Source: Bacilli bacterium
Lineage (GTDB): Bacteria > Bacillota_I > Bacilli_A > ML615J-28 > CAG-698
Direction of reading: 5' to 3'
Length of the DNA: 64,000 nucleotides
Assembly: GCA_918272565.1 (NCBI GenBank)
Contig: CAKJYW010000002.1
Coordinates: 44,266 to 108,265 of the forward strand
Part shown: positions 1 through 64,000 of the stretch, one piece after another
How positions within the stretch are numbered: position 1 is the first letter of the stretch
How the letters are laid out: every line of letters starts with the position of its first letter
Position numbers and translations under genes: made by a program
Notes under the pieces: generated by a model
Database searches by the model: none
What the model was told of the DNA's origin: nothing
The model's input: only the letters and a program-made list of their open reading frames with translations

Positions 1-90
1 TTGTATCATACCAAAATCATTTTCGCAACAACAATAAATATAACAAAAAAATCTAGAGAAATATCTCTAGATAATTTTTTGTTTTCTTTA

Positions 91-2361
91 TCATTTTGTA
101 TATTCTACGCTTATTTTTGCACCTTCCAGAGTTATACTACTTACTGTCATAACAAAGCCTAGCTCACTGATATATAAAGTGTCTCCAACTTGGAATAAAT
201 CCGTAGAATCAGTAATTAATGTTTTATCGATATCGTTAGTTCCTGCGCAAACTAATTCTATTAATCTCTTATCTTTTCCGCCATTATTGTAATTATAGAT
301 TTCTCCAATAGTAGTGTAATCTACAAATGGTTTTAAAACTGATACAACATGATAAACTTGTACACCACTAATTCCATATATTCCGCATTCTAAATCTTTT
401 TTATATTCGTTTAATCCAGTTGGAGTATAGTAAGTTATAATATAGAATTCATCAAAATAAGATTTATTATCGATTCTAGCAATAAATAAGCTATCGCCAG
501 TTGATGCAAATGGTTTTAACGTTATTTCATAATCTTGGTTAAATAAAATAGTAGGGTTAGTCCAACCTAGAATGGCTTTACTAAATGGATCTAGGTCTCC
601 TTGATTAGAGTCCATCATTGATGATCTACCTAGTCCTCCTAAAGGATTCTTTATATTTACTGTATCGTAATAATCATCTAACCCTAAAGCGTGACCACTT
701 TCATGAATGATTACTTCAGCGTTAGCATCTACATAAACATCTTTACTATCATCATCTGAATCATAAATTGGACGAGATAAGAATTCAATGCTAAACCAAA
801 CAAATGCATCGAGTGTTAATCCGTCATAGATATGACTATTATCTAGATAGTAATAATAATTATAAGCCCACCAAAGCTTAGAATCTTGATTATATGGAGC
901 TAGATACACTAAATAGATAGAGTCCAATGCCCCATCGTTATTAGAATCATATTTAGAAAAATCAAATCCAATACTATCATAATAATCTAGAGCACTAACT
1001 AAGCACCAAAAATCATAATAATCTTTTAACTCTTTTTGTTTAAATGGGTCAGTTTCCCACTCTGGATCATAGTCTACTCCCATATTATATGGAGCTAAAA
1101 CATTGGCACTAATATTTAGCTTACCAAATGAAGCATCTAAATAATAACTATTAAGTGAATTCCATCCTGTTTCTTCTTTTGTTCCATTAAAGGCTTTTTC
1201 AATGATAGATAAGTCATAATCTTTACTATTAGTAAAAGCAATCGGAATAACTAATACTTCGATATCTCCACTTGATGCAAGGCCTTTGCTTAATTGAATA
1301 TCACTTGCTACATCATCAAGGGTATCATAGCTTGCTTTTTCTATTACTTCACCAGCCTCTGGTCCCTGTGGTGTATAGTCAATCAAATTAGAAAAGACAA
1401 ATTCGATTAAAGTATCAGTAGTAATATCAAATGTTATTTCATAGCCTTCACCAACTTTTTTGGCCTCTACTATCTCACCATTAAACAACAAAGATACACT
1501 ATAATAATATTTATAATCTCCTTTAAAAACAAAAGCAACTCTTACAAAGCTTCCTTCTTCAACAAAAAGATCTGGTCCTTTAGCAATTCCTTCATTGACA
1601 TTAATGAAATAATATAGATATTCATCATTACTGTTAATTATTAATTCATATTTCTTAATTTCATGATAAACACTAAATTCATATTCTTTAGTACTAGTCT
1701 TTCCATTAAATGAAAATGTAGCTTTTAATTTAACTTTTACTTCTTCCTCTTGAGGAGTAACTAATACTTTAGTATTATCGCTATTTAATTTAATAATGTC
1801 TAAATAAGCACTATCTACGCTCCAACTAATACTAGCTTTAAGCCCGTAATAATCTGCTATAGTCGCAAGATCAACATCTTCATAGATAGTTTTACCAGCA
1901 AGTTCAAACTTAAAGCTTTTTGCAAAGTCATCTGCACTAACTAAAACCTCTTGGTGTGCCTCACACACTGAGCAAGTGTAAAATAGTGATGCCTCAGTTT
2001 TTCCAGTTAAATCCCATATGTGACTAGCTTTTTCAATAATTTCTCCACAGTGGCATTCTTTATAATGATTAGCTTCATCGTGCTTAAGTTCATAGATATG
2101 CTTATAGTGACCTAGATTAGTTTCAGTTTCACTATTAAACTTAACAATTAAATCACCGTTATCATCTAAATATAAATCTATTATCTCTTGGTCTTTGTTA
2201 GCATCAAGAGCACTAACCCACTCTTCGTAAGATTTTTCATATCCTAGTCCTATAGCTGTATTGTAAAACTCGGCAAATGAAGCAGGTTTTTCTTCTTTTT
2301 GCTTAGAGCAACTACATAACATTAATAAAAGTGTAATTAATAATAATATATGTTTTTTCAC
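91..2361 (-). CDS. Secreted lipoprotein zinc metalloprotease, InhA/M6-like (HExxH zincin)
   Basis: N-terminal lipobox signal MKKHILLLITLLLMLCSCS. Zincin motif VIIHESGHALGLDDYYD resembles the M6 immune-inhibitor-A HEFGHDLGLPDEYD motif. 756 aa. Confidence 0.55.
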   Translation of the reverse strand: MKKHILLLITLLLMLCSCSKQKEEKPASFAEFYNTAIGLGYEKSYEEWVSALDANKDQEIIDLYLDDNGDLIVKFNSETETNLGHYKHIYELKHDEANHYKECHCGEIIEKASHIWDLTGKTEASLFYTCSVCEAHQEVLVSADDFAKSFKFELAGKTIYEDVDLATIADYYGLKASISWSVDSAYLDIIKLNSDNTKVLVTPQEEEVKVKLKATFSFNGKTSTKEYEFSVYHEIKKYELIINSNDEYLYYFINVNEGIAKGPDLFVEEGSFVRVAFVFKGDYKYYYSVSLLFNGEIVEAKKVGEGYEITFDITTDTLIEFVFSNLIDYTPQGPEAGEVIEKASYDTLDDVASDIQLSKGLASSGDIEVLVIPIAFTNSKDYDLSIIEKAFNGTKEETGWNSLNSYYLDASFGKLNISANVLAPYNMGVDYDPEWETDPFKQKELKDYYDFWCLVSALDYYDSIGFDFSKYDSNNDGALDSIYLVYLAPYNQDSKLWWAYNYYYYLDNSHIYDGLTLDAFVWFSIEFLSRPIYDSDDDSKDVYVDANAEVIIHESGHALGLDDYYDTVNIKNPLGGLGRSSMMDSNQGDLDPFSKAILGWTNPTILFNQDYEITLKPFASTGDSLFIARIDNKSYFDEFYIITYYTPTGLNEYKKDLECGIYGISGVQVYHVVSVLKPFVDYTTIGEIYNYNNGGKDKRLIELVCAGTNDIDKTLITDSTDLFQVGDTLYISELGFVMTVSSITLEGAKISVEYTK

Positions 2362-2444
2362 ACTTAATTACCTCTAAAATTTATTTTATCATAATATCGA
2401 TGGACCACCTAAAAACGAATCTGATTGGTAAAATAATACTATAG

Positions 2445-2545
2445 TTTCACTTTTCCTCTTTAAATTTCACCTTTTTGAGGATTTAAAAGATTATTAATTT
2501 CACCTTTTTACAAGTATTTTTGAATAATTATTTTCACCTTTTTCG
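2445..2545. promoter_or_regulatory. Four direct copies of TTTCAC(C)TTTT(T) upstream of the metalloprotease gene
   Basis: Copies start at ~2445, 2466, 2498 and 2532 (spacings 21, 32, 34 bp), just upstream of the promoter/RBS region of the minus-strand gene ending at 2361. Confidence 0.3.
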
Positions 2546-2714
2546 CTTAAATTGCTCACAATGAAACATTATAATATATTGTTTCACCAGTTTGTCGGGA
2601 ATTCTTTGTTCTCGATTAACTGCCCATTTAGAAAGAGCAATTGGACGACGCTCTCGACGATGCAATCAAAGATGCGCAGTCTAGGGAATAAGTTTGCAGT
2701 TTTAAGCCCATTTA

Positions 2715-3227
2715 TTACAAGCTTTTTGCAATTATTTCTTTAACTATTTCTTCTGGTGTTCTATTTACAGTATTAATGTGTGTTGCATTTAAATCATTGT
2801 TTTGTGCTTCAATACACATTTTAACATTTTTCATACACCAGGCTTCTTCACTTTCTCCTCTTTTTAGAATTCTATCATGAATAGTTTGATAGTCTCCATC
2901 CAAAAAGAAATAGCCAACTTTGATATTATCATCTTTTAATTTCTTAATAATATCATTATAAGATTCTTTTCTAACTAATGTCATTGGTACTACTATATCA
3001 CCATCATATTTGCTAGAAATATCTTTTAATAATTCATAATTATATTTTCTCCATAATTCATAATCTTCAAATATATAGCTGAATATTAATTCTTGTGGAT
3101 GATTATCCCTCACAGCGTTACCTACTGCCTCAGGATCAAATATATATGCTTTCTTTAATTTTTTAACTAAAGCTTCGGCTATAGTTGTTTTACCAACACC
3201 ATAACTTCCATTAATCCAATAAATCAT
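2715..3227 (-). CDS. tmrB: TmrB-like ATP-binding protein (tunicamycin-resistance / AAA_33 P-loop kinase family)
   Basis: N-terminus MIYWINGSYGVGKTT matches B. subtilis TmrB (MIIWINGAFGSGKT) and shows colinear similarity throughout. 170 aa. Confidence 0.6.
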   Translation of the reverse strand: MIYWINGSYGVGKTTIAEALVKKLKKAYIFDPEAVGNAVRDNHPQELIFSYIFEDYELWRKYNYELLKDISSKYDGDIVVPMTLVRKESYNDIIKKLKDDNIKVGYFFLDGDYQTIHDRILKRGESEEAWCMKNVKMCIEAQNNDLNATHINTVNRTPEEIVKEIIAKSL

Positions 3228-3300
3228 TTTTGTTCCTCATTTTATCTTATCATTTATCTTATCACTTTCTAATTTAATATGATAAGATATCTCATGTTAT

Positions 3301-4608
3301 CTATTTTATAAACCTCAATAAAAAGTCTGCTATTCCTATCACAGTAAAACCATTTAAATCTAATGACTCTTCTAGTGGCTTATTAATTACGATTATTTTT
3401 TGAATTGAATCTTTTAACGCAAAGAAAGGTTTAAGTTCCCTTGCTTTAGTTTCTGCATTTGAGATGTCGCTAGCAACTTGTATGTAGTATTTTTTTATTC
3501 CACGTTGTGCCACAAAATCAATTTCATATGTATTTCTAACACTTTCGCCATTTTTATTTTTTTCATATTTTTCAAATGTTCCTACATTAACAGTATAACC
3601 ATTGTAAAGCAATTCATTATATACCATATTTTCAAGCATTTGTCCTTCATCATCATAAGCAAAATTAAGTCTTGCGTTTCTCAAGCCATTATCAACAAAG
3701 AAATACTTTCTTAGAGCTCCAATTTCATTATTTCCTTTTACATCATAACGTGTTGCTTCTCTTAAAATAAATGCATCAATAAAATAATCAATATATTTTT
3801 TTACAGTGTCTTTATCTATGCTGTCTTTTGTCACGCTCTTATATGTATCAGCTATTTTTTGCGAATTAAAGAGTTGTCCTGTACCTTCACTTATAATATT
3901 ACATAGTGAATCAAGAGCTTCTGTTTTTTCTAATTTATTATGCTCTAAAATGTCTTTAAAATATGTTGTTTCAAATAATCCCTTTAAGTAATCTTTTTTA
4001 TCATTAATATCTTTTAATACTGCAAGAGGCATACCTCCATATCTCATATATTCAAATACAGTATCAGAAGATCTACTATTTTTATAATTTGAAAATTCTT
4101 CAAAAGAGAGTGGATATAAAGAAATATTTGTTGCTTTATCCCTAAATTCTGTAATTACATCAGATGATAACATCTTAGAGTTAGAGCCAGTAGCATATAA
4201 ATCAATATATTTTTCTCTAGATAAACCTAATACTACTTCTACAAAAGAAATAACATCTTTATCGTCTTCTTTAGCAATAACATATTCTCCATTTGTAAAA
4301 ATTGGATTAACAATTGTTGTTACTAGTTGTACCTCATCTATAAACACATAATTAATTGTATTAACATTACATTTATTCCTTATATATTTATCTAGTTCTA
4401 TTGGATTTCTATATTTTGCATTCTTTAAATCATCAAGCTCAACAATTATAATATTGTCTTCTGATACACCCTCACCTAGCAAATGCTTTTTAAATATTTC
4501 TTTTAACAAGTATGATTTTCCACATCTTCGTACACCTGTTATTATTTTTGGAAAACCGTTCCCTTTTGATGAAATCAATTTAGATAAATAAACATTTCTT
4601 TCAATCAT
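3301..4608 (-). CDS. AAA+ ATPase of the AAA_14/DUF4143 (COG1373) family
   Basis: Walker A GVRRCGKSYLLKE near the N-terminus; 435 aa, the typical length and architecture of archaeal-type COG1373 ATPases. Confidence 0.55.
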   Translation of the reverse strand: MIERNVYLSKLISSKGNGFPKIITGVRRCGKSYLLKEIFKKHLLGEGVSEDNIIIVELDDLKNAKYRNPIELDKYIRNKCNVNTINYVFIDEVQLVTTIVNPIFTNGEYVIAKEDDKDVISFVEVVLGLSREKYIDLYATGSNSKMLSSDVITEFRDKATNISLYPLSFEEFSNYKNSRSSDTVFEYMRYGGMPLAVLKDINDKKDYLKGLFETTYFKDILEHNKLEKTEALDSLCNIISEGTGQLFNSQKIADTYKSVTKDSIDKDTVKKYIDYFIDAFILREATRYDVKGNNEIGALRKYFFVDNGLRNARLNFAYDDEGQMLENMVYNELLYNGYTVNVGTFEKYEKNKNGESVRNTYEIDFVAQRGIKKYYIQVASDISNAETKARELKPFFALKDSIQKIIVINKPLEESLDLNGFTVIGIADFLLRFIK

Positions 4609-4619
4609 GTGCTTTCTCC

Positions 4620-4724
4620 TTTTTCATAGAATTCTATGTTTTTTTCGATTATAGTTTAACATTTTTAATATATATTGTCAATTTTTGTAATGCTTTTTTT
4701 CATAGAATTCTATGTTTTTTTCGG
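4620..4724. promoter_or_regulatory. Duplicated 28-nt element containing the perfect 14-bp palindrome CATAGAATTCTATG (putative operator)
   Basis: TTTTTCATAGAATTCTATGTTTTTTTCG occurs at ~4620-4647 and ~4696-4724, immediately upstream of the ATPase gene that starts at 4608 on the minus strand. Confidence 0.4.
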
Positions 4725-5133
4725 TTGTATTAAATTTGTTCAACTGCAATAGAAAGAATTAAAATACTTATCACGAAATTTTTTATACTTAAATTGAATA
4801 CTGATGCATTAAAAAAAGCCTAAAATTTTGTTCTTTAGGCTTCATAAATTTGAACTATTCTTTTTCTGTTACGTTATAAATCTTTTCTTTATTACTTTGT
4901 AATAAAGTAGTTTATTTCCGAAGGCTCTTATCGGTTTTGACAAGACAACAAACTGCCTCAAGTGGCGACCAATACTTCTGGTCAACTAGGCAAATCACAA
5001 AGAACATATTATTTCAACATGCTACCAACGAGCGAACCCAACTGGGAAATGATAAAATGATTAATACGCAACAAATCTATTGTATTCCACAAGGCCTAAA
5101 TTCCATAGTGTTCTTTTTTAAAAAATGTTACTC

Positions 5134-6486
5134 TTATATATCCGTTTTTCCAATTGCAAACGTTAAATAATGAGGAATCGTTATGATATCACCTGTTTCA
5201 GAAATATTATAATCGCCTATCTTAATCAACTTAGTTTTACCATAGTGGTTAGGATTATTCATAACTTGTTTACTTGATTTCGCATTACCTGTTTTTGATT
5301 TAGCTTCAACTAAAGTAGAAAATCCTTTATATGAAATAACAAAATCAATTTTTAGGCCACTATCTTTTCCAAAATAATATAGCGGTACTCCTGCCTTATA
5401 TAATGAATCAGCAACAACTGCCTCAAACAAATAGCCCTTGTTCATTCCTAGATTATCTTGTAAAATTCCTTGAATTACGTCAAATCCTAAAGTGTTTATC
5501 ATAATTCCAATATCGCCATAGAAAAGTTTATAATCCGAGGCAATCTTACGTATACCTAATGGTAAAGAAGGAACTTCAACATTATAAGCTTTAAAGGCAA
5601 TCGATGCATTTACTAAATAATTAATAGCATCATCTCTTTGATAACTATTACCACTTATTTTTGATGTTACAAATCTATGATTATTATTAACAATAAATGA
5701 AGCAATCAAATCAAATGCTTTTTGTATTCGCATTATCTCTGTGGTTGTATAAAGCGGTTTTCCTTGAGAATCTAATCTTTTTGACGGATCACCTTTAATA
5801 TCAATCACAAGACTATTAACCTTTTTAAATACTTCAGAAAAACTGTTTGTTTGTATAAATTTCAAAACAACTTCAGGATACCCCCCAACACAAACATATT
5901 CTTTAAATAATTGTTTCATTTTATTATGAATTGTTTCTGGTACAGGTATTTTGTTTTCAAAACATTCTAATAAGTTATTTATATGCTCATCATTATAGCC
6001 AAGTGCCCATAAAAACTCTTCAAAATCCATTGTTTTCATTTCAATAAAATCTTCAGAGCCATTTGGTTTTGGAACACCATGACTATTATCTATATTAAGC
6101 CCAACATATGAACCACTTGAAATAACTTCAAATCTTCCATCTTCTTTAAAACTTTTAAATGCAAGTCTAGCTTTCGGACAGTCTTGTATTTCATCGAGAA
6201 TTAATACTGTTTCGTTTGGAACAAATTTAAAAGAAGGGAATAATGCAGATAAAGATTTTAGTATTTCATCAACCTCTAAAGAATCATCAAAAGCTGATAC
6301 AGCATTAGGTGTTTTCCAAAAATCTATTAAATTAACATATTTAAAATTGTTTTTAGCAAACTGCTTTATGCTTTCGCTTTTTCCACATTGTCTTATTCCA
6401 TAAACAAGAGCAGGAGAATGACCTTTACTTTTAAACCAAATTTCTAATTGTTCATCTATTTTTCTTTTAAAGTAAACTTTTTCCAT
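5134..6486 (-). CDS. AAA+ ATPase of the AAA_14/DUF4143 (COG1373) family, second diverged copy
   Basis: Walker A GIRQCGKSESIKQF; 450 aa; same architecture as the 3301..4608 gene but low identity to it. Confidence 0.55.
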   Translation of the reverse strand: MEKVYFKRKIDEQLEIWFKSKGHSPALVYGIRQCGKSESIKQFAKNNFKYVNLIDFWKTPNAVSAFDDSLEVDEILKSLSALFPSFKFVPNETVLILDEIQDCPKARLAFKSFKEDGRFEVISSGSYVGLNIDNSHGVPKPNGSEDFIEMKTMDFEEFLWALGYNDEHINNLLECFENKIPVPETIHNKMKQLFKEYVCVGGYPEVVLKFIQTNSFSEVFKKVNSLVIDIKGDPSKRLDSQGKPLYTTTEIMRIQKAFDLIASFIVNNNHRFVTSKISGNSYQRDDAINYLVNASIAFKAYNVEVPSLPLGIRKIASDYKLFYGDIGIMINTLGFDVIQGILQDNLGMNKGYLFEAVVADSLYKAGVPLYYFGKDSGLKIDFVISYKGFSTLVEAKSKTGNAKSSKQVMNNPNHYGKTKLIKIGDYNISETGDIITIPHYLTFAIGKTDI

Positions 6487-6541
6487 AAATAATTCCTTCC
6501 AGCAATTATAATATCAAATAATGTGTAATTAGTAAATATAT

Positions 6542-6595
6542 TTGCACCAATTTCATAGCGACTTTTTCCCTATTTTGCACCAATTTCATAGTGAG
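6542..6595. promoter_or_regulatory. Direct repeat TTGCACCAATTTCATAG(C/T)GA, two copies, upstream of the second ATPase gene
   Basis: Copies at ~6542-6562 and ~6575-6595, 33 bp apart, lying 60-110 bp upstream of the start at 6486 (minus strand). Confidence 0.3.
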
Positions 6596-6711
6596 TTTTT
6601 ATAATAATCACACCAAATAATTATTAATAAAAAAAGTTGAACAATTGATATGATATCTTCAAAGTAGACAGTTTCCACTTTTTATCATTATTAAAATACG
6701 TAATAGATAGC

Positions 6712-6770
6712 AATAAAAAAAGGTGAACACCCTGGGTTCGTTAAACGAACACAGCTAATGCTCACCTATA
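6712..6770 (-). terminator. Rho-independent terminator of the LRR lipoprotein gene
   Basis: On the minus strand, immediately 3' of the stop: imperfect hairpin GGTGAGCA..GTTCGTTTAACGAAC..GTTCACC followed by an 8-T run. Confidence 0.5.
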
Positions 6771-6773
6771 TCT

Positions 6774-8138
6774 TTATTCATCCATTTCAACAATGTTATC
6801 AGCGTATGCACTCCATGTTTGGTTAGCAATGTACATTTCTTTACTTCCTTTTGGAACATAGATTGTTACATTACTAGGTAGACGGAATGATGTACCCGCA
6901 ATTGAGAATGAGTTAGGGTTCTTAGCATAGATATACATCTCTGTAAGTTTAGGGCATCTTTCGAATGCTGATGCTTGAACCTTAATCTTTTCTGGAGTAG
7001 GGCTAACAGTAATTTGTACTGTTGCTTTGATTGTTGGATCACTCTTTAGAGCACAAGTGATAGTTAAGTTACCAGCCGCAACACCTCTGATTGTACCTTT
7101 ATCAGCATCTACTGCAGCTACATTACTACTATTAACACTCCAAGTAACAAGTTTACCACTTGCTTCTGTTAATTTAATGATATCACCGATGTGAATGTTT
7201 CTAGCTCCTTTAATAACAAGTCCAGATGCTGATTCAGAAGCAACTTCTGTCATGAATTCTTCAGAATATAAATCATCATCGTTAACCATGAACTTAACAG
7301 TCTTTAGACGTTTGCTACTACTGAATGCAAATTCACCAATACCAGTAACGCTTGCAGGAATGACAACTTCTCTTAATCTCTTGCTTTGGAAGAAAGCATA
7401 TTCTTCGATTGTAGTGACATTATTACCAATTGTAAGTTCTCTAATAGTACTTGCAGGATATGTGATTTGGAAAATCTTTCCAAATCTAGCAAATGCAAAT
7501 TTCTTAATTATTGTTACAGGAAGACCATCAATTTCATCAGGGATTGTAACTGTTCTCTCTCTACCTGCATAATTAACTATCGCAATATTAGAATAAGTAA
7601 CTTTATCAGTTTCAAGTTTATATGAAGGACGATATTCAAAATCTTCATATACATGTAAAGCAGTCTTTAACCACAAATCATCAGGAAGATTTCCTAATCT
7701 CTCATAATCAGGGTTAATATAAACAGTTGATGTGAAAACCCAAGGATTTTCATTTGTTTGGCTCATGTAAATATCGAATTCGATATCTTGAGCTGATCCA
7801 CTTTGAGTTACAGTAGCAGTAACGTGAGCACTATAATATAGTTGCTTTACAGCTGAAGATGAAAGGTCAGCTTCAGTTGTGAATTCAAATGTCTTTGTAG
7901 CTATCTTATCAATATCACTGAATTGATCAAAGTTTTCTTCTTTTTCTAAGTATGCTTTGTAAGTAGAAGCTCCTTCAGGGTAGTAGCAAGCAGTAATCTT
8001 TTCTCTATTTTTAGCATTTACTGCGCTAACATAATTTTCCCAAAGTTGCTTTGCACCTTCGTTTTTGTTACCACACCCACTGATTAGAGCAAGGCAAATT
8101 ATAGTCATAACTACAATAATAGTTTTTCTGAATTTCAT
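6774..8138 (-). CDS. Surface lipoprotein with BspA-type leucine-rich repeats and a Big_2 Ig-like domain
   Basis: Lipobox LALISGCGNK. LRR_5-like repeats IPDEIDGLPVTIIKKFAF...IPASVTGIGEFAF. C-terminal Big_2 segment ...TIRGVAAGNLTITCALKSDPTIKATVQITV. Confidence 0.6.
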   Translation of the reverse strand: MKFRKTIIVVMTIICLALISGCGNKNEGAKQLWENYVSAVNAKNREKITACYYPEGASTYKAYLEKEENFDQFSDIDKIATKTFEFTTEADLSSSAVKQLYYSAHVTATVTQSGSAQDIEFDIYMSQTNENPWVFTSTVYINPDYERLGNLPDDLWLKTALHVYEDFEYRPSYKLETDKVTYSNIAIVNYAGRERTVTIPDEIDGLPVTIIKKFAFARFGKIFQITYPASTIRELTIGNNVTTIEEYAFFQSKRLREVVIPASVTGIGEFAFSSSKRLKTVKFMVNDDDLYSEEFMTEVASESASGLVIKGARNIHIGDIIKLTEASGKLVTWSVNSSNVAAVDADKGTIRGVAAGNLTITCALKSDPTIKATVQITVSPTPEKIKVQASAFERCPKLTEMYIYAKNPNSFSIAGTSFRLPSNVTIYVPKGSKEMYIANQTWSAYADNIVEMDE

Positions 8139-8221
8139 ATGTCCTCCAAAACGTGTGTTTAATAAAGATATTACAACTTATTATATATCTTTTTATAACC
8201 TTTTGCAAACCTTTTCTATTA

Positions 8222-9190
8222 TCAATTATTCTTTTTATCAATTAAATATTTAAAATAACCAGCAACCGCAATCATTGCGGCATTGTCTGTACAATATTTC
8301 ATTGAAGGGAAACTTAATTCTACGTTAGGTAGCTCAGCTTCTACTGCACTAGCTAATGCTAAGCGAAGACCTTTGTTTGCTGCAACCCCTCCAGCCACAA
8401 CAACTTGTCTTACTCCATATTCTTTAGCAGCTTTAATAGTTTTACTAACTAAAACTTTAATTACGCTGGTTTGGAATGAACAAGCTAGGTCAGCTTTATT
8501 AATTTCTTCACCTTTCATATTGCATTTATTAACAGTATTAATAACTGCACTCTTTAAACCTGATAAACTGAAATTATAGCTATCTTTATCAAGGAGTACT
8601 ACAGGAAGTTTATAGCTAGGACTACCTTCAAAGCTTAATTTATCAACCTTAGCTCCAGCAGGGTATGTTAATTCTAGGACTCTACCTACTTTATCGTAAG
8701 CTTCTCCAACCGCATCGTCCAGTGTTTCACCTAAAAGAGTAAAATCATAATGGTCTTTCATTAACCTTAGCTCAGTATGACCACCACTAACAACTAAGGC
8801 AATCATTGGGAAATTAAAATCATGCTCGATAAAGTTTGCATAAATGTGCCCAACAATATGATCAACCTCAATTAGTGGCACATGGTAAGTTAAAGCAAAA
8901 GCCTTAGCCGCATTAATTCCAACTAAAAGAGAGCCTATTAATCCGGGATGAGTAGTAACACATACTAAATCGATGTCTTCTTTTTTTACATTAGCTATTC
9001 TAAAAGCTTCTTCAAATACATATGTTATTTTTTTAACGTGGTGACGACTAGCAACTTCAGGTATTACCCCACCATAAACTTCATGGAAAGGTATTTGAGT
9101 ATAAACAGCATTTGCTAAAACCTCTTTACCATCTTTTAATATTGCTACACTAGTTTCATCACAACTACTTTCAATACCTAATACTAACAT
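8222..9190 (-). CDS. tsaD: tRNA N6-adenosine threonylcarbamoyltransferase TsaD
   Basis: MLVLGIESSCDETSVAIL N-terminus plus the HH..GH metal-binding motifs of the Kae1/TsaD family. Confidence 0.9.
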   Translation of the reverse strand: MLVLGIESSCDETSVAILKDGKEVLANAVYTQIPFHEVYGGVIPEVASRHHVKKITYVFEEAFRIANVKKEDIDLVCVTTHPGLIGSLLVGINAAKAFALTYHVPLIEVDHIVGHIYANFIEHDFNFPMIALVVSGGHTELRLMKDHYDFTLLGETLDDAVGEAYDKVGRVLELTYPAGAKVDKLSFEGSPSYKLPVVLLDKDSYNFSLSGLKSAVINTVNKCNMKGEEINKADLACSFQTSVIKVLVSKTIKAAKEYGVRQVVVAGGVAANKGLRLALASAVEAELPNVELSFPSMKYCTDNAAMIAVAGYFKYLIDKKNN

Positions 9191-9636
9191 TATTCTTCCA
9201 CCTTTTTAATTAGAACTAAAGCATCTTCACCATCTTTGTAATATCTTTCTCTTTTGTGAGAGAAAGTAAAGCCATATTCTTCATATAGTGAAATAGCTAC
9301 CTCATTAGACTCTCTAACTTCTAAGCTAATAGATTTAACACCACTCATCTTACAAAGCTCTAAATAAAACTCTAACATCATTCTACCAAAGCCTTGATGT
9401 TGGTATTTCTTACTAACATAGAAATTAACAATCTCTCCTCTTTCTCCTTCAATCCAAGTGCTAATATAACCACTTACCTTTTTATCGATATCAAGAACAA
9501 AATAATAAGCATAAGGATTAAGTTTAAGCTCGCTATAAAGCATATCGTAGCCTAAAGACTCTCCGAAGACTTCTTCTTCACCCTTAACAACTTCTTCGAT
9601 ATCATCAATGGTCATTTCTCTAATTTCGTACCTCAT
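9190..9636 (-). CDS. rimI: Ribosomal-protein-alanine N-acetyltransferase RimI (GNAT)
   Basis: GNAT motifs (QHQGFGRMML); sits in the conserved position between tsaB and tsaD. Confidence 0.75.
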   Translation of the reverse strand: MRYEIREMTIDDIEEVVKGEEEVFGESLGYDMLYSELKLNPYAYYFVLDIDKKVSGYISTWIEGERGEIVNFYVSKKYQHQGFGRMMLEFYLELCKMSGVKSISLEVRESNEVAISLYEEYGFTFSHKRERYYKDGEDALVLIKKVEE

Positions 9637-10214
9637 GATAAGGCCTCACGTAAATAATTAGGCTCTACTTCGTGAATATTATCTACCTTATTTTTAGCTA
9701 TTTCTAATATCACTTTAGCATCATATTTATAATTATCTTCTGTTATTAGCGTAATACCTTTATCTAAGTTATCGATAAATTCTTCTTTTAGAATAAATTT
9801 ATCGTCTTGTAGAGTTTCTAACTTTCCACCATTAACTTTAATAATCTTAGAATAGATATAATCACGTTTAGCAGTATTAGTAATAGCATAGGTGCCATCA
9901 TTATTAAAATAGCCACTACCTAAAATATCAAGGCTACTAATAGTGTACAAAGGAATATCTTTAGCCCAACTAAACATCTTACAAATAGTTAAAGCAACTC
10001 TTAAGCCAGTGTATGACCCTGGTCCAATACCACAGATAATTCTTTCTAGGCTACCTACTTCCATATTAAGTTTATTTAGCCCATCACTAATTAGATCCAT
10101 GATTTTTTCTGAATGGTTGTTTCTTCCTTCTAGAACTACACTATAGTCTTTTTCCCCATTAGTTAAAAACAAATATAAATAATTACTTGATGTATCTAAT
10201 ATTAAATATTTCAT
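9633..10214 (-). CDS. tsaB: tRNA threonylcarbamoyladenosine biosynthesis protein TsaB (YeaZ)
   Basis: MKYLILDTSS...GIGPGSYTGLRVAL; inactive Kae1 paralog in the tsaE-tsaB-rimI-tsaD cluster. Confidence 0.8.
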   Translation of the reverse strand: MKYLILDTSSNYLYLFLTNGEKDYSVVLEGRNNHSEKIMDLISDGLNKLNMEVGSLERIICGIGPGSYTGLRVALTICKMFSWAKDIPLYTISSLDILGSGYFNNDGTYAITNTAKRDYIYSKIIKVNGGKLETLQDDKFILKEEFIDNLDKGITLITEDNYKYDAKVILEIAKNKVDNIHEVEPNYLREALS

Positions 10215-10681
10215 TATTTAGCTACCTCACTTAATAATTCTAAATATTCACTATTACCTTTTATACTTTCATCAACTTCTAAAGTAATCTTTCTAGTTGA
10301 TGAATCGATATATGATATTGTGATTAAGATAAAGTTCTTAGGAAGTATCGCACTTACCTGATGTGCCCACTCGATAACAGTTACGCCACCTGCTTCAAAA
10401 TATTCTTCTAGGTATTCGTCTCCGCTATCGTTATTAAGGCGATATACATCCATATGATATAAAGTGAGATTTCCTTCATAGATCTTAAGAATCGTAAATG
10501 TTGGGCTATTAACGACTCTATTTACACCTAGTGCCTTAGCAATCCCCTTAGTTAAAGTAGTCTTACCAGCACCTAAGTCGCCTTCCATTAATATAACCAT
10601 GTTCTCTTTTAAGTAGCGACCGATAGACTCACCAAATAAAACCATTTCGTCACTACTATTTATAATCCTAACTAATTCCAT
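10214..10681 (-). CDS. tsaE: tRNA threonylcarbamoyladenosine biosynthesis ATPase TsaE (YjeE)
   Basis: Walker A GDLGAGKTTLTKGIAKALGV; 155 aa. Confidence 0.8.
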   Translation of the reverse strand: MELVRIINSSDEMVLFGESIGRYLKENMVILMEGDLGAGKTTLTKGIAKALGVNRVVNSPTFTILKIYEGNLTLYHMDVYRLNNDSGDEYLEEYFEAGGVTVIEWAHQVSAILPKNFILITISYIDSSTRKITLEVDESIKGNSEYLELLSEVAK

Positions 10682-10718
10682 AATTTCACCACTTGAAAAA
10701 TAAGACTTATAAAAAGTC

Positions 10719-11174
10719 TTATTTTAATTCAATATAACTTTCTAACCAAGCCTTAAAAGCCTCTAAGTTTCTAAAGCATTCAGTATCATCATCGCTTGAA
10801 GTATCTAAGAAATCAACGATTTTTCCATTTTTAAAAATCACAACAGATGGAGAATATTTGACAGTTTTCTTTAAAGTTGATCCTTTTTCCATACTATCAT
10901 ATGGTAGTGACAAAATCTCTAGATTAGTGTCTTCTAGATAGTCATCTAATATTTTTCTTAGTTCGTCACAAGTTGTGCATCCGTCTAAGAAAATATAAAG
11001 CAAGAAATTATCTTTATTATTAATCCTACTGTTAACTTCTTCGATATCTACTTCTGTGATTCCCTTGTTTTCTAGCTCATAGAACTCATCATTTAAATAG
11101 AATTTCTCTTGTTCCCCACATCCAACAAGTAAACATCCAATAACCAAAAGAGCAAACACTAATACTCTTTTCAT
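10719..11174 (-). CDS. Thioredoxin-fold lipoprotein (CxxC = CTTC)
   Basis: Lipobox LLVGCGEQ. Thioredoxin-like pattern FLLYIFLDGCTTCDEL...SPSVVIFKNGK. Confidence 0.45.
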   Translation of the reverse strand: MKRVLVFALLVIGCLLVGCGEQEKFYLNDEFYELENKGITEVDIEEVNSRINNKDNFLLYIFLDGCTTCDELRKILDDYLEDTNLEILSLPYDSMEKGSTLKKTVKYSPSVVIFKNGKIVDFLDTSSDDDTECFRNLEAFKAWLESYIELK

Positions 11175-11184
11175 AAATTACTCC

Positions 11185-11847
11185 TTATTTTTTAGTTAAT
11201 TTATCGAATTCGATTTCGTGATAAGCAACTTTATAGAAGTCGTAAACTACTTCGCCACTTGCTAGTGTACGTTTAGTAATTACGTTATTATTTCCTTCGT
11301 AATAAGAATAACCACCAATGTTATAAAGCTTATTTGCATCCCATCCTAAAGCAACTAGCATTGCTTTTGTCATTCCAGCATATCCACCAGCACCGCACAT
11401 GATAAAGATAACTTTATCTTTAGGGAACAAGTATTCTAAGATTTCCATTGATTCAACGTAATTTGCTACATAGTTACCATTACCGTCTTGAGTAAATAGG
11501 GTAGGTCCAGTGTATGATTCACCGATTTCAGCAGGTAAGCCCATTACATTAACTAGAAGTGGATAAGGTACGACTTCAAATCCTTTAACAAATCCATTTA
11601 AGTGACTATCAAGACCAATTGCTTCATAGTTTGCAGGATCTTTTAACATTCTAACATCACGGTAAACAGCATCGCTTCTACCTAAATACTCATCAATTGT
11701 TGCTTCATTGATATTCTTATCAATTCCAAATTGTTCGCCTCTTATACCACTATCAAGTTCAGGTGCTGGTAACTTCTTTAATCCACTACCACATCCAACT
11801 AATGCTAGTGATAAAACCATTATTAAAACTAAAACTATTTTTTTCAT
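11185..11847 (-). CDS. Lipoprotein with a C-terminal rhodanese-like domain
   Basis: Probable true start is the internal Met (MKKIVLVLIMVLSLALVGCGSG lipobox); the 30-codon N-terminal extension in the ORF track overlaps the pgi 3' end. C-terminal VIFIMCGAGGYAGMTKAMLVALGWDANKLYNIGGYSYY fits the rhodanese active-site loop and GG..W pattern. Confidence 0.4.
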   Translation of the reverse strand: MKKIVLVLIMVLSLALVGCGSGLKKLPAPELDSGIRGEQFGIDKNINEATIDEYLGRSDAVYRDVRMLKDPANYEAIGLDSHLNGFVKGFEVVPYPLLVNVMGLPAEIGESYTGPTLFTQDGNGNYVANYVESMEILEYLFPKDKVIFIMCGAGGYAGMTKAMLVALGWDANKLYNIGGYSYYEGNNNVITKRTLASGEVVYDFYKVAYHEIEFDKLTKK

Positions 11848-11857
11848 ATTAATCCTC

Positions 11858-13147
11858 TTATTTCTTAGGTTTACCAAGTAAACTAAACATTTCTTTCTTG
11901 TAGGCTTCAACACCTTCTTGGTTAAATGGATTGACATCTAAGATGTATCCACTTACACCACAGCTAGCCATAAAGAAATATACTAGGTAACCAAAATTAT
12001 ATTCATTTAATTCGTCTATGTTAATAATAGCATTAGGAACCCCACCCTCTACATGAGCGATAGCTGTTGCAAGGAGCGCTTGTTTATTAACATAATCTAG
12101 TTTTTTACCAAACAAGTAATTAAGATTATCTCTATTTTCTTCATCGAAAGAATTTACGATATCAAATTTAGGTTTATTTATATTAATTACTGTTTCGAAT
12201 AATATTCTTTTTCCATCTTGAACATATTGACCCATTGAATGAAGGTCAGTTGAATATATTACACTTGCAGGGAAAAGACCTTTTCCTTCTTTTCCTTCGC
12301 TTTCACCAAACAGTTGCTTCCACCACTCTTCTAAATAGCGAAGCTTTTCTTCATAAGAAACTAAGATTTCAATTTCTTTCCCTTTGTTTAATAGAGCATT
12401 ACGAACTGATGCATATTTCATAGGTCCATTTTGTTCAAATTCATCATCTTTAAAATCATTGTATGAATCTAGCGCACCTTTAAGAATTTCTTTAACATCA
12501 TAACCCTTAAACGCTAGAGGTAGGACCCCAACAGCAGTTAGTACTGAGTAACGTCCGCCGATGTCTGCTGGGATGAAGTATTCTTCGAAACCTTCAACTT
12601 GAGCCATCTCATGTAGTGAGCTACCTACGTTACTAGTGACTGCGATAATCCTCCTATTATAATCTTTACCATATTTTTTCTTTAAGAGGTTCTTTAAGAA
12701 TCTAAAACTGATTGCAGTTTCAGTTGTAGAACCTGATTTAGAAATACAAACAACACTGAAATCTTTATCTTTTAAATAATCCAAAGTTTCACTCATCTCA
12801 GTTGAAGAGAAACTTTTACCAACATATATTATTTTATATTCGTTTGCGTCATAATAATCACTTAAGAAAGCATCACAGGCCTTAGTTCCTAAATAACTAC
12901 CACCGATACCTGCTACAACCAAAATCTTTGATAGACTTCTCAAGCGATTAGCACTATCAATAATAGCGTTAACTTCATCTTCTTTAATTAAACTAGGCCA
13001 CTTAACCCAACCAACAAAGTCATTCCCTTTACCAGTTTTGTTAAGTAATTTAGTTCTTGCATCATTTGCTTTTTCTTTAAATGAATTAATTTCATCTTCA
13101 GATACGAACTTTAAAACATTTGAGTAATAATAATTAACGCACTTCAT
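11858..13147 (-). CDS. pgi: Glucose-6-phosphate isomerase
   Basis: Gram-positive-type PGI, 429 aa; contains LFGESEGKEGKGLFPASVIYSTDLHSMGQYVQDGKR. Confidence 0.9.
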   Translation of the reverse strand: MKCVNYYYSNVLKFVSEDEINSFKEKANDARTKLLNKTGKGNDFVGWVKWPSLIKEDEVNAIIDSANRLRSLSKILVVAGIGGSYLGTKACDAFLSDYYDANEYKIIYVGKSFSSTEMSETLDYLKDKDFSVVCISKSGSTTETAISFRFLKNLLKKKYGKDYNRRIIAVTSNVGSSLHEMAQVEGFEEYFIPADIGGRYSVLTAVGVLPLAFKGYDVKEILKGALDSYNDFKDDEFEQNGPMKYASVRNALLNKGKEIEILVSYEEKLRYLEEWWKQLFGESEGKEGKGLFPASVIYSTDLHSMGQYVQDGKRILFETVININKPKFDIVNSFDEENRDNLNYLFGKKLDYVNKQALLATAIAHVEGGVPNAIINIDELNEYNFGYLVYFFMASCGVSGYILDVNPFNQEGVEAYKKEMFSLLGKPKK

Positions 13148-13497
13148 TAGTATCTCTCCCCAAACTTTTTATCACCTAGTTGTTTAGAAATAAAACCAGG
13201 CATTGCTTTTTTTAATGTTTGAAAACCAATTTCATATTTTGGAACTTCGCCCTTAACACCACGGCTTTTATTAATTGCTTTGTAACTTAAGCGTAACTTC
13301 TTCTCTTTATCATCAACATCAAGTACTTTTAGTTTTACTTTTTGCCCTACTGATACATATTCATGAATGTCTCTAACAAAATTATCAGAAAACTCAGATA
13401 TGTGGATTAAACCATCATATTCTTTAACAGTGACAAAAGCCCCATAGCCTAAAATGCTAGTGACTTTTCCATAAACGATCTCACCTTTTTTGACCAT
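13147..13497 (-). CDS. S1 RNA-binding domain protein (YugI/GSP13-like)
   Basis: GEIVYGKVTSILGYGAFVTVKEYDGLIHISEF S1 OB-fold signature; 116 aa. Confidence 0.7.
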   Translation of the reverse strand: MVKKGEIVYGKVTSILGYGAFVTVKEYDGLIHISEFSDNFVRDIHEYVSVGQKVKLKVLDVDDKEKKLRLSYKAINKSRGVKGEVPKYEIGFQTLKKAMPGFISKQLGDKKFGERY

Positions 13498-13564
13498 TAT
13501 TTACTACCTCTAATATGTGCTTATTATAACACAAAAGATAAAAAAAGTATATTACAACACTTTT

Positions 13565-14389
13565 TTAGTCAAATCGCTTCCTATAGCTGCACCTTTTACA
13601 AAGAGCGCTAATTGCCTTGCCTTCTTTAAAACCATTGTGAATTGCTTTGAACTTTTCACTGTTTATTACATCGCCTAAATCATCTTTAAAGATATTACCA
13701 AGTACTTCAGCACCACTAGAATCAAGGCAACAAGGAACGATATCACCACTAGCAAGGATTCCTATATGAGTAAATGTTCCTTTACATTTACCATCGTCAC
13801 TTACAAAATCATTATTCAAACTAGGCCAAACAAATTCTTCGTCGAAAGAAAGAAATGTTTTATCCATGATTTTCTTTTTGTTATAATCTAAAACTTTGCC
13901 TAACTTTTCTCCTAAATAACTAAAGATATAATTATTTACTTCATCATCTTTAATCCAAAGTCTTAACTGAATATAGATCTTTTTATCTATTTGGTTATCT
14001 AAAATGAACCGAGATATACCATCTAGGTATTTTTCTTTGTCTTTGCTCAGTACATAAGGAAGAGCATGGGCGGAAATATTCACTTGACGAACGCAAGGGG
14101 AATTAAGCAAAACATCACTAAATTCAGGGAGTAAAGTAGCGTTTGTTGTGAGGTTAACATTGATTTTTGCCTTATTACATTCCTCTAAAATAGCCAAAAA
14201 ATCCTTATGAAAAAGGGGTTCACCCTTGATATGAAGGTATATATAATCAGTGTAATCTTTGATTTTTGATAGCACTATTTTAAATTCTTCTAGTGTCATT
14301 TGTCTTTTTTTCACACTATCATTAGAACAAAAAAGGCAATGCATGTTACACATGTTGCCTATTTCAACATATATTCTTTTGAATCTCAT
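13565..14389 (-). CDS. Radical SAM protein with C-terminal SPASM/twitch-like Cys cluster
   Basis: CNMHCLFC (CxxxCxxC) at the N-terminus; C-terminal CCLDSSG...CKRCSY auxiliary-cluster cysteines; 274 aa. Confidence 0.6.
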   Translation of the reverse strand: MRFKRIYVEIGNMCNMHCLFCSNDSVKKRQMTLEEFKIVLSKIKDYTDYIYLHIKGEPLFHKDFLAILEECNKAKINVNLTTNATLLPEFSDVLLNSPCVRQVNISAHALPYVLSKDKEKYLDGISRFILDNQIDKKIYIQLRLWIKDDEVNNYIFSYLGEKLGKVLDYNKKKIMDKTFLSFDEEFVWPSLNNDFVSDDGKCKGTFTHIGILASGDIVPCCLDSSGAEVLGNIFKDDLGDVINSEKFKAIHNGFKEGKAISALCKRCSYRKRFD

Positions 14390-14787
14390 TTCTTCTGTTC
14401 CCTTACTGTTGGGCTAGCACTAAACACTAAAACAAGCGCTCCAACAAACGATAAAGTCTTAGCCACAATTAGATTTCTTAAAAACCAAATCGCTAAAATT
14501 GAACCAACTCCACCAAGGTATGCTAGTAATATCTTTATTAATAATAACTTCTTATTATACACACCTGATGTGATTTCTCTAACAAATGCTCCTGTTGGAA
14601 TGATCAAAAATAGTACGGCTATAATGATAATATATCGATAAATATATTTAGTGATTAGCAGTTCTTCATCTTCAATGTCTTTAACATTGATAAAGAATAC
14701 TGCTAAAACTAGTAACACAATACTAATGATCATTGAAGCATAATAGAAATATTTACCAAAATTTTGTTTCTTATCCAAGGTTCTCAA
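14386..14787 (-). CDS. Small integral membrane protein (4 predicted TM helices), function unknown
   Basis: Hydrophobic segments throughout. Its 3' end overlaps the radical SAM start and its 5' end overlaps the nifU-like gene by a few nt (translational coupling). Confidence 0.4.
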   Translation of the reverse strand: MRTLDKKQNFGKYFYYASMIISIVLLVLAVFFINVKDIEDEELLITKYIYRYIIIIAVLFLIIPTGAFVREITSGVYNKKLLLIKILLAYLGGVGSILAIWFLRNLIVAKTLSFVGALVLVFSASPTVREQKK

Positions 14788-15010
14788 CTCCTATAATTCC
14801 TGGAACTTCTTCTAATAATAGTGATTCGATTCCATCTTTTAATGTAACATCAATACTAGAACAACCAGCACAAGCGCCAAGCATTCTAACATAAACGATT
14901 CCGTTTTCGATTCTAACGAATTCAACATCACCACCATCTCTAACAAGATATGGTCTGATTTTATCAATTATCTTTTTACATAACTTTTCTTGTTCTTCTA
15001 AATTCATCAT
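14771..15010 (-). CDS. NifU/Nfu-type Fe-S cluster carrier domain protein
   Basis: MLGACAGCSSIDVTLKDGIE NifU C-terminal-domain CxxC motif; 79 aa. Confidence 0.7.
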   Translation of the reverse strand: MMNLEEQEKLCKKIIDKIRPYLVRDGGDVEFVRIENGIVYVRMLGACAGCSSIDVTLKDGIESLLLEEVPGIIGVENLG

Positions 15011-15081
15011 GATTTCTACCTCTTTTATCTTAGATATTATAATATAAACACTTTAAAAAGTCCATTAAATTGCTTTCGTTA

Positions 15082-16110
15082 TTACAATTGCTTTTTCACA
15101 AATTCAACAAATCTTGGAAGAATTATTCGACATTTCCCGTATTCAGTGCCTTCAATAATTCCTCTTTTAATTAATCTATCTCTATAAACAGAATATTCTT
15201 TAATTGTTAGATTAGTATTTGTCATAATGGTACTAGCATCTAACAGATCATCATTAAAGACTTTCAAAAACATCTTTTCTTTTTCAGGTAAACCACTCCA
15301 AATTTTAGCGTAAACATAGATAGACATATATTTATCAAATTCATCAATTAGATCTTCTATTTTTCCATATTTACTAAACAAGAAACCAGCAACCTGGTAA
15401 GCAAAAGCATAACCTTTAGTTAAGTTTGCTAGTGAAAATAGTTCTTCTTTTGAAGCATCACTAAAAATCTTTTGATATTCTATTTCAATTAAATTCAAAT
15501 CAAGGGGAACAAGTTCAATTTTAGGAGCACGATAAAGGAAAGTAAGATTTTTGTTATTTTGCAAAGAATTTACGTTTTCATATAATCCAGTCATTAGAGT
15601 AAAAACTGGATAATCATTCCTTAAAAACCCTTGAAAATCATGAGCGAAAGCTCTCATATATGAATTATTTGATGCTTCATCAATAGTAAACAAAACTCTT
15701 TTATCATTCTTCTTAACAACATCAAGCATTTTTTCAATAATTGTTTTTACATTAGATACAGGCTCTTTACCCTCAATTGAGATACCTAATCCATGAAAAG
15801 AAAACGAAAATGTCTTAGATAAAAATAGATACTTAGAATTTCTATTTTCATATAAGCCTGATGCTATTTGTTCTAATATATCCCTATCAGGATTAATGTC
15901 AATCAGTATCCACTTTTTATCTTTCTTAATATCGTTTGATATATCATTAAGCAAAACAGTTTTTCCAGATCCTCTTACTCCACATATAATGTATATATGT
16001 GATAAAGGATAATCTAATGTAAAATCATCGTACACTTGCTTTTTTAAAAAATCTCTATTGATATAACTTGTTGGGGAAAGACCAAAAGTAACTGAGAAAT
16101 TATTGTTCAT
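15082..16110 (-). CDS. AAA+ ATPase, archaeal-ATPase-like (Arch_ATPase/AAA_16-type) with probable C-terminal winged helix
   Basis: Walker A ICGVRGSGKTVLLND; Walker B-like VLFTIDEAS; 342 aa. Confidence 0.45.
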   Translation of the reverse strand: MNNNFSVTFGLSPTSYINRDFLKKQVYDDFTLDYPLSHIYIICGVRGSGKTVLLNDISNDIKKDKKWILIDINPDRDILEQIASGLYENRNSKYLFLSKTFSFSFHGLGISIEGKEPVSNVKTIIEKMLDVVKKNDKRVLFTIDEASNNSYMRAFAHDFQGFLRNDYPVFTLMTGLYENVNSLQNNKNLTFLYRAPKIELVPLDLNLIEIEYQKIFSDASKEELFSLANLTKGYAFAYQVAGFLFSKYGKIEDLIDEFDKYMSIYVYAKIWSGLPEKEKMFLKVFNDDLLDASTIMTNTNLTIKEYSVYRDRLIKRGIIEGTEYGKCRIILPRFVEFVKKQL

Positions 16111-16120
16111 ATGTGCCTCC

Positions 16121-16200
16121 TGTTAGACTTCATTTTTTGTTAGGTTTGTTAGGTCTGTTAGACTTCATTTTTTGTTAGGTCTGTTAGGTTTGTTAGACTT
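16121..16200. repeat. Tandem array of about eight 9-bp TGTTAG(G/A)(T/C)(T/C) units, including a duplicated 36-bp block
   Basis: tgttagacttcattttttgttaggtttgttaggtc repeated twice plus partial copies, directly upstream of the ATPase gene start (16110, minus strand). Confidence 0.5.
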
Positions 16201-16257
16201 TACAATAAAATTATATAGTACACAATAATATTTGTCAACAAAAAAAGTCATAATTTC

Positions 16258-17412
16258 TTATGACTTTCTTAGTAGAACTATAGCTTCAGCCACAACCGCC
16301 TTGCTTTCCCCAACATCTCCTACTTTTTCTCCTCTAGTTGCTTTAACATTAATTTTGTAACTAGGAACTTCAAGTAATTTAGAAATGTTATCTACCATAT
16401 CATGAATATAGGGACGCATCATTGGTCTTTCTATATATATAGTAGAATCTAGGTTAACAATGGTGTAGCCTGCTTTATCTAACATCTTTTTAGCATTTTT
16501 TAGAAAAATGCTAGATGAGGCATCTTTATATTTATCATCATTATCAGGAAAATGGGTTCCAATATCTCCCTTAGCTAGCGCTCCAATTATTGCTTCAGTT
16601 ATTGCATGAAGAAGTGCATCACCATCAGAGTGCGCAACAATCCTATATTCACAAGGAATCTTAACTCCACCTAAAGTTATTGCATCTCCACAATCTAAGC
16701 GATGTGTATCTTTTGATTGACCAACTAAATAGTCATTATTAAATCCAATCAAAGCATTAACTAATTCAAAATCATTCTCAGTTGTCACTTTAATGTTATT
16801 AGTCTCTGTTTGAATTAGTAAAGGATTGATATTGAAATAGAATTCTACAGCACTAACATCATCAGTAAATTCGATGTTTTCTTTTCTTGATCTAATTAAT
16901 GCTTTTAAAAGTAAATCAGTTTTTGATCCTTGAGGTGTCTTCATCGCCATTAAGTTGTGTCTTTCAACAACCCTATTTCTTGTTCCTGTTACTCTTCTAA
17001 CACTATCGTTTACTTTAGAAACTAAAGAAACTAAAGGATAATCCTTTAATCCATCTAAGACATTAGTGATGTCTTTTACAGATATTATAGGACGAGCACC
17101 ATCATGAACTAAAACATATTCACTAACCGCATTAACAAGACCATTATAGACGCTTTCGCTTCTAGCATTTCCCCCTTCAACAAACTCTATTCTTTTATCA
17201 CTAACTAAAGAATTAATGGTTTCAACCATTTTTTCTTTTTCTTCTTTTCTAACTACAACAATCAATTTTTGTAAATTATCAAAAGATAAGAACTTAACTA
17301 GTGAATAATAGAGCAGAGGTTTACCATTAACTTCGTATAAGACCTTATTATAGCCTAAACCGGCTCTAGTTGAAGAGCCGGCAGCAAGTACTATTGCATC
17401 AAATTCAATCAT
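16258..17412 (-). CDS. ispDF: Bifunctional 2-C-methyl-D-erythritol 4-phosphate cytidylyltransferase / 2-C-methyl-D-erythritol 2,4-cyclodiphosphate synthase (IspDF)
   Basis: N-terminal IspD motif AIVLAAGSSTRAG. C-terminal IspF segment HSDGDALLHAITEAIIGALAKGDIGTHFPDND. 384 aa, equal to the sum of both enzymes. Confidence 0.85.
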   Translation of the reverse strand: MIEFDAIVLAAGSSTRAGLGYNKVLYEVNGKPLLYYSLVKFLSFDNLQKLIVVVRKEEKEKMVETINSLVSDKRIEFVEGGNARSESVYNGLVNAVSEYVLVHDGARPIISVKDITNVLDGLKDYPLVSLVSKVNDSVRRVTGTRNRVVERHNLMAMKTPQGSKTDLLLKALIRSRKENIEFTDDVSAVEFYFNINPLLIQTETNNIKVTTENDFELVNALIGFNNDYLVGQSKDTHRLDCGDAITLGGVKIPCEYRIVAHSDGDALLHAITEAIIGALAKGDIGTHFPDNDDKYKDASSSIFLKNAKKMLDKAGYTIVNLDSTIYIERPMMRPYIHDMVDNISKLLEVPSYKINVKATRGEKVGDVGESKAVVAEAIVLLRKS

Positions 17413-17426
17413 AAATAAATCTTTTC

Positions 17427-18698
17427 TTATAGATTCTCTAAGAACTTATTACTTAAGTCAACTTTGCACTTTTCGAATTCAAGGTCGTTATTCTTTAGAG
17501 CATTTAAGTCATACTCAAAGTATCTACATTCTTTGTTTGTAGCGATGTATAAAGCTAAGCGACCAGCTTCAACATATTCTAATGAATTCTTTTCGCTAAC
17601 ACTTTCAGAATGAACAAATCCTAATACGTTAGTAACAAAGTACTTCTTTCCTTCGTAATCTGTTTCAAGTTCTAATAATTCAGAGTTCTTGCTCTTAACC
17701 ATGTGGATGTTATCACGATAAACATCAACATCAGTTGTTAAGATACAATATTCTCTACTACTAATCTTATAGATTGAATCGTTTTGTTTGAATAAATCTT
17801 TTTGAACACTTCTTAAGTAGTTTTCGATAACTGCATTTGCAGCTTCTTTACCTAAGTGTTTGATCAAGTTTTGGTTGTTAGTTACAAGAATTAAAGTCAT
17901 ACCAAATTCTTCACCAACAGAGATTAATCTTGATAATTCAAGTTCTAAGTCGTTACGATCGAAGATAGCTTCTGGATTAATTTGTTCTTTATGGAATGTA
18001 GCGATAACATCATCTTTTTCAAGATGTTTAACTTCTTCAAACCATATAATTCCGCTATTAGTTCTTAAACGATAACGATATTTAGCTTTAGCGCTTTTTT
18101 GTTTTAATAAGCCTTCATAAACATTGCTATCATCTTCAACAATAAAGTTCTTATATTCATCAACTGAAAGAGTTCTTGATTTAATATCGATTAACTCTCT
18201 CATTCCTTTTGTTAAGTGATATCCATTGATTCTTGCATCATAGAATCCTAGAGGTTCATCGATTGTATCTAAGTACTTATCAAATGCAAAAGTGAATTCA
18301 ACTTTTGGCGCAACTTCTGGAACTACTTCTTCCTCTGGTTGTTCTTCTTCACCTTCTGCTTCTTCTTTCTTAGATAGTCTTACAGCAAGAATAATCCAAT
18401 CAGCCACAAGCACTAAGAAATATAGGATTGTGGCAAAAAGAATCCAAGTTAAGTCTTGACGGCCTTCCCAATAGATAACATATCCTAGTAAACCTGCAAT
18501 AAAGTGAATTAATATCGCAAGTAGGGCTGATGCAAACATGAAGAATTCAAGGAAGAATATCTTCTTTTTCTTAGCAATCATCAAAACAAATAATAAAACG
18601 AACAAAACAGAAATTCCAATAACTAATAACAAATAGTTTTTGTTAATAAAGCTAATTATTGGGTTCAAAATGCTATTAATGTCAAAACTCAAAATCAT
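17427..18698 (-). CDS. Membrane protein (about 4 N-terminal TM helices, acidic linker) with a C-terminal degenerate GGDEF-like / nucleotide-cyclase-fold domain; sits in the CdaR position after cdaA
   Basis: The C-terminal segment TLILVTNNQNLIKHLGKEAANAVIENYLRSVQKDLFKQNDSIYKISSREYCILT aligns with the GGDEF pattern L.D.D.FK.IND..GH..GD..L...A..L......D...R.GGDEF..LL, but the GGDEF signature is replaced by SSREY. Confidence 0.3.
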   Translation of the reverse strand: MILSFDINSILNPIISFINKNYLLLVIGISVLFVLLFVLMIAKKKKIFFLEFFMFASALLAILIHFIAGLLGYVIYWEGRQDLTWILFATILYFLVLVADWIILAVRLSKKEEAEGEEEQPEEEVVPEVAPKVEFTFAFDKYLDTIDEPLGFYDARINGYHLTKGMRELIDIKSRTLSVDEYKNFIVEDDSNVYEGLLKQKSAKAKYRYRLRTNSGIIWFEEVKHLEKDDVIATFHKEQINPEAIFDRNDLELELSRLISVGEEFGMTLILVTNNQNLIKHLGKEAANAVIENYLRSVQKDLFKQNDSIYKISSREYCILTTDVDVYRDNIHMVKSKNSELLELETDYEGKKYFVTNVLGFVHSESVSEKNSLEYVEAGRLALYIATNKECRYFEYDLNALKNNDLEFEKCKVDLSNKFLENL

Positions 18699-18707
18699 AT
18701 TTGCCTC

Positions 18708-19508
18708 CTATTTAACATCTAAGAATCCATCTAACATTTCTTTTAATCGGTCAATTCTAAGTCCTAAACTTATTGTTCCACTAGATGCAACAGATATATT
18801 ACCTGTTTCCTCACTAACAACAATTGTTAAAGCATCGTATCTTTCACTTAAACCTATCGCTGCTCTATGACGTGTACCTAAGTTCTTAGGGATATCATAT
18901 TTATCAGTTGATGGTAAGTAAGCACCTGCGCACATGATCTTGTTCTTTCTAATGATAACTGCACCATCATGACAAGCAGTACCAGGATAGAAGATTGTTG
19001 TGAGGATTTCTTGGTTAATTGAAGAGTTGATAGGAATTGCTTTTTCAATGAAAGAATTCAAACTATCATTTCTTTCTATACTTATTAAAGCACCAATTTT
19101 CCTTTTTGACAAGTATTCTGCTGTATTACATAGTGTATCAATGATTTCTTGCTTTTCTAAAACGCTACTAAAGGCATTGTTTGTCTTGTTTGTTGTGAAA
19201 CGAATTTCAAAGTCATGCTTGATTTCTTGTGAATACACAACAATCAAACATACACCAAGTAACAAGGCACAGAACTTAAGTAGTACGTTAAATAACTCTA
19301 AAGAGAATACTAAAGACACAATATAAAGTATTATTCCAATCCCTAGTAAAATATAAAAGACAGGCTTTTTAATCTTCTTTAGAATGAAAGAAATCAGTAT
19401 CGAAATAACCACTATTGCTAGTATTACATCAATAACTAACTTTATTATACCACCAATTGAGTATCCATTGGTATATTCATTTAATAATTTTGTAAAAGTT
19501 TCAATCAT
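18708..19508 (-). CDS. cdaA: Diadenylate cyclase CdaA (DisA_N domain, membrane anchored)
   Basis: Three N-terminal TM helices, then DisA_N motifs ...TACHDGAVIIRKNKIMCAGAYLP...TRHRAAIGLSERYDALTIVVSEETGNISVA. Confidence 0.85.
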   Translation of the reverse strand: MIETFTKLLNEYTNGYSIGGIIKLVIDVILAIVVISILISFILKKIKKPVFYILLGIGIILYIVSLVFSLELFNVLLKFCALLLGVCLIVVYSQEIKHDFEIRFTTNKTNNAFSSVLEKQEIIDTLCNTAEYLSKRKIGALISIERNDSLNSFIEKAIPINSSINQEILTTIFYPGTACHDGAVIIRKNKIMCAGAYLPSTDKYDIPKNLGTRHRAAIGLSERYDALTIVVSEETGNISVASSGTISLGLRIDRLKEMLDGFLDVK

Positions 19509-19514
19509 TTTTTT

Positions 19515-20078
19515 CTACTCCTCTTTTAAAATCATATCTACTTTCATCTTTCTAGCTTCATCTAATGACTGACGAGGCAAAAAATATCTAATAATTTTCT
19601 CGTCTTTCTCATCAATGGCATAATCAATTGGTAGATTGTTTATTTCATCTAATAACAAAATATCAGCACCATTATCTACTAACAACTTAACCATATCTAA
19701 GTTACCTTTAGTAACGGCTAGATGCAAAGGTGTCTGTTCTAATTCCGTTCCAATATTTACATCGCACCCATAATCAATCAAGCATTTAACGAATTTAAGT
19801 TTATCTTCCATAACCGCTTTATGAATAGGCGCATCTCCGCTTTCATTTGCTAAATTAACATTAACACCACTTTCTAAGAAAATCTTAAAAAGTCTTAAGT
19901 CGTTCATCTTAATAGCAAGATGCAGTAAAGTGTTACCACTAGAGTTTTGAGTGTTAATATCAATATCTTCTTCTTTTAATCTATTTAGTGTATTTTTGAT
20001 ATATAGATAACGATGGGGATCACATTTAATAGAATATACAAAGTCACTAAATTTCTTCTTATTTCCTCTTTTGTACAT
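19515..20078 (-). CDS. Ankyrin-repeat protein (3-4 ANK repeats)
   Basis: GNTLLHLAIKMNDLRLFKIFLESGVNVNLANESGDAPIHKAV...TPLHLAVTKGNLDMVKLLVDNGADI. Its start overlaps the 3' end of the upstream helicase-like gene by 20 nt. Confidence 0.75.
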   Translation of the reverse strand: MYKRGNKKKFSDFVYSIKCDPHRYLYIKNTLNRLKEEDIDINTQNSSGNTLLHLAIKMNDLRLFKIFLESGVNVNLANESGDAPIHKAVMEDKLKFVKCLIDYGCDVNIGTELEQTPLHLAVTKGNLDMVKLLVDNGADILLLDEINNLPIDYAIDEKDEKIIRYFLPRQSLDEARKMKVDMILKEE

Positions 20079-23000
20079 TCTTTCCTCGCTTCATCTCTTC
20101 TAGCATCTTTTCATAATCTTTCGCAATACCAATCTTTGATATTAGTTTTGTATCAAAACCACTATTTAAATGGTTTTCATAAACATCACGATAAGTATTC
20201 ATTGATTCATCAGGAGTAGCATTTCCCCATAAGATTATATCAGCTTGAATGTTTTCTTGATTATATCTATATATTACTCCATTAGATGAGCAACTTGCTT
20301 TATATCCATCAGTCTCTAGATGCTTCTTGATATGTTCCATAACAGGTGTAGCACTAACCTCAGGTAGAGCATTCTCACAAACAAGTAGCTTCTTAATTCC
20401 TAAATAGAAACGATAAGCAAATTCACCATCAAGTAACTTATTATCATCATAGATAACCACTTTGTTTTTAGTGATTAAAAGTGAATCAATCAAGTTATCA
20501 CTAATATAGTCGACATCGATTGTATAATAATCTTCTAAGAATAAGATATTATAATCGCTATCATAATAATAACCACTAGATAAATCACATACATTAACTT
20601 GAGATAGAAGCAATGATAAAATCACATCTTCATTAATTCCCTTAGATAAGAAATAACCAGCAAATGCTTCGATAAACTCACTTTGTTTACCGATTTGTTT
20701 GATAAAGACATTTACTTTGATATTACAATTACGTTTGTAATTATCGTAAATGTATTTACAAACATTACCAGTTAAAACTTCAATTCCACAGTTATCGTTA
20801 TAATTTCTAGCGATTAACCCACTTATGCCACTAACTTTACATTGTAAGTTCTTAGGCATTGGTGTGTAGCGGTAATCGAAAGTGATTGTAGCGACTTGTC
20901 TTGTTCTACTGATTAGGTTATTAATAACTGATGTGTGGGTAGGTTTTTCACCACTTATAATAACTTGTTTAGCTAAGATGAAATCACCATAAGCGCTAGA
21001 TGAAAGCAAATGAGCATCATCAATAATAACCAAATCAAAATAGTTCTTATCTAAATACAAATTACAAATATCACTACTAGCAAGTATTACTTGCTTACTA
21101 TTACGACGAACATAATCAGCGTAATCCATAAACTTCTTGTTAATGTTACCATTACGAGAAGGTTCTCTCTTAATTCTTGATAATAACTTTTCTTCGTTAT
21201 TAACTACAACTTTCTTTTCTAGTTTGTATATTTCTTCTAACTTATTAATAAATTCTAAACTATTTTCTAGTTCAGGATATTTCTTGAAATAGATATTTAT
21301 GATATTAGTGAAATAAGTGTACTTAAAGTCATCAACTAACCCTTCACCATACTTACATTTAGAAGCGTAATTAATTAAACCATCTAAATGATATTCAGTT
21401 AATGCACTTAATCCCTCATTAGCATTTAGATATAATTCTAATTCGCTAGTAGAATTAAGTAAAGTCTCTAAATAATTAACAGTTTCATCTAAATCACTAT
21501 AATAATATCTAGAAACACCATCAACAAACATATGAGAATATGCTTTAAAGATATCGTTGATTTCATCACCTGTCTTCTTACATTTATCTAGGTGAACACT
21601 AATCTTTTCATATGTTTCATTCTTAAGGGCATCTAAGAAGCCACGAGCAGAGCTAAATGATTCCACAAAATCATTGTATGCATCAATTAAATCTGATAAA
21701 GCATTAATATCAGTTGCTTCTCCTTTGTAAGCTTCACCGAATAGTCTTTCATATTCGTAGTTGATATCAAAGTGCTTCTTTAAGTTCTCTCTCTTCGATA
21801 AACTTTCCTTTAAGAAATAATATGTCTTACTAGAAACAAAGTTTCCTTCTTTCTTCTTTAAGATCTTCTTTAGTCTATCGTTAGATGCATAGATATTACG
21901 CAAATAATCTAACACTTCAGTGATTTCTTCAATCTTCTTATTGAAATCTTTACTTAAAGTGATTCTATAACTTCCAATTAATAAAGCTAAATCCTCTAAG
22001 CCATAATAAGTTCTACGGAAGTTATTCAAAGATTTATTGATAGAAACATTATCTTTCTTGCATACTTCAATCAAAATCTTAATGATGCTCTTCTTATAAG
22101 TTTTTGTTGAAATGCTATCGTAGTATTCTTTAAAGTCACTAATCTTTTCTAAAACATCGTTATTAGGACGATATTTCTCAAGTGTTAGTTCGCTATATTC
22201 CTCTTTCTTTATTCTTAGTCTTTGAATATCAGAGAAATATCTTCTAACATGAGAGATTTGCTCTTCTAGATTACCACGTCCAAAGTACTTCTTTAATACA
22301 GAAGCCAAAGCCTTCTTAACTTTCTTTTCGTTACTTTGAAGATATTCTTCAATCAAACTCAAGATATCTTTAGCTTTCATCATTGCAACTTTAGGATAAT
22401 CAGTTGTGAAGTCTTTGATGTAATGAGTAGCATCATTGATTTCTTCTAAAACACTAGATACTTTTTTATAATATCCATCATATTCATCATTATTAATAGC
22501 ATTAATAACATTGCTATTAATCTCATGACTATCCAAAAATGTCATTAACTTTAATAGTTCACCAATCGAATCGTTGTTCTTACCAAAGTTGTATCCACTA
22601 ATCTTTTCGAATGTGGCGATACTCTTTCTGTAGTTGGCTATTTGTTCATTACCATCTAGAACTCTAACCATAATATCATTACGATTAGCAAATAGTTCAT
22701 CAATCAAATCTAGGTCATTTCTTGTATAGTATTTACCCATTATTTCATTGATTTCATCGTTGATATTAATCAAATCATAATTGTTAAATACTTGACCCAA
22801 ATTGAAATTGATCTCTTGGTAACTAGCTACATTATTCTTTAAACGTCTAAATTCATTTTGAGCTTTTCTAAAGCTTGATAAGTCACTGGTTTTCCAGCTT
22901 GAAGGAACACTGCGAATATCAAGTGCCTCAATCTTAGAAACGATCTTACGTAAAGATGCATAGTCGTTAATCTTAACTATAGAAAACTTTTCTTCTAGTG

Positions 23001-24324
23001 CCTTCTTCTCTTTTTTAAAGATAGAGAAGCATTCATAAATTCTCTTAATTAGCGTCATTATGACTTTAGCATCGCTTGCTTTGTTAGTTCTAGCAAGTGA
23101 CTTCCAATTAGAGTCGTTAAATACACCCATAGATTTAAGCGCTTCTTGGATTTTCTCTAATGCCTTAACGACTTCTAGATATTCATTTTTATATATATTA
23201 GAAAGGTCATCAATATCAATGATATTAGGTTTCTTATCAATCAAATTGATGATTTCATCTATTACTTCAATAAAACGATGGTCTAAGATTCTACTTCCAA
23301 TCTTTTCTTCAATCGAATTAATATATTGATAATCATCTTCTAATAAAGAATAATCAATATCGATGTGTTTAGCTGTCCAATCTTTTAACACTTCGCTATA
23401 AATCTTTTGATATGAATTAGTTAGATTAGATACATTATTACCTAGTCCATAATTATCAAGGTAATCTTCTACACTATCTAAAGTCTCTTTCATATTAGAG
23501 ATAAATAGAGTCTTTTTATTATCATACATTGCATTAAGCAAAATGTTCTTTAGAGCTAAAGTCTTACCAGTTCCATTTCCCCCAACAATCGTAAAGCTCT
23601 TTCCTAGTTTACTAACATAAACAGCTTTTCGTTGTTTCTTGTTTAACATGTCCGCAAAATAAACATCGCTTCCACGTAAATACATCTTATCATAGAAGAT
23701 ATCATCTTCAATATTTAATTCAAACTGGTTAGAATCAATCATGAACTCACGATTAGCAACTTCACCAAATGTTAAATAGTTTTCGATTTCTAGTCCTAGT
23801 CCATCAATCTTAACGATTTGAATACAGAAATGGTCGATACCATAAATTGTATCTTCTTCTAATGAAAGGCCTTCGATACCTCTACTTGATAATACCTTAA
23901 GTAAATAAGGATTAACAAATGATGTGGCTATCTTTTGAATTAAGATATCGTTTTGTTCATAATAAAGTTTAACAGGTATTAAAACAGCAGGAACAAACAC
24001 TTCTTTTTTGTCCTTGATATATTTAACAATGCCATATGTGATAAATAGTTGTCTATTTATGTTTTTCTTATTGATATTAAGAAAATAAATATATGGCATG
24101 ATGTTACGCATCTTGCTATTATTTAAGTTACTATGTCCAATGCCGGTATTTTGAATAGGCAAGTAAGCAACATCACTTAAAGAAACTAGTTCTTTTTTGA
24201 TTATTCTTTCAAATACAGTGACGTCAATGTTTCCTAGTTCAACATAACAATTGTCATTGAATATATTATTAAGATGTTGATTGTTATTACTAAGTTTTAA
24301 TAGTAATTCTTTTGCCATAATCAA
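20059..24324 (-). CDS. Large SF1 (Upf1-like, AAA_11/AAA_12-type) helicase-like ATPase with DUF4011-like N-terminus, ~840-aa helical insertion and a possible Vsr/DUF559-like C-terminal tail
   Basis: N-terminal LFITYGIVKY...VFVPAVLIPVKL resembles the DUF4011 core. Walker A TIVGGNGTGKTLALKN at ~aa 245. Motif II-like LVIIDDAHLL at ~aa 1090. Lys/Glu-rich low-complexity region in between. C-terminal HLETDGYKAS...DIILWGN resembles the E.DG..H endonuclease-fold tail common on such helicases. 1421 aa. Confidence 0.5.
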   Translation of the reverse strand: MIMAKELLLKLSNNNQHLNNIFNDNCYVELGNIDVTVFERIIKKELVSLSDVAYLPIQNTGIGHSNLNNSKMRNIMPYIYFLNINKKNINRQLFITYGIVKYIKDKKEVFVPAVLIPVKLYYEQNDILIQKIATSFVNPYLLKVLSSRGIEGLSLEEDTIYGIDHFCIQIVKIDGLGLEIENYLTFGEVANREFMIDSNQFELNIEDDIFYDKMYLRGSDVYFADMLNKKQRKAVYVSKLGKSFTIVGGNGTGKTLALKNILLNAMYDNKKTLFISNMKETLDSVEDYLDNYGLGNNVSNLTNSYQKIYSEVLKDWTAKHIDIDYSLLEDDYQYINSIEEKIGSRILDHRFIEVIDEIINLIDKKPNIIDIDDLSNIYKNEYLEVVKALEKIQEALKSMGVFNDSNWKSLARTNKASDAKVIMTLIKRIYECFSIFKKEKKALEEKFSIVKINDYASLRKIVSKIEALDIRSVPSSWKTSDLSSFRKAQNEFRRLKNNVASYQEINFNLGQVFNNYDLININDEINEIMGKYYTRNDLDLIDELFANRNDIMVRVLDGNEQIANYRKSIATFEKISGYNFGKNNDSIGELLKLMTFLDSHEINSNVINAINNDEYDGYYKKVSSVLEEINDATHYIKDFTTDYPKVAMMKAKDILSLIEEYLQSNEKKVKKALASVLKKYFGRGNLEEQISHVRRYFSDIQRLRIKKEEYSELTLEKYRPNNDVLEKISDFKEYYDSISTKTYKKSIIKILIEVCKKDNVSINKSLNNFRRTYYGLEDLALLIGSYRITLSKDFNKKIEEITEVLDYLRNIYASNDRLKKILKKKEGNFVSSKTYYFLKESLSKRENLKKHFDINYEYERLFGEAYKGEATDINALSDLIDAYNDFVESFSSARGFLDALKNETYEKISVHLDKCKKTGDEINDIFKAYSHMFVDGVSRYYYSDLDETVNYLETLLNSTSELELYLNANEGLSALTEYHLDGLINYASKCKYGEGLVDDFKYTYFTNIINIYFKKYPELENSLEFINKLEEIYKLEKKVVVNNEEKLLSRIKREPSRNGNINKKFMDYADYVRRNSKQVILASSDICNLYLDKNYFDLVIIDDAHLLSSSAYGDFILAKQVIISGEKPTHTSVINNLISRTRQVATITFDYRYTPMPKNLQCKVSGISGLIARNYNDNCGIEVLTGNVCKYIYDNYKRNCNIKVNVFIKQIGKQSEFIEAFAGYFLSKGINEDVILSLLLSQVNVCDLSSGYYYDSDYNILFLEDYYTIDVDYISDNLIDSLLITKNKVVIYDDNKLLDGEFAYRFYLGIKKLLVCENALPEVSATPVMEHIKKHLETDGYKASCSSNGVIYRYNQENIQADIILWGNATPDESMNTYRDVYENHLNSGFDTKLISKIGIAKDYEKMLEEMKRGKNVQKRK

Positions 24325-24429
24325 TACCTACTTATCCAAAATATATTATATCATAAACAATGATAAAAAAAAATAAAAGTGATTTATTTAATGTATTTTG
24401 ATATAATAAATAGGAAAGAAGATGAAATT

Positions 24430-25713
24430 ATGAATAGTAATATTATTCCTTATCAAAAAGCTTTGATTGTGGCAGTGGATACAAAGGATGATGAAGCTAA
24501 GTTCAATTTAGAAATTGAAGAGTTAAAAGATCTAGCATACGCCTGTGAGATTGAAGTTGTTGATGTTGTCACACAAAAGAGAAGATTTGTTGATACGAAC
24601 ACCTATGTTGGTAAAGGTAAATTAGATGAAATAAAACTAGCGATTGATGCTTTAGATATTGAAGTCGTTTTATTTAATGATGAACTTCTTCCATCTCAAA
24701 TATCTAAGTTGCAAGAAGCGCTAGATATCCAAATCTTTGATAGAACATATGTAATATTAGAGATCTTTAGACGTAGAGCTAAAACTAAAGAAGCTTACCT
24801 TCAAGTAGAAATTGCGTCTTTAGATTATATGCTACCGCGCTTAACGGGCTTGCACCAAGGGTTATCTCGTCAAAGAGGTACTGGTGGTGGATTTGCTCAT
24901 GGTCGTGGTGCTGGTGAAACAAAACTAGAATTAGATAAACGTGTTACAACTAATAGAATCGTAGCGCTAAGGGAAGAACTCGCTGACTTAACACGCTTAA
25001 GACAAGAACAAAGAACTCTAAGAAAGAAAAACGAAGAAAAAGTAGTAAGCCTAGTTGGCTACACTAATAGTGGTAAATCATCTACTTTAAATGCTATTCT
25101 TAATTACTCAACTGGTATCAAGAAGGAAGTATTAGAAAAAGATATGCTTTTTGCAACTCTTGAAACTTCAACAAGGCGAATCGATTTAAAGAATAACGCT
25201 CACTTCCTCTTAACTGATACAGTTGGATTTGTTAATAAACTACCTCATCATTTAGTTGAATCATTTAAATCAACCTTAGAAGAGGTAAAAGAATCTGATT
25301 TAATCATCCATGTAGTCGATGCCTCTAACCCTGACTTTGCTAGTCAAATTGAAGCAACAAACAAAGTATTAACTGAACTTGAAGTAAATACCATTCCTGT
25401 AATCTATGCATTTAATAAAATAGATAAAGTTGAAGGCTACTTCTTCGCACCAGTTGAATACTACCCATCAATAACAATCAGTGCAAAAAGCGGAACAAAC
25501 ATCGATGAATTAATCAAATTAGTCACAAATAAACTATTTAGTGATTATACTTATCAAAAACTATTAATACCTTATAAAGATACAAAGGACCTAGAAATAA
25601 TCAAGCAAAACTCTTTCGATTATGAAATAGAATACTCAGATGAAGGTTCTATCTTTAAAGGAAAAACTAACAATAGAATTAATAAGTTAATTGAGAAATA
25701 CAAAAAAGCTTAA
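24430..25713 (+). CDS. hflX: GTPase HflX
   Basis: G1 GYTNSGKSS, G3 DTVGF, and an HflX N-terminal domain. Start chosen at the Met of MNSNIIPYQKALIVAV; the ORF track offers 24379 as an alternative upstream start. Confidence 0.85.
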   Translation: MNSNIIPYQKALIVAVDTKDDEAKFNLEIEELKDLAYACEIEVVDVVTQKRRFVDTNTYVGKGKLDEIKLAIDALDIEVVLFNDELLPSQISKLQEALDIQIFDRTYVILEIFRRRAKTKEAYLQVEIASLDYMLPRLTGLHQGLSRQRGTGGGFAHGRGAGETKLELDKRVTTNRIVALREELADLTRLRQEQRTLRKKNEEKVVSLVGYTNSGKSSTLNAILNYSTGIKKEVLEKDMLFATLETSTRRIDLKNNAHFLLTDTVGFVNKLPHHLVESFKSTLEEVKESDLIIHVVDASNPDFASQIEATNKVLTELEVNTIPVIYAFNKIDKVEGYFFAPVEYYPSITISAKSGTNIDELIKLVTNKLFSDYTYQKLLIPYKDTKDLEIIKQNSFDYEIEYSDEGSIFKGKTNNRINKLIEKYKKA

Positions 25714-25739
25714 AATTAATGAGTATAAATTATTCAATA

Positions 25740-25772
25740 ACTATCTAGACTAATTTCTAGGTAGTTTTTTCT
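25740..25772 (+). terminator. Rho-independent terminator of hflX
   Basis: Hairpin CTATCTAGACTAATTTCTAGGTAG followed by a 6-T run. Confidence 0.5.
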
Positions 25773-25783
25773 TAAACAATGCA

Positions 25784-25830
25784 GTTATGGGGGTAAGTTT
25801 TAAGAAAAATCAAAAAGATACCCCCATAAC
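25784..25830. repeat. G/C-rich stem-loop GTTATGGGGG-(27 nt)-CCCCCATAAC in a convergent intergenic spacer
   Basis: 10-bp perfect inverted repeat with G5/C5 runs, unusual in this AT-rich DNA; not followed by a T-run. Confidence 0.4.
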
Positions 25831-25849
25831 TTGCAAAATACCACCACAA

Positions 25850-25897
25850 CTAAAAAAACAATCCTAAATTGATTCAACATCAATTCGGGATTGTTTT
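25850..25897 (-). terminator. Rho-independent terminator of the ribokinase-like gene
   Basis: On the minus strand: AACAATCCCGAATTGATGTTGAATCAATTTAGGATTGTT followed by a 7-T run. Confidence 0.5.
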
Positions 25898-25900
25898 TAT

Positions 25901-26821
25901 TTAATCATCACTTTCTTCTAATGTTTCTAATATTGCTTCTATCTCTTTAAGGCTAGCCTTATAATTAATTGCTCCTTTATATAAAGTAGATAAAGATGCA
26001 CAAACATTTGAATAAATGATTGCTTTTTCTATATCATAATTATTTGACAAGCAGTAACATAGCATCGCATTAAAAGCATCACCAGCACCTGTTGTATCAA
26101 CTGGTGTTATTTTTATAGTTTCATATTTTGTAATAATTCCATCTTTGAAGTGAAGTGCTCCATTTTTACCAATTGTAACAATAACTTCTTTTATTTTTAG
26201 TTCATCCATTTTACTAGCAATTAGTTCTAAATCTTCATCTTCATCTAAATTAAAGATTGCTCTAGCTTCCCCTTCATTTGGAGTAATGATATCTGCAAAT
26301 TGTAAAAGGGATGCATATTCGCTATTATATGGAGCCGGATTAATGATAATCTTTACTCCTTTTTCTTTAGCAATACTAATAGCTTCTAAATTAGCACTAA
26401 AAGGAACTTCAAACTGAAGTGATAAGATATCACTTGCTTCGATTCTTTCTTTATAGTCTATAATATCATTTACTTTTAGTTTTAGGCTTGCCCCTGGATA
26501 TTCAGTAACGATGTTTTCTCCATATTTATCTTTTAAGATATAAGCAAAGGCAGTTTTATCATCTTTTTTAATTAAATCAAAATTGATTCCTCTTTTTCTT
26601 AAGTCGCTAATACACTTTTCTCCACCTTCATCATTTCCAATTGATGATAAGAAAAAGACATCAGTTCCAAGACTATTTAAAATAACTGCTTGGTTATAGC
26701 CTTTTCCTCCTACTTCTTCAGAGAAATTAGATGTAATTATTGTTTCACCTTTTTTAGGTAAATGATCTGACTCTAAAAAATAACTATTTCCACTTAATCC
26801 AATAACAAATACTTTATTCAT
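25901..26821 (-). CDS. rbsK: PfkB-family sugar kinase, ribokinase-like
   Basis: GGKGYNQAVIL and DTTGAGDAFNAML ribokinase signatures; 306 aa. Confidence 0.6.
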   Translation of the reverse strand: MNKVFVIGLSGNSYFLESDHLPKKGETIITSNFSEEVGGKGYNQAVILNSLGTDVFFLSSIGNDEGGEKCISDLRKRGINFDLIKKDDKTAFAYILKDKYGENIVTEYPGASLKLKVNDIIDYKERIEASDILSLQFEVPFSANLEAISIAKEKGVKIIINPAPYNSEYASLLQFADIITPNEGEARAIFNLDEDEDLELIASKMDELKIKEVIVTIGKNGALHFKDGIITKYETIKITPVDTTGAGDAFNAMLCYCLSNNYDIEKAIIYSNVCASLSTLYKGAINYKASLKEIEAILETLEESDD

Positions 26822-26869
26822 AATAAAACCCTCATAAATATTCTATCAAAAGATTAATTAATGAGCAAA

Positions 26870-26902
26870 TAAAAAATTGAGGCATAATATGATGCCTCAA
26901 TT
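26870..26902 (-). terminator. Rho-independent terminator of the SIS-protein gene
   Basis: On the minus strand: TTGAGGCATCATATTATGCCTCAA followed by TTTTTTATTT. Confidence 0.5.
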
Positions 26903-26911
26903 TGTTCTTTA

Positions 26912-28726
26912 TTATTTAATATCTTCTTTAGGATCTTTACCTAAACGTTTTAATGTCTCAACAACATAGCTTTCACGATATTCATCTTTACTGCTTCTTT
27001 CATAAGCTGACTTGAAGAATTCTAGGTTAGCTTGTTCATAAGGAATACCAGCGATATTAGCGATGATTCTTGTTGAACGGTCGATTAGTTTCTTGTTTGT
27101 AGGTAAAACTTGGATCATCCAGTTACTCCAAACACGTCCCATCTTAGCCATTGTAGCTGTTGATAAAACGTTGAATGCTAACTTAACCATTAAGTGAGTC
27201 ATTAATTCATTAGAAGTTCTTGTTAATTTAACAGGAATTAAGATTTCGTTTTCGTATTTCTTTCCCTTAGAGATTTCACCCATACGGATTAAAACACCTT
27301 TTTCAAACTTCTTAACTTCTTCTTTGAACCATGCAAGTACTTCAGGAGTAGCACTGCCATTAATATCCATACAAACTAATACGTTAGGTTTACGTGAGTA
27401 ACGTGATTCATCATCACAGTTACCGATGTTGTATTGTTCTACTTCTTCGCTTCCAACTTTAGGCATATTTGCGATAATGTCAGGAGCAGCTTCAAGTCTA
27501 ATATAGTCTTCCTTAGTCCAGTTAAGACCTTTGATTGGACGACGGAATACATGTTGCCATGCAACTTCATTAGGATATAGAGGGTCTTTAACGTATGCCC
27601 AACTTAATTCAGCATTCTTATCATTGAATTTTCTAAATGGTGGAAGTGTGAATGTTGGTTGACGTTCAGTTGTATCAGTCATAATATCAAGTAGATAATC
27701 ATGTGTACAATAAGTAACTAGTCCATGGTTATCATAAATTGATTTTTCAAGTTCAACTGCAGCAGCTAAGCCTTTTAATGCTTTTCCGCTTGATAGTTGT
27801 TTGTTGATGGCTTTGAATTGTTTTGCATATTCGTTGATATCTAAAGCAACGATTCCTGCAACTTCTTTTTCAGCTTCAGTTAAGTTTTCATCACACCACT
27901 TTTGACATGCTAGTTCAAATGCGGCACCAGCAACTAATAATTCAACTGTAGTTACTTGCATACGAGTTGATCCACTAACTGCCATGTTACCAACAAATAA
28001 TGGCATCTTAATGATGTTAGGACGAGCAAATACTTTTCTAACTCTCTCTAAGTGTTCGCAAAGAATATTTTTTGGATTACAGAATAAATAATAAGTAGTA
28101 CATCCACGGATGTCAGCTTCAATTACTGAACCATTGATTGATGCAGAAAGACCGCACTCAGATAAACCAAGTAGTACATCACCAACACCAATTCCTGCTT
28201 CTCTTACTTGTTCAGCACCAAATGTCATATAGTCTTCGAAGTTTTCTACACTTCTAACTAATGCTCTATCGCCACCTGTAGTAAATGATTCAACACGATT
28301 AGCGTTATACATGAATTGTTCACGCTTTGCTGGAATCTTATTAGCAAGGTTAGTCCAGAAATATCTCCATGCTGCATCTAGTTGAATAGCCATTCTTCCA
28401 CTAGCACCAACTGAAGAAATAACAACTCTCTTGTTTTCATCAATAACACGTTTGCAATCATCAACTAATCTAGCAAATTCTTTTGACTTGAATGCACGTG
28501 CAGCAACTGTTGGAATATCAACATGCTTTCCTTCATAAGTGTTCTTAACATCAGCTGATAAGATCATAGCAACACCAGCAGCTGTGTCTTTAGCGATTGT
28601 TGCGCTCAAGTTACGTGTCAAAACGTTAGATTGTTCAGTAGGAATTACACCTAAATGGAATTGTTTTTCATTTTCAATGAAATCTTTAGAGGCTAACTTA
28701 TAGTCCTTTATATCTTTATAATCCAT
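26912..28726 (-). CDS. Long (604 aa) GCKR/MurQ-family SIS-domain protein (N-acetylmuramic-acid-6-phosphate-etherase-like / glucokinase-regulator-like)
   Basis: The segment VSGSTRMQVTTVELLVAGAAFELA matches the conserved MurQ/GCKR loop [23 protein letters not shown], and VISSVGASGRMAIQL looks SIS-like. At ~600 aa it is twice the length of MurQ, as in eukaryotic GCKR. Confidence 0.4.
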   Translation of the reverse strand: MDYKDIKDYKLASKDFIENEKQFHLGVIPTEQSNVLTRNLSATIAKDTAAGVAMILSADVKNTYEGKHVDIPTVAARAFKSKEFARLVDDCKRVIDENKRVVISSVGASGRMAIQLDAAWRYFWTNLANKIPAKREQFMYNANRVESFTTGGDRALVRSVENFEDYMTFGAEQVREAGIGVGDVLLGLSECGLSASINGSVIEADIRGCTTYYLFCNPKNILCEHLERVRKVFARPNIIKMPLFVGNMAVSGSTRMQVTTVELLVAGAAFELACQKWCDENLTEAEKEVAGIVALDINEYAKQFKAINKQLSSGKALKGLAAAVELEKSIYDNHGLVTYCTHDYLLDIMTDTTERQPTFTLPPFRKFNDKNAELSWAYVKDPLYPNEVAWQHVFRRPIKGLNWTKEDYIRLEAAPDIIANMPKVGSEEVEQYNIGNCDDESRYSRKPNVLVCMDINGSATPEVLAWFKEEVKKFEKGVLIRMGEISKGKKYENEILIPVKLTRTSNELMTHLMVKLAFNVLSTATMAKMGRVWSNWMIQVLPTNKKLIDRSTRIIANIAGIPYEQANLEFFKSAYERSSKDEYRESYVVETLKRLGKDPKEDIK

Positions 28727-28882
28727 AATATCCTCCTATATATAAATTATTATTGGATTTTTACCACGAATTATTATACCACATATAACACCTATAATCA
28801 ATAAATATAAAAAGCTGCCATTGGGGCATTCTCAATAATGAAAACGCCTAGAGGCAGCTTTTATATCTGAATATCATAAATT

Positions 28883-30685
28883 CTATTCAATTATTTCAAA
28901 TATTTCTACTAAATTCATCACTTTAATATTAGGATAAGAAGTAGGTTCACTTTTAGCACTTTTTTCAAAATCGCTCTTGCTTCCACAGTACTCATTTCCT
29001 GCACTCTCATTACCAAATCTCTTACCGAATCCATTATTATAATTGAGGTATTCTTCAAAATCATTGTAATGATTATATGTATAGAATACTTTTCTTTGAT
29101 TAATCGATTTAATGCTTTTATCACTAATAAAGCAGAACCTTGCGGCACCACGATTGATTGTTGTGCCCGTGTTATACACTTTTTGTGTATATTTAGTTCC
29201 AGTAACCTTGTTTTCGTTTGTGTAACCACCTAATGTTCCAAAGTCAGTTTCAGTGTATTCATAGATACTAATCCCTGGCATCTCTGGTTCATATGGCCAT
29301 TTTGAGCTATCATACATCATAATATCTTGATTAACCCTACCATAAATACCAAAGTCAGCGATACAATCACTCTTGCCTTTTGATTTATCGTATTTGTTAT
29401 TAACTGGAGTCTCTCCAAATGCTAGGATGTATGCAGCAACTTCATTTAAAGAAGCATATGCTCCACCATACCAAATCATTTGGAAATTGCCTTCTAAATC
29501 ATTAGGTAAATATCCTAAATAGCCTCCATTATAATCAAGCACATAAAAGGCATGAGTTAAATAAATATATGTATCTTCATAAGTTACATCATATTTATTA
29601 GGGATGTGTCCTTGAGGAGTGATATCACCACTCATAAGACCATGAAGTGATCTAAAATAAGAGTCTATATAACTATCTGCTTCACTATAATTATTATAGA
29701 ATTCTTCTTTATCGATACCAGCATAAGGGTCTGTAGCACTACTAATATCATATGAAGTAAAGACACAATAAACATCATCACCATAGATATCTAAATCAAT
29801 TCCATAAGGATTATCAACATCATTAGAATAAATTATAATATCATTGCCTAATACTGAATATAAATATTCTTTATATGATAATTCATATTCATCATAACTA
29901 ATGAAATTATTAACTTTAGCTAATTCTATTTCATTATAGATGATAGAAACATATTTATTACTACTAACGCTAGTAATAAAACCAGTTATTTTTACTTCTT
30001 TATCTAAATAATTGTTTAATGATGATGCATCAATTGGATAAGCAACGCTTATTACGGCTTTAGCTCCATCAATTATCAAATTATAATATGAACCACTTTT
30101 AATTAATGTACCAGCTACACTTACATATTCAGCTTTGATTTCATCGACACTTAAATAATTATCTAAAGCAGCTTTATCAACTTCTTTTGGTTTACTAAAG
30201 TGGATGTCCCATGTTCCTTCTTTAGTATAGGTTGATGATTTATCAAATTGAATTGATTTACCATAACTTACAACATTACCAACAACACTTACTGTATCAC
30301 CAATAGCTAGATCAGTAGTCCAAGTGTTTCCTAAATAAACCAAAATGTTACCAGTTCCATCGCTAAGCAAGAAGCTTTCCTTATTCACCGCTAAAACAAC
30401 ACCTATAGTTTTAGCTTCACCTAACTTTAATTCACTTATCTTTGAATAGTCATCTTGAGGTTGCTCATCTTCCTTAGGGTCTTCTTCGCCTGGTTCTTCC
30501 TCTTGAGGCACTTGTTCCTCTTCAGGCACTTGTTCCTCTTGAGGTTCTTCCTCTATAGGATCATCTATTATTGGATCTTCTTCTTTAGGGGGATTTTGTT
30601 CGGTTTCTAAAAAGGAACAAGCACCTAATATCAAGCTAAAGAATAAAAGTAAAACCAATAATATCTTTTTATAATTAATCTTCAT
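28883..30685 (-). CDS. Surface lipoprotein with acidic EEQVPEEE repeat and an OB-fold-like module, function unknown
   Basis: Lipobox SLILGACSFLE. Low-complexity EEEPQEEQVPEEEQVPQEEEPGEEDPKEDEQ. LKLGEAKTIGVVLAVNKESFLLSDGTGNILVYL resembles tRNA_anti/YhcR-type OB folds. 600 aa. Confidence 0.45.
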   Translation of the reverse strand: MKINYKKILLVLLLFFSLILGACSFLETEQNPPKEEDPIIDDPIEEEPQEEQVPEEEQVPQEEEPGEEDPKEDEQPQDDYSKISELKLGEAKTIGVVLAVNKESFLLSDGTGNILVYLGNTWTTDLAIGDTVSVVGNVVSYGKSIQFDKSSTYTKEGTWDIHFSKPKEVDKAALDNYLSVDEIKAEYVSVAGTLIKSGSYYNLIIDGAKAVISVAYPIDASSLNNYLDKEVKITGFITSVSSNKYVSIIYNEIELAKVNNFISYDEYELSYKEYLYSVLGNDIIIYSNDVDNPYGIDLDIYGDDVYCVFTSYDISSATDPYAGIDKEEFYNNYSEADSYIDSYFRSLHGLMSGDITPQGHIPNKYDVTYEDTYIYLTHAFYVLDYNGGYLGYLPNDLEGNFQMIWYGGAYASLNEVAAYILAFGETPVNNKYDKSKGKSDCIADFGIYGRVNQDIMMYDSSKWPYEPEMPGISIYEYTETDFGTLGGYTNENKVTGTKYTQKVYNTGTTINRGAARFCFISDKSIKSINQRKVFYTYNHYNDFEEYLNYNNGFGKRFGNESAGNEYCGSKSDFEKSAKSEPTSYPNIKVMNLVEIFEIIE

Positions 30686-32937
30686 TATTCAAAATATTCC
30701 TTTTTTATCATCTCTAAATCTTCTCTAATCTTAATATGTTGAGGACAAAGAGTTTCGCACTTACCACACTTCTTGCATAAATCTGGAGTCTCGCCATCTT
30801 TCTTAATTTGACCGATTGACCATTCTTGTTTTATTCCATACATCTTTGAGTCATTAGCAACTCTAAAGATTCTAGGGATATTAACTCCAAATGGACAAGG
30901 CATACAGTACCTACATCCTGTACATGAATTTAATACTCTAGTTTTAAATACTTTAACCGCTTCGCAAATAGCATCATTTTCTCTTTTTGAAAAATATGTT
31001 AAAGATTTAAAAGTATTAATATTATCTTTTACTTGATCTTCGCTACTCATTCCACTTAAGATTACCATGATGTTATCAAATTGAGCAACATACCTTAACG
31101 CCCAACTAGCACTACTCCAAGTGCTATTTACTTTATCTAGACTACTTCTTACATCATCTGGTAACCTTGCTAGTGCTCCACCTTTAACAGGTTCCATAAT
31201 AATTACTGGAATACCTTTTTCTTTACATAGTTTTAAGCCTTTTAATCCTGCTTGATTATCAACGTCTAGATAATTAAACTGGATTTGGCAAAAATCCCAC
31301 TTGTGATAATTAATAATTTCACTAAATGCTTCATAGCTATCATGGAAAGAGAATCCTAAATGACGAATCTTTCCTTCTTTTTTAAGCCCTTCAAAATATT
31401 CAATTAAACCTAATTTCTTAATTGCTTCAAAGCGCTCTTTTCCAATAGCGTGGAATAAATAATAATCAAAATAGTCTTTATGTAGTTTAGTTAGTTGCTC
31501 ATTAAATAGGCGCTTTGCATCGTCTAACGTATTTACTAAATACATTGGAAGTTTTGTGGCTAGATTATAGGTAGATCTATCATATCTATCTAAGACTTCC
31601 CCTACAAAGAGTTCACTTTCTCCATCATGATACATATACGCAGTGTCATAATAATTGATACCTTGTTTATAGGCATAATCAATCATCTCACTAGCTTTCT
31701 CTCTATCAATCTTACCATCTTTTTGAGGAAGGCGCATACAACCAAAGCCAAGTAGACTTATCCTATCATCAGTTTTCTTTCTGTATTCTAATTTTCCCCT
31801 TATATGAGTTGATAGTTCTAGCGTCTTGGTTTCTTTAGTTTCATTATCAATTAAGATGATTTTATAACTAATGTCTTCATCTTTTTCTGGTAATTCTTTG
31901 ATTCTACCATTTGGTAAAACAATATCGCTAGAGCATTCAAACTTGATATCTATTCCTTTAGATAGTTTTAATACTTCTAGCTCCACTTCAACCATTTTCT
32001 TAAAGTTCTCCCACAAATTAGCATGGCGCATTGTCATAGGGCAATCTTTACCACTAAAGAAGTGATGAGGTTTTACTCTTGTTACATCTAAATTATTATC
32101 AAGACATAAATGACTAACAAGCTTAGCACATCTTTGCCATGTTAAATAAAGGTCACTACCTTCATTAACCATTGTTTCTATACCTATTGAGTGTAAATTG
32201 CCACCACGATTAGAAATATAACCGTATCCAGCGCTAAAATATGTTGGACCCATGTAATATTTACCATCAATTAGGTCAATTCTTATTCCTTCATCGTTGA
32301 TTTTAGTTGGGTAGAATTCTTCACCATCTTTTGCACCCTCTGGAGCAAGGCGACGCTGGATCGCTCCATTACAATAATAATGAAGTTTTCCATCTTCACC
32401 CATCTTAAATAAAACTTTAGGAGAAGCAATTTCACTTTTCTTGTTATCGATATAATAATATCCATCAATTATTTCTACTTTTGGATTAGGATTAGTCCCA
32501 CTAACCCCAGTATCAGTTAAGCTAAATGGTACACTTGTTCCATCGCCTGCGTGATATGCCACTTCATCATCAGGTACTTGATGGTAAATCGCATCATCAC
32601 CACTAGAATAGTGCCAACTAGTTCCGCCACCACCATTAGATACATACTTTGCATGAGCTAGGGCGTTAGCAGTTGGTGCAGCGGATGCAGTATCGTGAAC
32701 AACTACATATTCAGTTGATGTTTTAATAGTCCCTGGGCGGTTGTTATTAGGCCCTTCACCATTTTTAGGACAGATATATTCAATAACTTCATGATCCATA
32801 AACAAATATTTGTTTACTGAACCAATTACTCTAGTACCATAATTGTACTGATATCCAAAGGCTTCTAAATCTTTAACAATAACTTCTTTTTCATTTGCAT
32901 CTTTTAAAATAGATGCGATTTTTTCTAATCTACTCAT
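30685..32937 (-). CDS. Fusion protein: N-acetylmuramoyl-L-alanine amidase (Amidase_2/PGRP fold) + aldo/keto reductase with C-terminal 4Fe-4S ferredoxin-like domain
   Basis: Amidase_2 motifs VVVHDTAS, AYHAGDG, NLHSIGIE and KPHHFFSGKDCP (aa ~75-300). AKR core LGFGCMRLPQ...YYDTAYMYHDGESE (aa ~395-700). Cys cluster CTGCRYCMPCPFG...CKKCGKCETLCP at the C-terminus. Single uninterrupted 750-aa ORF. Confidence 0.6.
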   Translation of the reverse strand: MSRLEKIASILKDANEKEVIVKDLEAFGYQYNYGTRVIGSVNKYLFMDHEVIEYICPKNGEGPNNNRPGTIKTSTEYVVVHDTASAAPTANALAHAKYVSNGGGGTSWHYSSGDDAIYHQVPDDEVAYHAGDGTSVPFSLTDTGVSGTNPNPKVEIIDGYYYIDNKKSEIASPKVLFKMGEDGKLHYYCNGAIQRRLAPEGAKDGEEFYPTKINDEGIRIDLIDGKYYMGPTYFSAGYGYISNRGGNLHSIGIETMVNEGSDLYLTWQRCAKLVSHLCLDNNLDVTRVKPHHFFSGKDCPMTMRHANLWENFKKMVEVELEVLKLSKGIDIKFECSSDIVLPNGRIKELPEKDEDISYKIILIDNETKETKTLELSTHIRGKLEYRKKTDDRISLLGFGCMRLPQKDGKIDREKASEMIDYAYKQGINYYDTAYMYHDGESELFVGEVLDRYDRSTYNLATKLPMYLVNTLDDAKRLFNEQLTKLHKDYFDYYLFHAIGKERFEAIKKLGLIEYFEGLKKEGKIRHLGFSFHDSYEAFSEIINYHKWDFCQIQFNYLDVDNQAGLKGLKLCKEKGIPVIIMEPVKGGALARLPDDVRSSLDKVNSTWSSASWALRYVAQFDNIMVILSGMSSEDQVKDNINTFKSLTYFSKRENDAICEAVKVFKTRVLNSCTGCRYCMPCPFGVNIPRIFRVANDSKMYGIKQEWSIGQIKKDGETPDLCKKCGKCETLCPQHIKIREDLEMIKKEYFE

Positions 32938-33044
32938 AAAAACTCCCCTATATAATTAGTATACCAAAAATAACAATGTAAATATATATTTTTATTATAA
33001 AGTCTCCCCTCTTATGTTATAATAATTAGGCATGGAGGTTTATT

Positions 33045-33563
33045 ATGGAAAAACCAATTGTTAAAATAATAATGGAAAATAGTAAAGAAATATTAATAGA
33101 GCTATATCCTGAAGTTGCTCCTATATCAGTAGATAACTTCTTAAAGTTAGTTGATGAAAAATATTATGATGGAGTATGCTTCCATAGAGTCATTGAGGAT
33201 TTTATGATTCAAACAGGTGGATATTTTGTAAAAGGGAACTCAATAGACACAACTAAAAAGACTCCTTCAATAAAAGGAGAATTTAACTCAAACGGAGTTC
33301 GTAACGACCTTCACCACATTCCTGGAGTAATCTCAATGGCTAGAACTAGCGATAAAAACAGCGCTTCAAGCCAGTTCTTTATCTGCTCAGCTAAGTGCCC
33401 TCACTTAGATGGAGAATATGCGGCATTCGGAAAAGTTTTGGATGAGGCAAGTTTAGATGTGGTAATGGATATTTCTAGATCAAATACCATTAATGTTGGT
33501 GGAGGATTAACCGACTTTCCGTATCCCGTAATAAGCATTAAAACAATAGAAAGAGTGAAATAA
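33045..33563 (+). CDS. ppiB: Peptidyl-prolyl cis-trans isomerase, cyclophilin type
   Basis: FHRVIEDFMIQTGG ... MARTSDKNSASSQFFI cyclophilin signatures; 172 aa. Confidence 0.85.
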   Translation: MEKPIVKIIMENSKEILIELYPEVAPISVDNFLKLVDEKYYDGVCFHRVIEDFMIQTGGYFVKGNSIDTTKKTPSIKGEFNSNGVRNDLHHIPGVISMARTSDKNSASSQFFICSAKCPHLDGEYAAFGKVLDEASLDVVMDISRSNTINVGGGLTDFPYPVISIKTIERVK

Positions 33564-34007
33564 ATGAAAGTAGCAATCGTATTAGGATATTATTTAAATG
33601 ATGATGGTTCTCCTCGTGATAGACTTGTAGCAAGACTTAAATTAACTTTAGATATGATCAAAGACTTAAATCCTGATAAAATCATCGTTTCAGGTGGCAT
33701 AGCTAATAGAAAAGCAGGAGTTAGTGAAGCAAGCGTAATGGGCAAATGGCTAATTGATAATGGTGTAGACAAAGATATGATAATCTACGAAGAAAAGAGT
33801 GGATCAACTAGAGGTAACGCTATCTACTCAATGCCAATGGCACTAGCCTTAAACCCTGATATGGTCATCTTAGTATCTACAATGGATCATTTTGTTGATC
33901 AACCATATAACACAATAGCATATTTCAATGATATGTTTGACAGTAGAAACATTAACTTCTTAATTTATTCAAAAAGCAAAACAGAAAAACCATTTAGTGG
34001 GGATTAA
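33564..34007 (+). CDS. DUF218 (YdcF/ElyC/SanA-like) domain protein
   Basis: VLGYYLNDDGSPRDRLVARLK...IIVSGG...ASVMGKWLIDNGV pattern typical of DUF218; 147 aa. Confidence 0.55.
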   Translation: MKVAIVLGYYLNDDGSPRDRLVARLKLTLDMIKDLNPDKIIVSGGIANRKAGVSEASVMGKWLIDNGVDKDMIIYEEKSGSTRGNAIYSMPMALALNPDMVILVSTMDHFVDQPYNTIAYFNDMFDSRNINFLIYSKSKTEKPFSGD

Positions 34008-34049
34008 AATAAGTTCATAAACAAGTTCCTTGTTGTGAGCTTGTTTTTT

Positions 34050-35012
34050 TTATTCAAACAACTCACGACTTTCCATTATTTCACAAATCAAAGGTACATA
34101 GATATCTTTTTCTTCGATTTTGATGATTGTTGTGATGCTACTCCCACTATCTTTACTAGATGAGCCGCAGTGATATAAGGTATATTCTTCTGTATTAAAA
34201 TCAATAACAATATATCTATCATGGAATCTTTTATTGTTCTTCTTAAACTCTAATTTTAGTTTTGTTTCACTTTTAAAATCTTCTACAATACTCTTAGTGA
34301 GACCATTTCTAGCTAGATTATCACTAAATAGTATTATTTCTATATTTTGTTTAACCCCTTTTAAGAGCTCTAGTGTTTTAATACTAATATAATCATCGAT
34401 TATATAAATTGACTTTTTTGCAAAACTATATATCTTTTGATATGCCGTATCAGCTTCAAACTTACATCCATCTAAAATGAGGAAGTGCTTATAATCATTA
34501 AAATCCACAAAATATTTCATCACTATATCAAGCCTAGAATTAATATCGATAATTGCCTCTGTATTAGTGTTCACTTGATTTGATAATTTGAGAATACTAT
34601 CAATTTTTGTAATGCCATCATTTTCATAAATATAATCCTTCATTTGTTTGAAAGCTCTAATTAATGACTTGCTTTGTTTTATAGCCAAATCACCTTTCAA
34701 AACTGTCATAAGCATGTAAATTCCTTGTTCAGTAAAGGCATATGGTGCCGTCCTTCGACCTCCCCATCTTGATATCGCATTTTGCGATATCAAGATATTA
34801 TTCCATTCATTTTCAGTCAGTTGAAATCTGAAATAATCATCAAATCTATCAATGTTTCTTTTTACTTGTTCGTTAAATCTCATTGTTGAAAAGCCATAGA
34901 TTTTAGCCAAATCAAAATCTAGCATAACTTTTTGACCACGTATTTCATATATAATTGACTTGATTGCTTCACTATCTAATTTAAAAACTACTACTTCGCT
35001 TTTATTATCCAT
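34050..35012 (-). CDS. ORF6N (KilA-N-like, phage-associated DNA-binding) domain protein with uncharacterised C-terminal domain carrying a PLD-like H.R....D..GSS pattern
   Basis: N-terminal IRGQKVMLDFDLAKIYGFSTMRFNEQVKRNIDRF...FQLTENE matches the ORF6N consensus. C-terminal KRFHDRYIVIDFNTEEYTLYHCGSSS. Confidence 0.5.
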   Translation of the reverse strand: MDNKSEVVVFKLDSEAIKSIIYEIRGQKVMLDFDLAKIYGFSTMRFNEQVKRNIDRFDDYFRFQLTENEWNNILISQNAISRWGGRRTAPYAFTEQGIYMLMTVLKGDLAIKQSKSLIRAFKQMKDYIYENDGITKIDSILKLSNQVNTNTEAIIDINSRLDIVMKYFVDFNDYKHFLILDGCKFEADTAYQKIYSFAKKSIYIIDDYISIKTLELLKGVKQNIEIILFSDNLARNGLTKSIVEDFKSETKLKLEFKKNNKRFHDRYIVIDFNTEEYTLYHCGSSSKDSGSSITTIIKIEEKDIYVPLICEIMESRELFE

Positions 35013-35139
35013 ATGAAAGCTCCTCCATATATATAATAGTGTGATTATCGTTTTTTTATTTTAAATATCTTATTTTTTTTTTATAGATTAGTTGTTTTTT
35101 TTCTAATTTTGTGAGGTCGAAAAAATCGTCCTCGCGAAA

Positions 35140-35185
35140 AAAAATAAACAAAAAGGACAACTTTAGGTTTTAGTCGTCCTTTTGG
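35140..35185 (-). terminator. Rho-independent terminator ending the lplA-gcv-lpdA operon
   Basis: On the minus strand: AAAGGACGACTAAAACCTAAAGTTGTCCTTT followed by TTGTTTATTTTTTTT. Confidence 0.45.
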
Positions 35186-35204
35186 ATAATTAATTATTAT
35201 AATT

Positions 35205-36545
35205 TTAAGCATTTAAGCTATCTCTAAATATTTCACTTAGAGTAGGATGCGAAAAGATATAATCTTTTGCTTCACATAGTTTTATTTTTTTATTCATCAT
35301 AATGGCTGCTTCATGAATGATAGTTGATGCACTAAATCCTAAGATATGTACTCCAACAAGTTCATCATTAACACTTAAAACTTTAATAAAGCCATCAGTC
35401 TCGCCACTTGCTAGGGCTTTTCCGTTACTACGGTATAAGACTTTATTTGCTTTATAGTCGACTCCACTTATCTTTAACTCTTCTTCAGTCTTACCAACAA
35501 CCGCTACTTCTGGGAAAGTGAATACACAACTAGGAACTATATTGGTGTCAGTACTACATTTTTCACCTAGAATATGAGCTAATACTAATTTACCACTAGC
35601 TTCAGCGAAGTGTGCAAGCATTACTTTTCCGTTGCAATCACCAATGGCATAAATTCCCTTTTGGTTAGTTTCAAAGAATTGATCAACTTCAATTCCACGT
35701 TTAGTGTAATTAATTAAAGCATCATCTAATCCTAAATCATCGATGTTAGGACTTCTTCCAATTGCCATTAAAGTCATTTGGGTATCAACTATTTCTTCTT
35801 TTTCGCCTAATAAGTAATGAACTTTGTCTTTTTCTATCTCGCAAACTTTAGCATTTGTAATAATAGAAATGCCTCTTTGCTTTAAGTATGATGATAATCT
35901 ACGAACAATTTCTAAATCAAGATTAGGTAAAATTGTCTTTTGCATTTCAATAATTGTTACTTTAACACCAAACTCATTGAAGATTGAAGCAACTTCTACT
36001 CCAATTACACCGCCACCTATTATTGTTAGGCTTGTTGGGAGAGTTTCTAAATTAAGGATATCAGTAGAAGTAACACAGTTTTCATACCCTTTGATTGGAA
36101 TAATAGCTTCTTTACTACCAGTTGCAATAACTATATTCTTAGCAGTATATGCTTCATCATTCACAATAACTTCTCTATTTTTGTTTAACTTACCTGATCC
36201 ATTAATAATAGTTACACCAGCTTTATCAAGTGAAAACTTGATTCCATCTTTTAAAGCGCTAACTACACTATCTTTTCTTTCTTTAATTTTACTAAAATCA
36301 AATGTGAAACTTGAACTAATTCCAAGTTTTTCAGATTCTTTAAGCTTTAGAATAAGTTCACTAGAAGCATAGTATGCTTTTGTTGGAATACAGCCATGAT
36401 TTAAGCATGTTCCACCTAATGAGTTTTTTTCTATTAGTAGTGTCTTTAAGCCTTTCTTCTTAGCATCGAGTGCTAAATTGTAACCACCAGGCCCAGCTCC
36501 AATTATTATTAGATCAAAAACTTGATTATCATTCATATTTTCCAA
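35205..36545 (-). CDS. lpdA: Dihydrolipoyl dehydrogenase (L protein of glycine cleavage / E3)
   Basis: FAD motif DLIIIGAGPGGY and redox-active GGTCLNHGCIPTK; 446 aa. Confidence 0.85.
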   Translation of the reverse strand: MENMNDNQVFDLIIIGAGPGGYNLALDAKKKGLKTLLIEKNSLGGTCLNHGCIPTKAYYASSELILKLKESEKLGISSSFTFDFSKIKERKDSVVSALKDGIKFSLDKAGVTIINGSGKLNKNREVIVNDEAYTAKNIVIATGSKEAIIPIKGYENCVTSTDILNLETLPTSLTIIGGGVIGVEVASIFNEFGVKVTIIEMQKTILPNLDLEIVRRLSSYLKQRGISIITNAKVCEIEKDKVHYLLGEKEEIVDTQMTLMAIGRSPNIDDLGLDDALINYTKRGIEVDQFFETNQKGIYAIGDCNGKVMLAHFAEASGKLVLAHILGEKCSTDTNIVPSCVFTFPEVAVVGKTEEELKISGVDYKANKVLYRSNGKALASGETDGFIKVLSVNDELVGVHILGFSASTIIHEAAIMMNKKIKLCEAKDYIFSHPTLSEIFRDSLNA

Positions 36546-37959
36546 TATCCTTGAATTTAATTACAGGGAATCTTGCGGCTTTAACATCATCAAGTCTTCC
36601 AATAATAGTATTATGAGGAGCAGTTGTTAAAACGCTAGCATCTTCAGTTGCGATTTTTTTCATTACATCGATGAATTGATCTAATGTTTCTTTAGATTCA
36701 TTTTCTGTAGGTTCAATCATTAATGCTTCATGGAAAAGTAGTGGGAAGTAGATTGTTGGTGGATGGTATCCATAATCAAGCAAACGTTTAGCCACATCTA
36801 AAGTAGAAGCACGTTTATCGATTAAGCCATCAAATACTACTTCATGCTTACAATGGTTACTAATTGGTAATTTATAATAGTCTTTTAAACTTTCTTTAAT
36901 ATAGTTAGCATTTAAAACAGCTAGGCTACTAACATCTTTAGCATGTTCTTTTCCTAAAGATAAGATATAGCAATAAGCTTTTAGGCAAACGCTAAAGTTA
37001 CCAAAGAATGAACTAACTCTACCAATTGAAGATGCACTATTATAAAACTCATATTTATCATTATTTAATACGATTCTTGGGTTAGGAAGTAAATGTTCAA
37101 GGCCACTCCTTACACCCACTGGTCCACTTCCAGGCCCTCCACCACCATGAGGTGTTGAGAATGTCTTGTGAAGGTTAATATGCATTACATCAAATCCCAT
37201 TGATGTAGTATAAAGTCTACCTAAAACAGCATTAAGGTTAGCACCGTCATAATACATTAAACTTCCATTATCGTGCATAATCTTAGATATTTCTAAGATA
37301 TCTTTTTCAAAGATACCAAGTGTTGATGGATTTGTTAGCATGATTGCGGCGGTATCACTATCAACTAATTCTTTTAGCTTTTTAGTATCTACACATCCGT
37401 CTTCAACGCATTCTACCACAACAACTTCAAAACCAGCTACAGCAGCTGATGCTGGATTTGTTCCGTGAGCACTAACAGGAACTATTATCTTATTACGAGG
37501 AGCACCTAGTTGATTAAAGTATTCTTTAATAATCATTAAACCAGTTAATTCACCATGAGCACCAGCACAAGGAGCAAAAGTGAAAGCTTTCATACCAGTT
37601 AATGCACAAAGCTTTTTCTCTAGTTCATAATAAACTTTCATTGATCCTTGTAAAGAATCAACACTTTGAAGTGGATGTACTTTAGTAAATCCTTCTAAAG
37701 ATGATAATTCTTCATCGATTTTAGGATTATATTTCATAGTACAACTTCCAAGTGGATAGAATCCTTGGTCTACACCAAAGTTCTTAAGTGAAAGGTTAGT
37801 GTAATGTCTAATTACATCAAGTTCACTTACTTCAGGTAAATCTAGACTTGCTTTTCTTTTTAGCTTATCACTTAAGCTAAATCCAGATAAGTTATTATTA
37901 GGTAGAGAATAACCAATTCTACCTTTTTTAGATAATTCAAAAATCAAAGAGTTATACAT
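36529..37959 (-). CDS. gcvPB: Glycine dehydrogenase (decarboxylating) subunit 2
   Basis: PLP-lysine region NLHKTFSTPHGGGGPG; 476 aa; follows gcvPA. Confidence 0.9.
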   Translation of the reverse strand: MYNSLIFELSKKGRIGYSLPNNNLSGFSLSDKLKRKASLDLPEVSELDVIRHYTNLSLKNFGVDQGFYPLGSCTMKYNPKIDEELSSLEGFTKVHPLQSVDSLQGSMKVYYELEKKLCALTGMKAFTFAPCAGAHGELTGLMIIKEYFNQLGAPRNKIIVPVSAHGTNPASAAVAGFEVVVVECVEDGCVDTKKLKELVDSDTAAIMLTNPSTLGIFEKDILEISKIMHDNGSLMYYDGANLNAVLGRLYTTSMGFDVMHINLHKTFSTPHGGGGPGSGPVGVRSGLEHLLPNPRIVLNNDKYEFYNSASSIGRVSSFFGNFSVCLKAYCYILSLGKEHAKDVSSLAVLNANYIKESLKDYYKLPISNHCKHEVVFDGLIDKRASTLDVAKRLLDYGYHPPTIYFPLLFHEALMIEPTENESKETLDQFIDVMKKIATEDASVLTTAPHNTIIGRLDDVKAARFPVIKFKDIGKYE

Positions 37960-39299
37960 TAGTTTTTACCTCCTTGTTTTTTAATTACATCAACAAATTT
38001 ATCAATCAATTCTTTGTTCTTAGTTTCAGTTGCGCAGAATATTACTTTATCACCTAAAACTTCTCCACCAAGCATTTGATTTTCTTCTAATGCTTTATTT
38101 ACTTTATCCATATCTAGCTTAGTTTTTAAAGTGAATTCTTTTATAAATTCGTTATTTGATACTTTTTCAAATAATCCAGTCTTTAAAAGCTCACTTTCTA
38201 GATAATGACTATTTTCGTAGCACATCTCTTGAGTTTCAATTAGTCCTGCTTTACCTAATGTTGCTACATAGATTGTTACAATTAGTGCCATTAAGCTTTG
38301 GTTAGAGCAGATATTTGATGTAGCTTTTTCTCTTCTAATGTGTTGTTCACGAGCTTGAAGCGTTAAAACATAACCACGGTTACCATCTTTATCATTAGTC
38401 ATACCAACGATTCTACCAGGAATCTTACGAAGCAAATCGTTAGTACAAGCGATGTAACCAACATATGGTCCACCAAAGTCTTTACTAATTCCTAGTGCTT
38501 GAGCGTCTCCCGCTACGATTGATGCTCCGATTTCAGCAGGGGTAGCTAAAACGGAGAAGCATGAGATATCACTATTTAAAATTAGTAATGTCTTATTTTC
38601 TTTTAGTTTATCAACAAAATCAAAATCTTCAATATATCCGTAGTAGTTAGGGTAACCTAAAACAACAGCCGCAGTATTAGGATCTAATTTAGAAAGTAAA
38701 TCTTCTTTATCAGTTACTAAATCTTTCTCATTAACTAATACTAATTCATAACCTTTAAAATGAGCATAAGTCCTAATTACTTCTAAAACTCTAGGGTTAA
38801 GTGCCTTACTAACTAATACTTTACTACGTCTAGTTTGGCTTAATGCCATCATTATAGCTTCAGCTGTAGCTGTTGCACCATCGTACATTGAAGCATTAGC
38901 TACATCCATTCCTGTTAGTTCACAAACAACTGATTGGAATTCAAAGATGTATTGTAATGTTCCTTGACTAATTTCAGCTTGATATGGAGTATAGCTTGTT
39001 AGAAACTCTTGACGACTAACTAGAGTGTTAATAACACTTGGAGTGAATACATCATAGCTTCCACAGCCCTTAAAGCAGATTAAATTCTTATTTAGTTTGC
39101 TGTAAGAGTGAATTCTATCTCTTAATTCATCTTCACTTAGTGCACTCTCTAAATCAACTTCATCTTTTTTGATTGAATTAGGAATATCACTAAATAAGTC
39201 TTCTATTTTTTCTACTCCAATCTTATCAAGCATTTCCTTAATATCACTTTCGGTATGAGGAAAATACTTAAAAGGTTTGATTTGTTCCATTATTTGCAA
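37959..39299 (-). CDS. gcvPA: Glycine dehydrogenase (decarboxylating) subunit 1
   Basis: 446 aa, colinear with GcvPA (..TPYQAEISQG..); start overlaps gcvH. Confidence 0.9.
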   Translation of the reverse strand: MQIMEQIKPFKYFPHTESDIKEMLDKIGVEKIEDLFSDIPNSIKKDEVDLESALSEDELRDRIHSYSKLNKNLICFKGCGSYDVFTPSVINTLVSRQEFLTSYTPYQAEISQGTLQYIFEFQSVVCELTGMDVANASMYDGATATAEAIMMALSQTRRSKVLVSKALNPRVLEVIRTYAHFKGYELVLVNEKDLVTDKEDLLSKLDPNTAAVVLGYPNYYGYIEDFDFVDKLKENKTLLILNSDISCFSVLATPAEIGASIVAGDAQALGISKDFGGPYVGYIACTNDLLRKIPGRIVGMTNDKDGNRGYVLTLQAREQHIRREKATSNICSNQSLMALIVTIYVATLGKAGLIETQEMCYENSHYLESELLKTGLFEKVSNNEFIKEFTLKTKLDMDKVNKALEENQMLGGEVLGDKVIFCATETKNKELIDKFVDVIKKQGGKN

Positions 39300-39664
39300 A
39301 GTCCTTCGTAATCAGCTGCTTTAACTAAGTTAGCAAGTTCAGCTTCATCTTTAACTTCAATCTTTAAAATCCAGTTTTTATATGGATCATCATTAACAAG
39401 TTCAGGATTATCGATAACTTCTTCGTTAACTTCTAATACTTTACCACTTAAAGGAGCATTTAGATCACTTGCAGCTTTAACACTTTCGATTGCCCCACAT
39501 TCAGAGAATTGCTCAACTTCATCTCCAACAAACCCTTCAACATAAACTACGCTACCAAGGCTATGTTGTGCATAGTCAGTTACACCAACTGTAGCAATTC
39601 CATTTTCTACTTTTACCCATTCATGAGATTTTGTGTACAATAAATCATTTAAAACTTTCATCAT
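39290..39664 (-). CDS. gcvH: Glycine cleavage system H protein (lipoyl carrier)
   Basis: Lipoyl-lysine context ESVKAASD; 124 aa. Confidence 0.9.
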   Translation of the reverse strand: MMKVLNDLLYTKSHEWVKVENGIATVGVTDYAQHSLGSVVYVEGFVGDEVEQFSECGAIESVKAASDLNAPLSGKVLEVNEEVIDNPELVNDDPYKNWILKIEVKDEAELANLVKAADYEGLCK

Positions 39665-39675
39665 TCTTCTCCTTC

Positions 39676-40785
39676 TTATTTAACATATTTCTTTTTCATA
39701 AATTTTTTATCTCTAATCTTAGCTTTTATTACTCTTCCACGAATAATAACGCCAATCTCTTTGCCAATTTGTGCATAATTAATCTTAACATAGCCTAAAG
39801 CTACAGGTTTATCAACTCTAGAGCTATCAGTTTTAGGAATCATATAGCCAGTTGTGATGTAACCAATTACTTCACTCGTATCTAAGTCACATAGTTCGTA
39901 TCCGCCACGCGCAATTCCTCTATCAATTAGCTCTAATCCAACTAGTTTTCTTGTTTGATTTTCTTTGTATTTAAGTAGAGCACTCCTACCAATGAATTCT
40001 TTATCATAACAGATTGCATAATTTAAGCATGCTTCAACTGGATTAATGTCATTATTAATTTCATGTCCATATAAAGGCATATTTGCTTCAAATCTTAAAG
40101 TGTCACGGCATCCTAGACCACATAATTGCACTTTATATTTATTAACGAATAAATCAAATAATTCGTTGATTTCGTGAGGACTACCATAGATTTCAAATCC
40201 ATCTTCACCAGTATAGCCGCTTCTGCTTACTAACATCGCTTTACCATTAACTTTCATTTCCTTAAAATCAAATAATTTAAGGTCACTTACTTCTTTATCG
40301 CAAATTTTTGCCATGATATTAATAGCGTTAGGTCCTTGCAAAGCAAGTTGAGCGTATTTATCGCTTAGATTTTCTATTTTAACATCGAATTTTCCTTTGT
40401 TTTTTAAGAAATATTCAAAGTCTTTATCAGTATTAGAGGCATTACAAATAACTAATACTTTATCATCACTATATTTATACATCATTAAATCATCTACGCA
40501 ACATCCATTTTCGTATAGCATAACGCCATATGTCATTTTAGCGCATGGAGCTGTAGTTATTGATGAAGTAACCATGTAATCAAGGTAGCAAGATGCATCA
40601 GCCCCAGTAACAAGTACTTCACCCATGTGACTAACATCGAATAACCCAACATTATTACGTACTGCTTGGTGCTCTTCTGTAATACCAACATACTCAATTG
40701 GCATTAAAAAGCCCCCAAATTCAACAATTTTCCCTCCACAAGCAATATGTTTATCATATAAACAAGTTTTCTTTAGTTCTTCCAT
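39676..40785 (-). CDS. gcvT: Aminomethyltransferase (glycine cleavage T protein)
   Basis: 369 aa GcvT; NVGLFDVSHMGE signature. Confidence 0.9.
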   Translation of the reverse strand: MEELKKTCLYDKHIACGGKIVEFGGFLMPIEYVGITEEHQAVRNNVGLFDVSHMGEVLVTGADASCYLDYMVTSSITTAPCAKMTYGVMLYENGCCVDDLMMYKYSDDKVLVICNASNTDKDFEYFLKNKGKFDVKIENLSDKYAQLALQGPNAINIMAKICDKEVSDLKLFDFKEMKVNGKAMLVSRSGYTGEDGFEIYGSPHEINELFDLFVNKYKVQLCGLGCRDTLRFEANMPLYGHEINNDINPVEACLNYAICYDKEFIGRSALLKYKENQTRKLVGLELIDRGIARGGYELCDLDTSEVIGYITTGYMIPKTDSSRVDKPVALGYVKINYAQIGKEIGVIIRGRVIKAKIRDKKFMKKKYVK

Positions 40786-40789
40786 TTTT

Positions 40790-41764
40790 TTATTCTCCTA
40801 ACAAATCTATTATATCACTATTTTTACAATCCACTATGTATTTTGAAACATCATTTTGATTAATTATGTCCTTTATTTTATCTATATCAAATAAAGCACC
40901 CTTAAATTTATCTAAGTATTCACCTAATTCCCCACATAAAAAGAAATCACCCATAAAATTAATGTCCTTAATTTTACCTCTAGCCACATCAATTCTAAGT
41001 TCAATTTCCCCAAAATTAAAGCGTTTCTTTTTAAAATAAGTATATTTAGGGTCATTTAAATAGATGTAATTATAGTCATCAAATCCTTTTTTTATCTCTA
41101 AAACATCATCTATTTCTTCTTTTTCTAGCTTTGATAAGGTATTTTCGTCACTAATATTATGGATAATATAGTCCATAAGCTCATTTTTATCTATTTTTAA
41201 ATAAGGTTTTAGGTTAATAACCCTCGATTTTACGCTTTCTATTCCTTTAGAGATGAGCTTTTCTTTATTTGGAGTAAGAGCCCTAACCAAATTTTCGATA
41301 TTTGTATCATACATAAAGGTTCCATGAAGGATAATTACATTATCTAAATAATAAATAGCGCACCCTGAGAACTTCTTATCCCTAAAAAGAAGGTCATTTC
41401 TACCACTAAATGAGGCATCAACCCCTAAATCATTTAAGATTTTGACTAATTTAGGTAAAGTTTTGTTATATGCATCGTCCTTAGTCTTTGCTTGCACAAT
41501 AAAGCTATACATAAAACAGCCACTATCAGCGTAAATTCCGCCTCCACCACTAGGTCTACGGTAGATTTTAGCACCAATTTCCTTTGTAAAGTCTATATTT
41601 ACCTCGTTTTTTAGTACTTGATTCTTACCAATTATGATTGATTTATCAATTTCCCATAAAAAAAAGCAATCATCTAACTTTTTTTCTTTTACTAAGTACT
41701 TTTCAAGTGCTAAATAAAATGATATTTCATTTGTTCCAAGTTCTTTTAAATCGTATACTTTCAT
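40790..41764 (-). CDS. lplA: Lipoate-protein ligase A
   Basis: RRPSGGGGIYADSG and the BPL/LPL catalytic domain. Start placed at MKVYDLKELG, consistent with LplA N-termini; the ORF track extends 19 codons further upstream to 41821. Confidence 0.8.
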   Translation of the reverse strand: MKVYDLKELGTNEISFYLALEKYLVKEKKLDDCFFLWEIDKSIIIGKNQVLKNEVNIDFTKEIGAKIYRRPSGGGGIYADSGCFMYSFIVQAKTKDDAYNKTLPKLVKILNDLGVDASFSGRNDLLFRDKKFSGCAIYYLDNVIILHGTFMYDTNIENLVRALTPNKEKLISKGIESVKSRVINLKPYLKIDKNELMDYIIHNISDENTLSKLEKEEIDDVLEIKKGFDDYNYIYLNDPKYTYFKKKRFNFGEIELRIDVARGKIKDINFMGDFFLCGELGEYLDKFKGALFDIDKIKDIINQNDVSKYIVDCKNSDIIDLLGE

Positions 41765-42010
41765 AATATTACCTGTATATTTATTATACCAAAAACTCAT
41801 CTTTTTTTTAATACATAACACGAATCGTTATTTTAGACATTTATTCAACTCAAAAATAAAGGGCACTTGAAATTTGCGCATATCTTTTTGAAAGCCTCTC
41901 TAAAACGCCCAAATTGCACAAAATTTGCCCCTATAATCGCATTTTTGCTTATTTCTTGTTAATTATTCACGTTTAAACAAAAATAGAAATTAAAAGAAAT
42001 CCCCGTTTTT

Positions 42011-42673
42011 TCAATTCCTAACGTAGACAAAAGCTTTTCCCTCTTTTCTTACTACCTTTATAACCCCTAAAAATTTCAGAATTGTTAAGGTTAAACTTGC
42101 AAGATTCTTATTTATTTTCTTCTTCTTACTTAAATCACTACTTGTGAATTCTTCGCCCATTTCGCTAACAAAAATCAAATAATCTTCGCTCGTTTTTAAA
42201 ATAATTTCGCCTTTTACTTCAATTGGGAAAGATTCAACCTTAAAAAAACCTTTTCTACTTCTATTTGTCTTAATTCTTTCCTCTAAAACTTCTAAAAATA
42301 CTAATTTTATCTCTAAATTAGGGTTATTTAGATACTTCTTTATTTTATATAACTCTTTTATACTATCATAAACCAGCCCCGTCTTTGGACTTTTCCTCGT
42401 TTTTGTTATATCTCCATCTATTATTTTTATTGTTTTTGTTTTTGCAATTGGATAAATTACACATACTTTATATTTATCTAGGTAATAATCAAGCTTGCCT
42501 CTTAGTTTATCAAGTGATCTAGTCTGTATTTCAGTTATTTTGTCACCTTTTTTTATATCAGCATAGAAACTTCCCACTTTAATCTCATGAAATGCTTCAT
42601 CTACCTCATAATAATATTTTAAAAAACTGTGCAAGCTCTTCTCTTGTAACTCGCCAATAATCTTTTTTTCCAT
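42011..42673 (-). CDS. Hypothetical protein, possible PD-(D/E)xK-like N-terminal core (EIKVGSFYADI...ITEIQTRS) and basic winged-helix-like C-terminus
   Basis: Motif-level resemblance only; 220 aa; adjacent to the toxin-antitoxin pair. Confidence 0.25.
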   Translation of the reverse strand: MEKKIIGELQEKSLHSFLKYYYEVDEAFHEIKVGSFYADIKKGDKITEIQTRSLDKLRGKLDYYLDKYKVCVIYPIAKTKTIKIIDGDITKTRKSPKTGLVYDSIKELYKIKKYLNNPNLEIKLVFLEVLEERIKTNRSRKGFFKVESFPIEVKGEIILKTSEDYLIFVSEMGEEFTSSDLSKKKKINKNLASLTLTILKFLGVIKVVRKEGKAFVYVRN

Positions 42674-42742
42674 AAAATTATCCCTACCTAGCCTATTATA
42701 TCAAAATAAAGTGCATAATTAAATCTCTAAAGTGGTGATTAT

Positions 42743-42772
42743 AAAAAAAGGCCTAGATATCTAGGCCTAAAT
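42743..42772. terminator. Perfect 18-bp palindrome GGCCTAGATATCTAGGCC flanked by A-run and T-rich tail (bidirectional terminator-like)
   Basis: aaaaaaaGGCCTAGATATCTAGGCCtaaattt at the yafQ 3' end. Confidence 0.45.
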
Positions 42773-42773
42773 T

Positions 42774-43049
42774 TCAAAATAAATCGCTATGTGTTCCCGT
42801 TCTAACAAGCGAAAGAACCAAACCATTATCATAAATACGATAAATGAGGAGCCAATCAGACATAATATGGCATTCTCTAGCCCCGCACCATGCTCCCATT
42901 AATTCGTGATCTTTATAATTAACACCTAAAGAATCACCATTAGAAAGAAGTATGATAGCCTCGTCAAGTTTTTCGATTGGAAGTCCTCTTTTCATTGCTG
43001 TCTTATAATCTTTTTTAAACTGATTTGTCCAAATGACATTTCTACTCAT
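42774..43049 (-). CDS. yafQ: Type II toxin YafQ (RelE/ParE superfamily mRNA interferase)
   Basis: MSRNVIWTNQFKKDYKTAMKRGLPIEKLDEAIILLS...GAWCGARECHI...LVRTGTHSDLF is colinear with E. coli YafQ; 91 aa. Confidence 0.8.
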   Translation of the reverse strand: MSRNVIWTNQFKKDYKTAMKRGLPIEKLDEAIILLSNGDSLGVNYKDHELMGAWCGARECHIMSDWLLIYRIYDNGLVLSLVRTGTHSDLF

Positions 43050-43333
43050 TTCTTAAGTTCATTTAGAGCTTCATCTACACTATAAGTTTTTGTTTTTGGA
43101 TCATTTTCTTTTTTTATTGCTTCTAAAATTGCTTCTACTGTATCTTTATTAGGGACATTGATTGTAACTTCAAAAGGAATTCTACCTTCTCTAACCGCTT
43201 GACGCAAAAACATATTAAATGCAGTAGTCATGTTTAACCCTAACGAAGAAAACAAAGCATCTGCTTTATTTTTTAAATCTGTATCAATACGAAAACTTAC
43301 ATTTGAAATACTATTCATTGATATTACCTCCAT
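43046..43333 (-). CDS. dinJ: Antitoxin DinJ (RelB/DinJ family)
   Basis: SFRIDTDLKNKADALFSSLGLNMTTAFNMFLRQAVREGRIPFEV matches the DinJ ribbon-helix-helix. Its stop overlaps the yafQ start by 4 nt. Confidence 0.75.
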   Translation of the reverse strand: MEVISMNSISNVSFRIDTDLKNKADALFSSLGLNMTTAFNMFLRQAVREGRIPFEVTINVPNKDTVEAILEAIKKENDPKTKTYSVDEALNELKK

Positions 43334-43491
43334 TTATAACTCTATTATAGTGCAAACAAAGCGCTGATGTCAAGCAAATAACATTTTAATTGCGTTTAAT
43401 TTGAGGTAAAAAACACAAATAATACTCTTAACAACTTTTCTCCTTTCACTTATATAATAGATACTATCTTATGTTTTTTATTTTTTATATT

Positions 43492-43519
43492 AAAAAAAAC
43501 CTAGATATCTAGGCTTTTA
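43492..43519. terminator. Second copy of the CCTAGATATCTAGG palindrome with A-run/T-run flanks
   Basis: aaaaaaaaCCTAGATATCTAGGcttttat between the aminotransferase 3' end and the dinJ promoter region. Confidence 0.45.
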
Positions 43520-44660
43520 TATATTTCTTTATTTTTTTAGCTAATCCTTTTAGCTTGTCACATTCTAATCCACAAATAGCAACACGCACAATATTACATA
43601 CAGGAAGAATATGAATGTGCTCTGCTTTTAGTTTTTCATATACTTCTTTGTTATTGCTACAAGGGATGCTAATAAAGAAGCCACCATTATATTTAATAGT
43701 ATTTAGGTCGCACTCTTTAGCTTCATCTAAGAATATTTTGCTTCTTTTAATAAGCTCACTTCTTATCTTTTCTAATCCCTCTATGTGTTCTTTCTTGATT
43801 TCCTTATTAAGTTCTACTTCACTAACGACATTAATCATTGCATTATTGCAATTACTCCAAGTAGTTCTTGCATAGAAGCAGGCGACTTTATAGAATTCTT
43901 CGTTTTTTGTTGCTAGGGCACCAAGACGTTGTCCATATATTTGATAACTCTTAGAAAAACTAACGCAATATAAAATATTAACGTTATCATTAACTTTTAT
44001 ATCAAGGAAGCTTCTATCAATATGACGCTTTTCATTTGATATATCAAGGTATGCTAGGTCGTATATAACTGATACAGGTACACTTAAATTATTCAAATAA
44101 TTAAATAATTCTTTTAATTCATCATTACTTAATGAATAACCTGTAGGATTTTGACAAGGATCATTGATAATAAAGACTAGCCTTCTTTGTCTATCTATAA
44201 TTTCATTTGCTTTTTTTATAAAATCACTTAAATCAAATTTATCATCTTTAATTAAATTATAATAAATAGCATTTAAGCTTAACCCCTTAGCCATATTATT
44301 ATATGGCCCCCAACAAGGATAAGGTATAAGCAAGTCTTCTCCTTTTTCTAGTGTAAGGTTAATAGAAGCATTAATTGCGCCTGTTCCACCAGGAGTAGCT
44401 ACAACGTAACAACCATCTAACCCTAAATAAGCGTTAACCGCTTTTCTAAATTCTTCGCCACCATCAACACTACTATATCCATATTTTTGTTTTATTTGTA
44501 ATTTGCTAGATACTCCTTCTAAAAAGCTAAAAGGTTCAAGTGGAGAGAAAATGCCTAGTGTAGCATTAATACCACCTTTATCTTCCCTAGCAATTTTAGC
44601 AATTCCTAAAGCGTCATTTTTTAAAATATTATCTTTCTTTGACTCAGTTACAAAATCCAT
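43509..44660 (-). CDS. Class I/II pyridoxal-phosphate-dependent aminotransferase
   Basis: PLP-lysine motif YCVSFSKSYQIYGQRLG; fold-type I layout; 383 aa. Confidence 0.7.
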   Translation of the reverse strand: MDFVTESKKDNILKNDALGIAKIAREDKGGINATLGIFSPLEPFSFLEGVSSKLQIKQKYGYSSVDGGEEFRKAVNAYLGLDGCYVVATPGGTGAINASINLTLEKGEDLLIPYPCWGPYNNMAKGLSLNAIYYNLIKDDKFDLSDFIKKANEIIDRQRRLVFIINDPCQNPTGYSLSNDELKELFNYLNNLSVPVSVIYDLAYLDISNEKRHIDRSFLDIKVNDNVNILYCVSFSKSYQIYGQRLGALATKNEEFYKVACFYARTTWSNCNNAMINVVSEVELNKEIKKEHIEGLEKIRSELIKRSKIFLDEAKECDLNTIKYNGGFFISIPCSNNKEVYEKLKAEHIHILPVCNIVRVAICGLECDKLKGLAKKIKKYIKA

Positions 44661-44704
44661 AAATCATACCTCTACATTATCTTATCACTAATCATTCTAT
44701 TTTT

Positions 44705-44745
44705 CAAAAAAAAGAATAAATCCGAACCCGGATTTATTCTTATCT
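44705..44745 (-). terminator. Rho-independent terminator of the capD-like gene
   Basis: On the minus strand: AATAAATCCGGGTTCGGATTTATT followed by CTTTTTTTTG. Confidence 0.5.
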
Positions 44746-44746
44746 T

Positions 44747-46585
44747 TTATTGATTCTCATCAATTTTGTATGTTTCAACAAGTTTACTAACTAAATATTT
44801 CATCTCTTTAGTTTCGTTATATGCTTCTTTATAAAGTAGATCTAAATCATCAAACAACTTGTCTTCATCAAAGTCTAATGGCTTTGCTACACTAATTAAA
44901 CCATTAGCAGTTTTTTCTAACCCTTCTTCACTCATTAAGCGCTCTTCGTAAAGTTTTTCACCTGGTCTAAGTCCTGTAATCTTAATTTCCATATCAACTC
45001 CAGGAGTGTAACCTGATAATTTGATTAGGTTTGTGGCGAGATCGTAGATTCTAACAGGTTCGCCCATATCAAGTACATATATTTCACCACTCTTAGCGTA
45101 AGCTCCTGCTTGAAGTACTAGACTAACAGCTTCAGGAATAGTCATGAAATATCTAATGATATCTTTATGAGTTACAGTTACTGGTCCACCTTCAGCAATT
45201 TGCTTTTTAAATAGTGGAATTACTGAACCATTGCTTCCTAATACATTACCGAACCTTACAGCTACAAACCTACAACTCTTGCTCTTCTTTCCAATTGCTT
45301 GAATAATCATTTCGCAAATTCTCTTACTTGCACCCATGATGTTTGTTGGATTAACGGCTTTGTCTGTAGATATTTGAACAAATCTGCTTGATCCATATTT
45401 ATCAGCGCACTTAGCTACATTAAGTGTTCCAAAGACATTGTTTTTAATTGCTTCATTAGGAGAAGTCTCCATTAATGGAACATGCTTATGAGCAGCTGCG
45501 TTAAATACGATATTAGGTCTATATGTCTTAAATACATCTTCAAGCTTACCAATATCACGAACTGATGCAATCAAAGTAACCAAATTCAAATTAGGTAGCT
45601 TTCTCTTTAGTTCTTGTTCAATATCATAAGCATTGTTTTCATAGATATCAAGGATGATTAATTGCTTAGGATTGTGGGTAGCTATTTGTCTACAAAGCTC
45701 ACTACCAATTGAGCCTCCACCACCAGTTACCAAGACAACTTTTCCTTCGATGTATCCCATTATTTCATCAAGATTAACCTTGATTTGCTCTCTACCAAGC
45801 AAGTCTTTTATTTCAACATCTCTAATTTTACTAACAGAAACTGTTCCATTAGCAAGCTCATAAATACCAGGAAGGCTACTTACTTTACATTTAGTCTCTT
45901 TACAAATATCAAGTAGTTCCTTCTTCTCTTTAGCACTAATTGATGGTAGAGCTAAAATTATCTCTTTAACTCCATATTTTTCAACATTATCAATAATAGT
46001 ATTTCTATCCCCAACAATAGGAACACCATAGATTGTTCCTTTATGTTTACTTCTATCATCATCGATGATACAAACTGGAGTCTTATCAGTCTTATCACTA
46101 TATAAAAGCTCTCTAGTAATTACACTACCAGCATCACCTGCTCCAATTATCATTACAGGGTAACTAATAGATAGACGTCTCAAGCTTCCTCTTTTAAATA
46201 GTCCTATAATTCTAGTAACAAATCTAGTAAATCCACTTCCTACAAATATAAGCAAGCTATTAACTAGGCAAAAACCAATATCGAAATATTCTTTTCCTGT
46301 TACAATTGCTACAATTACATTGATTAAAGCAATAATACTAGAGCCAATAGCAATCTTAACAAGCTCGTTAACACTTGCGTATTTCCATAAGCTTCGATAT
46401 AACCTTAATGAAGCATAAACGAAAACAACAAACACTGCTTCAAATACCGCAAAATAAATAATCATGTTAAAGTTTTCTTTGATAGAAAACTTAGTAAAAT
46501 ATGCTGATAAAAAAGCTGAAACAGCGACCATCAACACATCTATAAAAATATATGCTTCACGATGTTTTCTTTTTATCTTATTCAT
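44747..46585 (-). CDS. capD: Membrane-anchored NDP-sugar 4,6-dehydratase/epimerase (CapD/PglF/WbpM family)
   Basis: N-terminal TM helices; two Rossmann GxGxxG motifs (IIGAGDAG, VLVTGGGGSIGSELCRQ); 612 aa. Confidence 0.75.
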   Translation of the reverse strand: MNKIKRKHREAYIFIDVLMVAVSAFLSAYFTKFSIKENFNMIIYFAVFEAVFVVFVYASLRLYRSLWKYASVNELVKIAIGSSIIALINVIVAIVTGKEYFDIGFCLVNSLLIFVGSGFTRFVTRIIGLFKRGSLRRLSISYPVMIIGAGDAGSVITRELLYSDKTDKTPVCIIDDDRSKHKGTIYGVPIVGDRNTIIDNVEKYGVKEIILALPSISAKEKKELLDICKETKCKVSSLPGIYELANGTVSVSKIRDVEIKDLLGREQIKVNLDEIMGYIEGKVVLVTGGGGSIGSELCRQIATHNPKQLIILDIYENNAYDIEQELKRKLPNLNLVTLIASVRDIGKLEDVFKTYRPNIVFNAAAHKHVPLMETSPNEAIKNNVFGTLNVAKCADKYGSSRFVQISTDKAVNPTNIMGASKRICEMIIQAIGKKSKSCRFVAVRFGNVLGSNGSVIPLFKKQIAEGGPVTVTHKDIIRYFMTIPEAVSLVLQAGAYAKSGEIYVLDMGEPVRIYDLATNLIKLSGYTPGVDMEIKITGLRPGEKLYEERLMSEEGLEKTANGLISVAKPLDFDEDKLFDDLDLLYKEAYNETKEMKYLVSKLVETYKIDENQ

Positions 46586-46693
46586 CTTAAACCTCTTAGT
46601 GCATATAGATTATACCAAATTATGTTTTTTTTATCAACTCTATACAAAAACAAGATTATTTGTTATAATAAATCTATAATAAAGGTAATAATT

Positions 46694-47536
46694 ATGGAAA
46701 TAAAAAACAAACAATTTGACGAAGAAAGAGCACTTTATGCTTCATCTGATATCTTAGTTACTAACTGTCGTTTTGAAGGACCAGCTGATGGTGAATCAGC
46801 TTTAAAAGAATCAACTAATGTTCGAGTTGATAGTTCTTATTTTGATTTAAGATACCCATTTTGGCACGATACAGTTCTATCAATTAACTCTTCCGTTTTA
46901 ACAGCTAACTGTAGAGCAGCTCTTTGGTATTCTAAAGAAATAACAATTAGAGATTCCGTTTTAGATGGAATTAAAGCCTTAAGAGAATGTGAAAATATCA
47001 CTATTCTAAATTCAAGTGCCAATTCTAAAGAATTTATGTGGCGATGTAAAGATATTCATATGGAAGATTCAAGTGTTGAAAGTGAATATCCATTCTTTGA
47101 ATCATCTAACATTACACTTAAAAACTTTAATCTAAAAGGAAAATATTCCTTCCAATATGCAAAAAAAGTTCTAATTGAAGACTCAAACCTTGATACAAAA
47201 GATGCTTTTTGGCACACTGATAATGTAACAGTTAAAAACACAATCATTAAAGGTGAATATTTAGGTTGGTATTCTAATAATCTAACCCTAATCAACTGCA
47301 CAATAATTGGAACACAACCTCTTTGTTACTGCACAAATTTAAAGTTAATTGATTGTAAAATGATTGATTGTGATTTCTCTTTTGAATATTCAACAGTTAG
47401 CGCTAATATAATTGGATCAATTTTAAGCGTTAAAAACCCAATTAGTGGTGAAATAATTGCTGATAAAATTGAAGAGATTATTTTAGATAATCATCAAAAA
47501 GAAGGATCAAATTGTAAGATTATAACTAAAGAGTAA
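46694..47536 (+). CDS. DUF3737-family protein (beta-helix-like repeats)
   Basis: Repeated N(C/S)T(I/V) beta-strand motifs (VTNCRF, LTANCRA, LINCTIIG, LIDCKMIDC). Start chosen at MEIKNKQFDE (RBS AAAGGT upstream); the longer track ORF from 46562 overlaps capD antisense. Confidence 0.5.
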   Translation: MEIKNKQFDEERALYASSDILVTNCRFEGPADGESALKESTNVRVDSSYFDLRYPFWHDTVLSINSSVLTANCRAALWYSKEITIRDSVLDGIKALRECENITILNSSANSKEFMWRCKDIHMEDSSVESEYPFFESSNITLKNFNLKGKYSFQYAKKVLIEDSNLDTKDAFWHTDNVTVKNTIIKGEYLGWYSNNLTLINCTIIGTQPLCYCTNLKLIDCKMIDCDFSFEYSTVSANIIGSILSVKNPISGEIIADKIEEIILDNHQKEGSNCKIITKE

Positions 47537-47577
47537 AAAAATATGCTTCCCAAAAGGGAAGCATTATTTTTTATCCT
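47537..47577. terminator. Bidirectional Rho-independent terminator
   Basis: aaaaaaaTATGCTTCCCAAAAGGGAAGCATAtttttt sits between convergent genes. Confidence 0.55.
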
Positions 47578-49847
47578 ACACTATAAACTGTAGTGAATGT
47601 TTGAATGTAAGTATTTTCTAATGAGTCAGTCCATGATTGATAGTCCATACCCTTTAGAACAACTTGGCTAATACCATTTCCACCAGCAATTGTACATCCT
47701 GATACTGAATCAAAGAAGTCATGAACAGCATCATAGAATACATTAGAGTTATTCCAATACATTGCAGCTTCAACTGATTCTGGATCGTCAATCTTATTTT
47801 GGATACCAGTTCTCTTGATTGATTCTGGATCGTATGATGGATCTTCACTATAGTATCTAGCAGTTCTTAAATATAAGTCAGTCATTGCCATGTAAACATC
47901 TTCATAAGTTACTCCAGCAGGGTGAACTGCGTCACGACCTGAAGCAAACATTAATAGAGATGTACCATATTCAGCAACTCTTGTTTTATCTTTATCCATA
48001 TCATCTGGACGAGGGAATGGAACATATCCGTATCTTGTATCTTCACCCCACATGTCAGTAGTCCATCTATTATCAGCTTTAACGAACCACCAAACACCTG
48101 ATGTCATAACAGCTTTACCTTCGATGAATGCACCACTAGATTCCATCCAGCTGTTTTCACCAGTTAAAGTACCTAATGCATATAAGCTTCTTAATACTTG
48201 AGCTGCTTTTTCTTCACGAGGGTTATTTAATGTTACAGTAACACTTGTTGGGTCAGCAATCTTGATACCAGTACAGTTTACCATACCTAACCAGTAATAA
48301 TAAATACTACCAGCAAGTGCGTATTCGCCTTCACCTAATAGTGCTTGAACACCATTTGCCCACTTTTCAAATTCACTATAAGTCCAATTGCCTTCATTGA
48401 AAATCTTAGCAGGACTTTCTACTTTTAATCTTTCAACCCATGCTAGGTTGTAATATAAACCATAGTTAGCAAAGTTAGTAGTTTCATCTGGTCCAGTTGA
48501 AAGTGCATATAAGCCACCTTTATATGTAGCTGATTGCTTTAATGATAAGCTCATTTGGTTCTTACCATATTTAGCATAATAACTCTTAGCATCATGTGCA
48601 CTATTAGCACCAGCAATCTTGCTTAACCAAGCACTACTAATTACATAGAAGTCAGCTTTAGCATCACCAATTTCAGCTTGAGCGTTAATCCATTGATAAC
48701 GGCTAGCACCCCATGGAGCATCATCTGGATAAGCTTCTACACTGATTACACAGTTATAAGTAGATTCGATTTCTCTCCATGCTTGTTGCTTGAACATCTT
48801 GTCACTTCCAGCATATCCATCAAGGAATGGGTCAAGATCAGATAATGCACTATCAGCATTCATCATAACAATCTTATAGTTTTGTAAGTCAGGATATGAT
48901 GTAGGGGCAGTAGATGGAGTTACTTTAACTTTAACTCTACTACTCTTAATAGTTCCATCAGCAGTATAAGCAATAATGTATGTAGTACCTTCAGCAACAC
49001 CAGTAATTCTACCATTAGCATCGATTGTAGCTACTTCAGGTTTAGTTGATTCCCAAGTAACGTTTTGGTCAGCTCCTTGAGGTTCAACTGTTGCTCTAGC
49101 AGTTAGTTTGTAACCAACTTCTACTTCTTCAGCACTTACTTCAACAACAACTGCTGTAGGAACAACAACTTCGATAATTTCTTCTTCAGCAGGAATTACC
49201 TTAATTTCAAATGTTGCTTTAACATTAGTATCAGCAGTAGATGTAGCTGTGATTGTTACAGTACCTTCAGCAACACCAACAACATTACCTTTTGTAACTT
49301 TAGCGATTGCTTCATCGCTACTACTCCAAGTAACAGCTTTTGTAGCTTCTTCTGGAGTTGCGCTAACTGTCAAAGTTACAACTTTACCAACTTGAACTTC
49401 AGCATCACCATTAATCTCTAAAGCAGTTGGGATGATAACTTCTGGTTCAGGTGGAGTTTCTTCTTGACCTGGCTTAACAGTAACAGTGAATTCTTTCTTA
49501 ACAGCCTTATCAGCATCAGCTGTAACTGTGATTGTAGCTGTACCAGCACTAATACCAGTTACTTTTCCATCTTTTATTGTAGCAATTGCACTGCTACTAG
49601 ATGAATATCTAACTTTCTTATTTGTAGCATCATCTGGTAAAACTTTTACTGTGATAGTAAATTCTTCACCAATTTCAATTTCTTCTTTTTGTCCAGTAAT
49701 TTCAATACTAGTTGGTTTAACTTCAGTAGTTGGAGTTTTGTCATCTGGTTTTGGAGTGTCATCTTCTTTAGGATTATCTCCACCACCACATCCAATTAGT
49801 ACTACTGCTAGTACCAATACTAGAATGAAAGAAAACCATTTTTTCAT
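47571..49847 (-). CDS. Paralogous surface lipoprotein 1: signal peptide/lipobox - 3x Big_2 - SBP_bac_1-like solute-binding domain
   Basis: MKKWFSFILVLVLAVVLIGCGG. Three Ig-like repeats (ATITVTADADKAVKKEFTVTVK etc.). The C-terminal ~450 aa follows the family-1 extracellular solute-binding pattern (KIVMMNADSA..., ATYKGGLYALSTG, LYYNLAWVERLKVESPAKIFNEGNWTYSEFEKWANGVQAL). Confidence 0.55.
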   Translation of the reverse strand: MKKWFSFILVLVLAVVLIGCGGGDNPKEDDTPKPDDKTPTTEVKPTSIEITGQKEEIEIGEEFTITVKVLPDDATNKKVRYSSSSSAIATIKDGKVTGISAGTATITVTADADKAVKKEFTVTVKPGQEETPPEPEVIIPTALEINGDAEVQVGKVVTLTVSATPEEATKAVTWSSSDEAIAKVTKGNVVGVAEGTVTITATSTADTNVKATFEIKVIPAEEEIIEVVVPTAVVVEVSAEEVEVGYKLTARATVEPQGADQNVTWESTKPEVATIDANGRITGVAEGTTYIIAYTADGTIKSSRVKVKVTPSTAPTSYPDLQNYKIVMMNADSALSDLDPFLDGYAGSDKMFKQQAWREIESTYNCVISVEAYPDDAPWGASRYQWINAQAEIGDAKADFYVISSAWLSKIAGANSAHDAKSYYAKYGKNQMSLSLKQSATYKGGLYALSTGPDETTNFANYGLYYNLAWVERLKVESPAKIFNEGNWTYSEFEKWANGVQALLGEGEYALAGSIYYYWLGMVNCTGIKIADPTSVTVTLNNPREEKAAQVLRSLYALGTLTGENSWMESSGAFIEGKAVMTSGVWWFVKADNRWTTDMWGEDTRYGYVPFPRPDDMDKDKTRVAEYGTSLLMFASGRDAVHPAGVTYEDVYMAMTDLYLRTARYYSEDPSYDPESIKRTGIQNKIDDPESVEAAMYWNNSNVFYDAVHDFFDSVSGCTIAGGNGISQVVLKGMDYQSWTDSLENTYIQTFTTVYSVG

Positions 49848-49959
49848 ATCTTTCCTCCTTGGTTTTAAGATAAATGTATAGGTTATATATTATGTAAACC
49901 TTTGCATACATATTATAACATATAAATAAATCAAAAAAAATCAATTTTTTTATAAGAAA

Positions 49960-49998
49960 GAAAAAAAGACTCTCACTTCAAAAGTGAGAGCCAGTTTT
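49960..49998 (-). terminator. Rho-independent terminator of paralog 2
   Basis: On the minus strand: CTCTCACTTTTGAAGTGAGAG followed by TCTTTTTTTC. Confidence 0.5.
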
Positions 49999-50006
49999 CT
50001 ATTTAA

Positions 50007-52289
50007 TTATCCCATTGCAGAATACTTAGTATTGAATGTATTAATATAAGTATCTTCTAGAGAATCCATTGTTTGTGAGTAGTCTGCACCTGTAACGATT
50101 GTAGTAATCTTAGCGCAAAGTGGAGATGTGGCAATTGAAGTATAGAAGTCATGAACTGCATCATAGAATACGTTAGAGTTAGTCCACCACATTGCAGCTT
50201 CAACTGATTCAGGATCATCAACCTTAGAGCTGATTGCATTACGTTTCAATGTTTCAGGGTCATATGATGGATCATCACTGTAGTATCTATTAGTTCTTAG
50301 ATACATATCAAGCATTGCCATATAGATATCATCGTAAGTAACGCCAGCAGGATGAACTTTGTCACGACCTTCAGCAAACATTAATACAGTAGTACCATAT
50401 TGAGCGATTTGTTGTTGTTCTTTAGTCATATCATCTGGACGAGGGAATGGAACATAACCAAAACGAGTATCTTCACCCCACATATCACTAGTCCATCTGT
50501 TATCACCTTTCATGAACCACCAAGCACCAGAAACCATAACGCAAGTCTTATCAAAGAATGCACCAGTAGTTTCCATCCATGTATCAAATGCTGTTCCGCT
50601 TCCTAGAGCGCCTTTAGCATATAATCTACTTAATAGCTCAGCAGCTGCAACTTCACGAGGATGTTTCAAAGTTACTTTAATAGCAGCAGGGTCAGCAATC
50701 TTAATACCAGCAGCATTAGTTAATCCAACCCAGTGATAATAGTAACGTCCACCAATTGCATATTCGCCTGCACCTAATAATGCTTGAACATTAGTTGCCC
50801 ATTTTTCAAATTCACTATAAGTCCAGTTGCCTTCATTGAAGATCTTAGCAGGTGATTCAACTTTTAGTTTTTCAACCCATGCAAGGTTGTAATATAAACC
50901 TAAGTCAACATAGTTTTGAGCTTCGTTTGTACCAGTTGATAATCCATATAAGCCACCACGGTTAGTAGCTGCTTGTTTTTGAACAACGTCCATTTGGTTC
51001 TTACCATATCTAGCATAAACTAATCTTGCATCATGTGCACTATTAACACTAGCGAAGTCAGCTAACCAGCTTGATGAAATAGTTAAGAAGTCAGCTTTTG
51101 CATCGCCTAGTTGAGCTTGTGCATTGATCCAGTCAATACGAGAAGTTCCCCAAGGAGCTTCATCTGGATATGCTTCTACACTGATTGTACAGTTATAAGT
51201 AGATTCGATTTCTCTCCAAGCTTGTTGTTTGAACATCTTGTCGCTTCCAGAATATGCATCTAGGAATGGGTCTAAGTCAGCAAGTGCACTATCAGCGTTC
51301 ATTAAAATAATCTTATAGTGTTGTAAGTCAGGATATGCTTCAGGAGCAGTTGAAGGAGTAACTTTAATCTTAACACGGCTACTCTTAATAGAAGGGTCTA
51401 CCTTAGAGTAAGCGATGATGTATGTAGTACCTTCAGAAACACCTAAAATCTTACCATTTTCGTCGATTGTAGCAACTTCAGGTTTAGTTGATTCCCAAGT
51501 AACGTTTTGACTAGCACCTTGAGGTTCAACTGTTGCTCTTGCAGTTAGTTTGTAACCAACTTCAACTTCATCAGCAGTAACACTTACTGTGATAGCAGTA
51601 GGAGCTTCAGTTACAGGACCAGTTTCATCATTCTTAATAACTGTTACTTCAAATGTTGCTTTAACATTTGTATCAGCAGTTGATGTAGCAGTAATAGTAA
51701 CTTTACCTTCAGCAACGCCAAGTACGCTACCCTTAGTTACAGTTGCAATACTAGGATCACTACTTTCCCAAGTAACGCCTTTTGTAGCTTCTTCTGGAGT
51801 GTAGCTAACAGTCAAAAGGATAACTTTGTTAACTTTAACTTCAGTTTCACCACTGATTTCAATAGCAGTAGGAAGGATTACTTCTGGTTCAGGAGGAGTA
51901 ACTTCACCACCAGCTTTAACAGTTACAGTGAATTCAGCTTTAACGTTCTTATCAGCTTCAGCAGTTACTGTAATTGTAGCTGTACCAGCACTGATACCAG
52001 TTACTTTACCATCTTTAACAGTTGCGATTGCACTGCTACTAGATGAATATCTAACTTTCTTATTTGTAGCATTGTCAGGTGTAACTTTTACTGTAACAGT
52101 AAATTCTTCACCAATTTCAATTTCTTCTTTTTGTCCACTAATTTCAATCTTAGTAGGCTTTACATCTTCTACTACTGGAGTGTCATCTGGTTTTGGAGGG
52201 TCATCTGGTTTTTCTGTTTCTCCACCACCACATCCAATTAGTACTAGTGCAAATACCAATACTAGAATGAAAGAAAACCATTTTTTCAT
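50007..52289 (-). CDS. Paralogous surface lipoprotein 2 (Big_2 x3 + SBP_bac_1-like)
   Basis: Same architecture as paralog 1; closest to paralog 1 across the C-terminal domain. Confidence 0.55.
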   Translation of the reverse strand: MKKWFSFILVLVFALVLIGCGGGETEKPDDPPKPDDTPVVEDVKPTKIEISGQKEEIEIGEEFTVTVKVTPDNATNKKVRYSSSSSAIATVKDGKVTGISAGTATITVTAEADKNVKAEFTVTVKAGGEVTPPEPEVILPTAIEISGETEVKVNKVILLTVSYTPEEATKGVTWESSDPSIATVTKGSVLGVAEGKVTITATSTADTNVKATFEVTVIKNDETGPVTEAPTAITVSVTADEVEVGYKLTARATVEPQGASQNVTWESTKPEVATIDENGKILGVSEGTTYIIAYSKVDPSIKSSRVKIKVTPSTAPEAYPDLQHYKIILMNADSALADLDPFLDAYSGSDKMFKQQAWREIESTYNCTISVEAYPDEAPWGTSRIDWINAQAQLGDAKADFLTISSSWLADFASVNSAHDARLVYARYGKNQMDVVQKQAATNRGGLYGLSTGTNEAQNYVDLGLYYNLAWVEKLKVESPAKIFNEGNWTYSEFEKWATNVQALLGAGEYAIGGRYYYHWVGLTNAAGIKIADPAAIKVTLKHPREVAAAELLSRLYAKGALGSGTAFDTWMETTGAFFDKTCVMVSGAWWFMKGDNRWTSDMWGEDTRFGYVPFPRPDDMTKEQQQIAQYGTTVLMFAEGRDKVHPAGVTYDDIYMAMLDMYLRTNRYYSDDPSYDPETLKRNAISSKVDDPESVEAAMWWTNSNVFYDAVHDFYTSIATSPLCAKITTIVTGADYSQTMDSLEDTYINTFNTKYSAMG

Positions 52290-52385
52290 AAAAAATCTCC
52301 TTTTTTAATTTTTGAATTGCGGCTATGCCGCTTATATCCATTTAATATTTTACCATAAATGTAAAGCGCTTGCAATTTTTTTTTA

Positions 52386-52418
52386 CTAAAAAAAGGAGAA
52401 ACTTTTAAAGTTTCTCCA
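52386..52418 (-). terminator. Rho-independent terminator of paralog 3
   Basis: Perfect palindrome GGAGAAACTTTAAAGTTTCTCC followed on the minus strand by a 7-T run. Confidence 0.5.
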
Positions 52419-52431
52419 ATAGTCTATTTAA

Positions 52432-54678
52432 TTATCCACCATATTTATTTACAAGTGTTGTAATGTATTCGTCGATTATAGCTTCCATACCTTGTTCGTA
52501 GTCAGCACTCTTGAATACAGCATTATAAATTGCAGTACTAAATGATGAACTATCACCTGAAATACCAGCATAAATTGGGTCGAACAAAGTCTTTTCAGCA
52601 GTATAGAACAAGAATGCTTCAACTGATTCAGGATCATCTAGTTTATTAGAAACATTTTGTCTCTTAATAGCTTCAGCATCATATGATGGGTCAGCTTGAT
52701 GTAAACGAATAGTTGTTAAATACATTTCTTGTGTTGCTCTAAATACATCTTCGTAAGTAACTGATCCATGAACCCATTCACGTTGAGCTGCCATAATATA
52801 TACAGCACCAGGAATCAAGTTAACATATGTATTTTCTTTACTGATGTTTGGATGATATGGGAATGGAACATATCCATATCTTGTATCTTCACCAAACATA
52901 TCTGAAGTGTAACGAGTTGAGTGTTTAACAAACCAATATTTACCAACATGCATTAATGCTTTACCATTTTCAAAAGCATCAGCTACATCGCTTGAGTTAT
53001 CACTTGTTGGGTCATATGCACCAGCTACATAAATTTGATTTAAGATGCTTGCGGCATCAATTGCAAATCTATGTTTATAATTCATTTCTAATGTAGTAAC
53101 ATTAGCGATTCTAACACCACTAGCATTAACCATACCTTCAAATAATTTACCAACTTGTCCACTTAAAACATATGTTCCACTAGGAAGTAATGCTTGAGCA
53201 GCAAGTGCCCAGTCTAGGAAGTCATCAAATGTCCATTTGCCTTCATTAAATAATCTAGCAGGGTTTTGAATCTTATATTTTTCTAACATTCCAAGGTTAT
53301 AATAAATACCTTCATCAGCATAAGTTGATGTTCCACTTATACCAGTTGATACGGCATACATATCACCTTTAACTGAGGCTGCTTGACGAGCTGCAGGTTC
53401 AATTTGGTTCTTACCATATTTAGCAAAGAATGAAGTTGTAGCTGTCATAGCTCCACTAGAATAGAATCTTGGAACCCAGTCAGTTTCAACAACAAAGAAG
53501 TCAGCTAAAGCTTTACCAAGTTCTGCTTGAGAGTTGATCCATGTGATTCTACTTTCACCCCATGGAGCATCATCAGGATAGCCTATTACTTCAAAGCTAC
53601 AATTGAATTTTTTTCCTATTTCAGTCCAAGCTTGTTGCTTAAACATCTTATCACTTGAGCCATATCCTTCTAAGAATGGGTCAACTTCAGCAAGAGCACT
53701 ATCAGCAATCATAAATTGAATTACATAGCCTTGCATATCATTGATTGGAAAGGCAGCAGATGGGTCAGCATTAACTTTTAATTTGAATCTGCTACTCTTG
53801 ATTGTTTCATCTTTTGCGTAATAAGCAATGATGTATGTTGTACCTTCAGCGACACCTGTTACAACACCTTTATCATCGATTGTTGCAATTTCTGGTTTAG
53901 TTGATTCCCAACGAACACCATTATCAGCACCATCAGGTAAAATGTTAGCTACAAGTCTAACTGAATATCCTACTTCAACTTCACTTTCACCAGTGATAGT
54001 GATTGATTCAGGCTTTACCACTTCAACAACGCTAGCTTCTTTTACTGTGATTTCAACTGAAGCAGTTAAAGTTGCTACTTTATTTGATGTAGCTGTAATT
54101 GTTACAGTTCCTTGTTTAATACCCTTAACAACACCATTAGTGATTGTAGCGATACTTGGATCACTACTAGTCCATGTTACATCATTTGAAGCTCCATCAG
54201 GTTTAGCAGTAACTGTTAAAGCAATTGATTTACCTTCTTCAACTTCGCTCTTACCATTAATTGTAATTTCCTCTGGTAATATTTCAACTGGAGGTTCATC
54301 TCCGTTTGGTTTAACAGTAACTGTGAATTCTTTCTTAACAGCTTTATCAGCATCAGCTGTAACTGTGATTGTAGCTGTACCAGCACTAATACCAGTTACT
54401 TTTCCATCTTTTATTGTAGCAATAGCGCTACTACTAGTTGAATATCTAACTTTCTTATTTGTAGCATCATCTGGTAAAACTTTTACAGTAATTGTAAATT
54501 CTTCACCAATTTCAATTTCTTCTTTTTGTCCAGTAATTTCAATACTAGTTGGTTTAACTTCAGTAACAACTGGTTCTGGATCTTTTCCTTGTTCCTTTTC
54601 AGGTTCTTTTTCTCCACCACAACCAATTAGTACTACTGCTAGTACCATAACTAGAATGAACGAAAACCATTTCTTCAT
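52432..54678 (-). CDS. Paralogous surface lipoprotein 3 (Big_2 x3 + SBP_bac_1-like)
   Basis: Start set at MKKWFSFILVMVLAVVLIGCGG (Met 5 of the track ORF). Its C-terminal domain is closer to paralog 4 than to paralogs 1 and 2. Confidence 0.55.
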   Translation of the reverse strand: MKKWFSFILVMVLAVVLIGCGGEKEPEKEQGKDPEPVVTEVKPTSIEITGQKEEIEIGEEFTITVKVLPDDATNKKVRYSTSSSAIATIKDGKVTGISAGTATITVTADADKAVKKEFTVTVKPNGDEPPVEILPEEITINGKSEVEEGKSIALTVTAKPDGASNDVTWTSSDPSIATITNGVVKGIKQGTVTITATSNKVATLTASVEITVKEASVVEVVKPESITITGESEVEVGYSVRLVANILPDGADNGVRWESTKPEIATIDDKGVVTGVAEGTTYIIAYYAKDETIKSSRFKLKVNADPSAAFPINDMQGYVIQFMIADSALAEVDPFLEGYGSSDKMFKQQAWTEIGKKFNCSFEVIGYPDDAPWGESRITWINSQAELGKALADFFVVETDWVPRFYSSGAMTATTSFFAKYGKNQIEPAARQAASVKGDMYAVSTGISGTSTYADEGIYYNLGMLEKYKIQNPARLFNEGKWTFDDFLDWALAAQALLPSGTYVLSGQVGKLFEGMVNASGVRIANVTTLEMNYKHRFAIDAASILNQIYVAGAYDPTSDNSSDVADAFENGKALMHVGKYWFVKHSTRYTSDMFGEDTRYGYVPFPYHPNISKENTYVNLIPGAVYIMAAQREWVHGSVTYEDVFRATQEMYLTTIRLHQADPSYDAEAIKRQNVSNKLDDPESVEAFLFYTAEKTLFDPIYAGISGDSSSFSTAIYNAVFKSADYEQGMEAIIDEYITTLVNKYGG

Positions 54679-54751
54679 GTTTACCTCCAAGAATAATTCT
54701 TTGTAAGCCTTTTCTTACATATATATTTTATCATACATAGCAATATCAAAC

Positions 54752-54780
54752 AACAAAAAAAGCATGATTAATCATGCTTT
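54752..54780 (-). terminator. Rho-independent terminator of the MscS gene (hairpin spans its stop codon)
   Basis: On the minus strand: AAGCATGATTAATCATGCTT followed by a 7-T run. Confidence 0.45.
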
Positions 54781-55703
54781 TCTTCTTCACTTTTTTTATC
54801 TCTATAACTAACAGTTATTTGGTTGAATGGAATAGTAATATTATTCTCATTGAATATTAAATATAATTCTCTATTTAAATCACGTTGAACCTGATAAATA
54901 TCACTTTCTTTACACTTAGCAATGAATAACAAGTTGACACTTGATGATCCTAGTTCACTTACACCTTTGTAAATAGGCGCATCGACCATTCCATTAACAT
55001 TCTTCTTTAATCTTTCAATATTTTGTTTAAATACTTCTTCTACTCTCTTTAAATCCTCACCATAATCGATACTCATAGTACATTTAGCATAAGATAATTC
55101 TGATGTTTGGTTGATAATGTTTTTAATATCACTGTTATTAATTATCTTAACATTACCACCAGCATCCATAACTTTAGTCACTCTAATACCGATGTCACTA
55201 ACTGTGCCTCTAAATCCATCAATTGTTATGATATCACCAACTTCATATTCTCCCTCAAATACGATGAAGAAACCAGCGATGATGTCAGCTATCAAACTTT
55301 GAGCACCAAGACCTATAACTAGGGCTAAAATACCAGCACTAGCTAGTAGAGTTGAAGTATCAACTCCAAAGGCACCAAGTACAAGTAGTATTGTAATAAT
55401 GATTACTACCCATTTAATAATACTTTTAATTAGACCTAAAATAGTCTTAGCTTTGTTTGACTTTGAAAATGTCTTTTCAGCAACAAAATGAACAATATAA
55501 ATAATCCATGCACTAACAGTAACAATTTGGAATGATTTGATTGCTGCAGGGATCTTTGTCCATAAGAAATTAATTACTGTATTTTGAAATTGATAAGTGA
55601 AAAATATGGAATTTCCACCTGTTATAAAACCTTGAAAAGCCGCAATAGCCACAGTTATTGCAAGCATTACTACTAATGCTATAAAACCTCTACTTATTTT
55701 CAT
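54768..55703 (-). CDS. Mechanosensitive ion channel family protein (MscS-like)
   Basis: Three TM helices, then the MscS beta-domain ...GAQSLIADIIAGFFIVFEGEYEVGDIITIDGFRGTVSDIGIRVTKV...; 311 aa. Confidence 0.75.
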   Translation of the reverse strand: MKISRGFIALVVMLAITVAIAAFQGFITGGNSIFFTYQFQNTVINFLWTKIPAAIKSFQIVTVSAWIIYIVHFVAEKTFSKSNKAKTILGLIKSIIKWVVIIITILLVLGAFGVDTSTLLASAGILALVIGLGAQSLIADIIAGFFIVFEGEYEVGDIITIDGFRGTVSDIGIRVTKVMDAGGNVKIINNSDIKNIINQTSELSYAKCTMSIDYGEDLKRVEEVFKQNIERLKKNVNGMVDAPIYKGVSELGSSSVNLLFIAKCKESDIYQVQRDLNRELYLIFNENNITIPFNQITVSYRDKKSEEEKHD

Positions 55704-55714
55704 AAAATGTCCTC

Positions 55715-56545
55715 CTATATTGAAACATATGTGTCAAGTAGCGAATATACTTCGCCATTATAAATACAAGTAATAACAAGGTGGATATGCTCTTTATTAG
55801 TGAAATCAGCTTCACTAATATCTATTCTTTGTTCGGTAGTGTATCCATCCAAAAAAAAGTACTCTATCTCATTCCCTTTATCATCACTTAAATACGCTTT
55901 AAATTCATAATATGTATATTCCGTATCAATAAAATCAAGCTTTATATGGAAGCATCCATCGATATTACACTTACATTCGTAACTTACTTTAATATCACCA
56001 ATATCAGTAACTATAACATCATGTTGCTTCTTAGTCTTAACTTCAATTTCTTTGATTACATCATTACCATATCTTTCTTCTCCACAAACAGCTAATTTGT
56101 AGCTTGTCTCAGCTTCTAGTTCCATAAACTCACCAGAATTAAAACCACTATAACCAATCACTTCGTATTCATAGTTATCATTATACAATTTGATTGTTAA
56201 ATCTTCAGTGCTTTCTCCGATATCGATGTGATAAAAGATTTCATTTTCTCCAACTTCGACCATCTCAAACTCTACATTAGGTCGCTCATTTAAGATATCC
56301 ATATTTAGAATAAATAGTGTAGCCACAACCGCAACAGTTCCGGTTGCAGCAGTGTAAGTCATAGCTTTAATAATAGTATTAATGGTATCCATTATTTTAT
56401 TACTCTTTTTGCTAGTACCACTACTATTTGTTGCCCCCACATTAAATTCATCTGGAATTTGATATTCTTTTGCTTCACTAAATTCATTTGGTTGGGTGTT
56501 CGTTGGCTTTGGAGTGGATACTATTTCATTGAATTCGTCTTTCAT
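55715..56545 (-). CDS. Hypothetical bitopic membrane protein (cytoplasmic N-tail, one TM, extracellular beta-rich domain)
   Basis: TM segment AATGTVAVVATLFILNM; no recognisable motifs. Overlaps the upstream gene by 4 nt, suggesting translational coupling. Confidence 0.3.
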   Translation of the reverse strand: MKDEFNEIVSTPKPTNTQPNEFSEAKEYQIPDEFNVGATNSSGTSKKSNKIMDTINTIIKAMTYTAATGTVAVVATLFILNMDILNERPNVEFEMVEVGENEIFYHIDIGESTEDLTIKLYNDNYEYEVIGYSGFNSGEFMELEAETSYKLAVCGEERYGNDVIKEIEVKTKKQHDVIVTDIGDIKVSYECKCNIDGCFHIKLDFIDTEYTYYEFKAYLSDDKGNEIEYFFLDGYTTEQRIDISEADFTNKEHIHLVITCIYNGEVYSLLDTYVSI

Positions 56546-58116
56546 ACGATTAGTCCCCTCCTTTTTAGTATAATTACACCTACTACGCTCACTATAGCAA
56601 TCGAAGAAAAAGTGAGGATCATTGCTAGATATGGAGTCTTTTCATATTTCACTAAATAGATATTGCTAATATCTTTTGTTTTAATGACAATTTTTTTATC
56701 ACTATAAACGTAGTCTACTTTTTTTCTAACGCCATCAGTAAAGGTAAATAGATCAAAATCACCTATACCATCTAAATCATCATAAATAGTAATGACAACA
56801 TCACTATCAAAATGCTCTATAACATTATAAGTATCATCTATAATAGTAATAGTATACATTTTATTAGCCCAATCGACGTCAGCTACATTCTTGTATACAT
56901 TAAGTGAATAGTTACCAGTTGCGCTAGTTACGCCTTTAGCACTAGCCCTATATTGATAATCTTCATTGTAATATTCTTTGCTAGTTTCTATAACTACCTT
57001 TTCTATATCATTAATATTACTTAATAATTCACTTCTTAAATTATCTACTTCGTTTCTTAAAGTTAAGTCGGGAAGTAAATCAAAACTATCATCAATCAGC
57101 TTTTTAACTCTAATCAAGTTTTCACTAGTATAGATTTCTTTTAATTTTGCTTCACTATAGAAATCATTAAAATAATTAACAAATCTTTCTTTTGCTTGTA
57201 AAAGATAGACATAATCTTTTCCCTCATTATAGAAATTATCAAGTTCTTCACTCTTTTCTATAACATAGAAATCTCTATCACTATAACATCTATCATATAG
57301 AAAGCCACTTACACTACTAACATACAATGATACTTTACTAACAACTTCTTCTTCATCATGAACATTTAGTAATGCAAGGATTTTATTACTAACTATAATC
57401 TTTTCTTCTTCATATTTAGCTTTCTCTAAATAGTCATCTATAAATAAATCGCTATATCCTTCTTCTTCGCTTCTTTCTATAATATACCTTGAATAAAGGA
57501 TATTAAAAGAACTATAATCACTAGCTATGGTTTCTAAAGAAGATATATCATTTTCATCTATATCATCGAAATCTTTTTGTAATATAGGGTATTTTGCCTC
57601 TATTGCCTCTTTTAAAGCTTCCCTAATATCTTCTTCTACAACACTTCTTAACACCGAGAACTCAATATATTCGTTATCGTTTATAGATTGTAAAATATCT
57701 TCTTCATACTTTTCTATAATAATAGAATAATCTAAACCTAAGTCTTCTTTTAGAATCTCAAGGTGGTTTCTACCAAGGTCACTAAATTCTTCATATATTT
57801 CATTAATCAGTTCATCTATCTTATTATAGAGTTCTTCTATTTCTATATCTATATCTAAGTAATATGACAAAGAATCAATATAACTATCTAAACTTTCATC
57901 ATAGTCATAATCATATCCTTTTAGTGGACTAATTCTTTCACTAAATTGATCGATTAGTTCTTGTCTATATTCTAAATCATCTTCGGCTTCACCTGTCCCT
58001 GTTGGGTCATCCCCCGGTGCTGCAAGGATAGATACACCAAAAGAAAAGACAAAAAGAATTAAGATAAATGATAATATTAACTTTTTGGCATTAATTTTAT
58101 TCATAATCTTCACCAA
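56542..58116 (-). CDS. Hypothetical highly acidic secreted protein with N-terminal signal peptide and C-terminal TM anchor (KRRGLIV tail, no LPXTG)
   Basis: Signal KKLILSFILILFVFSFGVSILAAPGDD. Overall D/E/Y-rich with predicted helices. C-terminal YLAMILTFSSIAIVSVVGVIILKRRGLIV. 524 aa. Confidence 0.3.
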   Translation of the reverse strand: MVKIMNKINAKKLILSFILILFVFSFGVSILAAPGDDPTGTGEAEDDLEYRQELIDQFSERISPLKGYDYDYDESLDSYIDSLSYYLDIDIEIEELYNKIDELINEIYEEFSDLGRNHLEILKEDLGLDYSIIIEKYEEDILQSINDNEYIEFSVLRSVVEEDIREALKEAIEAKYPILQKDFDDIDENDISSLETIASDYSSFNILYSRYIIERSEEEGYSDLFIDDYLEKAKYEEEKIIVSNKILALLNVHDEEEVVSKVSLYVSSVSGFLYDRCYSDRDFYVIEKSEELDNFYNEGKDYVYLLQAKERFVNYFNDFYSEAKLKEIYTSENLIRVKKLIDDSFDLLPDLTLRNEVDNLRSELLSNINDIEKVVIETSKEYYNEDYQYRASAKGVTSATGNYSLNVYKNVADVDWANKMYTITIIDDTYNVIEHFDSDVVITIYDDLDGIGDFDLFTFTDGVRKKVDYVYSDKKIVIKTKDISNIYLVKYEKTPYLAMILTFSSIAIVSVVGVIILKRRGLIV

Positions 58117-58157
58117 TTTTTATATTAATATTTTAATATAAATAGCCCATTTTTACA

Positions 58158-58198
58158 ATAAAAAAATCCCAAGTAGGATTAAATTCCTACTTGGGATA
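58158..58198 (-). terminator. Rho-independent terminator of paralog 4
   Basis: On the minus strand: ATCCCAAGTAGGAATTTAATCCTACTTGGGAT followed by a 7-T run. Confidence 0.5.
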
Positions 58199-58205
58199 TT
58201 ATTCG

Positions 58206-60458
58206 TTATGCATATAATTCTAAGAACTTCAAGTAAATATCATTATAAGCAGCATCAATTGCTTCAATAAAGTCAGTGTTGTTTTTAACAACAGATGAGA
58301 TTGTTGTTGCTGGAGCGCCACTATAGTTAAGGGCGATACCATTGAAGATTGGGTCAAACAAAGTCTTTTCAGCTGTATAGAACATACAAGCAGTTACAGA
58401 CTCAGGATCATCAAACTTAGCTGATAATACTTGGCTCTTAATACCTTCTGCATCAAATGAAGCATCTTGTTGTTGATACTTAATTGTATTTAAGAACATT
58501 TCTTGCATTACTCTAAATACATCTTCATAAGTCATTCCAGCTTTATGATTATATGTTCTTTGAGCAGCCATCATGTAGCATGACTCACCAACAGCATTTA
58601 CATAGCTTCTTTCTTTACCAACTGATGCAGCATATGGGAATGGAACATATCCGTATCTTGTATCTTCACCCCACATGTCTGTTGGGAATCTATTAGATGC
58701 TTTTACAAACCATAATTCACCATCTTGACATAAAGCTGTTCCACCTTGGAAGGAAGCAACACCTTGGTCATATCCATAAACTGGGTCAAATGCACCAGCT
58801 AGTTGAGTACTTTTAAGTACATCAATTGCTTCAACTGAGTATTTATGAGTGAAGTTAAGTTCCATTGTTGTTGTGTTTGCAATTCTAACACCACTAGCTG
58901 AAACCATACCTTGCCAATAGTCTTGAGGAGCACCACTTAATACATAATATCCTTGAGGAAGCAATGCTTGAGCTGAAAGTACCCAGTCAAGGAAATCATC
59001 ATAGCTCCAACGACCTTCATTGAACATCTTTGCAGGTGATTCAATCTTATATTTTTCAAGCATACCTACATTATAGAAGATTCCATAATATGGATAGATT
59101 GTAGTTTGATTGATACCTGTAGAAACGATATATAAATCGTTTTTGTATGAAGCTGATTGACGAACAGCTGGTTCAATTTGGTTCTTACCAAACTTAGCAA
59201 AATATGTTGTAGTTGCTTGCATTGCATTTGCTGCATAGAATTGAGGGAACCAAGTTGATGTAACAATGTAGAAGTCAGCTAAAGCTTTACCATTTTCAGC
59301 TTGTGAGTTAATCCAAGAAACTCTACTTGGACCCCAAGGAGCATCATCAGGATAAGCTACAACAGAGATATTACAGTTGTATTTAGACTTAACTTCTTCC
59401 CATGCTCTTTGTTTATACATTTTATCAGTAGCAGTATAGTCTTCAAGGAATGGATCAATGCTACTTAAAGCACTATCTGCTTGCATAATTACGATTTCAT
59501 ATCCACCTAAGTCATTAACAGGAATTAATGAAGATTGGTCAATATTAACTTTTACTTTGTAACGACTACTCTTGACAGTTTCATCAGCTACAGAATAAGC
59601 GATAATATAAGTAGTACCTTCGCTTACTCCAGTTACAATACCTTTTTCATCGATTGTAGCAATTTCTGGTTTAGTTGATTCCCATCTAATTGTATTATCA
59701 GCTCCATCAGGTAAAACTGTTGCTGAAAGTCTAATAGAATAACCAACTTCAACTTCTTCTTCACCATTTAATGTTATTGATTCAGGTTTAATAACAACAA
59801 CTTCTTGAGTTGGAATAACTTTGATAACGATTGTTGCTTTAATATTAGCATCGATTGTTGAAGTAGCAGTAATTGTTACTTCACCTTCTTTAATACCTTT
59901 AACAATTCCGTTATTAACAGTTGCGATTGCCTCATCACTACTAGTCCAAGTTAAGCCTTTTGTAGCATTTGTTGGAGTATATGTAACTTGCAAGTTAAGC
60001 ATCTTACTAACTTGAACCTCAGCTCCACCACCAATTTCAAGTTCAGTTGGAGGAATAATTTCAGGTTCAGGTGGAGTATCCTCTTGACCTGCTTTTACAG
60101 TAACAGTAAATTCTTTCTTAACAGCTTTATCAGCATCTGCTGTAACAGTGATTGTAGCAGTACCAGCACTAACACCAGTTACTTTTCCATCTTTAACACT
60201 AGCAACACTACTGTTACTAGATGAATAACGTACCTTTTTGTTTGAAGCATTGTCTGGTAAAACTTTTACAGTAATAGTAAAATCTTCACCAATTTCAATT
60301 TCTTCTTTTTGTCCACTAATTTCAATACTAGTAGGCTTAACATCTTCTACTGCTGGAGTTGGTCCAGGTGTTGGTTCTGGTTCTTCTTCCTTACCACCAC
60401 ATCCAATTAGTACTAGAGCTAATACCATAACTAGAATAAAAGAAAACCACTTTTTCAT
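58206..60458 (-). CDS. Paralogous surface lipoprotein 4 (Big_2 x3 + SBP_bac_1-like), distal gene of an amino-sugar utilisation operon
   Basis: MKKWFSFILVMVLALVLIGCGG; same architecture as paralogs 1-3; lies immediately downstream of GNAT-nagB-GH3-permease on the same strand. Confidence 0.55.
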   Translation of the reverse strand: MKKWFSFILVMVLALVLIGCGGKEEEPEPTPGPTPAVEDVKPTSIEISGQKEEIEIGEDFTITVKVLPDNASNKKVRYSSSNSSVASVKDGKVTGVSAGTATITVTADADKAVKKEFTVTVKAGQEDTPPEPEIIPPTELEIGGGAEVQVSKMLNLQVTYTPTNATKGLTWTSSDEAIATVNNGIVKGIKEGEVTITATSTIDANIKATIVIKVIPTQEVVVIKPESITLNGEEEVEVGYSIRLSATVLPDGADNTIRWESTKPEIATIDEKGIVTGVSEGTTYIIAYSVADETVKSSRYKVKVNIDQSSLIPVNDLGGYEIVIMQADSALSSIDPFLEDYTATDKMYKQRAWEEVKSKYNCNISVVAYPDDAPWGPSRVSWINSQAENGKALADFYIVTSTWFPQFYAANAMQATTTYFAKFGKNQIEPAVRQSASYKNDLYIVSTGINQTTIYPYYGIFYNVGMLEKYKIESPAKMFNEGRWSYDDFLDWVLSAQALLPQGYYVLSGAPQDYWQGMVSASGVRIANTTTMELNFTHKYSVEAIDVLKSTQLAGAFDPVYGYDQGVASFQGGTALCQDGELWFVKASNRFPTDMWGEDTRYGYVPFPYAASVGKERSYVNAVGESCYMMAAQRTYNHKAGMTYEDVFRVMQEMFLNTIKYQQQDASFDAEGIKSQVLSAKFDDPESVTACMFYTAEKTLFDPIFNGIALNYSGAPATTISSVVKNNTDFIEAIDAAYNDIYLKFLELYA

Positions 60459-60518
60459 AAAAATCTCCTTTTCTTATTCTTACAATATTATTCTATCATT
60501 TTTAGATAAGTAAATCCA

Positions 60519-61472
60519 CTATTCAGTTAGTTTAATCTTATATTTGTTATAACATTTCCAAACTTCATAATTAAATGTTTGGTAATATTCCATTAAACCA
60601 GTCCAATCGATGAACAAATTATCATGTCCTTCTAAATGTAGGCTATAGAAAGCATTATTAAAGATTTCTCTAGAAACACCTTGTCCCCTATAATCCCTAT
60701 CTACTCCCAGTGGACCAATTCCAATTAAATCATCAAACCTATCACTCCAAGTGATATTATATGAATAATTATCCTTACTTGGTGTATTAATTTTTAAAAA
60801 TCCAATTACTTTATCTTTATCTAAGGCAAGAAAATAACACCTTAAGTCTTTATTAATACTTAAGTACTCTTCAAGTTCAAAGTTCCATCTACCAGGGAAG
60901 TTCTTAACCATAAAAGCGCGAAGTGATGGAATGTCACTATCCTTCATATAGCGGTAGACATAATTAGTTTTATTCTTCACTTCATTACTAAATGGCTTAA
61001 TCATAAGTAAATCATGAGTAATTCCCAAAAAACTAAAGCCACGTTTTTCTAAAAAATTAGTTGTTAAGTTATCAAAATCACTAGGAACTCCAGGGAAGAA
61101 ATTACCTAAATCTTGTCCCATCCAAACTTCTTCTTTTCCTAATTTTTTAAATTCTTCTAACGCTTTGTCTAAAAGCATAGAACCTATACCATTTTTTCTA
61201 CTCTTCCTTTTAACAAAGAATAAGCTAATCCAACCTCTAGTTTTATATGCACTTATTAACTCACCATCATATATTTTAGAAATAATGAATCCTACTAATT
61301 CATTATCTAAAAATGCGCCAAAAGACGCATTTTTATAAAGATATGGCGAGTTAGTAACATGATGATTAAATAAACCTTCGTTTATTGGATACATGAAACC
61401 TAGTTCACTGTTCCAAAGTTCTCTACATTTATCATAATCACTAAAACTGTTAAAACTCTTTATTTCAATCAT
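60519..61472 (-). CDS. GNAT-family N-acetyltransferase (tandem acetyltransferase folds)
   Basis: RKSRKNGIGSMLLDKALEEFKKLG and DYRGQGVSREIFNNAF acetyl-CoA-binding-like motifs; 317 aa. Confidence 0.55.
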   Translation of the reverse strand: MIEIKSFNSFSDYDKCRELWNSELGFMYPINEGLFNHHVTNSPYLYKNASFGAFLDNELVGFIISKIYDGELISAYKTRGWISLFFVKRKSRKNGIGSMLLDKALEEFKKLGKEEVWMGQDLGNFFPGVPSDFDNLTTNFLEKRGFSFLGITHDLLMIKPFSNEVKNKTNYVYRYMKDSDIPSLRAFMVKNFPGRWNFELEEYLSINKDLRCYFLALDKDKVIGFLKINTPSKDNYSYNITWSDRFDDLIGIGPLGVDRDYRGQGVSREIFNNAFYSLHLEGHDNLFIDWTGLMEYYQTFNYEVWKCYNKYKIKLTE

Positions 61473-62194
61473 TTAGCAAGTCCTAATGCTGCTTCATCAA
61501 CAATGATGATAGCATCTTTGTGTCTATTTAGAATTGAAGCTGGACAGTTTTCTGTAACTTCACCGCTTAATAACATCTTAATAGCATCAACCTTATTAGC
61601 GCCACTTGCAATTAGAAGAACCTTCTTTGCTTGCATAATGTTCTTAATACCCATAGTCATTGCATATGTTGGTACTTCATCAATAGAGTTAAAGAATCTC
61701 TTGTTGTCTTGTCTAGTCTTTTCAGTTAGTTTAACAACAAATGTTTCTTGATCAAATGAAGTTCCAGGTTCATTAAATCCAATGTGTCCATTAGCACCAA
61801 TTCCTAATAATTGTAGATCAATTGTAGCTTTATGTAATAAGTCATTATATTCATCACATAATTTTTGAAGGTCACTTCCTTCAGAGTTAGGGATGTGAAC
61901 ATTTTCCTCTTTAATATCAACATGATAGAAAAGATTTCTATGCATAAATGAATAGTAACTTTCTGGATGTGATTTTGGAAGTTGGCAATATTCATCTAAG
62001 TTATAAGTCTTAACATCTTTGAATGATATTTCACCTTTTTCATACATCTTAATTAGGTTTTGATATAAACCAATTGGACTACTTCCAGTAGCTAATCCTA
62101 AAGTACAATCAGGTTTTGCTTTAATTAAGTCAGCAATAATACCTGCTGCAACCTTACTTAATTCTTCATAATTCTTAACTTTAATTACTTGCAT
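61469..62194 (-). CDS. nagB: Glucosamine-6-phosphate deaminase
   Basis: TLGLATGSSPIGLYQNLIKMYEKGEISFKDVKTYNLDEY; 241 aa. Confidence 0.85.
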   Translation of the reverse strand: MQVIKVKNYEELSKVAAGIIADLIKAKPDCTLGLATGSSPIGLYQNLIKMYEKGEISFKDVKTYNLDEYCQLPKSHPESYYSFMHRNLFYHVDIKEENVHIPNSEGSDLQKLCDEYNDLLHKATIDLQLLGIGANGHIGFNEPGTSFDQETFVVKLTEKTRQDNKRFFNSIDEVPTYAMTMGIKNIMQAKKVLLIASGANKVDAIKMLLSGEVTENCPASILNRHKDAIIIVDEAALGLAK

Positions 62195-62209
62195 AATAAT
62201 TCTTCCTTT

Positions 62210-63745
62210 CTATACTAACCTAACAGGTAATTTCCCTTTGAATTCTATTTCTCCCTTTAAAGCACGAGATAATGCTTTAAGGCTATCTTCACCAACCTCA
62301 TATAAACAAATATAGTTTTGTAAACCTTTAAGGTATAGTGAATCATATGGAGAACGCATGCTACAAACAACTGTCTTACTCTTATCTAAACAATCAAACA
62401 CTTTAGTTTGATAATCATCTTTAGTAACATTCATTGTAGCCATTATTATTTTATCATATTTTTTACTAATTGTTTCAATATATTCTAAATTTTCTAATTC
62501 TCTATCGTATTTAATCTCATCAATATCAGTTAGATAAGTTTTCAAAGTTTTATATTCACTAGTTTCATTATCAACTAATGTTAGTAATTTTACTTGAGGG
62601 AATAAAATCAAAGTCTTTTCGTCTTTATTAATTCTAACATCCATGTTATTAAAAGCTAAAGTGACGCTTTCTTCAAATAACTCTTTAGATAAAGCATGAG
62701 CTTTTTCTAAATCGATTTTTGGAGCATCTTTAAGCAAGAATTCGTTCTTAATCTTAATGATTCTACTAACAGCTTTATCAACTGTTTCTATACTAATTTT
62801 ACCTTCTTTAATTAGGCGAAGGAATGTATCATAGATTTCATGTTGCTCTTTTAGCTCAGCTCCACCACAGAACATCAAAACATCGATTCCCGCATTCACA
62901 CTATTAAGTAAGATTTCTTCATATGAGAAATTCTCAGTAATTGCACCCATTGTAAGAGAGTCTGTACAGATAAATCCATCGTACCCCATCTCATCTCTTA
63001 ACAAGTTTTGAATAACTTTCTTAGATAGAGTTGCTGGGTATTTATCATCAACCTTACTATATAATATATGAGCTGCCATAATTCCATCACATTCATTATG
63101 ACTAATAGCTTCCCTAAATGGTAATAATTCTAAAGATCTTAAAGTATCTAAATCTTTAGCAACAGTCGGAAGTGATAGGTGACTATCAACACTAGTATCG
63201 CCATGACCAGGGAAATGCTTTAGTGTTGAAATAATGTTAGCTTTTCTATAGCCTCTTACTGCTTCTCGTACGTATTCTGCTACAACCATAGGATTATCAG
63301 AATAGCTTCTAGAATTAATTACTGGATTAAGTGGATTATTATTAACATCACTAACAGGCGCAAAATTCATGTTAAATCCTAATTCTTTTAACTCACAACC
63401 TTCATAAAAACAAATCTCTTCAATTGATCTAGTTGTAGCACTTAGGGTCATTGCTCCTGGAAGTGGGGTAATGTTTTTCATTACACGCCTAACCATTCCA
63501 CCTTCTTGGTCAACTCCAATAAAGATTGGATATTTAGCGGCTGCTTGAATCTTTTTGTTTAATTCTTTTGTTACTTCTAAATTATCACTATCGATGTTTT
63601 TAGCAAACAAAATGACACCACCAACATTTAAATCTTTAATTTGTTCTTCAAGTTGATCACTATAATTAACACCATGAAAAGCAAACATTAACATTTGCCC
63701 AACTTTTTCTTCTAGTGTTAAATCTTTGATATTCATCTTTTTCAT
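62210..63745 (-). CDS. nagZ: Glycoside hydrolase family 3 beta-N-acetylhexosaminidase (NagZ-like)
   Basis: KHFPGHGDTSVDSH catalytic His-Asp motif and the GH3 N-terminal domain; 511 aa. Confidence 0.75.
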   Translation of the reverse strand: MKKMNIKDLTLEEKVGQMLMFAFHGVNYSDQLEEQIKDLNVGGVILFAKNIDSDNLEVTKELNKKIQAAAKYPIFIGVDQEGGMVRRVMKNITPLPGAMTLSATTRSIEEICFYEGCELKELGFNMNFAPVSDVNNNPLNPVINSRSYSDNPMVVAEYVREAVRGYRKANIISTLKHFPGHGDTSVDSHLSLPTVAKDLDTLRSLELLPFREAISHNECDGIMAAHILYSKVDDKYPATLSKKVIQNLLRDEMGYDGFICTDSLTMGAITENFSYEEILLNSVNAGIDVLMFCGGAELKEQHEIYDTFLRLIKEGKISIETVDKAVSRIIKIKNEFLLKDAPKIDLEKAHALSKELFEESVTLAFNNMDVRINKDEKTLILFPQVKLLTLVDNETSEYKTLKTYLTDIDEIKYDRELENLEYIETISKKYDKIIMATMNVTKDDYQTKVFDCLDKSKTVVCSMRSPYDSLYLKGLQNYICLYEVGEDSLKALSRALKGEIEFKGKLPVRLV

Positions 63746-63862
63746 ATCTTTACCTCTTTATCCTTTATTAGTATACCACTAAAAGCTTGTTTTTTATACC
63801 CTTTTTTAAAGAAAAAAGGATGGTGAAGCTGATATATTATCAGTTTTCCCATCCTTATATAT

Positions 63863-64000
63863 TAACCAACGATACCAGTTCTTTCGATACTTTCTACGAA
63901 CAACTTTTGAACGAAGAAATAACCGATTAGTAAAGGTAACATCATTAATAATGCGGCTGTATTTGCAATGATTGATCTAAATAGTGGGTCTTGAGCGATA
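63863..64000 (-). CDS. Carbohydrate ABC transporter permease, 3' end only (truncated by the window edge)
   Basis: C-terminal translation ...LLMMLPLLIGYFFVQKLFVESIERTGIVG* is typical of MalG-type sugar permease termini. Confidence 0.45.

Follow-up and report, generated by a model that had tools for sequence, protein, structure and literature searches.

Several described systems come close to the two halves of the protein analysed here. Amidase_2 amidases (PF01510) with solved structures include the prophage endolysins XlyA and PlyL (PDB 3hmb, 1yb0), and the superfamily also comprises AmpD, the cytoplasmic 1,6-anhydro-MurNAc-L-Ala amidase of Gram-negative peptidoglycan recycling. In MurQ-based catabolism, MurNAc passes from a MurNAc kinase or PTS through the MurQ etherase to NagA/NagB. 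On the oxidoreductase side stand the aldo/keto reductase (AKR) AKR11C1 (PDB 1ynp), the AKR-type L-galactose dehydrogenases and a family of about 370-415 aa that combines Aldo_ket_red with Fer4_9/17, referred to below as AKR-Fer4. The locus described here, located within a stretch of 64,000 nucleotides of a Bacilli contig (the window), joins an amidase of the first kind to an AKR-Fer4 protein.

Gene structure and domain composition

The first-pass annotation of the window had reported a single continuous ORF fusing Amidase_2 to an aldo/keto reductase, and this reading holds (Table 1). The stop codon of the ORF (30685-30687) overlaps the start codon of the following gene in the sequence TAATG, the base composition is smooth along the whole ORF, and its continuity is backed by at least seven independently assembled contigs from at least six samples. 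Since the upstream region contains no in-frame extension and no earlier in-frame start, the protein is devoid of a signal peptide, and no transmembrane segment was detected at its N-terminus. A domain scan, proposed as a check in the same annotation, supported Amidase_2 in the N-terminal part and Aldo_ket_red together with Fer4 in the C-terminal part. The ORF is taken to encode an authentic protein of two functions, in which every catalytic and ligand residue is intact.

Table 1. Features of the fusion gene and its surroundings (positions in the window)
Feature	Residues	Position	Strand	Remarks
PfkB kinase		25901..26821	-	context; weak linkage to the fusion
MurQ/GKRP-like SIS protein		26912..28726	-	604 aa; context; weak linkage to the fusion
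Fusion ORF	1-750	30685..32937	-	single ORF, 750 aa + stop codon; orthologs align full-length
Ferredoxin-like tail	666-750	30688..30942	-	two four-Cys motifs, predicted 2x[4Fe-4S]
AKR (alpha/beta)8 barrel	383-665	30943..31791	-	tetrad D431, Y436, K462, H496
Fusion junction	382-383	31789..31794	-	codons K382 (AAA) and L383 (TTA); TAA-AAC-ATG (stop, spacer, start) in unfused L030
C-terminal helix and small beta-sandwich	316-382	31792..31992	-	part of the amidase module
Amidase_2, second half	243-315	31993..32211	-	E254 (SIGIE); H291, K297, C299 (HHFFSGKDCP)
All-beta insertion within the amidase fold	135-242	32212..32535	-	108 aa
Amidase_2, first half	64-134	32536..32748	-	Zn ligand H81 (VVVHDTAS), Y128 (AYHAGDG)
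N-terminal lead-in	1-63	32749..32937	-	one helix and beta strands
Shine-Dalgarno AGGGGAG		32943..32949	-	strong; 5 nt 5' of the ATG at 32937
Divergent PPIase		33045..33563	+	context; syntenic anchor
DUF218 gene		33564..34007	+	context; syntenic anchor

The amidase half

Because an insertion splits the domain, the match to Amidase_2 falls into two parts (E 9.4e-14; 52.3 bits, cut-off 26). XlyA aligns to residues 64-134 and 243-314, with both blocks meeting at XlyA residue 85, and this alignment fixes at 108 aa an insertion that had been estimated at about 110. The inserted segment is modelled with high confidence, is conserved through the amidase family and is constrained (dN/dS 0.08-0.21); no clear counterpart was found among solved structures. 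The four Amidase_2 motifs listed in the first-pass annotation are all in place (VVVHDTAS, 78-85; AYHAGDG, 127-133; HSIGIE, 249-254; HHFFSGKDCP, 291-300). The Zn ligands H81, H291 and C299 and the catalytic residues E254 and K297 align with the XlyA motifs, and all five belong to the positions that never vary among 41 family members or among the fused orthologs. The half adopts the T7-lysozyme/PGRP alpha/beta fold in the predicted model. The lead-in is conserved in every member of the amidase family, cytoplasmic or lipoprotein, and residues 316-382 correspond to the protein end in unfused relatives. The N-terminal 382 residues are thus a complete member of a family of Zn-dependent amidases, with N-acetylmuramoyl-L-alanine linkages as the putative substrate. 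A role as a muropeptide amidase is probable.

The family to which this half belongs is large and had previously gone unremarked; it consists of amidases of about 380 aa that lack a signal. The stand-alone members (more than 90 clusters, 345-408 aa) are annotated with Amidase_2 only, and all those with the N-terminus read begin at the module and carry no signal. Nearly all of the longer paralogs possess a lipobox; these are surface lipoproteins of bacteria of the same kind, with the amidase module as their C-terminal part. Because the family is signal-less, its members, like the fusion protein, are predicted to be cytoplasmic.

The AKR-Fer4 half

The complete AKR barrel previously assigned to the C-terminal half is confirmed by a Pfam match to Aldo_ket_red (PF00248; residues 396-657, E 6.1e-41; 140.8 bits, cut-off 24) and by an intact D-Y-K-H tetrad, which is invariant in the fused orthologs and aligns to that of AKR11C1. 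The barrel fold also matches this enzyme, with a target-normalised Foldseek TM of 0.78 and 28% identity. The best NCBIfam match of this half is methylglyoxal reductase, which scores far below its cut-off. The ferredoxin-like tail matches Fer4_9, Fer4_17 and Fer4_8 over residues 669-735 (E about 4e-7, above cut-off; Fer4_9 30.6 against 27, Fer4_17 30.6 against 22.2). The 4Fe-4S tail noted at first is therefore present, but it carries two Cys motifs instead of the one CxxCxxCxxxCP reported: C672xxC675xxC678xxC681P, with an atypical CxxCxxCxxCP spacing, and C721xxC724xxC727xxxC731P. All eight cysteines are invariant in the fused orthologs and the tail evolves at a dN/dS of about 0.17 where measurable. 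The pairing of the motifs indicates a dicluster domain, which is predicted to bind both clusters. The use of NAD(P)(H) by this half is predicted from motif resemblance, and TAT-exported relatives raise doubt about free NAD(P)H as the universal cofactor of the subfamily.

The C-terminal 368 residues constitute a complete AKR with a 2x[4Fe-4S] tail and come from a widespread family. Its members, named just "aldo/keto reductase" by the sources, are mostly stand-alone or TAT-exported and at times occur as four tandem paralogs. Elsewhere they are joined to UDG+NUDIX, MsrA, GNAT, GyrI-like, FkbM, TPP-enzyme, His-phosphatase or TM1506 domains, and no shared theme was found in the gene contexts of the homologs. 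Our search yielded no characterised member, solved structure or functional study of the family. As AKR-Fer4 proteins fuse so promiscuously, the fusion alone is weak evidence for metabolic coupling.

Distribution and origin of the fusion

The search of other genomes suggested by the first-pass annotation led to full-length fused orthologs (P0001-P0005 and L004) in five lineages, at 70-99% identity and from independent assemblies. Their mean column identity is 82%, and the junction peptide RGKLEYR is invariant in all of them. Acholeplasmatales bacterium Tener_01 from NCBI is the sole named MAG carrying the fusion. The only basis for regarding these bacteria as wall-less is the placement of the nearest MAG in the NCBI taxonomy. 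The fusion is rare, being present in five clusters (90% identity) among 5.8 billion; when 1.84 billion representatives were searched exhaustively, the best 150 matches contained no further Amidase_2+AKR fusion, and no publication describing this combination was found in the literature, in keeping with the initial impression that it had not been reported. The fusion belongs to a small Acholeplasma-like group of gut or digester bacteria, and what is new is the domain architecture, the component parts being known. In every segment pN lies far below pS (dN/dS 0.06-0.32 where dS is unsaturated); each segment is under purifying selection and the fusion is maintained by selection.

The unfused state is preserved in two lineages. 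In the first (P0271; L030-L032, 24 contigs read), a 383-aa amidase and a 372-aa AKR-Fer4 protein are separated by a 3-nt in-frame spacer at the same PPIase/DUF218...GKRP/PfkB/HflX position as the fusion; in the second (L034), the two genes overlap as TAATG. The proteins are orthologous to the halves of the fusion (66-68% and 62% identity) and translationally coupled, but remain two polypeptides. Direct comparison of the junction DNA with that of unfused L030 shows that the fusion arose by a TAA to AAA change and the loss of one codon between adjacent, co-translated genes. At the junction, the fused form has one codon fewer than stop, spacer and start together, and therefore does not represent simple read-through. 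The stop-codon loss joined the two genes before the members of a narrow Acholeplasmatales-like clade diverged. Relatives at 60-62% identity carry amidase, MatE and unknown protein genes at the same site and have no AKR there; the AKR gene was recruited late. The PPIase and DUF218 anchor is common to the fused, unfused and pre-AKR states. Both the reality of the fusion and this origin are held with high confidence.

Genomic context

The neighbouring genes had been taken as signs of a muropeptide or amino-sugar salvage locus, an argument that proves weak. The MurQ/GKRP-superfamily protein and the sugar kinase lie 2-6 kb downstream of the fusion. Their spacing from it varies, with different genes inserted in each lineage, and outside the fusion clade none of the loci has a GKRP or PfkB gene less than 6 kb from the amidase; the linkage is clade-level synteny only, not that of a conserved operon. 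The MurQ/GKRP-like protein reaches 116, 92 and 89 bits with MurQ models that have cut-offs of 168, 255 and 302 (the first pair being that of the NCBIfam MurQ model), and in the PDB its best matches were MurQ first and GKRP second, the architecture being GKRP-like. A 600-aa lipoprotein neighbour, formerly described as an OB-fold protein, was inserted in a lineage-specific manner and could be assigned to no family; none of the tools supported an OB-fold. Elsewhere the window encodes a signal-less GH3 and NagB, which, like the MurQ/GKRP-like protein, fit a peptidoglycan context; none of the known families of MurNAc or anhMurNAc kinases was recognised.

A different arrangement emerges in at least seven other lineages, where the gene order is amidase, extended SDR and GHL10 lipoprotein. 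The SDR, an NAD(P) oxidoreductase unrelated to AKR, occupies the slot directly after the stand-alone amidase, and either SDR or AKR-Fer4 follows the amidase at a distance of 0-11 nt. E. coli DigH, an enzyme that breaks down denuded peptidoglycan glycans (PMC12288456), is a member of GHL10. The gene order speaks for a role in peptidoglycan salvage alongside a redox partner. The oxidoreductase neighbour is missing at several stand-alone amidase loci (L028, L029, L044, L033, L097).

Possible function and alternative explanations

It may be proposed, as the most likely mechanism, that peptidoglycan fragments are imported, originating from neighbouring bacteria via surface hydrolases or from the cell's own wall, if present, and that the amidase half strips MurNAc of its stem peptide. 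An NAD(P)-linked carbonyl oxidation or reduction by the reductase half would follow, acting on the sugar so released or on a carbonyl compound derived from it, with the Fe-S tail serving as an electron conduit or structural element. The fusion would set a 1:1 ratio and hold both activities near each other. The predicted model of the whole protein (mean pLDDT 93.4, pTM 0.83) is consistent with a fixed inter-domain arrangement. Leaving aside the chemistry of the redox step, this scheme as a whole is the explanation that we are inclined to accept, if by a modest degree of belief.

The fusion hints at a redox step in peptidoglycan scavenging. The coupling of muropeptide cleavage to redox chemistry suggested in the first-pass annotation gains from the earlier translational coupling and the SDR partner, and loses from the late arrival of a promiscuous AKR and the loci without an oxidoreductase; true chemical coupling of the two halves is possible, yet doubtful. 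Reduction of MurNAc at C1 would block the MurQ etherase route, and therefore, to our knowledge, no established pathway requires such a redox step.

The foremost alternative is that two independent enzymes without a common substrate, encoded adjacently and in frame, were harmlessly joined by a stop mutation, AKR-Fer4 being a general carbonyl or redox-stress enzyme. A one-nucleotide change suffices to join such genes, the AKR was inserted late, and the methylglyoxal reductase match, however distant, agrees with this reading, as do the many unrelated AKR-Fer4 partners, several of which serve damage repair (MsrA, UDG+NUDIX), and an MsrA gene two genes downstream at the unfused sister locus. Nevertheless, the genes were tightly coupled in translation before they fused, in two ways in the two unfused lineages, and the fusion has been retained over five lineages beyond synonymous saturation with both halves constrained. 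Moreover, a non-homologous NAD(P) oxidoreductase fills the same slot in at least seven other lineages, and the high pTM suggests that the domains may pack together. An incidental fusion thus seems rather unlikely, though it deserves consideration.

Much less probable is a regulatory role, in which AKR-Fer4 would sense NAD(P)H/NAD(P)+ or, via its clusters, oxygen or redox state and gate the amidase, much as Kv-beta (AKR6) modulates K+ channels. Kv-beta subunits do turn up as relatives of the barrel, both by sequence and by structure, Fe-S clusters are frequent sensors and a fusion would fit allosteric control. Against this, the full catalytic tetrad is invariant, the SDR partner elsewhere has no sensor-like feature, and the family is far more common as stand-alone or TAT-exported proteins, with its tandem paralogs, a picture typical of catalytic diversification. 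The regulatory Fe-S sensor envisaged in the first-pass annotation found no specific support.

It is also highly improbable that the amidase is a prophage remnant, i.e. a signal-less XlyA-like phage lysin joined to a host gene by chance. Endolysins are without signal peptides, the best solved relatives are the prophage endolysins XlyA, PlyL and LysGH15, and an ORF6N-domain gene lies 1.1 kb away (34050-35012); this gene, however, is missing from L001 and L003, holin, tail and capsid genes are absent at the compared loci, the chromosomal synteny between lineages is stable (PPIase, DUF218, glycine-cleavage operon, HflX), and the more than 90 stand-alone clusters reside in conserved housekeeping contexts.

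Finally, rare architectures are sometimes artefacts, and one miscalled stop-codon base could mimic a fusion of the L030 genes, which share a reading frame, but a false fusion by frameshift or chimeric join is rejected for the clade as a whole and has a negligible probability, given the same RGKLEYR junction in independent contigs of different samples at 70-99% identity, the codon missing from the fused form and the even composition of the ORF.

Comparison with known systems

Compared with the XlyA/PlyL type, the fusion protein has the extra beta insertion after HAGDG, adds the N-terminal lead-in and the C-terminal beta-sandwich, and has no cell-wall-binding domain; it is encoded in a non-phage chromosomal setting, is probably cytoplasmic and is joined to an oxidoreductase. 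With AmpD it shares the superfamily and the cytoplasmic location, and both presumably remove peptides from imported muropeptides, although the amidase half bears no close sequence or structural resemblance to AmpD and its His-His-Asp site. The MurQ pathway has in common with this locus a MurQ/GKRP-superfamily protein and a sugar kinase, whereas here the former is of the GKRP type and scores below the MurQ cut-off, the local kinase is a PfkB, which is no known MurNAc kinase family, and the linkage is broken by different genes in each lineage and absent outside the clade. AKR11C1 and the AKR-type L-galactose dehydrogenases share the barrel fold and the tetrad, but lack the Fe-S tail, and at such low identity their substrates are not transferable. 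The stand-alone AKR-Fer4 proteins P0123-P0130 are 46-50% identical to the C-terminal half and bear the same Cys motifs; many of their relatives are TAT-exported or joined to other domains, whereas here the partner is an amidase.

Domain composition of the fused protein

The product of the 750-codon ORF starts behind a strong Shine-Dalgarno sequence and has no in-frame extension upstream; neither a signal peptide further upstream nor another start was found. The Pfam scan detected Amidase_2 in two stretches (E 9.4e-14) of the N-terminal half, followed by the aldo-keto reductase (AKR) and 4Fe-4S domains listed in the table. All of the motifs quoted in the first-pass annotation were located in the protein, and the insertion within the amidase, put there at ~110 aa, was measured at 108 aa (residues 135-242), since XlyA, the PBSX endolysin, aligned at residues 64-134 and 243-314, both stretches abutting XlyA residue 85. 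The cysteine cluster of the Fe-S tail was likewise present, but it consists of two Cys motifs rather than the single one described earlier. GC content and skew run smoothly across the ORF.

Structure prediction gave a pLDDT of 93.7 and a pTM of 0.92 for the amidase module (residues 1-382), and a mean pLDDT of 93.4 and a pTM of 0.83 for the full-length protein, the latter scores being consistent with a defined inter-domain arrangement. The C-terminal half was modelled as a standard AKR barrel, with AKR11C1 (Foldseek TM 0.78) and AKR-type L-galactose dehydrogenases as top matches, bearing a helical tail that holds the Cys motifs. The Foldseek search of the full model against the PDB returned AKR barrels only, and no solved AKR with such an Fe-S tail.

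Features of the window and of related loci. Positions refer to the window, to the fused protein (residues) or to the contig locus named (L numbers).
Feature	Sequence	Position	Strand	Remarks
Amidase/AKR-Fer4 fusion	window	30685-32937	-	single ORF, 750 aa
Aldo_ket_red	fused protein	396-657		Pfam, E 6.1e-41
4Fe-4S dicluster models	fused protein	669-735		Pfam, E about 4e-7
ORF without Pfam hit on record	window	20059-24324	-	1421 aa; conserved
Counterpart of this ORF	L001	16624-20883		1419 aa
GKRP/MurQ-like protein	window	26912-28726	-	604 aa
Lipoprotein	window	28883-30685	-	600 aa; lipobox LGAC
ORF6N-domain gene	window	34050-35012	-	phage antirepressor-like; between DUF218 and glycine-cleavage operon
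Four paralogous lipoproteins	window	47571-49847, 50007-52289, 52432-54690, 58206-60458	-	~750 aa; three Big_2 repeats each
Two genes without family match	window	55715-56545, 56542-58116
Double-GNAT protein	window	60519-61472	-
NagB	window	61469-62194	-
GH3	window	62210-63745	-	signal-less; NagZ-type beta-N-acetylhexosaminidase
Amidase–SDR–GHL10 cassette	L038	5233-11986		human-gut Bacilli MAGs; also L027, L042, L045, L091
Tandem AKR-Fer4 paralogs	L016	8001-13083
Putative surface cell-wall hydrolases	L097	17764-21164		CHAP+Big_2 protein; 856-aa GH3
Amidase lipoproteins	L020	10499-18283		>3000 aa, with Amidase_2 domain; 760 aa

Conservation of the fusion

Among 5.8 billion clustered proteins the same architecture was recovered in five full-length clusters, one with 99% identity (P0001) and four with 70-73% (P0002-P0005). 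It also occurs in one named genome, the MAG "Acholeplasmatales bacterium Tener_01" (Mollicutes), whose protein matches at 73% across residues 1-750. The fusion is thus confined to about five species-level lineages, and the architecture is absent from the literature searched. In the five-way alignment of the fused proteins (mean column identity 82%), the amidase residues H81, Y128, H291, K297 and C299, the AKR tetrad D431, Y436, K462 and H496, all eight cysteines of the Fe-S tail and the junction peptide RGKLEYR are invariant. Codon comparison with three orthologs showed that pN falls far short of pS in each segment (synonymous sites being near saturation, with dN/dS of 0.06-0.32 where measurable); hence selection maintains both halves as well as the insertion and the Fe-S tail. 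The orthologs, the invariant junction and the signature of selection exclude an assembly or frameshift artefact for the clade: the fusion is genuine and conserved, and both of its halves are intact.

Origin of the fusion

Three successive states of the locus, namely before recruitment of the reductase, with adjacent genes and fused, were all observed next to the same PPIase gene (-). In L033 and L097, where the amidase shares 60-62% identity with that of the window, it is followed by MatE and a ~420-aa protein without Pfam match, and there is no AKR. In L030-L032 and L034 (66-68%, tblastn), a 383-aa amidase and a 372-aa AKR with a ferredoxin-like tail (AKR-Fer4) are encoded by separate, translationally coupled genes; this state was recognized from the database protein P0271 (64% identity by BLASTP) and read on 24 contigs. 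In the window, L001-L004, L023 and L024 (69% or more), both parts form one ORF of 750-756 aa.

The gene order of L030, which occupies the same syntenic site as the window, is PPIase(-), amidase, AKR-Fer4, beta-lactamase-family protein, MsrA, GKRP-like protein, MscS, PfkB, RNR and HflX. Its unfused junction reads ...AGA GGA TAA AAC ATG GAA TAT AGA AAA, with both genes in one frame, and the fused junction of the window reads ...AGG GGA AAA TTA GAA TAC AGA AAG, so that the change amounts to the conversion of the stop codon TAA to AAA and the loss of one codon. L034 (68%), representing a second unfused lineage, has a TAATG overlap in place of the spacer. The fusion, built from known domains, therefore arose by stop-codon loss in a translationally coupled gene pair, which is a trivial genetic event. 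Even if it were incidental, it would provide a clean and fully traced case of gene fusion by this route.

The amidase family and its genomic contexts

The amidase-type hits of the first search all hold a ~380-aa module, which includes a 60-aa lead-in and a 70-aa trailing beta domain, at the C-terminus, preceded by a lipoprotein signal together with Big_2 or Flg_new repeats; among these matches the module begins at residue 1 in the fusions only. An exhaustive search of 1.84 billion representatives together with a profile search (697 hits at E <1e-20, more than 90 of the best 120 being single-domain) showed that signal-less amidases of 345-408 aa, standing alone, form a large family; they are up to 65-68% identical to the N-terminal half of the fusion and, where the source gives a name, are called "N-acetylmuramoyl-L-alanine amidase [Bacilli bacterium]". 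Since such proteins are abundant, the cytoplasmic form is the norm in this subfamily and the lipoproteins are exported paralogs. The N-terminal half accordingly constitutes a complete, cytoplasmic representative of an XlyA-like amidase family. Literature searches combining Acholeplasmatales or Mollicutes with amidase found nothing relevant.

In at least seven distinct lineages (L027, L035, the L038 group, L042, L045, L059 and L091; amidases 49-59% identical) the amidase belongs to a cassette with the order uridine kinase(-), amidase, extended SDR, GHL10+Flg_new lipoprotein and a ~437-aa protein that matches nothing in Pfam or the PDB. The gap between amidase and SDR measures just 0-11 nt. The SDR has about 315 aa and shows Epimerase, 3Beta_HSD and NAD_binding_4 signatures; among proteins of known structure it is related to sugar and steroid hydroxyl oxidoreductases and epimerases. 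The slot just after the amidase is thus taken by NAD(P)-type oxidoreductases of two unrelated superfamilies, SDR and AKR-Fer4. The cassette lipoprotein shares 24% identity (E 2e-14) with E. coli DigH, itself a member of the GHL10 family (453 bits), which breaks down peptide-free peptidoglycan glycans (PMC12288456). This kinship places the amidase family in a context of peptidoglycan degradation. A redox neighbour beside every stand-alone amidase was also considered; it holds for the SDR clade but fails for L028, where only DUF362 and Trx are nearby, and for L029, L044, L033 and L097. In L033, too, the amidase is followed by a homolog of the ~437-aa protein, and in L097 that position is taken by a gene of similar size (420 aa, no Pfam match).

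Putative surface cell-wall hydrolases are encoded near the amidase of L097, and in L020 a very large lipoprotein with an Amidase_2 domain lies beside a second amidase lipoprotein. Both observations agree with extensive degradation of peptidoglycan outside the cells of these lineages.

The AKR-Fer4 family

AKR-Fer4 proteins very commonly exist on their own (about 370-380 aa; the closest share 46-50% identity), and the C-terminal half of the fusion counts as a complete member of this AKR+2x[4Fe-4S] family. In other phyla, twin-arginine signal peptides are found on many relatives. Because extracytoplasmic Fe-S AKRs would have no access to free NAD(P)H, the cofactor assumed for the subfamily becomes questionable. 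L016-L019, the closest AKR-Fer4-only homologs of the first search, have such TAT signals (MNRREFLK...) and comprise four tandem paralogs beside tatA, a poly-ferredoxin gene, a LarC-like gene and GH42/DUF4838 genes. The contexts of unfused homologs shared no common theme and held no amidase, and literature searches on AKR+4Fe-4S and COG1453 found no paper addressing the family.

Elsewhere AKR-Fer4 is joined to UDG+NUDIX, MsrA, GNAT, GyrI-like, FkbM methyltransferase, TPP-enzyme, histidine phosphatase and TM1506 domains (P0160, P0134, P0181, P0183, P0192, P0203, P0218 and P0236). Damage-repair enzymes account for several of these partners, and MsrA is also encoded two genes downstream of AKR-Fer4 in L030.

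Neighbouring genes

The first-pass annotation had read the surroundings of the fusion as suggesting a muropeptide or amino-sugar salvage locus. A MurQ/GKRP-superfamily protein and a PfkB kinase are indeed encoded 2-6 kb downstream, but their linkage to the fusion varies and is limited to the clade: both genes are absent from all amidase loci outside it, and in other lineages MarR, ABC, DUF1538 and P-II genes, or beta-lactamase and MsrA genes, stand where the window has the 600-aa lipoprotein gene, between the fusion and the GKRP-like gene. In addition, none of the MurQ cut-offs is reached by the MurQ-like protein. These features, like the absence of the lipoprotein from relatives, speak against a tightly knit pathway locus. 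The GKRP/MurQ-like protein shares 93-96% identity with its counterparts in L001-L003, as against 81-88% for the PPIase and only 70-73% for the fusion, which indicates unusually strong constraint on a bacterial GKRP-type protein.

The stop codon of the fusion overlaps the start of the 600-aa lipoprotein gene (TAATG). This lipoprotein has no relatives in Pfam, NCBIfam or the PDB, and searches of these databases supported neither the OB-fold attributed to it earlier nor an RNase-like C-terminus. Of the contigs, only the near-identical L023 and L024 have it, L023 in two pieces (408+196 aa); being missing from the 70%-identity relatives, it represents a lineage-specific insertion. The ORF6N gene, which L023 shares but L001 and L003 lack, probably represents a small mobile insertion.

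The GH3, NagB and GNAT genes (60519-63745, -), some 28 kb away from the fusion, make up an amino-sugar catabolism module. The four Big_2 lipoproteins, one of which contains an SBP_bac_8 solute-binding domain above threshold, surround an MscS channel gene and two genes without family match. The 1421-aa ORF is flanked by hflX on one side and by an ankyrin-like or DAC (cdaA) gene cluster on the other. The window holds no second copy of either half of the fusion, no SDR, GHL10, Udk, beta-lactamase or MsrA homolog, and no tRNA or Rfam feature.

Possible function

The amidase half would probably strip stem peptides from imported muropeptides, as suggested by its intact active site, its cytoplasmic location and the peptidoglycan-hydrolase contexts of the family. 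Far more tentatively, the reductase half might act on the sugar product or on a carbonyl compound derived from it, a reading favoured by the descent from an operon, the persistence of the fusion and the parallel case of the SDR partner. Its main rival, that the fusion is incidental and functionally neutral, is about as likely, and draws on the promiscuous fusion of the AKR-Fer4 module elsewhere and on its late recruitment to this site. To our knowledge, none of the MurNAc pathways established so far needs a redox step, and reduction of MurNAc at C1 would be incompatible with the MurQ mechanism. If both halves do share one metabolite, the fusion would be a "Rosetta stone" for the AKR+2x[4Fe-4S] family, giving it a first physiological context, amino-sugar or muropeptide catabolism, and pointing to an unknown redox step in peptidoglycan salvage.

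Regardless of such coupling, the XlyA-like amidases uncovered in gut and digester Bacilli MAGs related to the wall-less Acholeplasmatales form a large cytoplasmic family whose paralogs are surface lipoproteins, and this combination suggests that the hosts feed on the cell walls of other bacteria. The present host is presumed wall-less solely from the taxonomy of the nearest MAG; should it make peptidoglycan, this enzyme could serve to recycle the host's own wall.

It is a speculative and rather improbable extension that these bacteria are wall-less, Acholeplasma-like foragers of peptidoglycan with an obligatory cytoplasmic amidase–oxidoreductase pair. Surface lipoprotein amidases and DigH-like glycan hydrolases would then take apart the walls of neighbours, the cytoplasmic amidase would be partnered by an extended SDR in most lineages and by the fused Fe-S AKR in this clade, and the partner would perform a new redox step on MurNAc or the disaccharide, as an alternative to, or upstream of, the MurQ etherase route.

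What the first reader, a model, noticed from the sequence alone, without database searches (positions are those of the whole stretch)
47571..60458. Family of four ~750-aa lipoproteins (lipobox - 3x Big_2 - solute-binding domain) with near-identical DNA blocks, arranged as a tandem array
Four genes (47571-49847, 50007-52289, 52432-54678, 58206-60458) encode the same architecture. The C-terminal ~450 aa follow the family-1 extracellular solute-binding (SBP_bac_1) pattern, fused behind three Ig-like domains. Only paralog 4 is operon-linked to a transporter and catabolic genes; the others are orphan SBPs. Stretches of ~190 nt are almost identical between non-adjacent copies (e.g. ~49531-49720 vs ~54361-54550), as are the first ~60 nt of all four genes. 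That indicates ongoing gene conversion, while the central regions diverge. Poly-A/poly-T tracts of 7-9 nt lie upstream of paralogs 1 and 2 (49925-49950, 52360-52395). This could be a glycan-capture or surface-variation system.
Basis: partly seen in the sequence, partly recalled or inferred. Interest (0 to 1): 0.7.

Follow-up and report, generated by a model that had tools for sequence, protein, structure and literature searches.

The report
Ig-stalked sugar-binding lipoprotein paralogs, 5' gene conversion
Four neighbouring genes encode membrane-anchored sugar-binding receptors held on three Ig-like domains; one belongs to a cell-wall-sugar uptake operon, the other three are conserved extra receptors, and repeated gene conversion keeps only their membrane-proximal ends alike, so this is a tidy but fairly ordinary expanded nutrient-receptor family and not a surface-variation system.

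Summary

Paralog 4 sits in a conserved position behind GH3 NagZ-like, NagB and GNAT genes. In a 98.5%-identical strain, two MalF/G-type permeases lie just beyond the window edge. In relatives the same locus also carries NamZ, a GH3-MupG fusion, AnmK and MurQ-like genes, so it looks like a peptidoglycan amino-sugar uptake locus.

Paralogs 1-3 each have their own promoter-like site, RBS and terminator. They have 1:1 orthologs in two other species, with SBP-domain dN/dS of 0.09-0.19.

Gene conversion is strongly supported but is confined to the 5' module (signal peptide, linker, Ig1):
- p1/p3 share a 259-nt tract at 96% identity.
- Related species have perfect 369-nt and 440-nt tracts between different partner pairs.
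- Orthologs are only 73-86% identical in the same segment.

Phase or antigenic variation is not supported. A/T runs are ordinary intergenic content, no invertons or silent cassettes are present, and conversion homogenises the copies.

Most likely these are several receptors of differing specificity feeding one ABC importer. I rate it a new variant of a known kind, of moderate interest.

The parts
58206..60458 (-). Paralog 4 (750 aa): lipobox, disordered linker, Ig1 (aa 44-122), Ig2 (139-215), Ig3 (227-305) and an SBP domain (320-750). It occupies the conserved position of the cognate SBP in the amino-sugar ABC operon.
52432..54678 (-). Paralog 3 (748 aa), same architecture. It is an orphan SBP with its own promoter-like site, RBS and terminator.
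   Evidence: (SBP_bac_8 at 28.7 bits). Orthologs are x3/y3 at 81-83% nt identity.
50007..52289 (-). Paralog 2 (760 aa), same architecture, orphan SBP.
   Evidence: Orthologs are x2/y2 at 83-89% nt identity.
47571..49847 (-). Paralog 1 (758 aa), same architecture, orphan SBP.
   Evidence: Orthologs are x1/y1 at 83-88% nt identity.
49470..49728 (-). Gene-conversion tract in p1 (Ig1 module), 96.1% identical to the p3 tract.
   Evidence: (family D1). dS for p1-p3 is 0.185 here versus ~1.0-1.1 in the SBP domain.
54307..54565 (-). Partner tract in p3 (Ig1 module). The short-read contig L042 of a sister strain ends inside it.
   Evidence: where the L042 alignment ends at window position 54537. Also.
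51888..52170 (-). Homologous Ig1 segment of p2 (84% identical to p1).
   Evidence: (family D1).
60066..60348 (-). Homologous Ig1 segment of p4 (86% identical to p1).
   Evidence: (family D1).
60519..61472 (-). Double-GNAT acetyltransferase immediately upstream of p4. This position is conserved in relatives.
61469..62194 (-). NagB, glucosamine-6-phosphate deaminase.
   Evidence: One search gives TIGR00502 at 305 bits against a cut-off of 237.
62210..63745 (-). GH3 beta-N-acetylhexosaminidase (NagZ-like) with no signal peptide. In sister strains the two ABC permeases lie directly upstream, beyond the window end.
   Evidence: (205.6 bits against a cut-off of 207).
58166..58197 (-). Intrinsic terminator after p4.
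52395..52417 (-). Intrinsic terminator after p3. It is followed by an A9 tract that abuts the -35 hexamer of the p2 promoter-like site (TTGCAA-17-TAAAAT, 52347-52375).
   Evidence: The tract is A9 here and A8 in another strain.
49968..49992 (-). Intrinsic terminator after p2. An extended -10 (TGTTATAAT, 49912-49920) for p1 lies downstream of it.
47543..47564 (.). Bidirectional terminator between p1 and the convergent DUF3737 gene.

Best explanation
These are four receptor (solute-binding) lipoproteins of a CUT1-type sugar ABC importer. Each is tethered to the membrane by a lipid anchor and held away from it by a flexible linker and three Big_2 Ig-like domains.

Paralog 4 is the cognate receptor of an operon with this gene order: Yip1, DUF5696, two MalF/G-like permeases, cytoplasmic NagZ-like GH3, NagB, GNAT, SBP. 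In related genomes the operon continues with DUF624, NamZ, a GH3-MupG fusion, a BadF-type sugar kinase, AnmK and a MurQ-like gene. The transported substrates are therefore most likely peptidoglycan-derived GlcNAc/MurNAc oligosaccharides or muropeptides.

Paralogs 1-3 are old duplicates, older than the split of at least three species. They are individually transcribed and kept under purifying selection. They most likely bind different but related glycans and deliver them to the same permease pair, with an ATPase encoded elsewhere.

Recurrent, lineage-specific gene conversion homogenises only the 5' module (signal peptide, linker, Ig1, sometimes into Ig2). The ligand-binding domains evolve as separate orthogroups.

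Shown here: architecture, fold, synteny, orthology, purifying selection and the conversion tracts. Inferred: the ligand class, the sharing of one translocator and the spacer role of the Ig stalk.
For: Domains and fold:
- Big_2 x3 in every copy.
- The AF2 model of the C-terminal domain has pLDDT 93.9.
- A family profile hits SBP 4g68 at E 4e-7.
- The full-length model shows a disordered stretch at aa 1-37 and a second flexible break at 125-132 after Ig1.

Operon context:
- GH3, NagB and GNAT lie upstream of p4.
- L042 (98.5% nt identity to the window) and L043 show Yip1, DUF5696 and two BPD_transp_1 genes directly upstream.
- The permeases resemble UgpA/E and MalF/G.
- This gene order recurs in about a third of the 38 genome loci. 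NamZ, GH3-MupG, AnmK and MurQ-like genes were confirmed by Pfam only in L038; for the other loci they are inferred from matching ORF-length patterns.

Orphan status of p1-p3:
- No ABC component was recognised in the 64-kb window. This rests on reading the translations plus partial Pfam scans, not a full annotation.
- Each of p1-p3 has its own terminator and promoter-like site.

Conservation:
- The order p4-x-x-MscS-p3-p2-p1 is identical in a second species.
- The p3-p2-p1 trio is present in a third species.
- SBP-domain nt identity is 81-89% between orthologs and 58-77% between paralogs.
- Ortholog dN/dS is 0.09-0.19.

Conversion:
- Ig1 nt identity is 96% for w1-w3, 100% for x3-x4, 100% for y1-y2 and 94% for x1-x2, while orthologs are 73-86%.
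- Ig1 dS is 0.185 (w1-w3) or 0 (x3-x4, y1-y2), against about 1 in the SBP domain.
- Site-pattern topology switches at about nt 600.
- Perfect runs reach 369 nt and 440 nt.

Family breadth: multi-copy SBP families and stalks of 0 to about 7 Ig domains are typical of this clade.
Against: - No ligand or transport data exist. The substrate is inferred from neighbours only.
- In this species the NamZ, MupG, AnmK and MurQ-like genes are not next to p4. Two unknown proteins and MscS follow it instead.
- Three of the four paralogs have no Pfam SBP hit at E<=0.1.
- Sharing of one permease pair by four SBPs is untested. Other permease pairs could exist elsewhere in the genome, which I could not inspect.
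- No ABC ATPase is in the locus.
- The 100%-identical tracts in metagenome contigs could be partly inflated by assembly smoothing of repeats. However, the window itself and a second strain show the same pattern.
Confidence: 0.6

Rival explanations
1. Contingency or surface-variation locus. On this reading the paralogs are alternative surface antigens, as with mycoplasma Vlp/Vsa/Vsp lipoproteins. Expression would be switched by homopolymer slippage, and sequences shuffled by gene conversion to evade phage or host immunity.
For: - The genes encode multicopy surface lipoproteins with a conserved signal peptide in a Mollicutes-related lineage.
- A/T tracts lie in the intergenic regions, and one of them (A9 vs A8) differs between two strains.
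- The linker region of p1 is replaced between strains, with 13 SNPs plus a 12-nt indel in the first ~100 nt.
- Gene conversion exists.
Against: - A/T runs of >=7 occur at 6.6 per kb in all intergenic DNA here, and 14 of 23 spacers have one.
- The variable A tract abuts the -35 hexamer and does not lie in the 17-nt spacer. The other tracts are terminator tails.
- No homopolymer of length 7 or more lies in the 5' coding regions (one search run list).
- No inverted repeats flank the promoters, and no recombinase was recognised among the locus genes scanned.
- All four genes are complete and each has an RBS, a promoter-like site and a terminator.
- Conversion homogenises the membrane-proximal module, while the exposed SBP domains are stable orthogroups with dN/dS 0.09-0.19.
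- Strains are ~98% identical across the array, with no SNP clusters in the SBP domains.
Confidence: 0.07
2. Non-transport glycan-capture proteins. On this reading the orphan paralogs p1-p3 no longer dock to any permease. They would act as cell-surface lectins or adhesins on Ig stalks, holding polymeric peptidoglycan or host or microbial glycans near surface enzymes, or mediating attachment to prey or neighbour cells. This would be analogous to SusE/F-type surface glycan-binding proteins.
For: - Orphan copies are a stable feature of the family, including stand-alone copies in unrelated contexts (L039, L040).
- One such context recurs, with a ~700-aa gene and a ~1150-aa gene beside the copy. In L040 these are annotated as a ClpB-like AAA protein and TRCF/Mfd. 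For L014, L018, L021, L025 and L036 the match is by ORF length only.
- Ig stalks of up to about 7 domains are longer than a permease-docking receptor obviously needs.
- The family is small and divergent from canonical SBPs: only 291 of 1.84 billion representatives match at E<=1e-3.
Against: - The fold is a complete two-lobe SBP, with high-confidence lobes and hinge.
- p4-type members are embedded between permeases and catabolic genes.
- Multiple SBPs serving one translocator is common (established knowledge: HisJ/LAO, OppA paralogs, AliA/AliB/AmiA).
- Long flexible tethers do not prevent docking.
Confidence: 0.2
3. Redundant recent duplicates. On this reading the four genes are functionally equivalent dosage copies, and their similarity simply reflects recent tandem duplication, not conversion.
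For: - p1, p2 and p3 are arranged in tandem.
- p1 and p2 are 72% identical at the amino-acid level.
Against: - Paralog SBP domains are 38-68% identical, with dS of about 0.6-1.8.
- Each paralog has 1:1 orthologs in two other species.
- Topology differs between the 5' segment and the rest of the gene.
- Ig1 is more similar within genomes than between orthologs.
Confidence: 0.03

Closest known systems
Family-1 (Pfam SBP_bac_1/SBP_bac_8; structural cluster of MalE, UgpB, GacH, GltA) lipoprotein receptors of CUT1 carbohydrate ABC importers in Gram-positive bacteria
   Same: - The proteins carry a lipobox anchor.
- p4 is linked to MalF/G- and UgpA/E-like permeases and to cytoplasmic glycosidases.
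- There is no ATPase in the operon, as in systems served by a shared MsmK/MsmX-type ATPase (PMC7658222).
   Different: - About 300 aa of N-terminal linker plus three Big_2 domains precede the SBP domain. The number ranges from 0 to about 7 across the family.
- The sequences are very divergent: 9-16% identity to solved SBPs, and Pfam thresholds are mostly not reached.
- The operon also carries Yip1 and DUF5696 genes of unknown role.
Multiple or orphan SBPs sharing one translocator (e.g. Borrelia OppA1-5, S. pneumoniae AliA/AliB/AmiA, E. coli HisJ/ArgT), cited from established knowledge
   Same: One permease pair has one operon-encoded receptor. Several additional, separately transcribed paralogous receptors have diverged binding domains.
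   Different: Sharing is not demonstrated here. The receptors carry Ig stalks, and their 5' modules evolve in concert by gene conversion.
Peptidoglycan amino-sugar recycling and scavenging loci (NagZ, NamZ, MupG, AnmK, MurQ, NagB), as in B. subtilis, S. aureus and Tannerella
   Same: The enzyme set around p4-type genes in relatives matches. NagZ-like GH3 and NagB are adjacent in the window. A cytoplasmic Amidase_2 fusion and a GKRP/MurQ-like SIS protein lie elsewhere in the window.
   Different: - Uptake here would be by an SBP-dependent ABC importer. The known systems use the PTS (MurP), MurT or AmpG.
- In this species the NamZ-to-MurQ block is not adjacent to p4.
- Full-text searches on related terms returned no paper describing this locus type.
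Mollicute variable surface lipoprotein families (Vlp, Vsa, Vsp), cited from established knowledge
   Same: Multicopy lipoproteins with a highly conserved 5' end and signal peptide, showing recombination among copies, in a Mollicutes-related lineage.
   Different: - There is no phase-variable promoter tract, no invertase and no silent cassette.
- The variable part is a conserved, selected ligand-binding domain.
- Conversion homogenises the copies and does not diversify them.

Membership tests
Family-1 extracellular solute-binding proteins (SBP_bac_1/SBP_bac_8, MalE-like) | Two alpha/beta lobes joined by a hinge (periplasmic-binding-protein type II fold) | tested here: met
   [not shown]
Family-1 extracellular solute-binding proteins (SBP_bac_1/SBP_bac_8, MalE-like) | Score above the Pfam gathering threshold for an SBP model | tested here: inconclusive
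   p3 scores 28.7 bits against a cut-off of 27 for SBP_bac_8. p1, p2 and p4 have no SBP hit at E<=0.1. Several homologs carry precomputed PF01547 hits. A family profile hits SBP 4g68 at E 4e-7.
Family-1 extracellular solute-binding proteins (SBP_bac_1/SBP_bac_8, MalE-like) | Export signal with a lipobox cysteine (Gram-positive-type tethering) | tested here: met
   All four copies begin MKKWFSFILV..VLIGC-GG. A lipobox-like motif is present in 168 of 200 family members.
Family-1 extracellular solute-binding proteins (SBP_bac_1/SBP_bac_8, MalE-like) | Genetic linkage to two MalF/G-type membrane permeases | tested here: met
   This is met for p4 only, and only outside the window. Two BPD_transp_1 genes lie upstream of GH3 in L042 (98.5% nt identity) and in L043. 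It is not met for p1-p3.
Family-1 extracellular solute-binding proteins (SBP_bac_1/SBP_bac_8, MalE-like) | Binds a solute and delivers it to the translocator | not testable with these tools
   Requires binding and uptake assays.
Big_2 bacterial Ig-like domains | Pfam PF02368 match above threshold and a beta-sandwich fold | tested here: met
   Each paralog has three stretches, at 111-124 bits against a cut-off of 22.8. The full-length model has all-beta modules at aa 44-122, 139-215 and 227-305.
Phase- or antigen-variable lipoprotein systems (mycoplasma Vlp/Vsa/Vsp type) | A slippage-prone repeat inside the promoter spacer or coding 5' end, or a promoter inversion by a site-specific recombinase | tested here: not met
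   The tracts lie upstream of the -35 hexamer or are terminator tails and occur at background density. No inverted repeats flank the promoters, and no recombinase was recognised among the locus genes scanned.
Phase- or antigen-variable lipoprotein systems (mycoplasma Vlp/Vsa/Vsp type) | Rapid diversification of the exposed region between strains or species, or silent donor cassettes | tested here: not met
   SBP domains have dN/dS of 0.09-0.19 with 1:1 orthologs. Strains are ~98% identical. All copies are full length with their own expression signals.
Peptidoglycan (MurNAc/GlcNAc) utilisation locus | Co-located NagZ, NamZ, MupG, AnmK, MurQ and NagB genes | tested here: inconclusive
   The window has a NagZ-like GH3 and NagB next to p4. 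NamZ, GH3-MupG, AnmK and a MurQ-like gene flank p4-type genes in relatives, confirmed by Pfam in L038 and inferred from ORF-length patterns elsewhere. They do not flank p4 in this species.

The most novel reading that the evidence does not exclude
The concerted evolution of the signal-peptide, linker and Ig1 module may not be neutral. It could be maintained because Ig1 docks every receptor paralog onto one shared membrane assembly, perhaps the conserved Yip1-DUF5696-permease unit. That would create a multi-receptor, stalk-mounted 'antenna' with which gut Acholeplasmatales-like Bacilli harvest other bacteria's cell-wall fragments. This would be a Gram-positive/Mollicute counterpart of Sus-like surface glycan capture, using an ABC importer for muropeptides that has not been described.
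Probability: 0.12. Interest if true: 0.7.

Novelty: new variant of a known kind. Interest (0 to 1): 0.42.

Why it matters
This defines an uncharacterised, clade-restricted SBP subfamily. Only 291 representative clusters out of 1.84 billion match it. Members carry a variable-length Ig stalk and are embedded in what looks like an ABC-based peptidoglycan-fragment uptake locus. The hosts are poorly known gut Bacilli: Acholeplasmatales, Izemoplasmatales and 'Coprobacillus CAG' MAGs.

It is also a clean natural example of domain-restricted concerted evolution. The anchor and stalk module is homogenised within genomes, while the ligand-binding domains keep separate orthologous identities.

On the practical side, the repeated tract breaks short-read assemblies, so copy number will be under-called in MAGs.

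The parts themselves are all familiar: SBP lipoproteins, extra orphan receptors, and gene conversion among tandem paralogs.

Tried and rejected
- Single-sequence search of the p3 SBP domain against PDB found only chance hits, Kelch at E 0.08. Fold and profile searches were needed.
- NCBIfam gave only sub-threshold hits, for example 'invert_tail' at 24 bits against a cut-off of 37, on the signal peptide and linker. I treated these as compositional.
- Synonymous third-position identity alone was weakly discriminating, because codon bias gives a baseline of 0.5-0.7. I replaced it with dS, topology and cross-species tests.
- GC-biased gene conversion as the cause of the locally raised GC (0.35-0.39) was rejected. 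GC3 in the paralogs is 0.07-0.24 and lowest in Ig1, which is not above other genes (~0.2). The excess GC therefore comes from amino-acid composition.
- A search for invertons and tandem repeats found only terminators and an 18-nt duplication in the p2 linker.
- Literature searches on NamZ/MupG with ABC SBPs, Ig-like SBP lipoproteins in Acholeplasma, DUF5696, Big_2 with SBP_bac_1, and SBP gene conversion returned no paper describing this system.
- The afdb50 fold library was unavailable.
- Binding-pocket comparison among paralogs was not possible, because model coordinates are not exposed.

Full report
**Observation**

The window is AT-rich (about 30% GC) and almost all genes are on the minus strand. 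ORFs at 47571-49847 (p1, 758 aa), 50007-52289 (p2, 760 aa), 52432-54678 (p3, 748 aa) and 58206-60458 (p4, 750 aa) are present as described. The ORF of p3 runs to a TTG at 54690, but the conserved start with a GGAGG RBS is at 54678.

All four start MKKWFSFILV...LIGC-GG, a lipoprotein signal with a lipobox. A Pro/Glu/Asp-rich linker follows. Pfam finds three Big_2 stretches in each copy (E 1e-32 to 2e-36). It finds a borderline SBP_bac_8 hit only in p3, at 28.7 bits against a cut-off of 27. tblastn finds no fifth copy in the window. p1, p2 and p3 are head-to-tail. p4 is separated from p3 by two unknown genes and an MscS channel gene.

**The C-terminal domain**

- An AlphaFold2 model of p4 residues 307-750, built on 56 family sequences, is very confident (pLDDT 93.9, pTM 0.90).
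- Foldseek against PDB gives 851 hits at E<=1e-3. The 50 listed are carbohydrate ABC receptors or MBP fusion proteins, including GacH, UgpB, Thermotoga MalE, the lacto-N-tetraose-binding GltA and RafE.
- A family profile detects SBP 4g68 at E 4e-7 and GacH at E 1e-3 by sequence.
- The full-length model (pLDDT 87) shows a disordered N-terminus (aa 1-37), Ig1 (44-122), a flexible break (125-132), Ig2 (139-215), Ig3 (227-305) and the SBP domain (320-750).

**Context**

Upstream of p4 lie a cytoplasmic NagZ-like GH3 (205.6 bits against a cut-off of 207 for beta-N-acetylhexosaminidase), NagB (TIGR00502, 305 bits) and a double-GNAT protein. I recognised no ABC permease or ATPase anywhere in the window. 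That rests on reading the translations and on partial Pfam scans.

The transporter lies just beyond the window edge:
- A public contig from a sister strain (L042, 98.5% nt identity over window 54537-64000) continues upstream with two BPD_transp_1 permeases, DUF5696 (1060 aa) and Yip1. The permeases resemble UgpA/E and MalF/G.
- A related species (L043) has the same order.

Across 38 loci from species-representative genomes, this gene order recurs in about a third: [DUF5696][permease][permease][GH3][NagB][GNAT][Ig-SBP]. These loci come from Acholeplasmatales, Izemoplasmatales, 'Mollicutes', 'Coprobacillus CAG:698' and Bacilli MAGs, mostly from gut or anaerobic samples. In many of them the order continues with genes whose lengths match DUF624, NamZ, a GH3-MupG fusion, a BadF-type kinase, AnmK and a MurQ-like etherase. 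Those identities were confirmed by Pfam only on L038.

p4 is thus the positional ortholog of the receptor of a CUT1 importer inside a peptidoglycan amino-sugar utilisation locus. The ligand class is an inference from neighbours. The window also holds a cytoplasmic Amidase_2 fusion and a GKRP/MurQ-like SIS protein, which fit this theme.

**The orphan copies**

Each of p1-p3 is followed by an intrinsic terminator (47543-47564, 49968-49992, 52395-52417). Each is preceded by an RBS and a promoter-like element.

They are not recent, disposable duplicates:
- The order p4-unknown-unknown-MscS-p3-p2-p1 is conserved in a second species (L043).
- The p3-p2-p1 trio is present in a third species at another site (L044).
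- In the SBP domain, nt identity is 81-89% between orthologs and 58-77% between paralogs.
- Ortholog dN/dS is 0.09-0.19.
- Extra copies, either tandem or stand-alone, are common across the clade.

**Gene conversion**

Within the window:
- p1 and p3 are non-adjacent and only ~43% identical in SBP amino-acid sequence. They share a 259-nt tract at 96.1% identity (49470-49728 versus 54307-54565).
- Parsimony-informative site patterns favour (p1,p3 | p2,p4) over (p1,p2 | p3,p4) in nt 1-600, by 33 sites to 21.
- They favour (p1,p2 | p3,p4) thereafter, by 206 sites to 29.
- The longest p1-p3 concordant run has permutation p<=0.0005.

The cross-species comparison is decisive:
- In Ig1, nt identity is 96% for w1-w3, 100% for x3-x4, 94% for x1-x2 and 100% for y1-y2.
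- Orthologs are only 73-86% identical in the same segment.
- Ig1 dS is 0.185 for w1-w3 and 0 for x3-x4 and y1-y2. It is about 1 for the same pairs in the SBP domain and 0.4-1.5 for orthologs in Ig1.
- Perfect runs reach 369 nt (x4/x3, gene nt 28-396) and 440 nt (y2/y1, nt 100-539).

Conversion is therefore recurrent and lineage-specific, and it uses different partner pairs in each species. It is confined to the 5' module. In this window the tract ends at the flexible linker after Ig1.

Two further observations fit this picture. A second strain (L046, 98.1% identical) has a replaced p1 linker allele and in-frame linker indels. The short-read contig L042 ends inside the p3 tract.

One caveat applies. 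Perfect identity in metagenome assemblies could be slightly inflated by repeat smoothing.

**Phase or antigenic variation**

This reading is not supported:
- A/T runs of >=7 occur at 6.6 per kb of intergenic DNA, and 14 of 23 spacers carry one.
- The cited tracts are terminator tails or lie upstream of the -35 hexamer.
- The only tract that differs between strains near a promoter (A9 versus A8 at 52376-52384) does not change the -35/-10 spacing.
- There are no invertons. The only tandem repeat in the paralogs or their spacers is an 18-nt duplication in the p2 linker.
- The exposed SBP domains are conserved and are not diversifying.

**Family-level view**

An exhaustive HMMER scan of 1.84 billion representative proteins finds only 291 relatives at E<=1e-3. 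The N-terminal extension before the SBP domain is multimodal. Its peaks correspond to 0, 1, 2, 3 (the commonest), 4, 5 and 6-7 Ig domains. Pfam counts 1 to 5 Big_2 stretches in the examples tested. The Ig stalk is therefore a variable-length spacer characteristic of this subfamily.

**Verdict**

The transporter linkage of p4 is true but lies outside the window. The surface-variation idea is not supported.

The most likely mechanism is one ABC translocator for peptidoglycan-type amino-sugar oligosaccharides, served by one operon-encoded receptor and three accessory stalk-mounted receptors of diverged specificity. Their anchor and Ig1 modules evolve in concert.

Confidence is high (>0.9) for anatomy and conversion, and about 0.6 for the shared-translocator and peptidoglycan-ligand mechanism.

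I rate it a new variant of a known kind, of moderate interest.

Noticed in passing
window 55715-58116 (two ORFs: 56542-58116 and 55715-56545): Two proteins with no Pfam or NCBIfam hit lie directly downstream of p4. The 524-aa one is acidic, with an N-terminal signal or TM segment and a C-terminal TM anchor. The other is 276 aa. The pair is conserved in that position in the sister strains (L042, L046) and in L043; L001 has ORFs of similar length (515 and 281 aa) in the same place. Their function is unknown.
   Followed up: partly
window 30685-32937: A 750-aa protein with no signal peptide fuses an N-acetylmuramoyl-L-alanine amidase domain (Amidase_2) to an aldo/keto reductase and a 4Fe-4S dicluster domain. 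This is an unusual fusion. It would fit intracellular processing of imported muropeptides.
   Followed up: partly
window 25901-28726: A PfkB sugar kinase sits next to a 604-aa GKRP/MurQ-like SIS-domain protein. This may be another amino-sugar phosphate module.
   Followed up: partly
window 20059-24324: A 1421-aa ORF has no Pfam hit at E<=1e-4. No function is assigned.
   Followed up: no
L042, locus positions 1-4519 (just beyond window base 64000 in a 98.5%-identical strain): A 581-aa unknown protein, a Yip1-domain membrane protein and a 1060-aa DUF5696 protein precede the two permeases. The DUF5696-permease-permease arrangement recurs upstream of GH3 in several of the fetched loci (Pfam-confirmed in L038, L042 and L043). 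A full-text search for DUF5696 found no paper.
   Followed up: partly
L046 positions 15231-18599, corresponding to window ~44660-44747: A sister strain carries an insertion of about 3.7 kb between the CapD-like gene and the aminotransferase gene. It holds seven small ORFs and a YafQ/RelB toxin-antitoxin pair, and is absent from the window.
   Followed up: no
L014, L018, L021, L025, L036, L040: A second recurrent context exists for a stand-alone family member. In L040 it sits next to a ClpB-like AAA protein, Mfd (TRCF) and Pth. The other five loci show matching ORF lengths only. This suggests a stable orphan receptor lineage in Acholeplasmataceae and Bacilli MAGs. L040 also carries sporulation genes (GerQ, SpoVT, SleB-like), so not all hosts are wall-less.
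   Followed up: partly
window 47571-60458 (N-termini of p1-p4): There are sub-threshold NCBIfam hits to NF058595 'lipo-invert putative C-terminal anchoring domain' (19-25 bits against a cut-off of 37) over the signal peptide and acidic linker. These are probably compositional.
   Followed up: no
window 91-2361, 6774-8138, 10719-11937, 28883-30685: The window holds several other predicted lipoproteins with the same LxGC lipobox style. One is a 756-aa protein with an HExxH-like zinc-protease motif. Another is a BspA-type LRR plus Big_2 protein. The organism appears rich in surface lipoproteins.
   Followed up: no
window 52176-52212: An 18-nt tandem duplication encodes the PDDPPKPDD repeat in the p2 linker. 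A 3-nt in-frame indel relative to strain L046 falls in the same stretch, so linker length is mildly polymorphic.
   Followed up: partly

What the first reader, a model, noticed from the sequence alone, without database searches (positions are those of the whole stretch)
54768..58116. Three-gene cassette (MscS channel + two unannotatable membrane/secreted proteins) inserted inside the lipoprotein paralog array
Between paralogs 3 and 4 lies a co-oriented, translationally coupled trio (the genes overlap at 56542-56545). It comprises a 524-aa extremely acidic signal-peptide protein with a C-terminal TM anchor, a 276-aa bitopic protein with an extracellular beta-rich domain, and an MscS-family channel. 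Neither unknown protein has motifs I can recognise. This is a candidate envelope-stress, adhesion or secretion module of unknown function.
Basis: partly seen in the sequence, partly recalled or inferred. Interest (0 to 1): 0.5.

Follow-up and report, generated by a model that had tools for sequence, protein, structure and literature searches.

The report
Conserved MscS channel with surface partners
The three genes are real, and they are one copy of a previously undescribed module found in many distantly related bacteria: a special type of pressure-release (MscS) channel always encoded next to a single-pass membrane protein with fibronectin-like outer domains, and usually next to a large membrane-anchored surface protein, which suggests this bacterial stretch-gated channel has dedicated outside partners.

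Summary
Three co-oriented minus-strand genes form their own transcription unit, with a terminator, promoter-like site, three genes and a second terminator. A is 56542-58104 and encodes 520 aa. Its start is the ATG behind a GGTGA ribosome-binding site, not the TTG at 58116. It has a signal peptide, an acidic helical region, a small beta domain and a C-terminal TM anchor. B is 55715-56545 and encodes 276 aa. It has a cytoplasmic tail with repeated acidic-aromatic dipeptides, one TM and two confidently modelled beta-sandwich domains, the first FN3. C is 54768-55703, a canonical MscS core with an extra N-terminal TM. The genome is Acholeplasmatales.

The B family has 196 representative clusters at E<=1e-3, is absent from Pfam and carries no source names. 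In all ten lineages whose context I could read, B is immediately followed by an MscS gene. Those genomes range from 24 to 57% GC, and B is 22-64% identical to the window. In nine lineages B is preceded by a large surface protein of 504-5683 aa where complete. In six of them that protein is demonstrably homologous to A. Flanking genes differ between lineages. The linked MscS proteins are 37-80% identical to each other and 26-34% identical to the closest solved MscS.

I conclude that this is a conserved functional unit in which B, and usually A, are dedicated partners of a specialised MscS. The mechanism, accessory subunit or tether, is inferred. It is not a mobile insertion.

The parts
58166..58197 (-). 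Intrinsic terminator of the upstream lipoprotein gene. It separates the trio from the array.
   Evidence: 13-bp stem with 6 GC pairs, followed by TTTTTTT. The sequence was read directly.
58130..58158 (-). Promoter-like site of the trio (TTGTAA, 17 nt, TAAAAT).
   Evidence: Consensus scan, 9 of 12 matches. It lies between the terminator and the start of A. This is a consensus match only and function was not tested.
56542..58104 (-). Gene A, 520 aa. It encodes a signal peptide (residues 1 to about 28, with ILA|APGDD), an acidic and probably helical ectodomain, a small beta-rich domain (residues about 395-486), a C-terminal TM anchor (residues 490-513) and a KRRGLIV tail.
   Evidence: - ORF.
- Start codon and ribosome-binding site.
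- pI 4.25.
- Secondary-structure pattern only, from a low-confidence model.
- No Pfam, NCBIfam, PADLOC or PHROGs hit.
56980..57651 (-). Region of A (residues 152-375) that is homologous to the membrane-proximal helical region of giant surface proteins encoded upstream of B in distant lineages.
   Evidence: - A profile of the Acholeplasmatales A proteins hits residues 2137-2359 of the 2650-aa L014 protein. The score is 47.1 bits with conditional E 9e-17, against 7.3 bits or less for shuffled decoys.
- A local jackhmmer run links window residues 152-375 with the L009, L014, L015, L017, L002, L008, L010 and L012 proteins. No decoys were recruited.
55715..56545 (-). Gene B, 276 aa, a type II single-pass protein. 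It has a cytoplasmic tail (residues 1-61) with four E-[F/Y] dipeptides and a K-rich stretch, a TM (62-85), an FN3 domain (about 90-172) and a second beta sandwich (about 180-276) carrying the ECxCxxDGxFHF motif.
   Evidence: - AlphaFold2 model built on a 49-sequence alignment, with pLDDT above 90 for residues 90-276.
- A family profile matches PDB fibronectin at E=1.8e-6.
- Tail motif statistics.
- Family of 196 representative clusters.
54768..55703 (-). Gene C, 311 aa, an MscS-family channel. It has an extra N-terminal TM0 (residues about 5-27), a conserved external TM0-TM1 loop (about 28-52), and then the canonical TM1-TM3, beta domain and C-terminal domain.
   Evidence: - Pfam MS_channel_1st, 2nd and 3rd all score above their cut-offs.
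- Matches Thermoanaerobacter MscS (3UDC) at E=1.8e-41 over query residues 44-305.
- Alignment of module-linked MscS proteins.
- Identity matrix.
54755..54784 (-). Terminator-like hairpin that overlaps the MscS stop codon and marks the end of the transcription unit.
   Evidence: 13-pair stem with only 3 GC pairs, followed by a T-run. It is weaker than the upstream terminator.

Best explanation
The trio is one copy of an old, self-contained three-gene membrane module built around a specialised subfamily of MscS channels.

**Shown.**
- The three genes form one transcription unit.
- All three products are membrane proteins.
- Gene B is immediately followed by this MscS subfamily in every lineage examined.
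- Gene A, or a much larger homologue of it, usually precedes B.

**Inferred.**
- B is a dedicated accessory partner of the channel. Its TM helix, rich in small residues, and its membrane-proximal FN3 domain would sit beside the extra TM0 helix and the conserved outer loop of the MscS.
- B's acidic-aromatic cytoplasmic tail is free to contact the channel's cytoplasmic cage.
- B's strongly conserved distal domain holds the membrane-anchored surface protein A.
- A projects a long acidic helical stalk from the cell surface. In other lineages the stalk carries thousands of residues of adhesin-like repeats.
- The assembly would therefore couple what happens at or beyond the cell surface (load, attachment, envelope deformation) to the opening threshold of an osmolyte-release valve. 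This would add to the membrane-tension gating that MscS channels already have.
- In this probably wall-less Acholeplasmatales genome, A is reduced to the conserved core of helical region, beta domain and anchor.
For: **1. Operon structure.** Terminator, promoter-like site, ATGA overlap, 11-nt gap with a ribosome-binding site, and a downstream terminator.

**2. Size of the B family.** 196 representative clusters at E<=1e-3 and 61 at E<=1e-10, mostly 260-300 aa with the same architecture.

**3. B-MscS adjacency.** It holds in 10 of 10 lineages read.
- The lineages are: the window with L001; L002-L005; L010 with L013; L009; L014; L015 with L016; L017 with L018; L019; L021; L022.
- All are on the same strand, with gaps of 11-107 nt.
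- Locus GC ranges from 24 to 57%.
- B identity to the window is 22-64%.

**4. Flanking genes differ.** They include a lipoprotein array, MIP, GlnA, an ABC exporter, and PII with DUF1538. Only the module is conserved.

**5. A distinct MscS subfamily.** The linked MscS proteins are 37-80% identical to each other but 26-34% identical to the closest solved MscS. All share an extra TM0 and a conserved outer loop.

**6. A is homologous to the C-terminal part of giant proteins.** These are 2460, 2650 and 5683 aa long and are encoded upstream of B elsewhere. They share the order of beta domain followed by TM anchor.

**7. Conservation in B is concentrated in the distal domain.** 12 of the 14 invariant or near-invariant columns lie there. 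The one locus without an A gene (L021) has a B variant made of FN3 repeats that lacks that domain.

**8. Cytoplasmic tail motif in B.** E-[FYW] dipeptides occur 2.39 times per tail, against 0.52 in shuffles.
Against: - There is no experimental or structural evidence of contact between the three proteins.
- No B-MscS or A-B fusion protein was found among 18 longer family members.
- A's own model is unusable, with pLDDT 35.
- The ten contexts were chosen by me from one search and are not a census. I could not test whether this MscS subfamily also occurs without B.
- The link between B's distal domain and A rests on a single locus.
- Homology of the beta domain between the Acholeplasmatales and giant versions is only suggestive (hhalign probability 49%).
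- Bacterial MscS channels are understood to gate by membrane tension alone (abstract of PMC7299334, seen). A tether role would therefore be unprecedented.
Confidence: 0.55

Rival explanations
1. The surface proteins are the point of the module and the channel serves them. A and B would form an adhesin with its membrane anchor. The MscS-type channel would support them, for example by relieving local membrane stress or ion imbalance while a huge acidic protein is exported and anchored. It would not be regulated by them.
For: - The N-terminal parts of the A homologues look like variable adhesins, with beta-helix-like repeats, Flg_new repeats and a faint MBG_3 Pfam hit on a neighbouring 1065-aa L014 gene.
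- A varies about ten-fold in size while the channel is constant.
Against: - The L021 locus keeps B and MscS but has no A gene, so the pair does not depend on a giant cargo.
- The channel is the most conserved of the three proteins (53-57% identity, against 22-29% for B at the same distances). This fits a core component better than a helper.
- A has an ordinary Sec signal peptide.
Confidence: 0.2
2. The three genes are co-transcribed but functionally unrelated. This would be an ordinary osmotic safety valve that happens to lie next to two surface or antigen genes.
For: - The MscS core is canonical.
- No fusion proteins were found.
- There is no direct evidence of interaction.
Against: - Immediate same-strand adjacency holds in 10 of 10 lineages with otherwise unrelated neighbours.
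- It persists down to 22% identity in B and across 24-57% GC.
- Chance, or inertia of gene order, is therefore very unlikely.
Confidence: 0.1
3. The trio is a cassette acquired recently by horizontal transfer or a mobile element and dropped into the lipoprotein array.
For: - It interrupts a tandem paralog array.
- The two flanking paralogs are each other's closest relatives, at 61% identity.
- It has its own promoter and terminators.
Against: - The same position and order occur in relatives whose B is 58-64% identical (L002, L008).
- No direct or inverted repeats flank it and no integrase or transposase is nearby.
- GC of 0.28-0.32 equals the genome background, whereas the lipoprotein genes are the outliers at 0.35-0.38.
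- There are no phage-family or defence-family hits.
Confidence: 0.05
4. The module is a surface-triggered membrane-permeabilising defence system. An exposed receptor-like protein would sense phage attack and open a channel to abort the infection.
For: - The architecture combines variable giant surface proteins with a channel.
- The family is unannotated and patchily distributed.
Against: - No PADLOC or PHROGs match for any of the three proteins.
- Neighbours are housekeeping genes, not defence islands.
- The MscS is strongly conserved rather than fast-evolving.
Confidence: 0.04

Closest known systems
Canonical small MscS channels (E. coli MscS/YggB; Thermoanaerobacter tengcongensis MscS, PDB 3UDC and 3T9N)
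   Same: Gene C has the TM2/3 pore helices, the beta domain and the C-terminal alpha/beta domain, each above its Pfam cut-off. It aligns with TtMscS over residues 44-305 at E=1.8e-41, and the pore helix is nearly identical.
   Different: - It has an additional N-terminal TM0 and a conserved outer loop of about 25 residues. Both are shared by all module-linked homologues and absent from the region aligned to TtMscS.
- It scores far below the NCBIfam equivalog cut-offs (165 against 500 bits).
- It is always encoded directly after a B-family gene. No such partner is described for canonical MscS in the literature I could search.
Large MscS-family members with fused periplasmic domains (E. coli MscK/KefA, MscM/YjeP, YbiO)
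   Same: By analogy only, they combine an MscS pore module with a signal peptide, a large and mainly helical extracytoplasmic domain, and extra TM helices (my knowledge of these proteins). The C-terminal MscS modules of MscK and MscM match gene C.
   Different: - Here the extracytoplasmic parts are on separate polypeptides (A and B).
- B's ectodomains are beta sandwiches, not helices.
- A shows no Pfam match to any family, including the MscK-type N-terminal domains, at E<=0.1.
- This is a resemblance in layout, not homology.
Giant C-terminally anchored Gram-positive surface proteins such as Staphylococcus aureus Ebh
   Same: They have a signal peptide, a very long helical acidic extracellular rod and a C-terminal TM anchor with a basic tail. 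Ebh has been linked to envelope integrity and osmotic tolerance (my recollection of the literature, not checked here). The A homologues of 2460-5683 aa have this layout.
   Different: - There is no detectable sequence similarity: no Pfam FIVAR, GA or DUF1542 hits.
- I do not know of an MscS gene linked to ebh.
- The window's A is only 520 aa.
Tether or auxiliary-subunit models of eukaryotic mechanosensitive channels (for example extracellular tethers proposed for ENaC/degenerin channels, PMC6955349, and Piezo1 tethered through the cadherin complex, bioRxiv 10.1101/2020.05.12.092148)
   Same: The concept is shared: a channel whose mechanical input is delivered or tuned by separate proteins with extended extracellular or cytoskeletal parts (abstracts seen).
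   Different: The channel families and organisms are unrelated. Nothing here shows force transmission. For prokaryotic channels the accepted model is force-from-lipids (PMC7299334 abstract).

Membership tests
MscS family (Pfam MS_channel; small-conductance mechanosensitive channels) | The three MscS domain models (TM2/3, beta domain, C-terminal domain) score above their curated cut-offs. | tested here: met
   PF21088 scores 35.3 against a cut-off of 23.1, PF00924 scores 53.5 against 20.2, and PF21082 scores 23.4 against 21.
MscS family (Pfam MS_channel; small-conductance mechanosensitive channels) | Full-length collinear similarity to a solved MscS, including the Gly/Ala-rich pore helix TM3. 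| tested here: met
   3UDC matches at E=1.8e-41, with query residues 44-305 aligned to chain residues 18-281. The TM3 stretch LLASAGILALVIGLGAQSLIADIIAGFFIVFE aligns with [32 protein letters not shown].
MscS family (Pfam MS_channel; small-conductance mechanosensitive channels) | A heptameric channel that opens under membrane tension. | not testable with these tools
   This needs electrophysiology or a solved structure.
Named MscS equivalogs (NCBIfam: Thermoanaerobacter-type, Helicobacter-type, E. coli MscS, MscK, MscM) | Score above the equivalog cut-off. | tested here: not met
   The best score is 165.5 bits against a cut-off of 500 (NF047601). All other models also score below their cut-offs.
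MscK/MscM-type large MscS proteins | A large N-terminal periplasmic domain and additional TM helices fused to the MscS core in one polypeptide. | tested here: not met
   Gene C encodes 311 aa with one extra TM only. A and B have no Pfam hits at E<=0.1.
Fibronectin type III domain (first ectodomain of B) | FN3 beta-sandwich fold, with sequence-profile similarity to FN3. | tested here: met
   - Foldseek matches tandem FN3 pairs at E of about 2e-6.
- The family profile matches fibronectin 1FNF at E=1.8e-6.
- Pfam fn3 is hit only weakly, in 3 of 49 members, and not by the window protein.
LPXTG sortase-anchored surface proteins (for A) | An LPXTG-like motif directly before the C-terminal hydrophobic segment and basic tail. 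| tested here: not met
   The sequence before the TM is ...YLVKYEKTPYLAMILTF..., with no LPXTG. The giant homologues have two or three C-terminal TM segments.
Bacterial lipoproteins (for A, given the surrounding lipoprotein array) | A lipobox with an invariant Cys at the end of the signal peptide. | tested here: not met
   The signal peptide ends ...FGVSILAAPGDD and has no Cys. The neighbouring paralogs do have LIGCGG.
[not shown]
   - B's tail has no Pfam domain.
- No sigma-factor gene was seen in any of the loci where neighbouring genes were annotated.
Mobile or inserted cassette | Flanking repeats, a recombinase gene, atypical composition, and presence or absence polymorphism among relatives. 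| tested here: not met
   - No flanking repeats.
- No recombinase ORF.
- GC equals the genome background.
- The trio is present at the same site in L001, L002 and L008.
Known anti-phage defence systems or phage protein families | A match to PADLOC or PHROGs models. | tested here: not met
   No hits at E<=0.01 for any of the three proteins.

The most novel reading that the evidence does not exclude
This would be a bacterial tether-coupled mechanosensitive channel complex. A surface-exposed protein, giant in other lineages, is anchored next to an MscS channel through an FN3-domain adaptor. Pulling or deformation at the cell surface, from attachment, wall strain or contact with a host or particle, would be transmitted to the channel. 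That would give bacteria a force-from-tether input on top of force-from-lipids gating.
Probability: 0.2. Interest if true: 0.9.

Novelty: new variant of a known kind. Interest (0 to 1): 0.66.

Why it matters
Bacterial MscS channels are the textbook case of channels that sense only membrane tension, and no dedicated partner proteins are described for them in the literature I could search.

This module is a strictly conserved gene neighbourhood that couples one MscS subfamily to an FN3-domain single-pass protein and to surface proteins of up to thousands of residues. If it reflects a complex, it would do three things:
1. Provide the first candidate accessory or tether subunits of a prokaryotic mechanosensitive channel.
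2. Give a function to two unannotated protein families, including a class of giant surface proteins in uncultured gut and rumen bacteria.
3. Offer a small form in which to test the idea. In this Acholeplasmatales genome the three genes total about 3.3 kb.

The linkage also gives a practical annotation rule for these families.

Tried and rejected
- **Word-indexed homology search for A.** Both the single sequence and the alignment returned only the 97%-identical P0001. The second of these used the last search and added nothing.
- **Structure prediction of A.** With only the window protein and P0001 the model had pLDDT 35 and was not used for fold search.
- **Metagenome scan with the 49-sequence alignment.** It failed because no block was conserved enough. 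A narrower alignment returned only two loci, both from a clade already sampled.
- **Genome-collection scan.** It returned one locus, which did identify the organism as Acholeplasmatales.
- **AlphaFold-database fold search.** The library was unavailable, so I could not find UniProt members or their taxonomy.
- **Cluster look-up.** It gave no names or accessions for ten family members.
- **Fusion proteins.** I looked for proteins joining B to MscS or to A among 18 longer hits and found none.
- **Domain searches on A homologues.** Pfam scans of the giant A homologues and of their beta domains alone gave nothing above noise.
- **Beta-domain homology.** hhalign between the Acholeplasmatales and giant versions was only suggestive, at 49% probability. 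The firm homology lies in the helical region instead.
- **Other family libraries.** PADLOC and PHROGs gave no hits. Rfam and tRNA scans of the window gave nothing.
- **Literature.** Five searches found no description of such a module.
- **Interpretations rejected.** B as an anti-sigma factor (generic fold hit, no sigma gene seen). A as a sortase substrate or a lipoprotein (motifs absent). A mobile insertion (no hallmarks, and the site is conserved).


Full report
**1. What is in the sequence**

Region 54768-58116 holds three consecutive minus-strand ORFs of 524, 276 and 311 codons.
- The first two overlap by four bases (ATGA at 56542-56545).
- The third starts 11 nt after the second, behind an AGGAGG site.
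- Upstream of the first gene, reading on the minus strand, lie a strong intrinsic terminator (58197-58166: 13-bp stem, T7), a promoter-like site (58158-58130), and the sequence AAAAATTGGTGAAGATTATG.
- The ATG at 58104 is therefore the likely start, giving 520 aa. This matches the 97%-identical database protein P0001.
- A weaker terminator-like hairpin overlaps the MscS stop codon (54784-54755).

The trio is thus its own transcription unit. It sits between two members of an array of four lipoprotein genes of 750-760 aa, each with three Big_2 domains and a solute-binding domain.

**2. The three proteins**

I call the proteins A, B and C, in gene order.

*A (520 aa).*
- It has a non-lipoprotein signal peptide (…SILA|APGDD).
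- The ectodomain has 24% Asp+Glu, and the pI of the whole protein is 4.25.
- A hydrophobic segment at 490-513 is followed by KRRGLIV.
- No Pfam, NCBIfam, PADLOC or PHROGs model matches it.
- Its AlphaFold model is unreliable (pLDDT 35). I take from it only the secondary-structure pattern, which the sequence also suggests: about 340 helical residues followed by a beta-rich stretch of about 90 residues.

*B (276 aa).*
- It has a 61-residue N-terminal tail ending in a Lys-rich stretch, then one TM rich in small residues (TAATGTVAVVATLFIL).
- The 190-residue ectodomain is modelled with pLDDT above 90 on a 49-sequence alignment. It forms two beta sandwiches.
- A family profile hits fibronectin FN3 modules by sequence at E=1.8e-6.
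- The positive-inside rule places the tail in the cytoplasm, so B is a type II protein.

*C (311 aa).*
- It passes all three Pfam MscS models.
- It aligns with Thermoanaerobacter MscS (3UDC) over residues 44-305 at E=1.8e-41, with a near-identical pore helix.
- About 40 extra N-terminal residues form an additional hydrophobic helix, TM0, preceded by basic residues.

**3. Organism**

A genome-collection scan with the B alignment found one locus, in 'MAG: Acholeplasmatales bacterium Tener_01'. It has the same upstream genes: GH3, a NagB-like gene, GNAT, a lipoprotein, then A and B.
- A near-identical contig belongs to MAG GCA_963426235.1.
- The window has 28-39% GC in 2-kb windows, 0.316 overall.
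- That the organism lacks a cell wall is inferred from this taxonomic placement only.

**4. Conservation: the main result**

*Size of the B family.*
- B has four close relatives in the word-indexed search (45-99% identity).
- A profile search of 1.84 billion cluster representatives found 196 proteins at E<=1e-3 and 61 at E<=1e-10.
- Most are 260-300 aa and share one plan:
  - a tail with repeated acidic-aromatic dipeptides;
  - a polybasic stretch;
  - one TM;
  - an FN3-like domain (…YNDFTxRxxxLxxGxNxGxFxxLxPxxxYTxAV…);
  - a C-terminal domain with the motif ECxCxxDGYFHF…D…F.A.L.D…Q.I.
- The family is not in Pfam. None of the 49 members has a specific hit, and three hit fn3 weakly.
- None of the ten clusters I looked up carries a name.

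*Genomic context.* I read the context of members spread over the whole score range. In every lineage the B gene is followed at once, on the same strand, by an MscS gene.

| Locus | B query | Genes in order (aa) | Next gene(s) |
|---|---|---|---|
| Window, L001 | – | 520, 276, 311 | lipoprotein paralog |
| L002-L005 | P0003 | 538, 281, 303/305 | lipoprotein paralogs (L002) |
| L010, L013 | P0007 | ≥326 (504 in L012), 277, 311 | PII-like genes and a multi-pass membrane protein |
| L009 | P0011 | 2460, 277, 341 | MIP |
| L014 | P0013 | 2650, 277, 368 | 1065-aa protein (faint MBG_3) |
| L015, L016 | P0023 | 5683, 280, 350 | GlnA |
| L017, L018 | P0049 | ≥217, 297, 361 | ABC exporter |
| L019 | P0060 | ≥179, 289, 341 | contig end |
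| L021 | P0010 | no A, 701, 341 | Metallophos gene, opposite strand |
| L022 | P0090 | ≥282, 303, 384 | contig end |

- P0090, the query for L022, scored only E=1e-7 in the profile search.
- The gap between B and the MscS gene is 11-107 nt.
- A and B overlap, or lie within 55 nt of each other.
- These loci have 24-57% GC.
- Their B proteins are 22-64% identical to the window's B.
- Everything outside the module differs between lineages.
- An MscS gene is one of a few thousand genes in a genome. Ten out of ten immediate adjacencies across such distances cannot be chance or leftover synteny.
- This was a sample of my choosing and not a census.

**5. The linked channels are a distinct subfamily**
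- The ten MscS proteins are 37-80% identical to one another. The window's is 53-57% identical to those from the 41-57% GC loci. All are only 26-34% identical to TtMscS, the closest solved structure.
- All have TM0 and a conserved loop of about 25 residues between TM0 and TM1: (G/E)S(V/I)F(N/F)…K-IPAxI(K/R)(S/T)xQI.
- With an N-in TM0 and the known MscS topology (my knowledge), that loop faces outward.
- The versions outside Acholeplasmatales add a conserved C-terminal helix, T…A..F…Q.ELS..IE.K.
- The channel is about twice as conserved as B.

**6. Gene A is conserved too**
- A profile of the four Acholeplasmatales-type A proteins hits residues 2137-2359 of the 2650-aa L014 protein. The score is 47.1 bits with conditional E 9e-17. 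The best of 120 shuffled decoys scores 7.3 bits.
- A local jackhmmer run started from the C-terminal 560 residues of the L014 protein. It recruits the upstream proteins of L009, L015, L017, L002, L008, L010, L012 and the window (residues 152-375), and no decoy.
- After this helical region, the giant proteins have a small beta domain (…YTVKILL…LQVV.V…G….Y.T.V.DGKYLVF.T..FS…V.G) and one to three TM segments with a basic tail.
- The window protein has a beta-rich stretch and a single anchor in the same order. Similarity of that beta part is only suggestive (hhalign probability 49%, pairwise E=1.7e-4).
- The N-terminal parts of the giants are variable repeats: GGA-rich beta-helix-like repeats in L009 and Flg_new repeats in L015.
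- The window's A therefore looks like the conserved membrane-proximal core of this protein class with no variable head.

**7. Further anatomy bearing on mechanism**
- In the B family, 12 of the 14 invariant or near-invariant columns lie in the distal second domain: C191, C193, D196, G197, F199, F201, D207, F215, A217, D221, Q239 and I241. The other two, L143 and Y149, lie in the FN3 domain.
- The only locus without an A gene (L021) has a B variant with seven FN3 repeats, no second domain and no cysteine. This is consistent with the second domain being the binding site for A, but it is a single case.
- In B's cytoplasmic tails, E-[F/Y/W] dipeptides occur 2.39 times per tail, against 0.52 in shuffled tails.
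- 62% of tail aromatic residues follow Asp or Glu, against an 18% Asp+Glu background.
- 37 of 49 members have at least two such dipeptides.
- This looks like a repeated short linear motif. Its target is unknown.

**8. Best explanation and its limits**

*Shown.*
- There is one transcription unit.
- It encodes three membrane proteins with the stated topologies.
- B is strictly linked to a distinct MscS subfamily.
- A homologous large, C-terminally anchored surface protein is frequently present.

*Inferred.*
- The three proteins act together, most simply as a complex.
- B would be an accessory subunit that contacts the channel through its TM and FN3, against the channel's TM0 and outer loop. Its tail may contact the cytoplasmic cage.
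- B would hold A through its conserved distal domain.
- The assembly would then tune or trigger an osmolyte-release valve according to events at the cell surface.

I put 0.55 on the functional-unit and accessory-partner reading. I put about 0.2 on the stronger claim of true tether-type force transmission.

*Against.*
- There is no interaction evidence.
- No fusion proteins were found.
- There is no census.
- The established view is that prokaryotic MS channels gate by force from lipids (PMC7299334 abstract).

**9. Rivals**
- *The channel serves an adhesin system (0.2).* The variable adhesin-like heads of the A homologues fit this. The B+MscS pair without A in L021, and the channel being the best-conserved member, argue against it.
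- *Unrelated co-transcribed genes (0.1).* This is contradicted by the linkage.
- *Recent mobile insertion (0.05).* The evidence against it is:
  - the site is the same in relatives with 58-64% identical B;
  - there are no flanking repeats or recombinase;
  - GC equals the background.

  The flanking paralogs are each other's closest relatives (61%). The array therefore probably grew around the trio, or the trio split a duplicated pair, before these species diverged.
- *Defence system (0.04).* There are no PADLOC or PHROGs hits and the neighbours are housekeeping genes.

**10. Comparison with what is known**
- C is a member of the MscS family: its domains and pore helix were tested and met. 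It is not an equivalog of any named subfamily.
- The module resembles MscK/MscM-type channels in layout, with a large extracytoplasmic part plus an MscS core. It is split over three polypeptides and has no detectable homology in the outer parts.
- The A homologues resemble Ebh-type giant anchored rods in layout only.
- Five literature searches found no description of a bacterial MscS with dedicated partner proteins, and none of this gene neighbourhood. The held library is incomplete, so absence is not proof.

**11. Verdict**
- The finding grows from a local curiosity into a conserved module with two unannotated families around a specialised MscS.
- Novelty: a new variant of a known kind.
- Interest: 0.66. 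The linkage is strong and surprising for the mechanosensitive-channel field, but the mechanism is inferred from genomics alone.

Noticed in passing
window 47571-54690 and 58206-60458: There are four tandem lipoprotein paralogs of 750-760 aa, each with a lipobox LIGCGG, three Big_2 domains and a solute-binding domain.
- They fall into two pairs. 47571 and 50007 are 72% identical. 52432 and 58206 are 61% identical, and this second pair flanks the trio.
- Their N-terminal Ig regions are more alike (60-76%) than their binding domains (38-68%).
- Their GC (0.35-0.38) is above the genome background.
- Each carries a long antisense ORF, for example 53828-54706 on the plus strand (292 aa). These are probably compositional artefacts.
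   Followed up: partly
window 60519-63745, and beyond the window end as seen in L001 1-7586: Upstream of the array lies an amino-sugar and oligosaccharide uptake locus. It holds a DUF5696 protein, two ABC permeases, a GH3 (NagZ-like) hydrolase, a NagB-like deaminase and a double-GNAT protein. The lipoproteins are probably its substrate-binding components.
   Followed up: partly
window 30685-32937 (minus strand): A 750-aa ORF combines an Amidase_2 (N-acetylmuramoyl-L-alanine amidase) domain, an aldo/keto reductase and a 4Fe-4S dicluster domain. This is an odd fusion in a genome placed in the supposedly wall-less Acholeplasmatales. Together with the GH3/NagB locus it may mean that the organism scavenges muropeptides from other bacteria.
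   Followed up: no
L015 5501-7945: In the 5683-aa homologue of A, the TM anchor is followed by a cytoplasmic extension of about 380 residues. Its end matches Pfam Ribosomal_L27A (a uL15-like domain). This is an unexpected domain on the inner side of a giant surface protein.
   Followed up: no
L021 5594-8747: This is a two-gene form of the module. B is 701 aa with seven FN3 repeats, no ECxC domain and no cysteine. It is followed by the MscS gene, and a divergent MgtC gene sits where A would be. Other FN3-only B variants exist (P0024 at 774 aa, P0047 at 376 aa), but I could not read their contexts.
   Followed up: partly
L009, L014, L015, L017, L019, L021 and L022 MscS genes (alignment): The module-linked MscS proteins outside the Acholeplasmatales clade carry a conserved extra C-terminal helix, T…A..F…Q.ELS..IE.K. 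The window, L002 and L010 proteins lack it.
   Followed up: no
window 55715-56545 (B residues 154, 191, 193, 198, 260): The window clade has five ectodomain cysteines. C191 and C193 (the ECxC motif) are more than 90% conserved across the family. A Cys at the position of C260 (…TC…) is the majority residue in the family consensus. C154 and C198 are specific to this clade, where most other members have V and Y. I could not tell whether these cysteines form disulfides or bind a metal.
   Followed up: no
window 1-64000: The whole 64-kb window has no tRNA gene and no Rfam family above its gathering score. GC skew is negative throughout, and nearly all genes are on the minus strand.
   Followed up: yes
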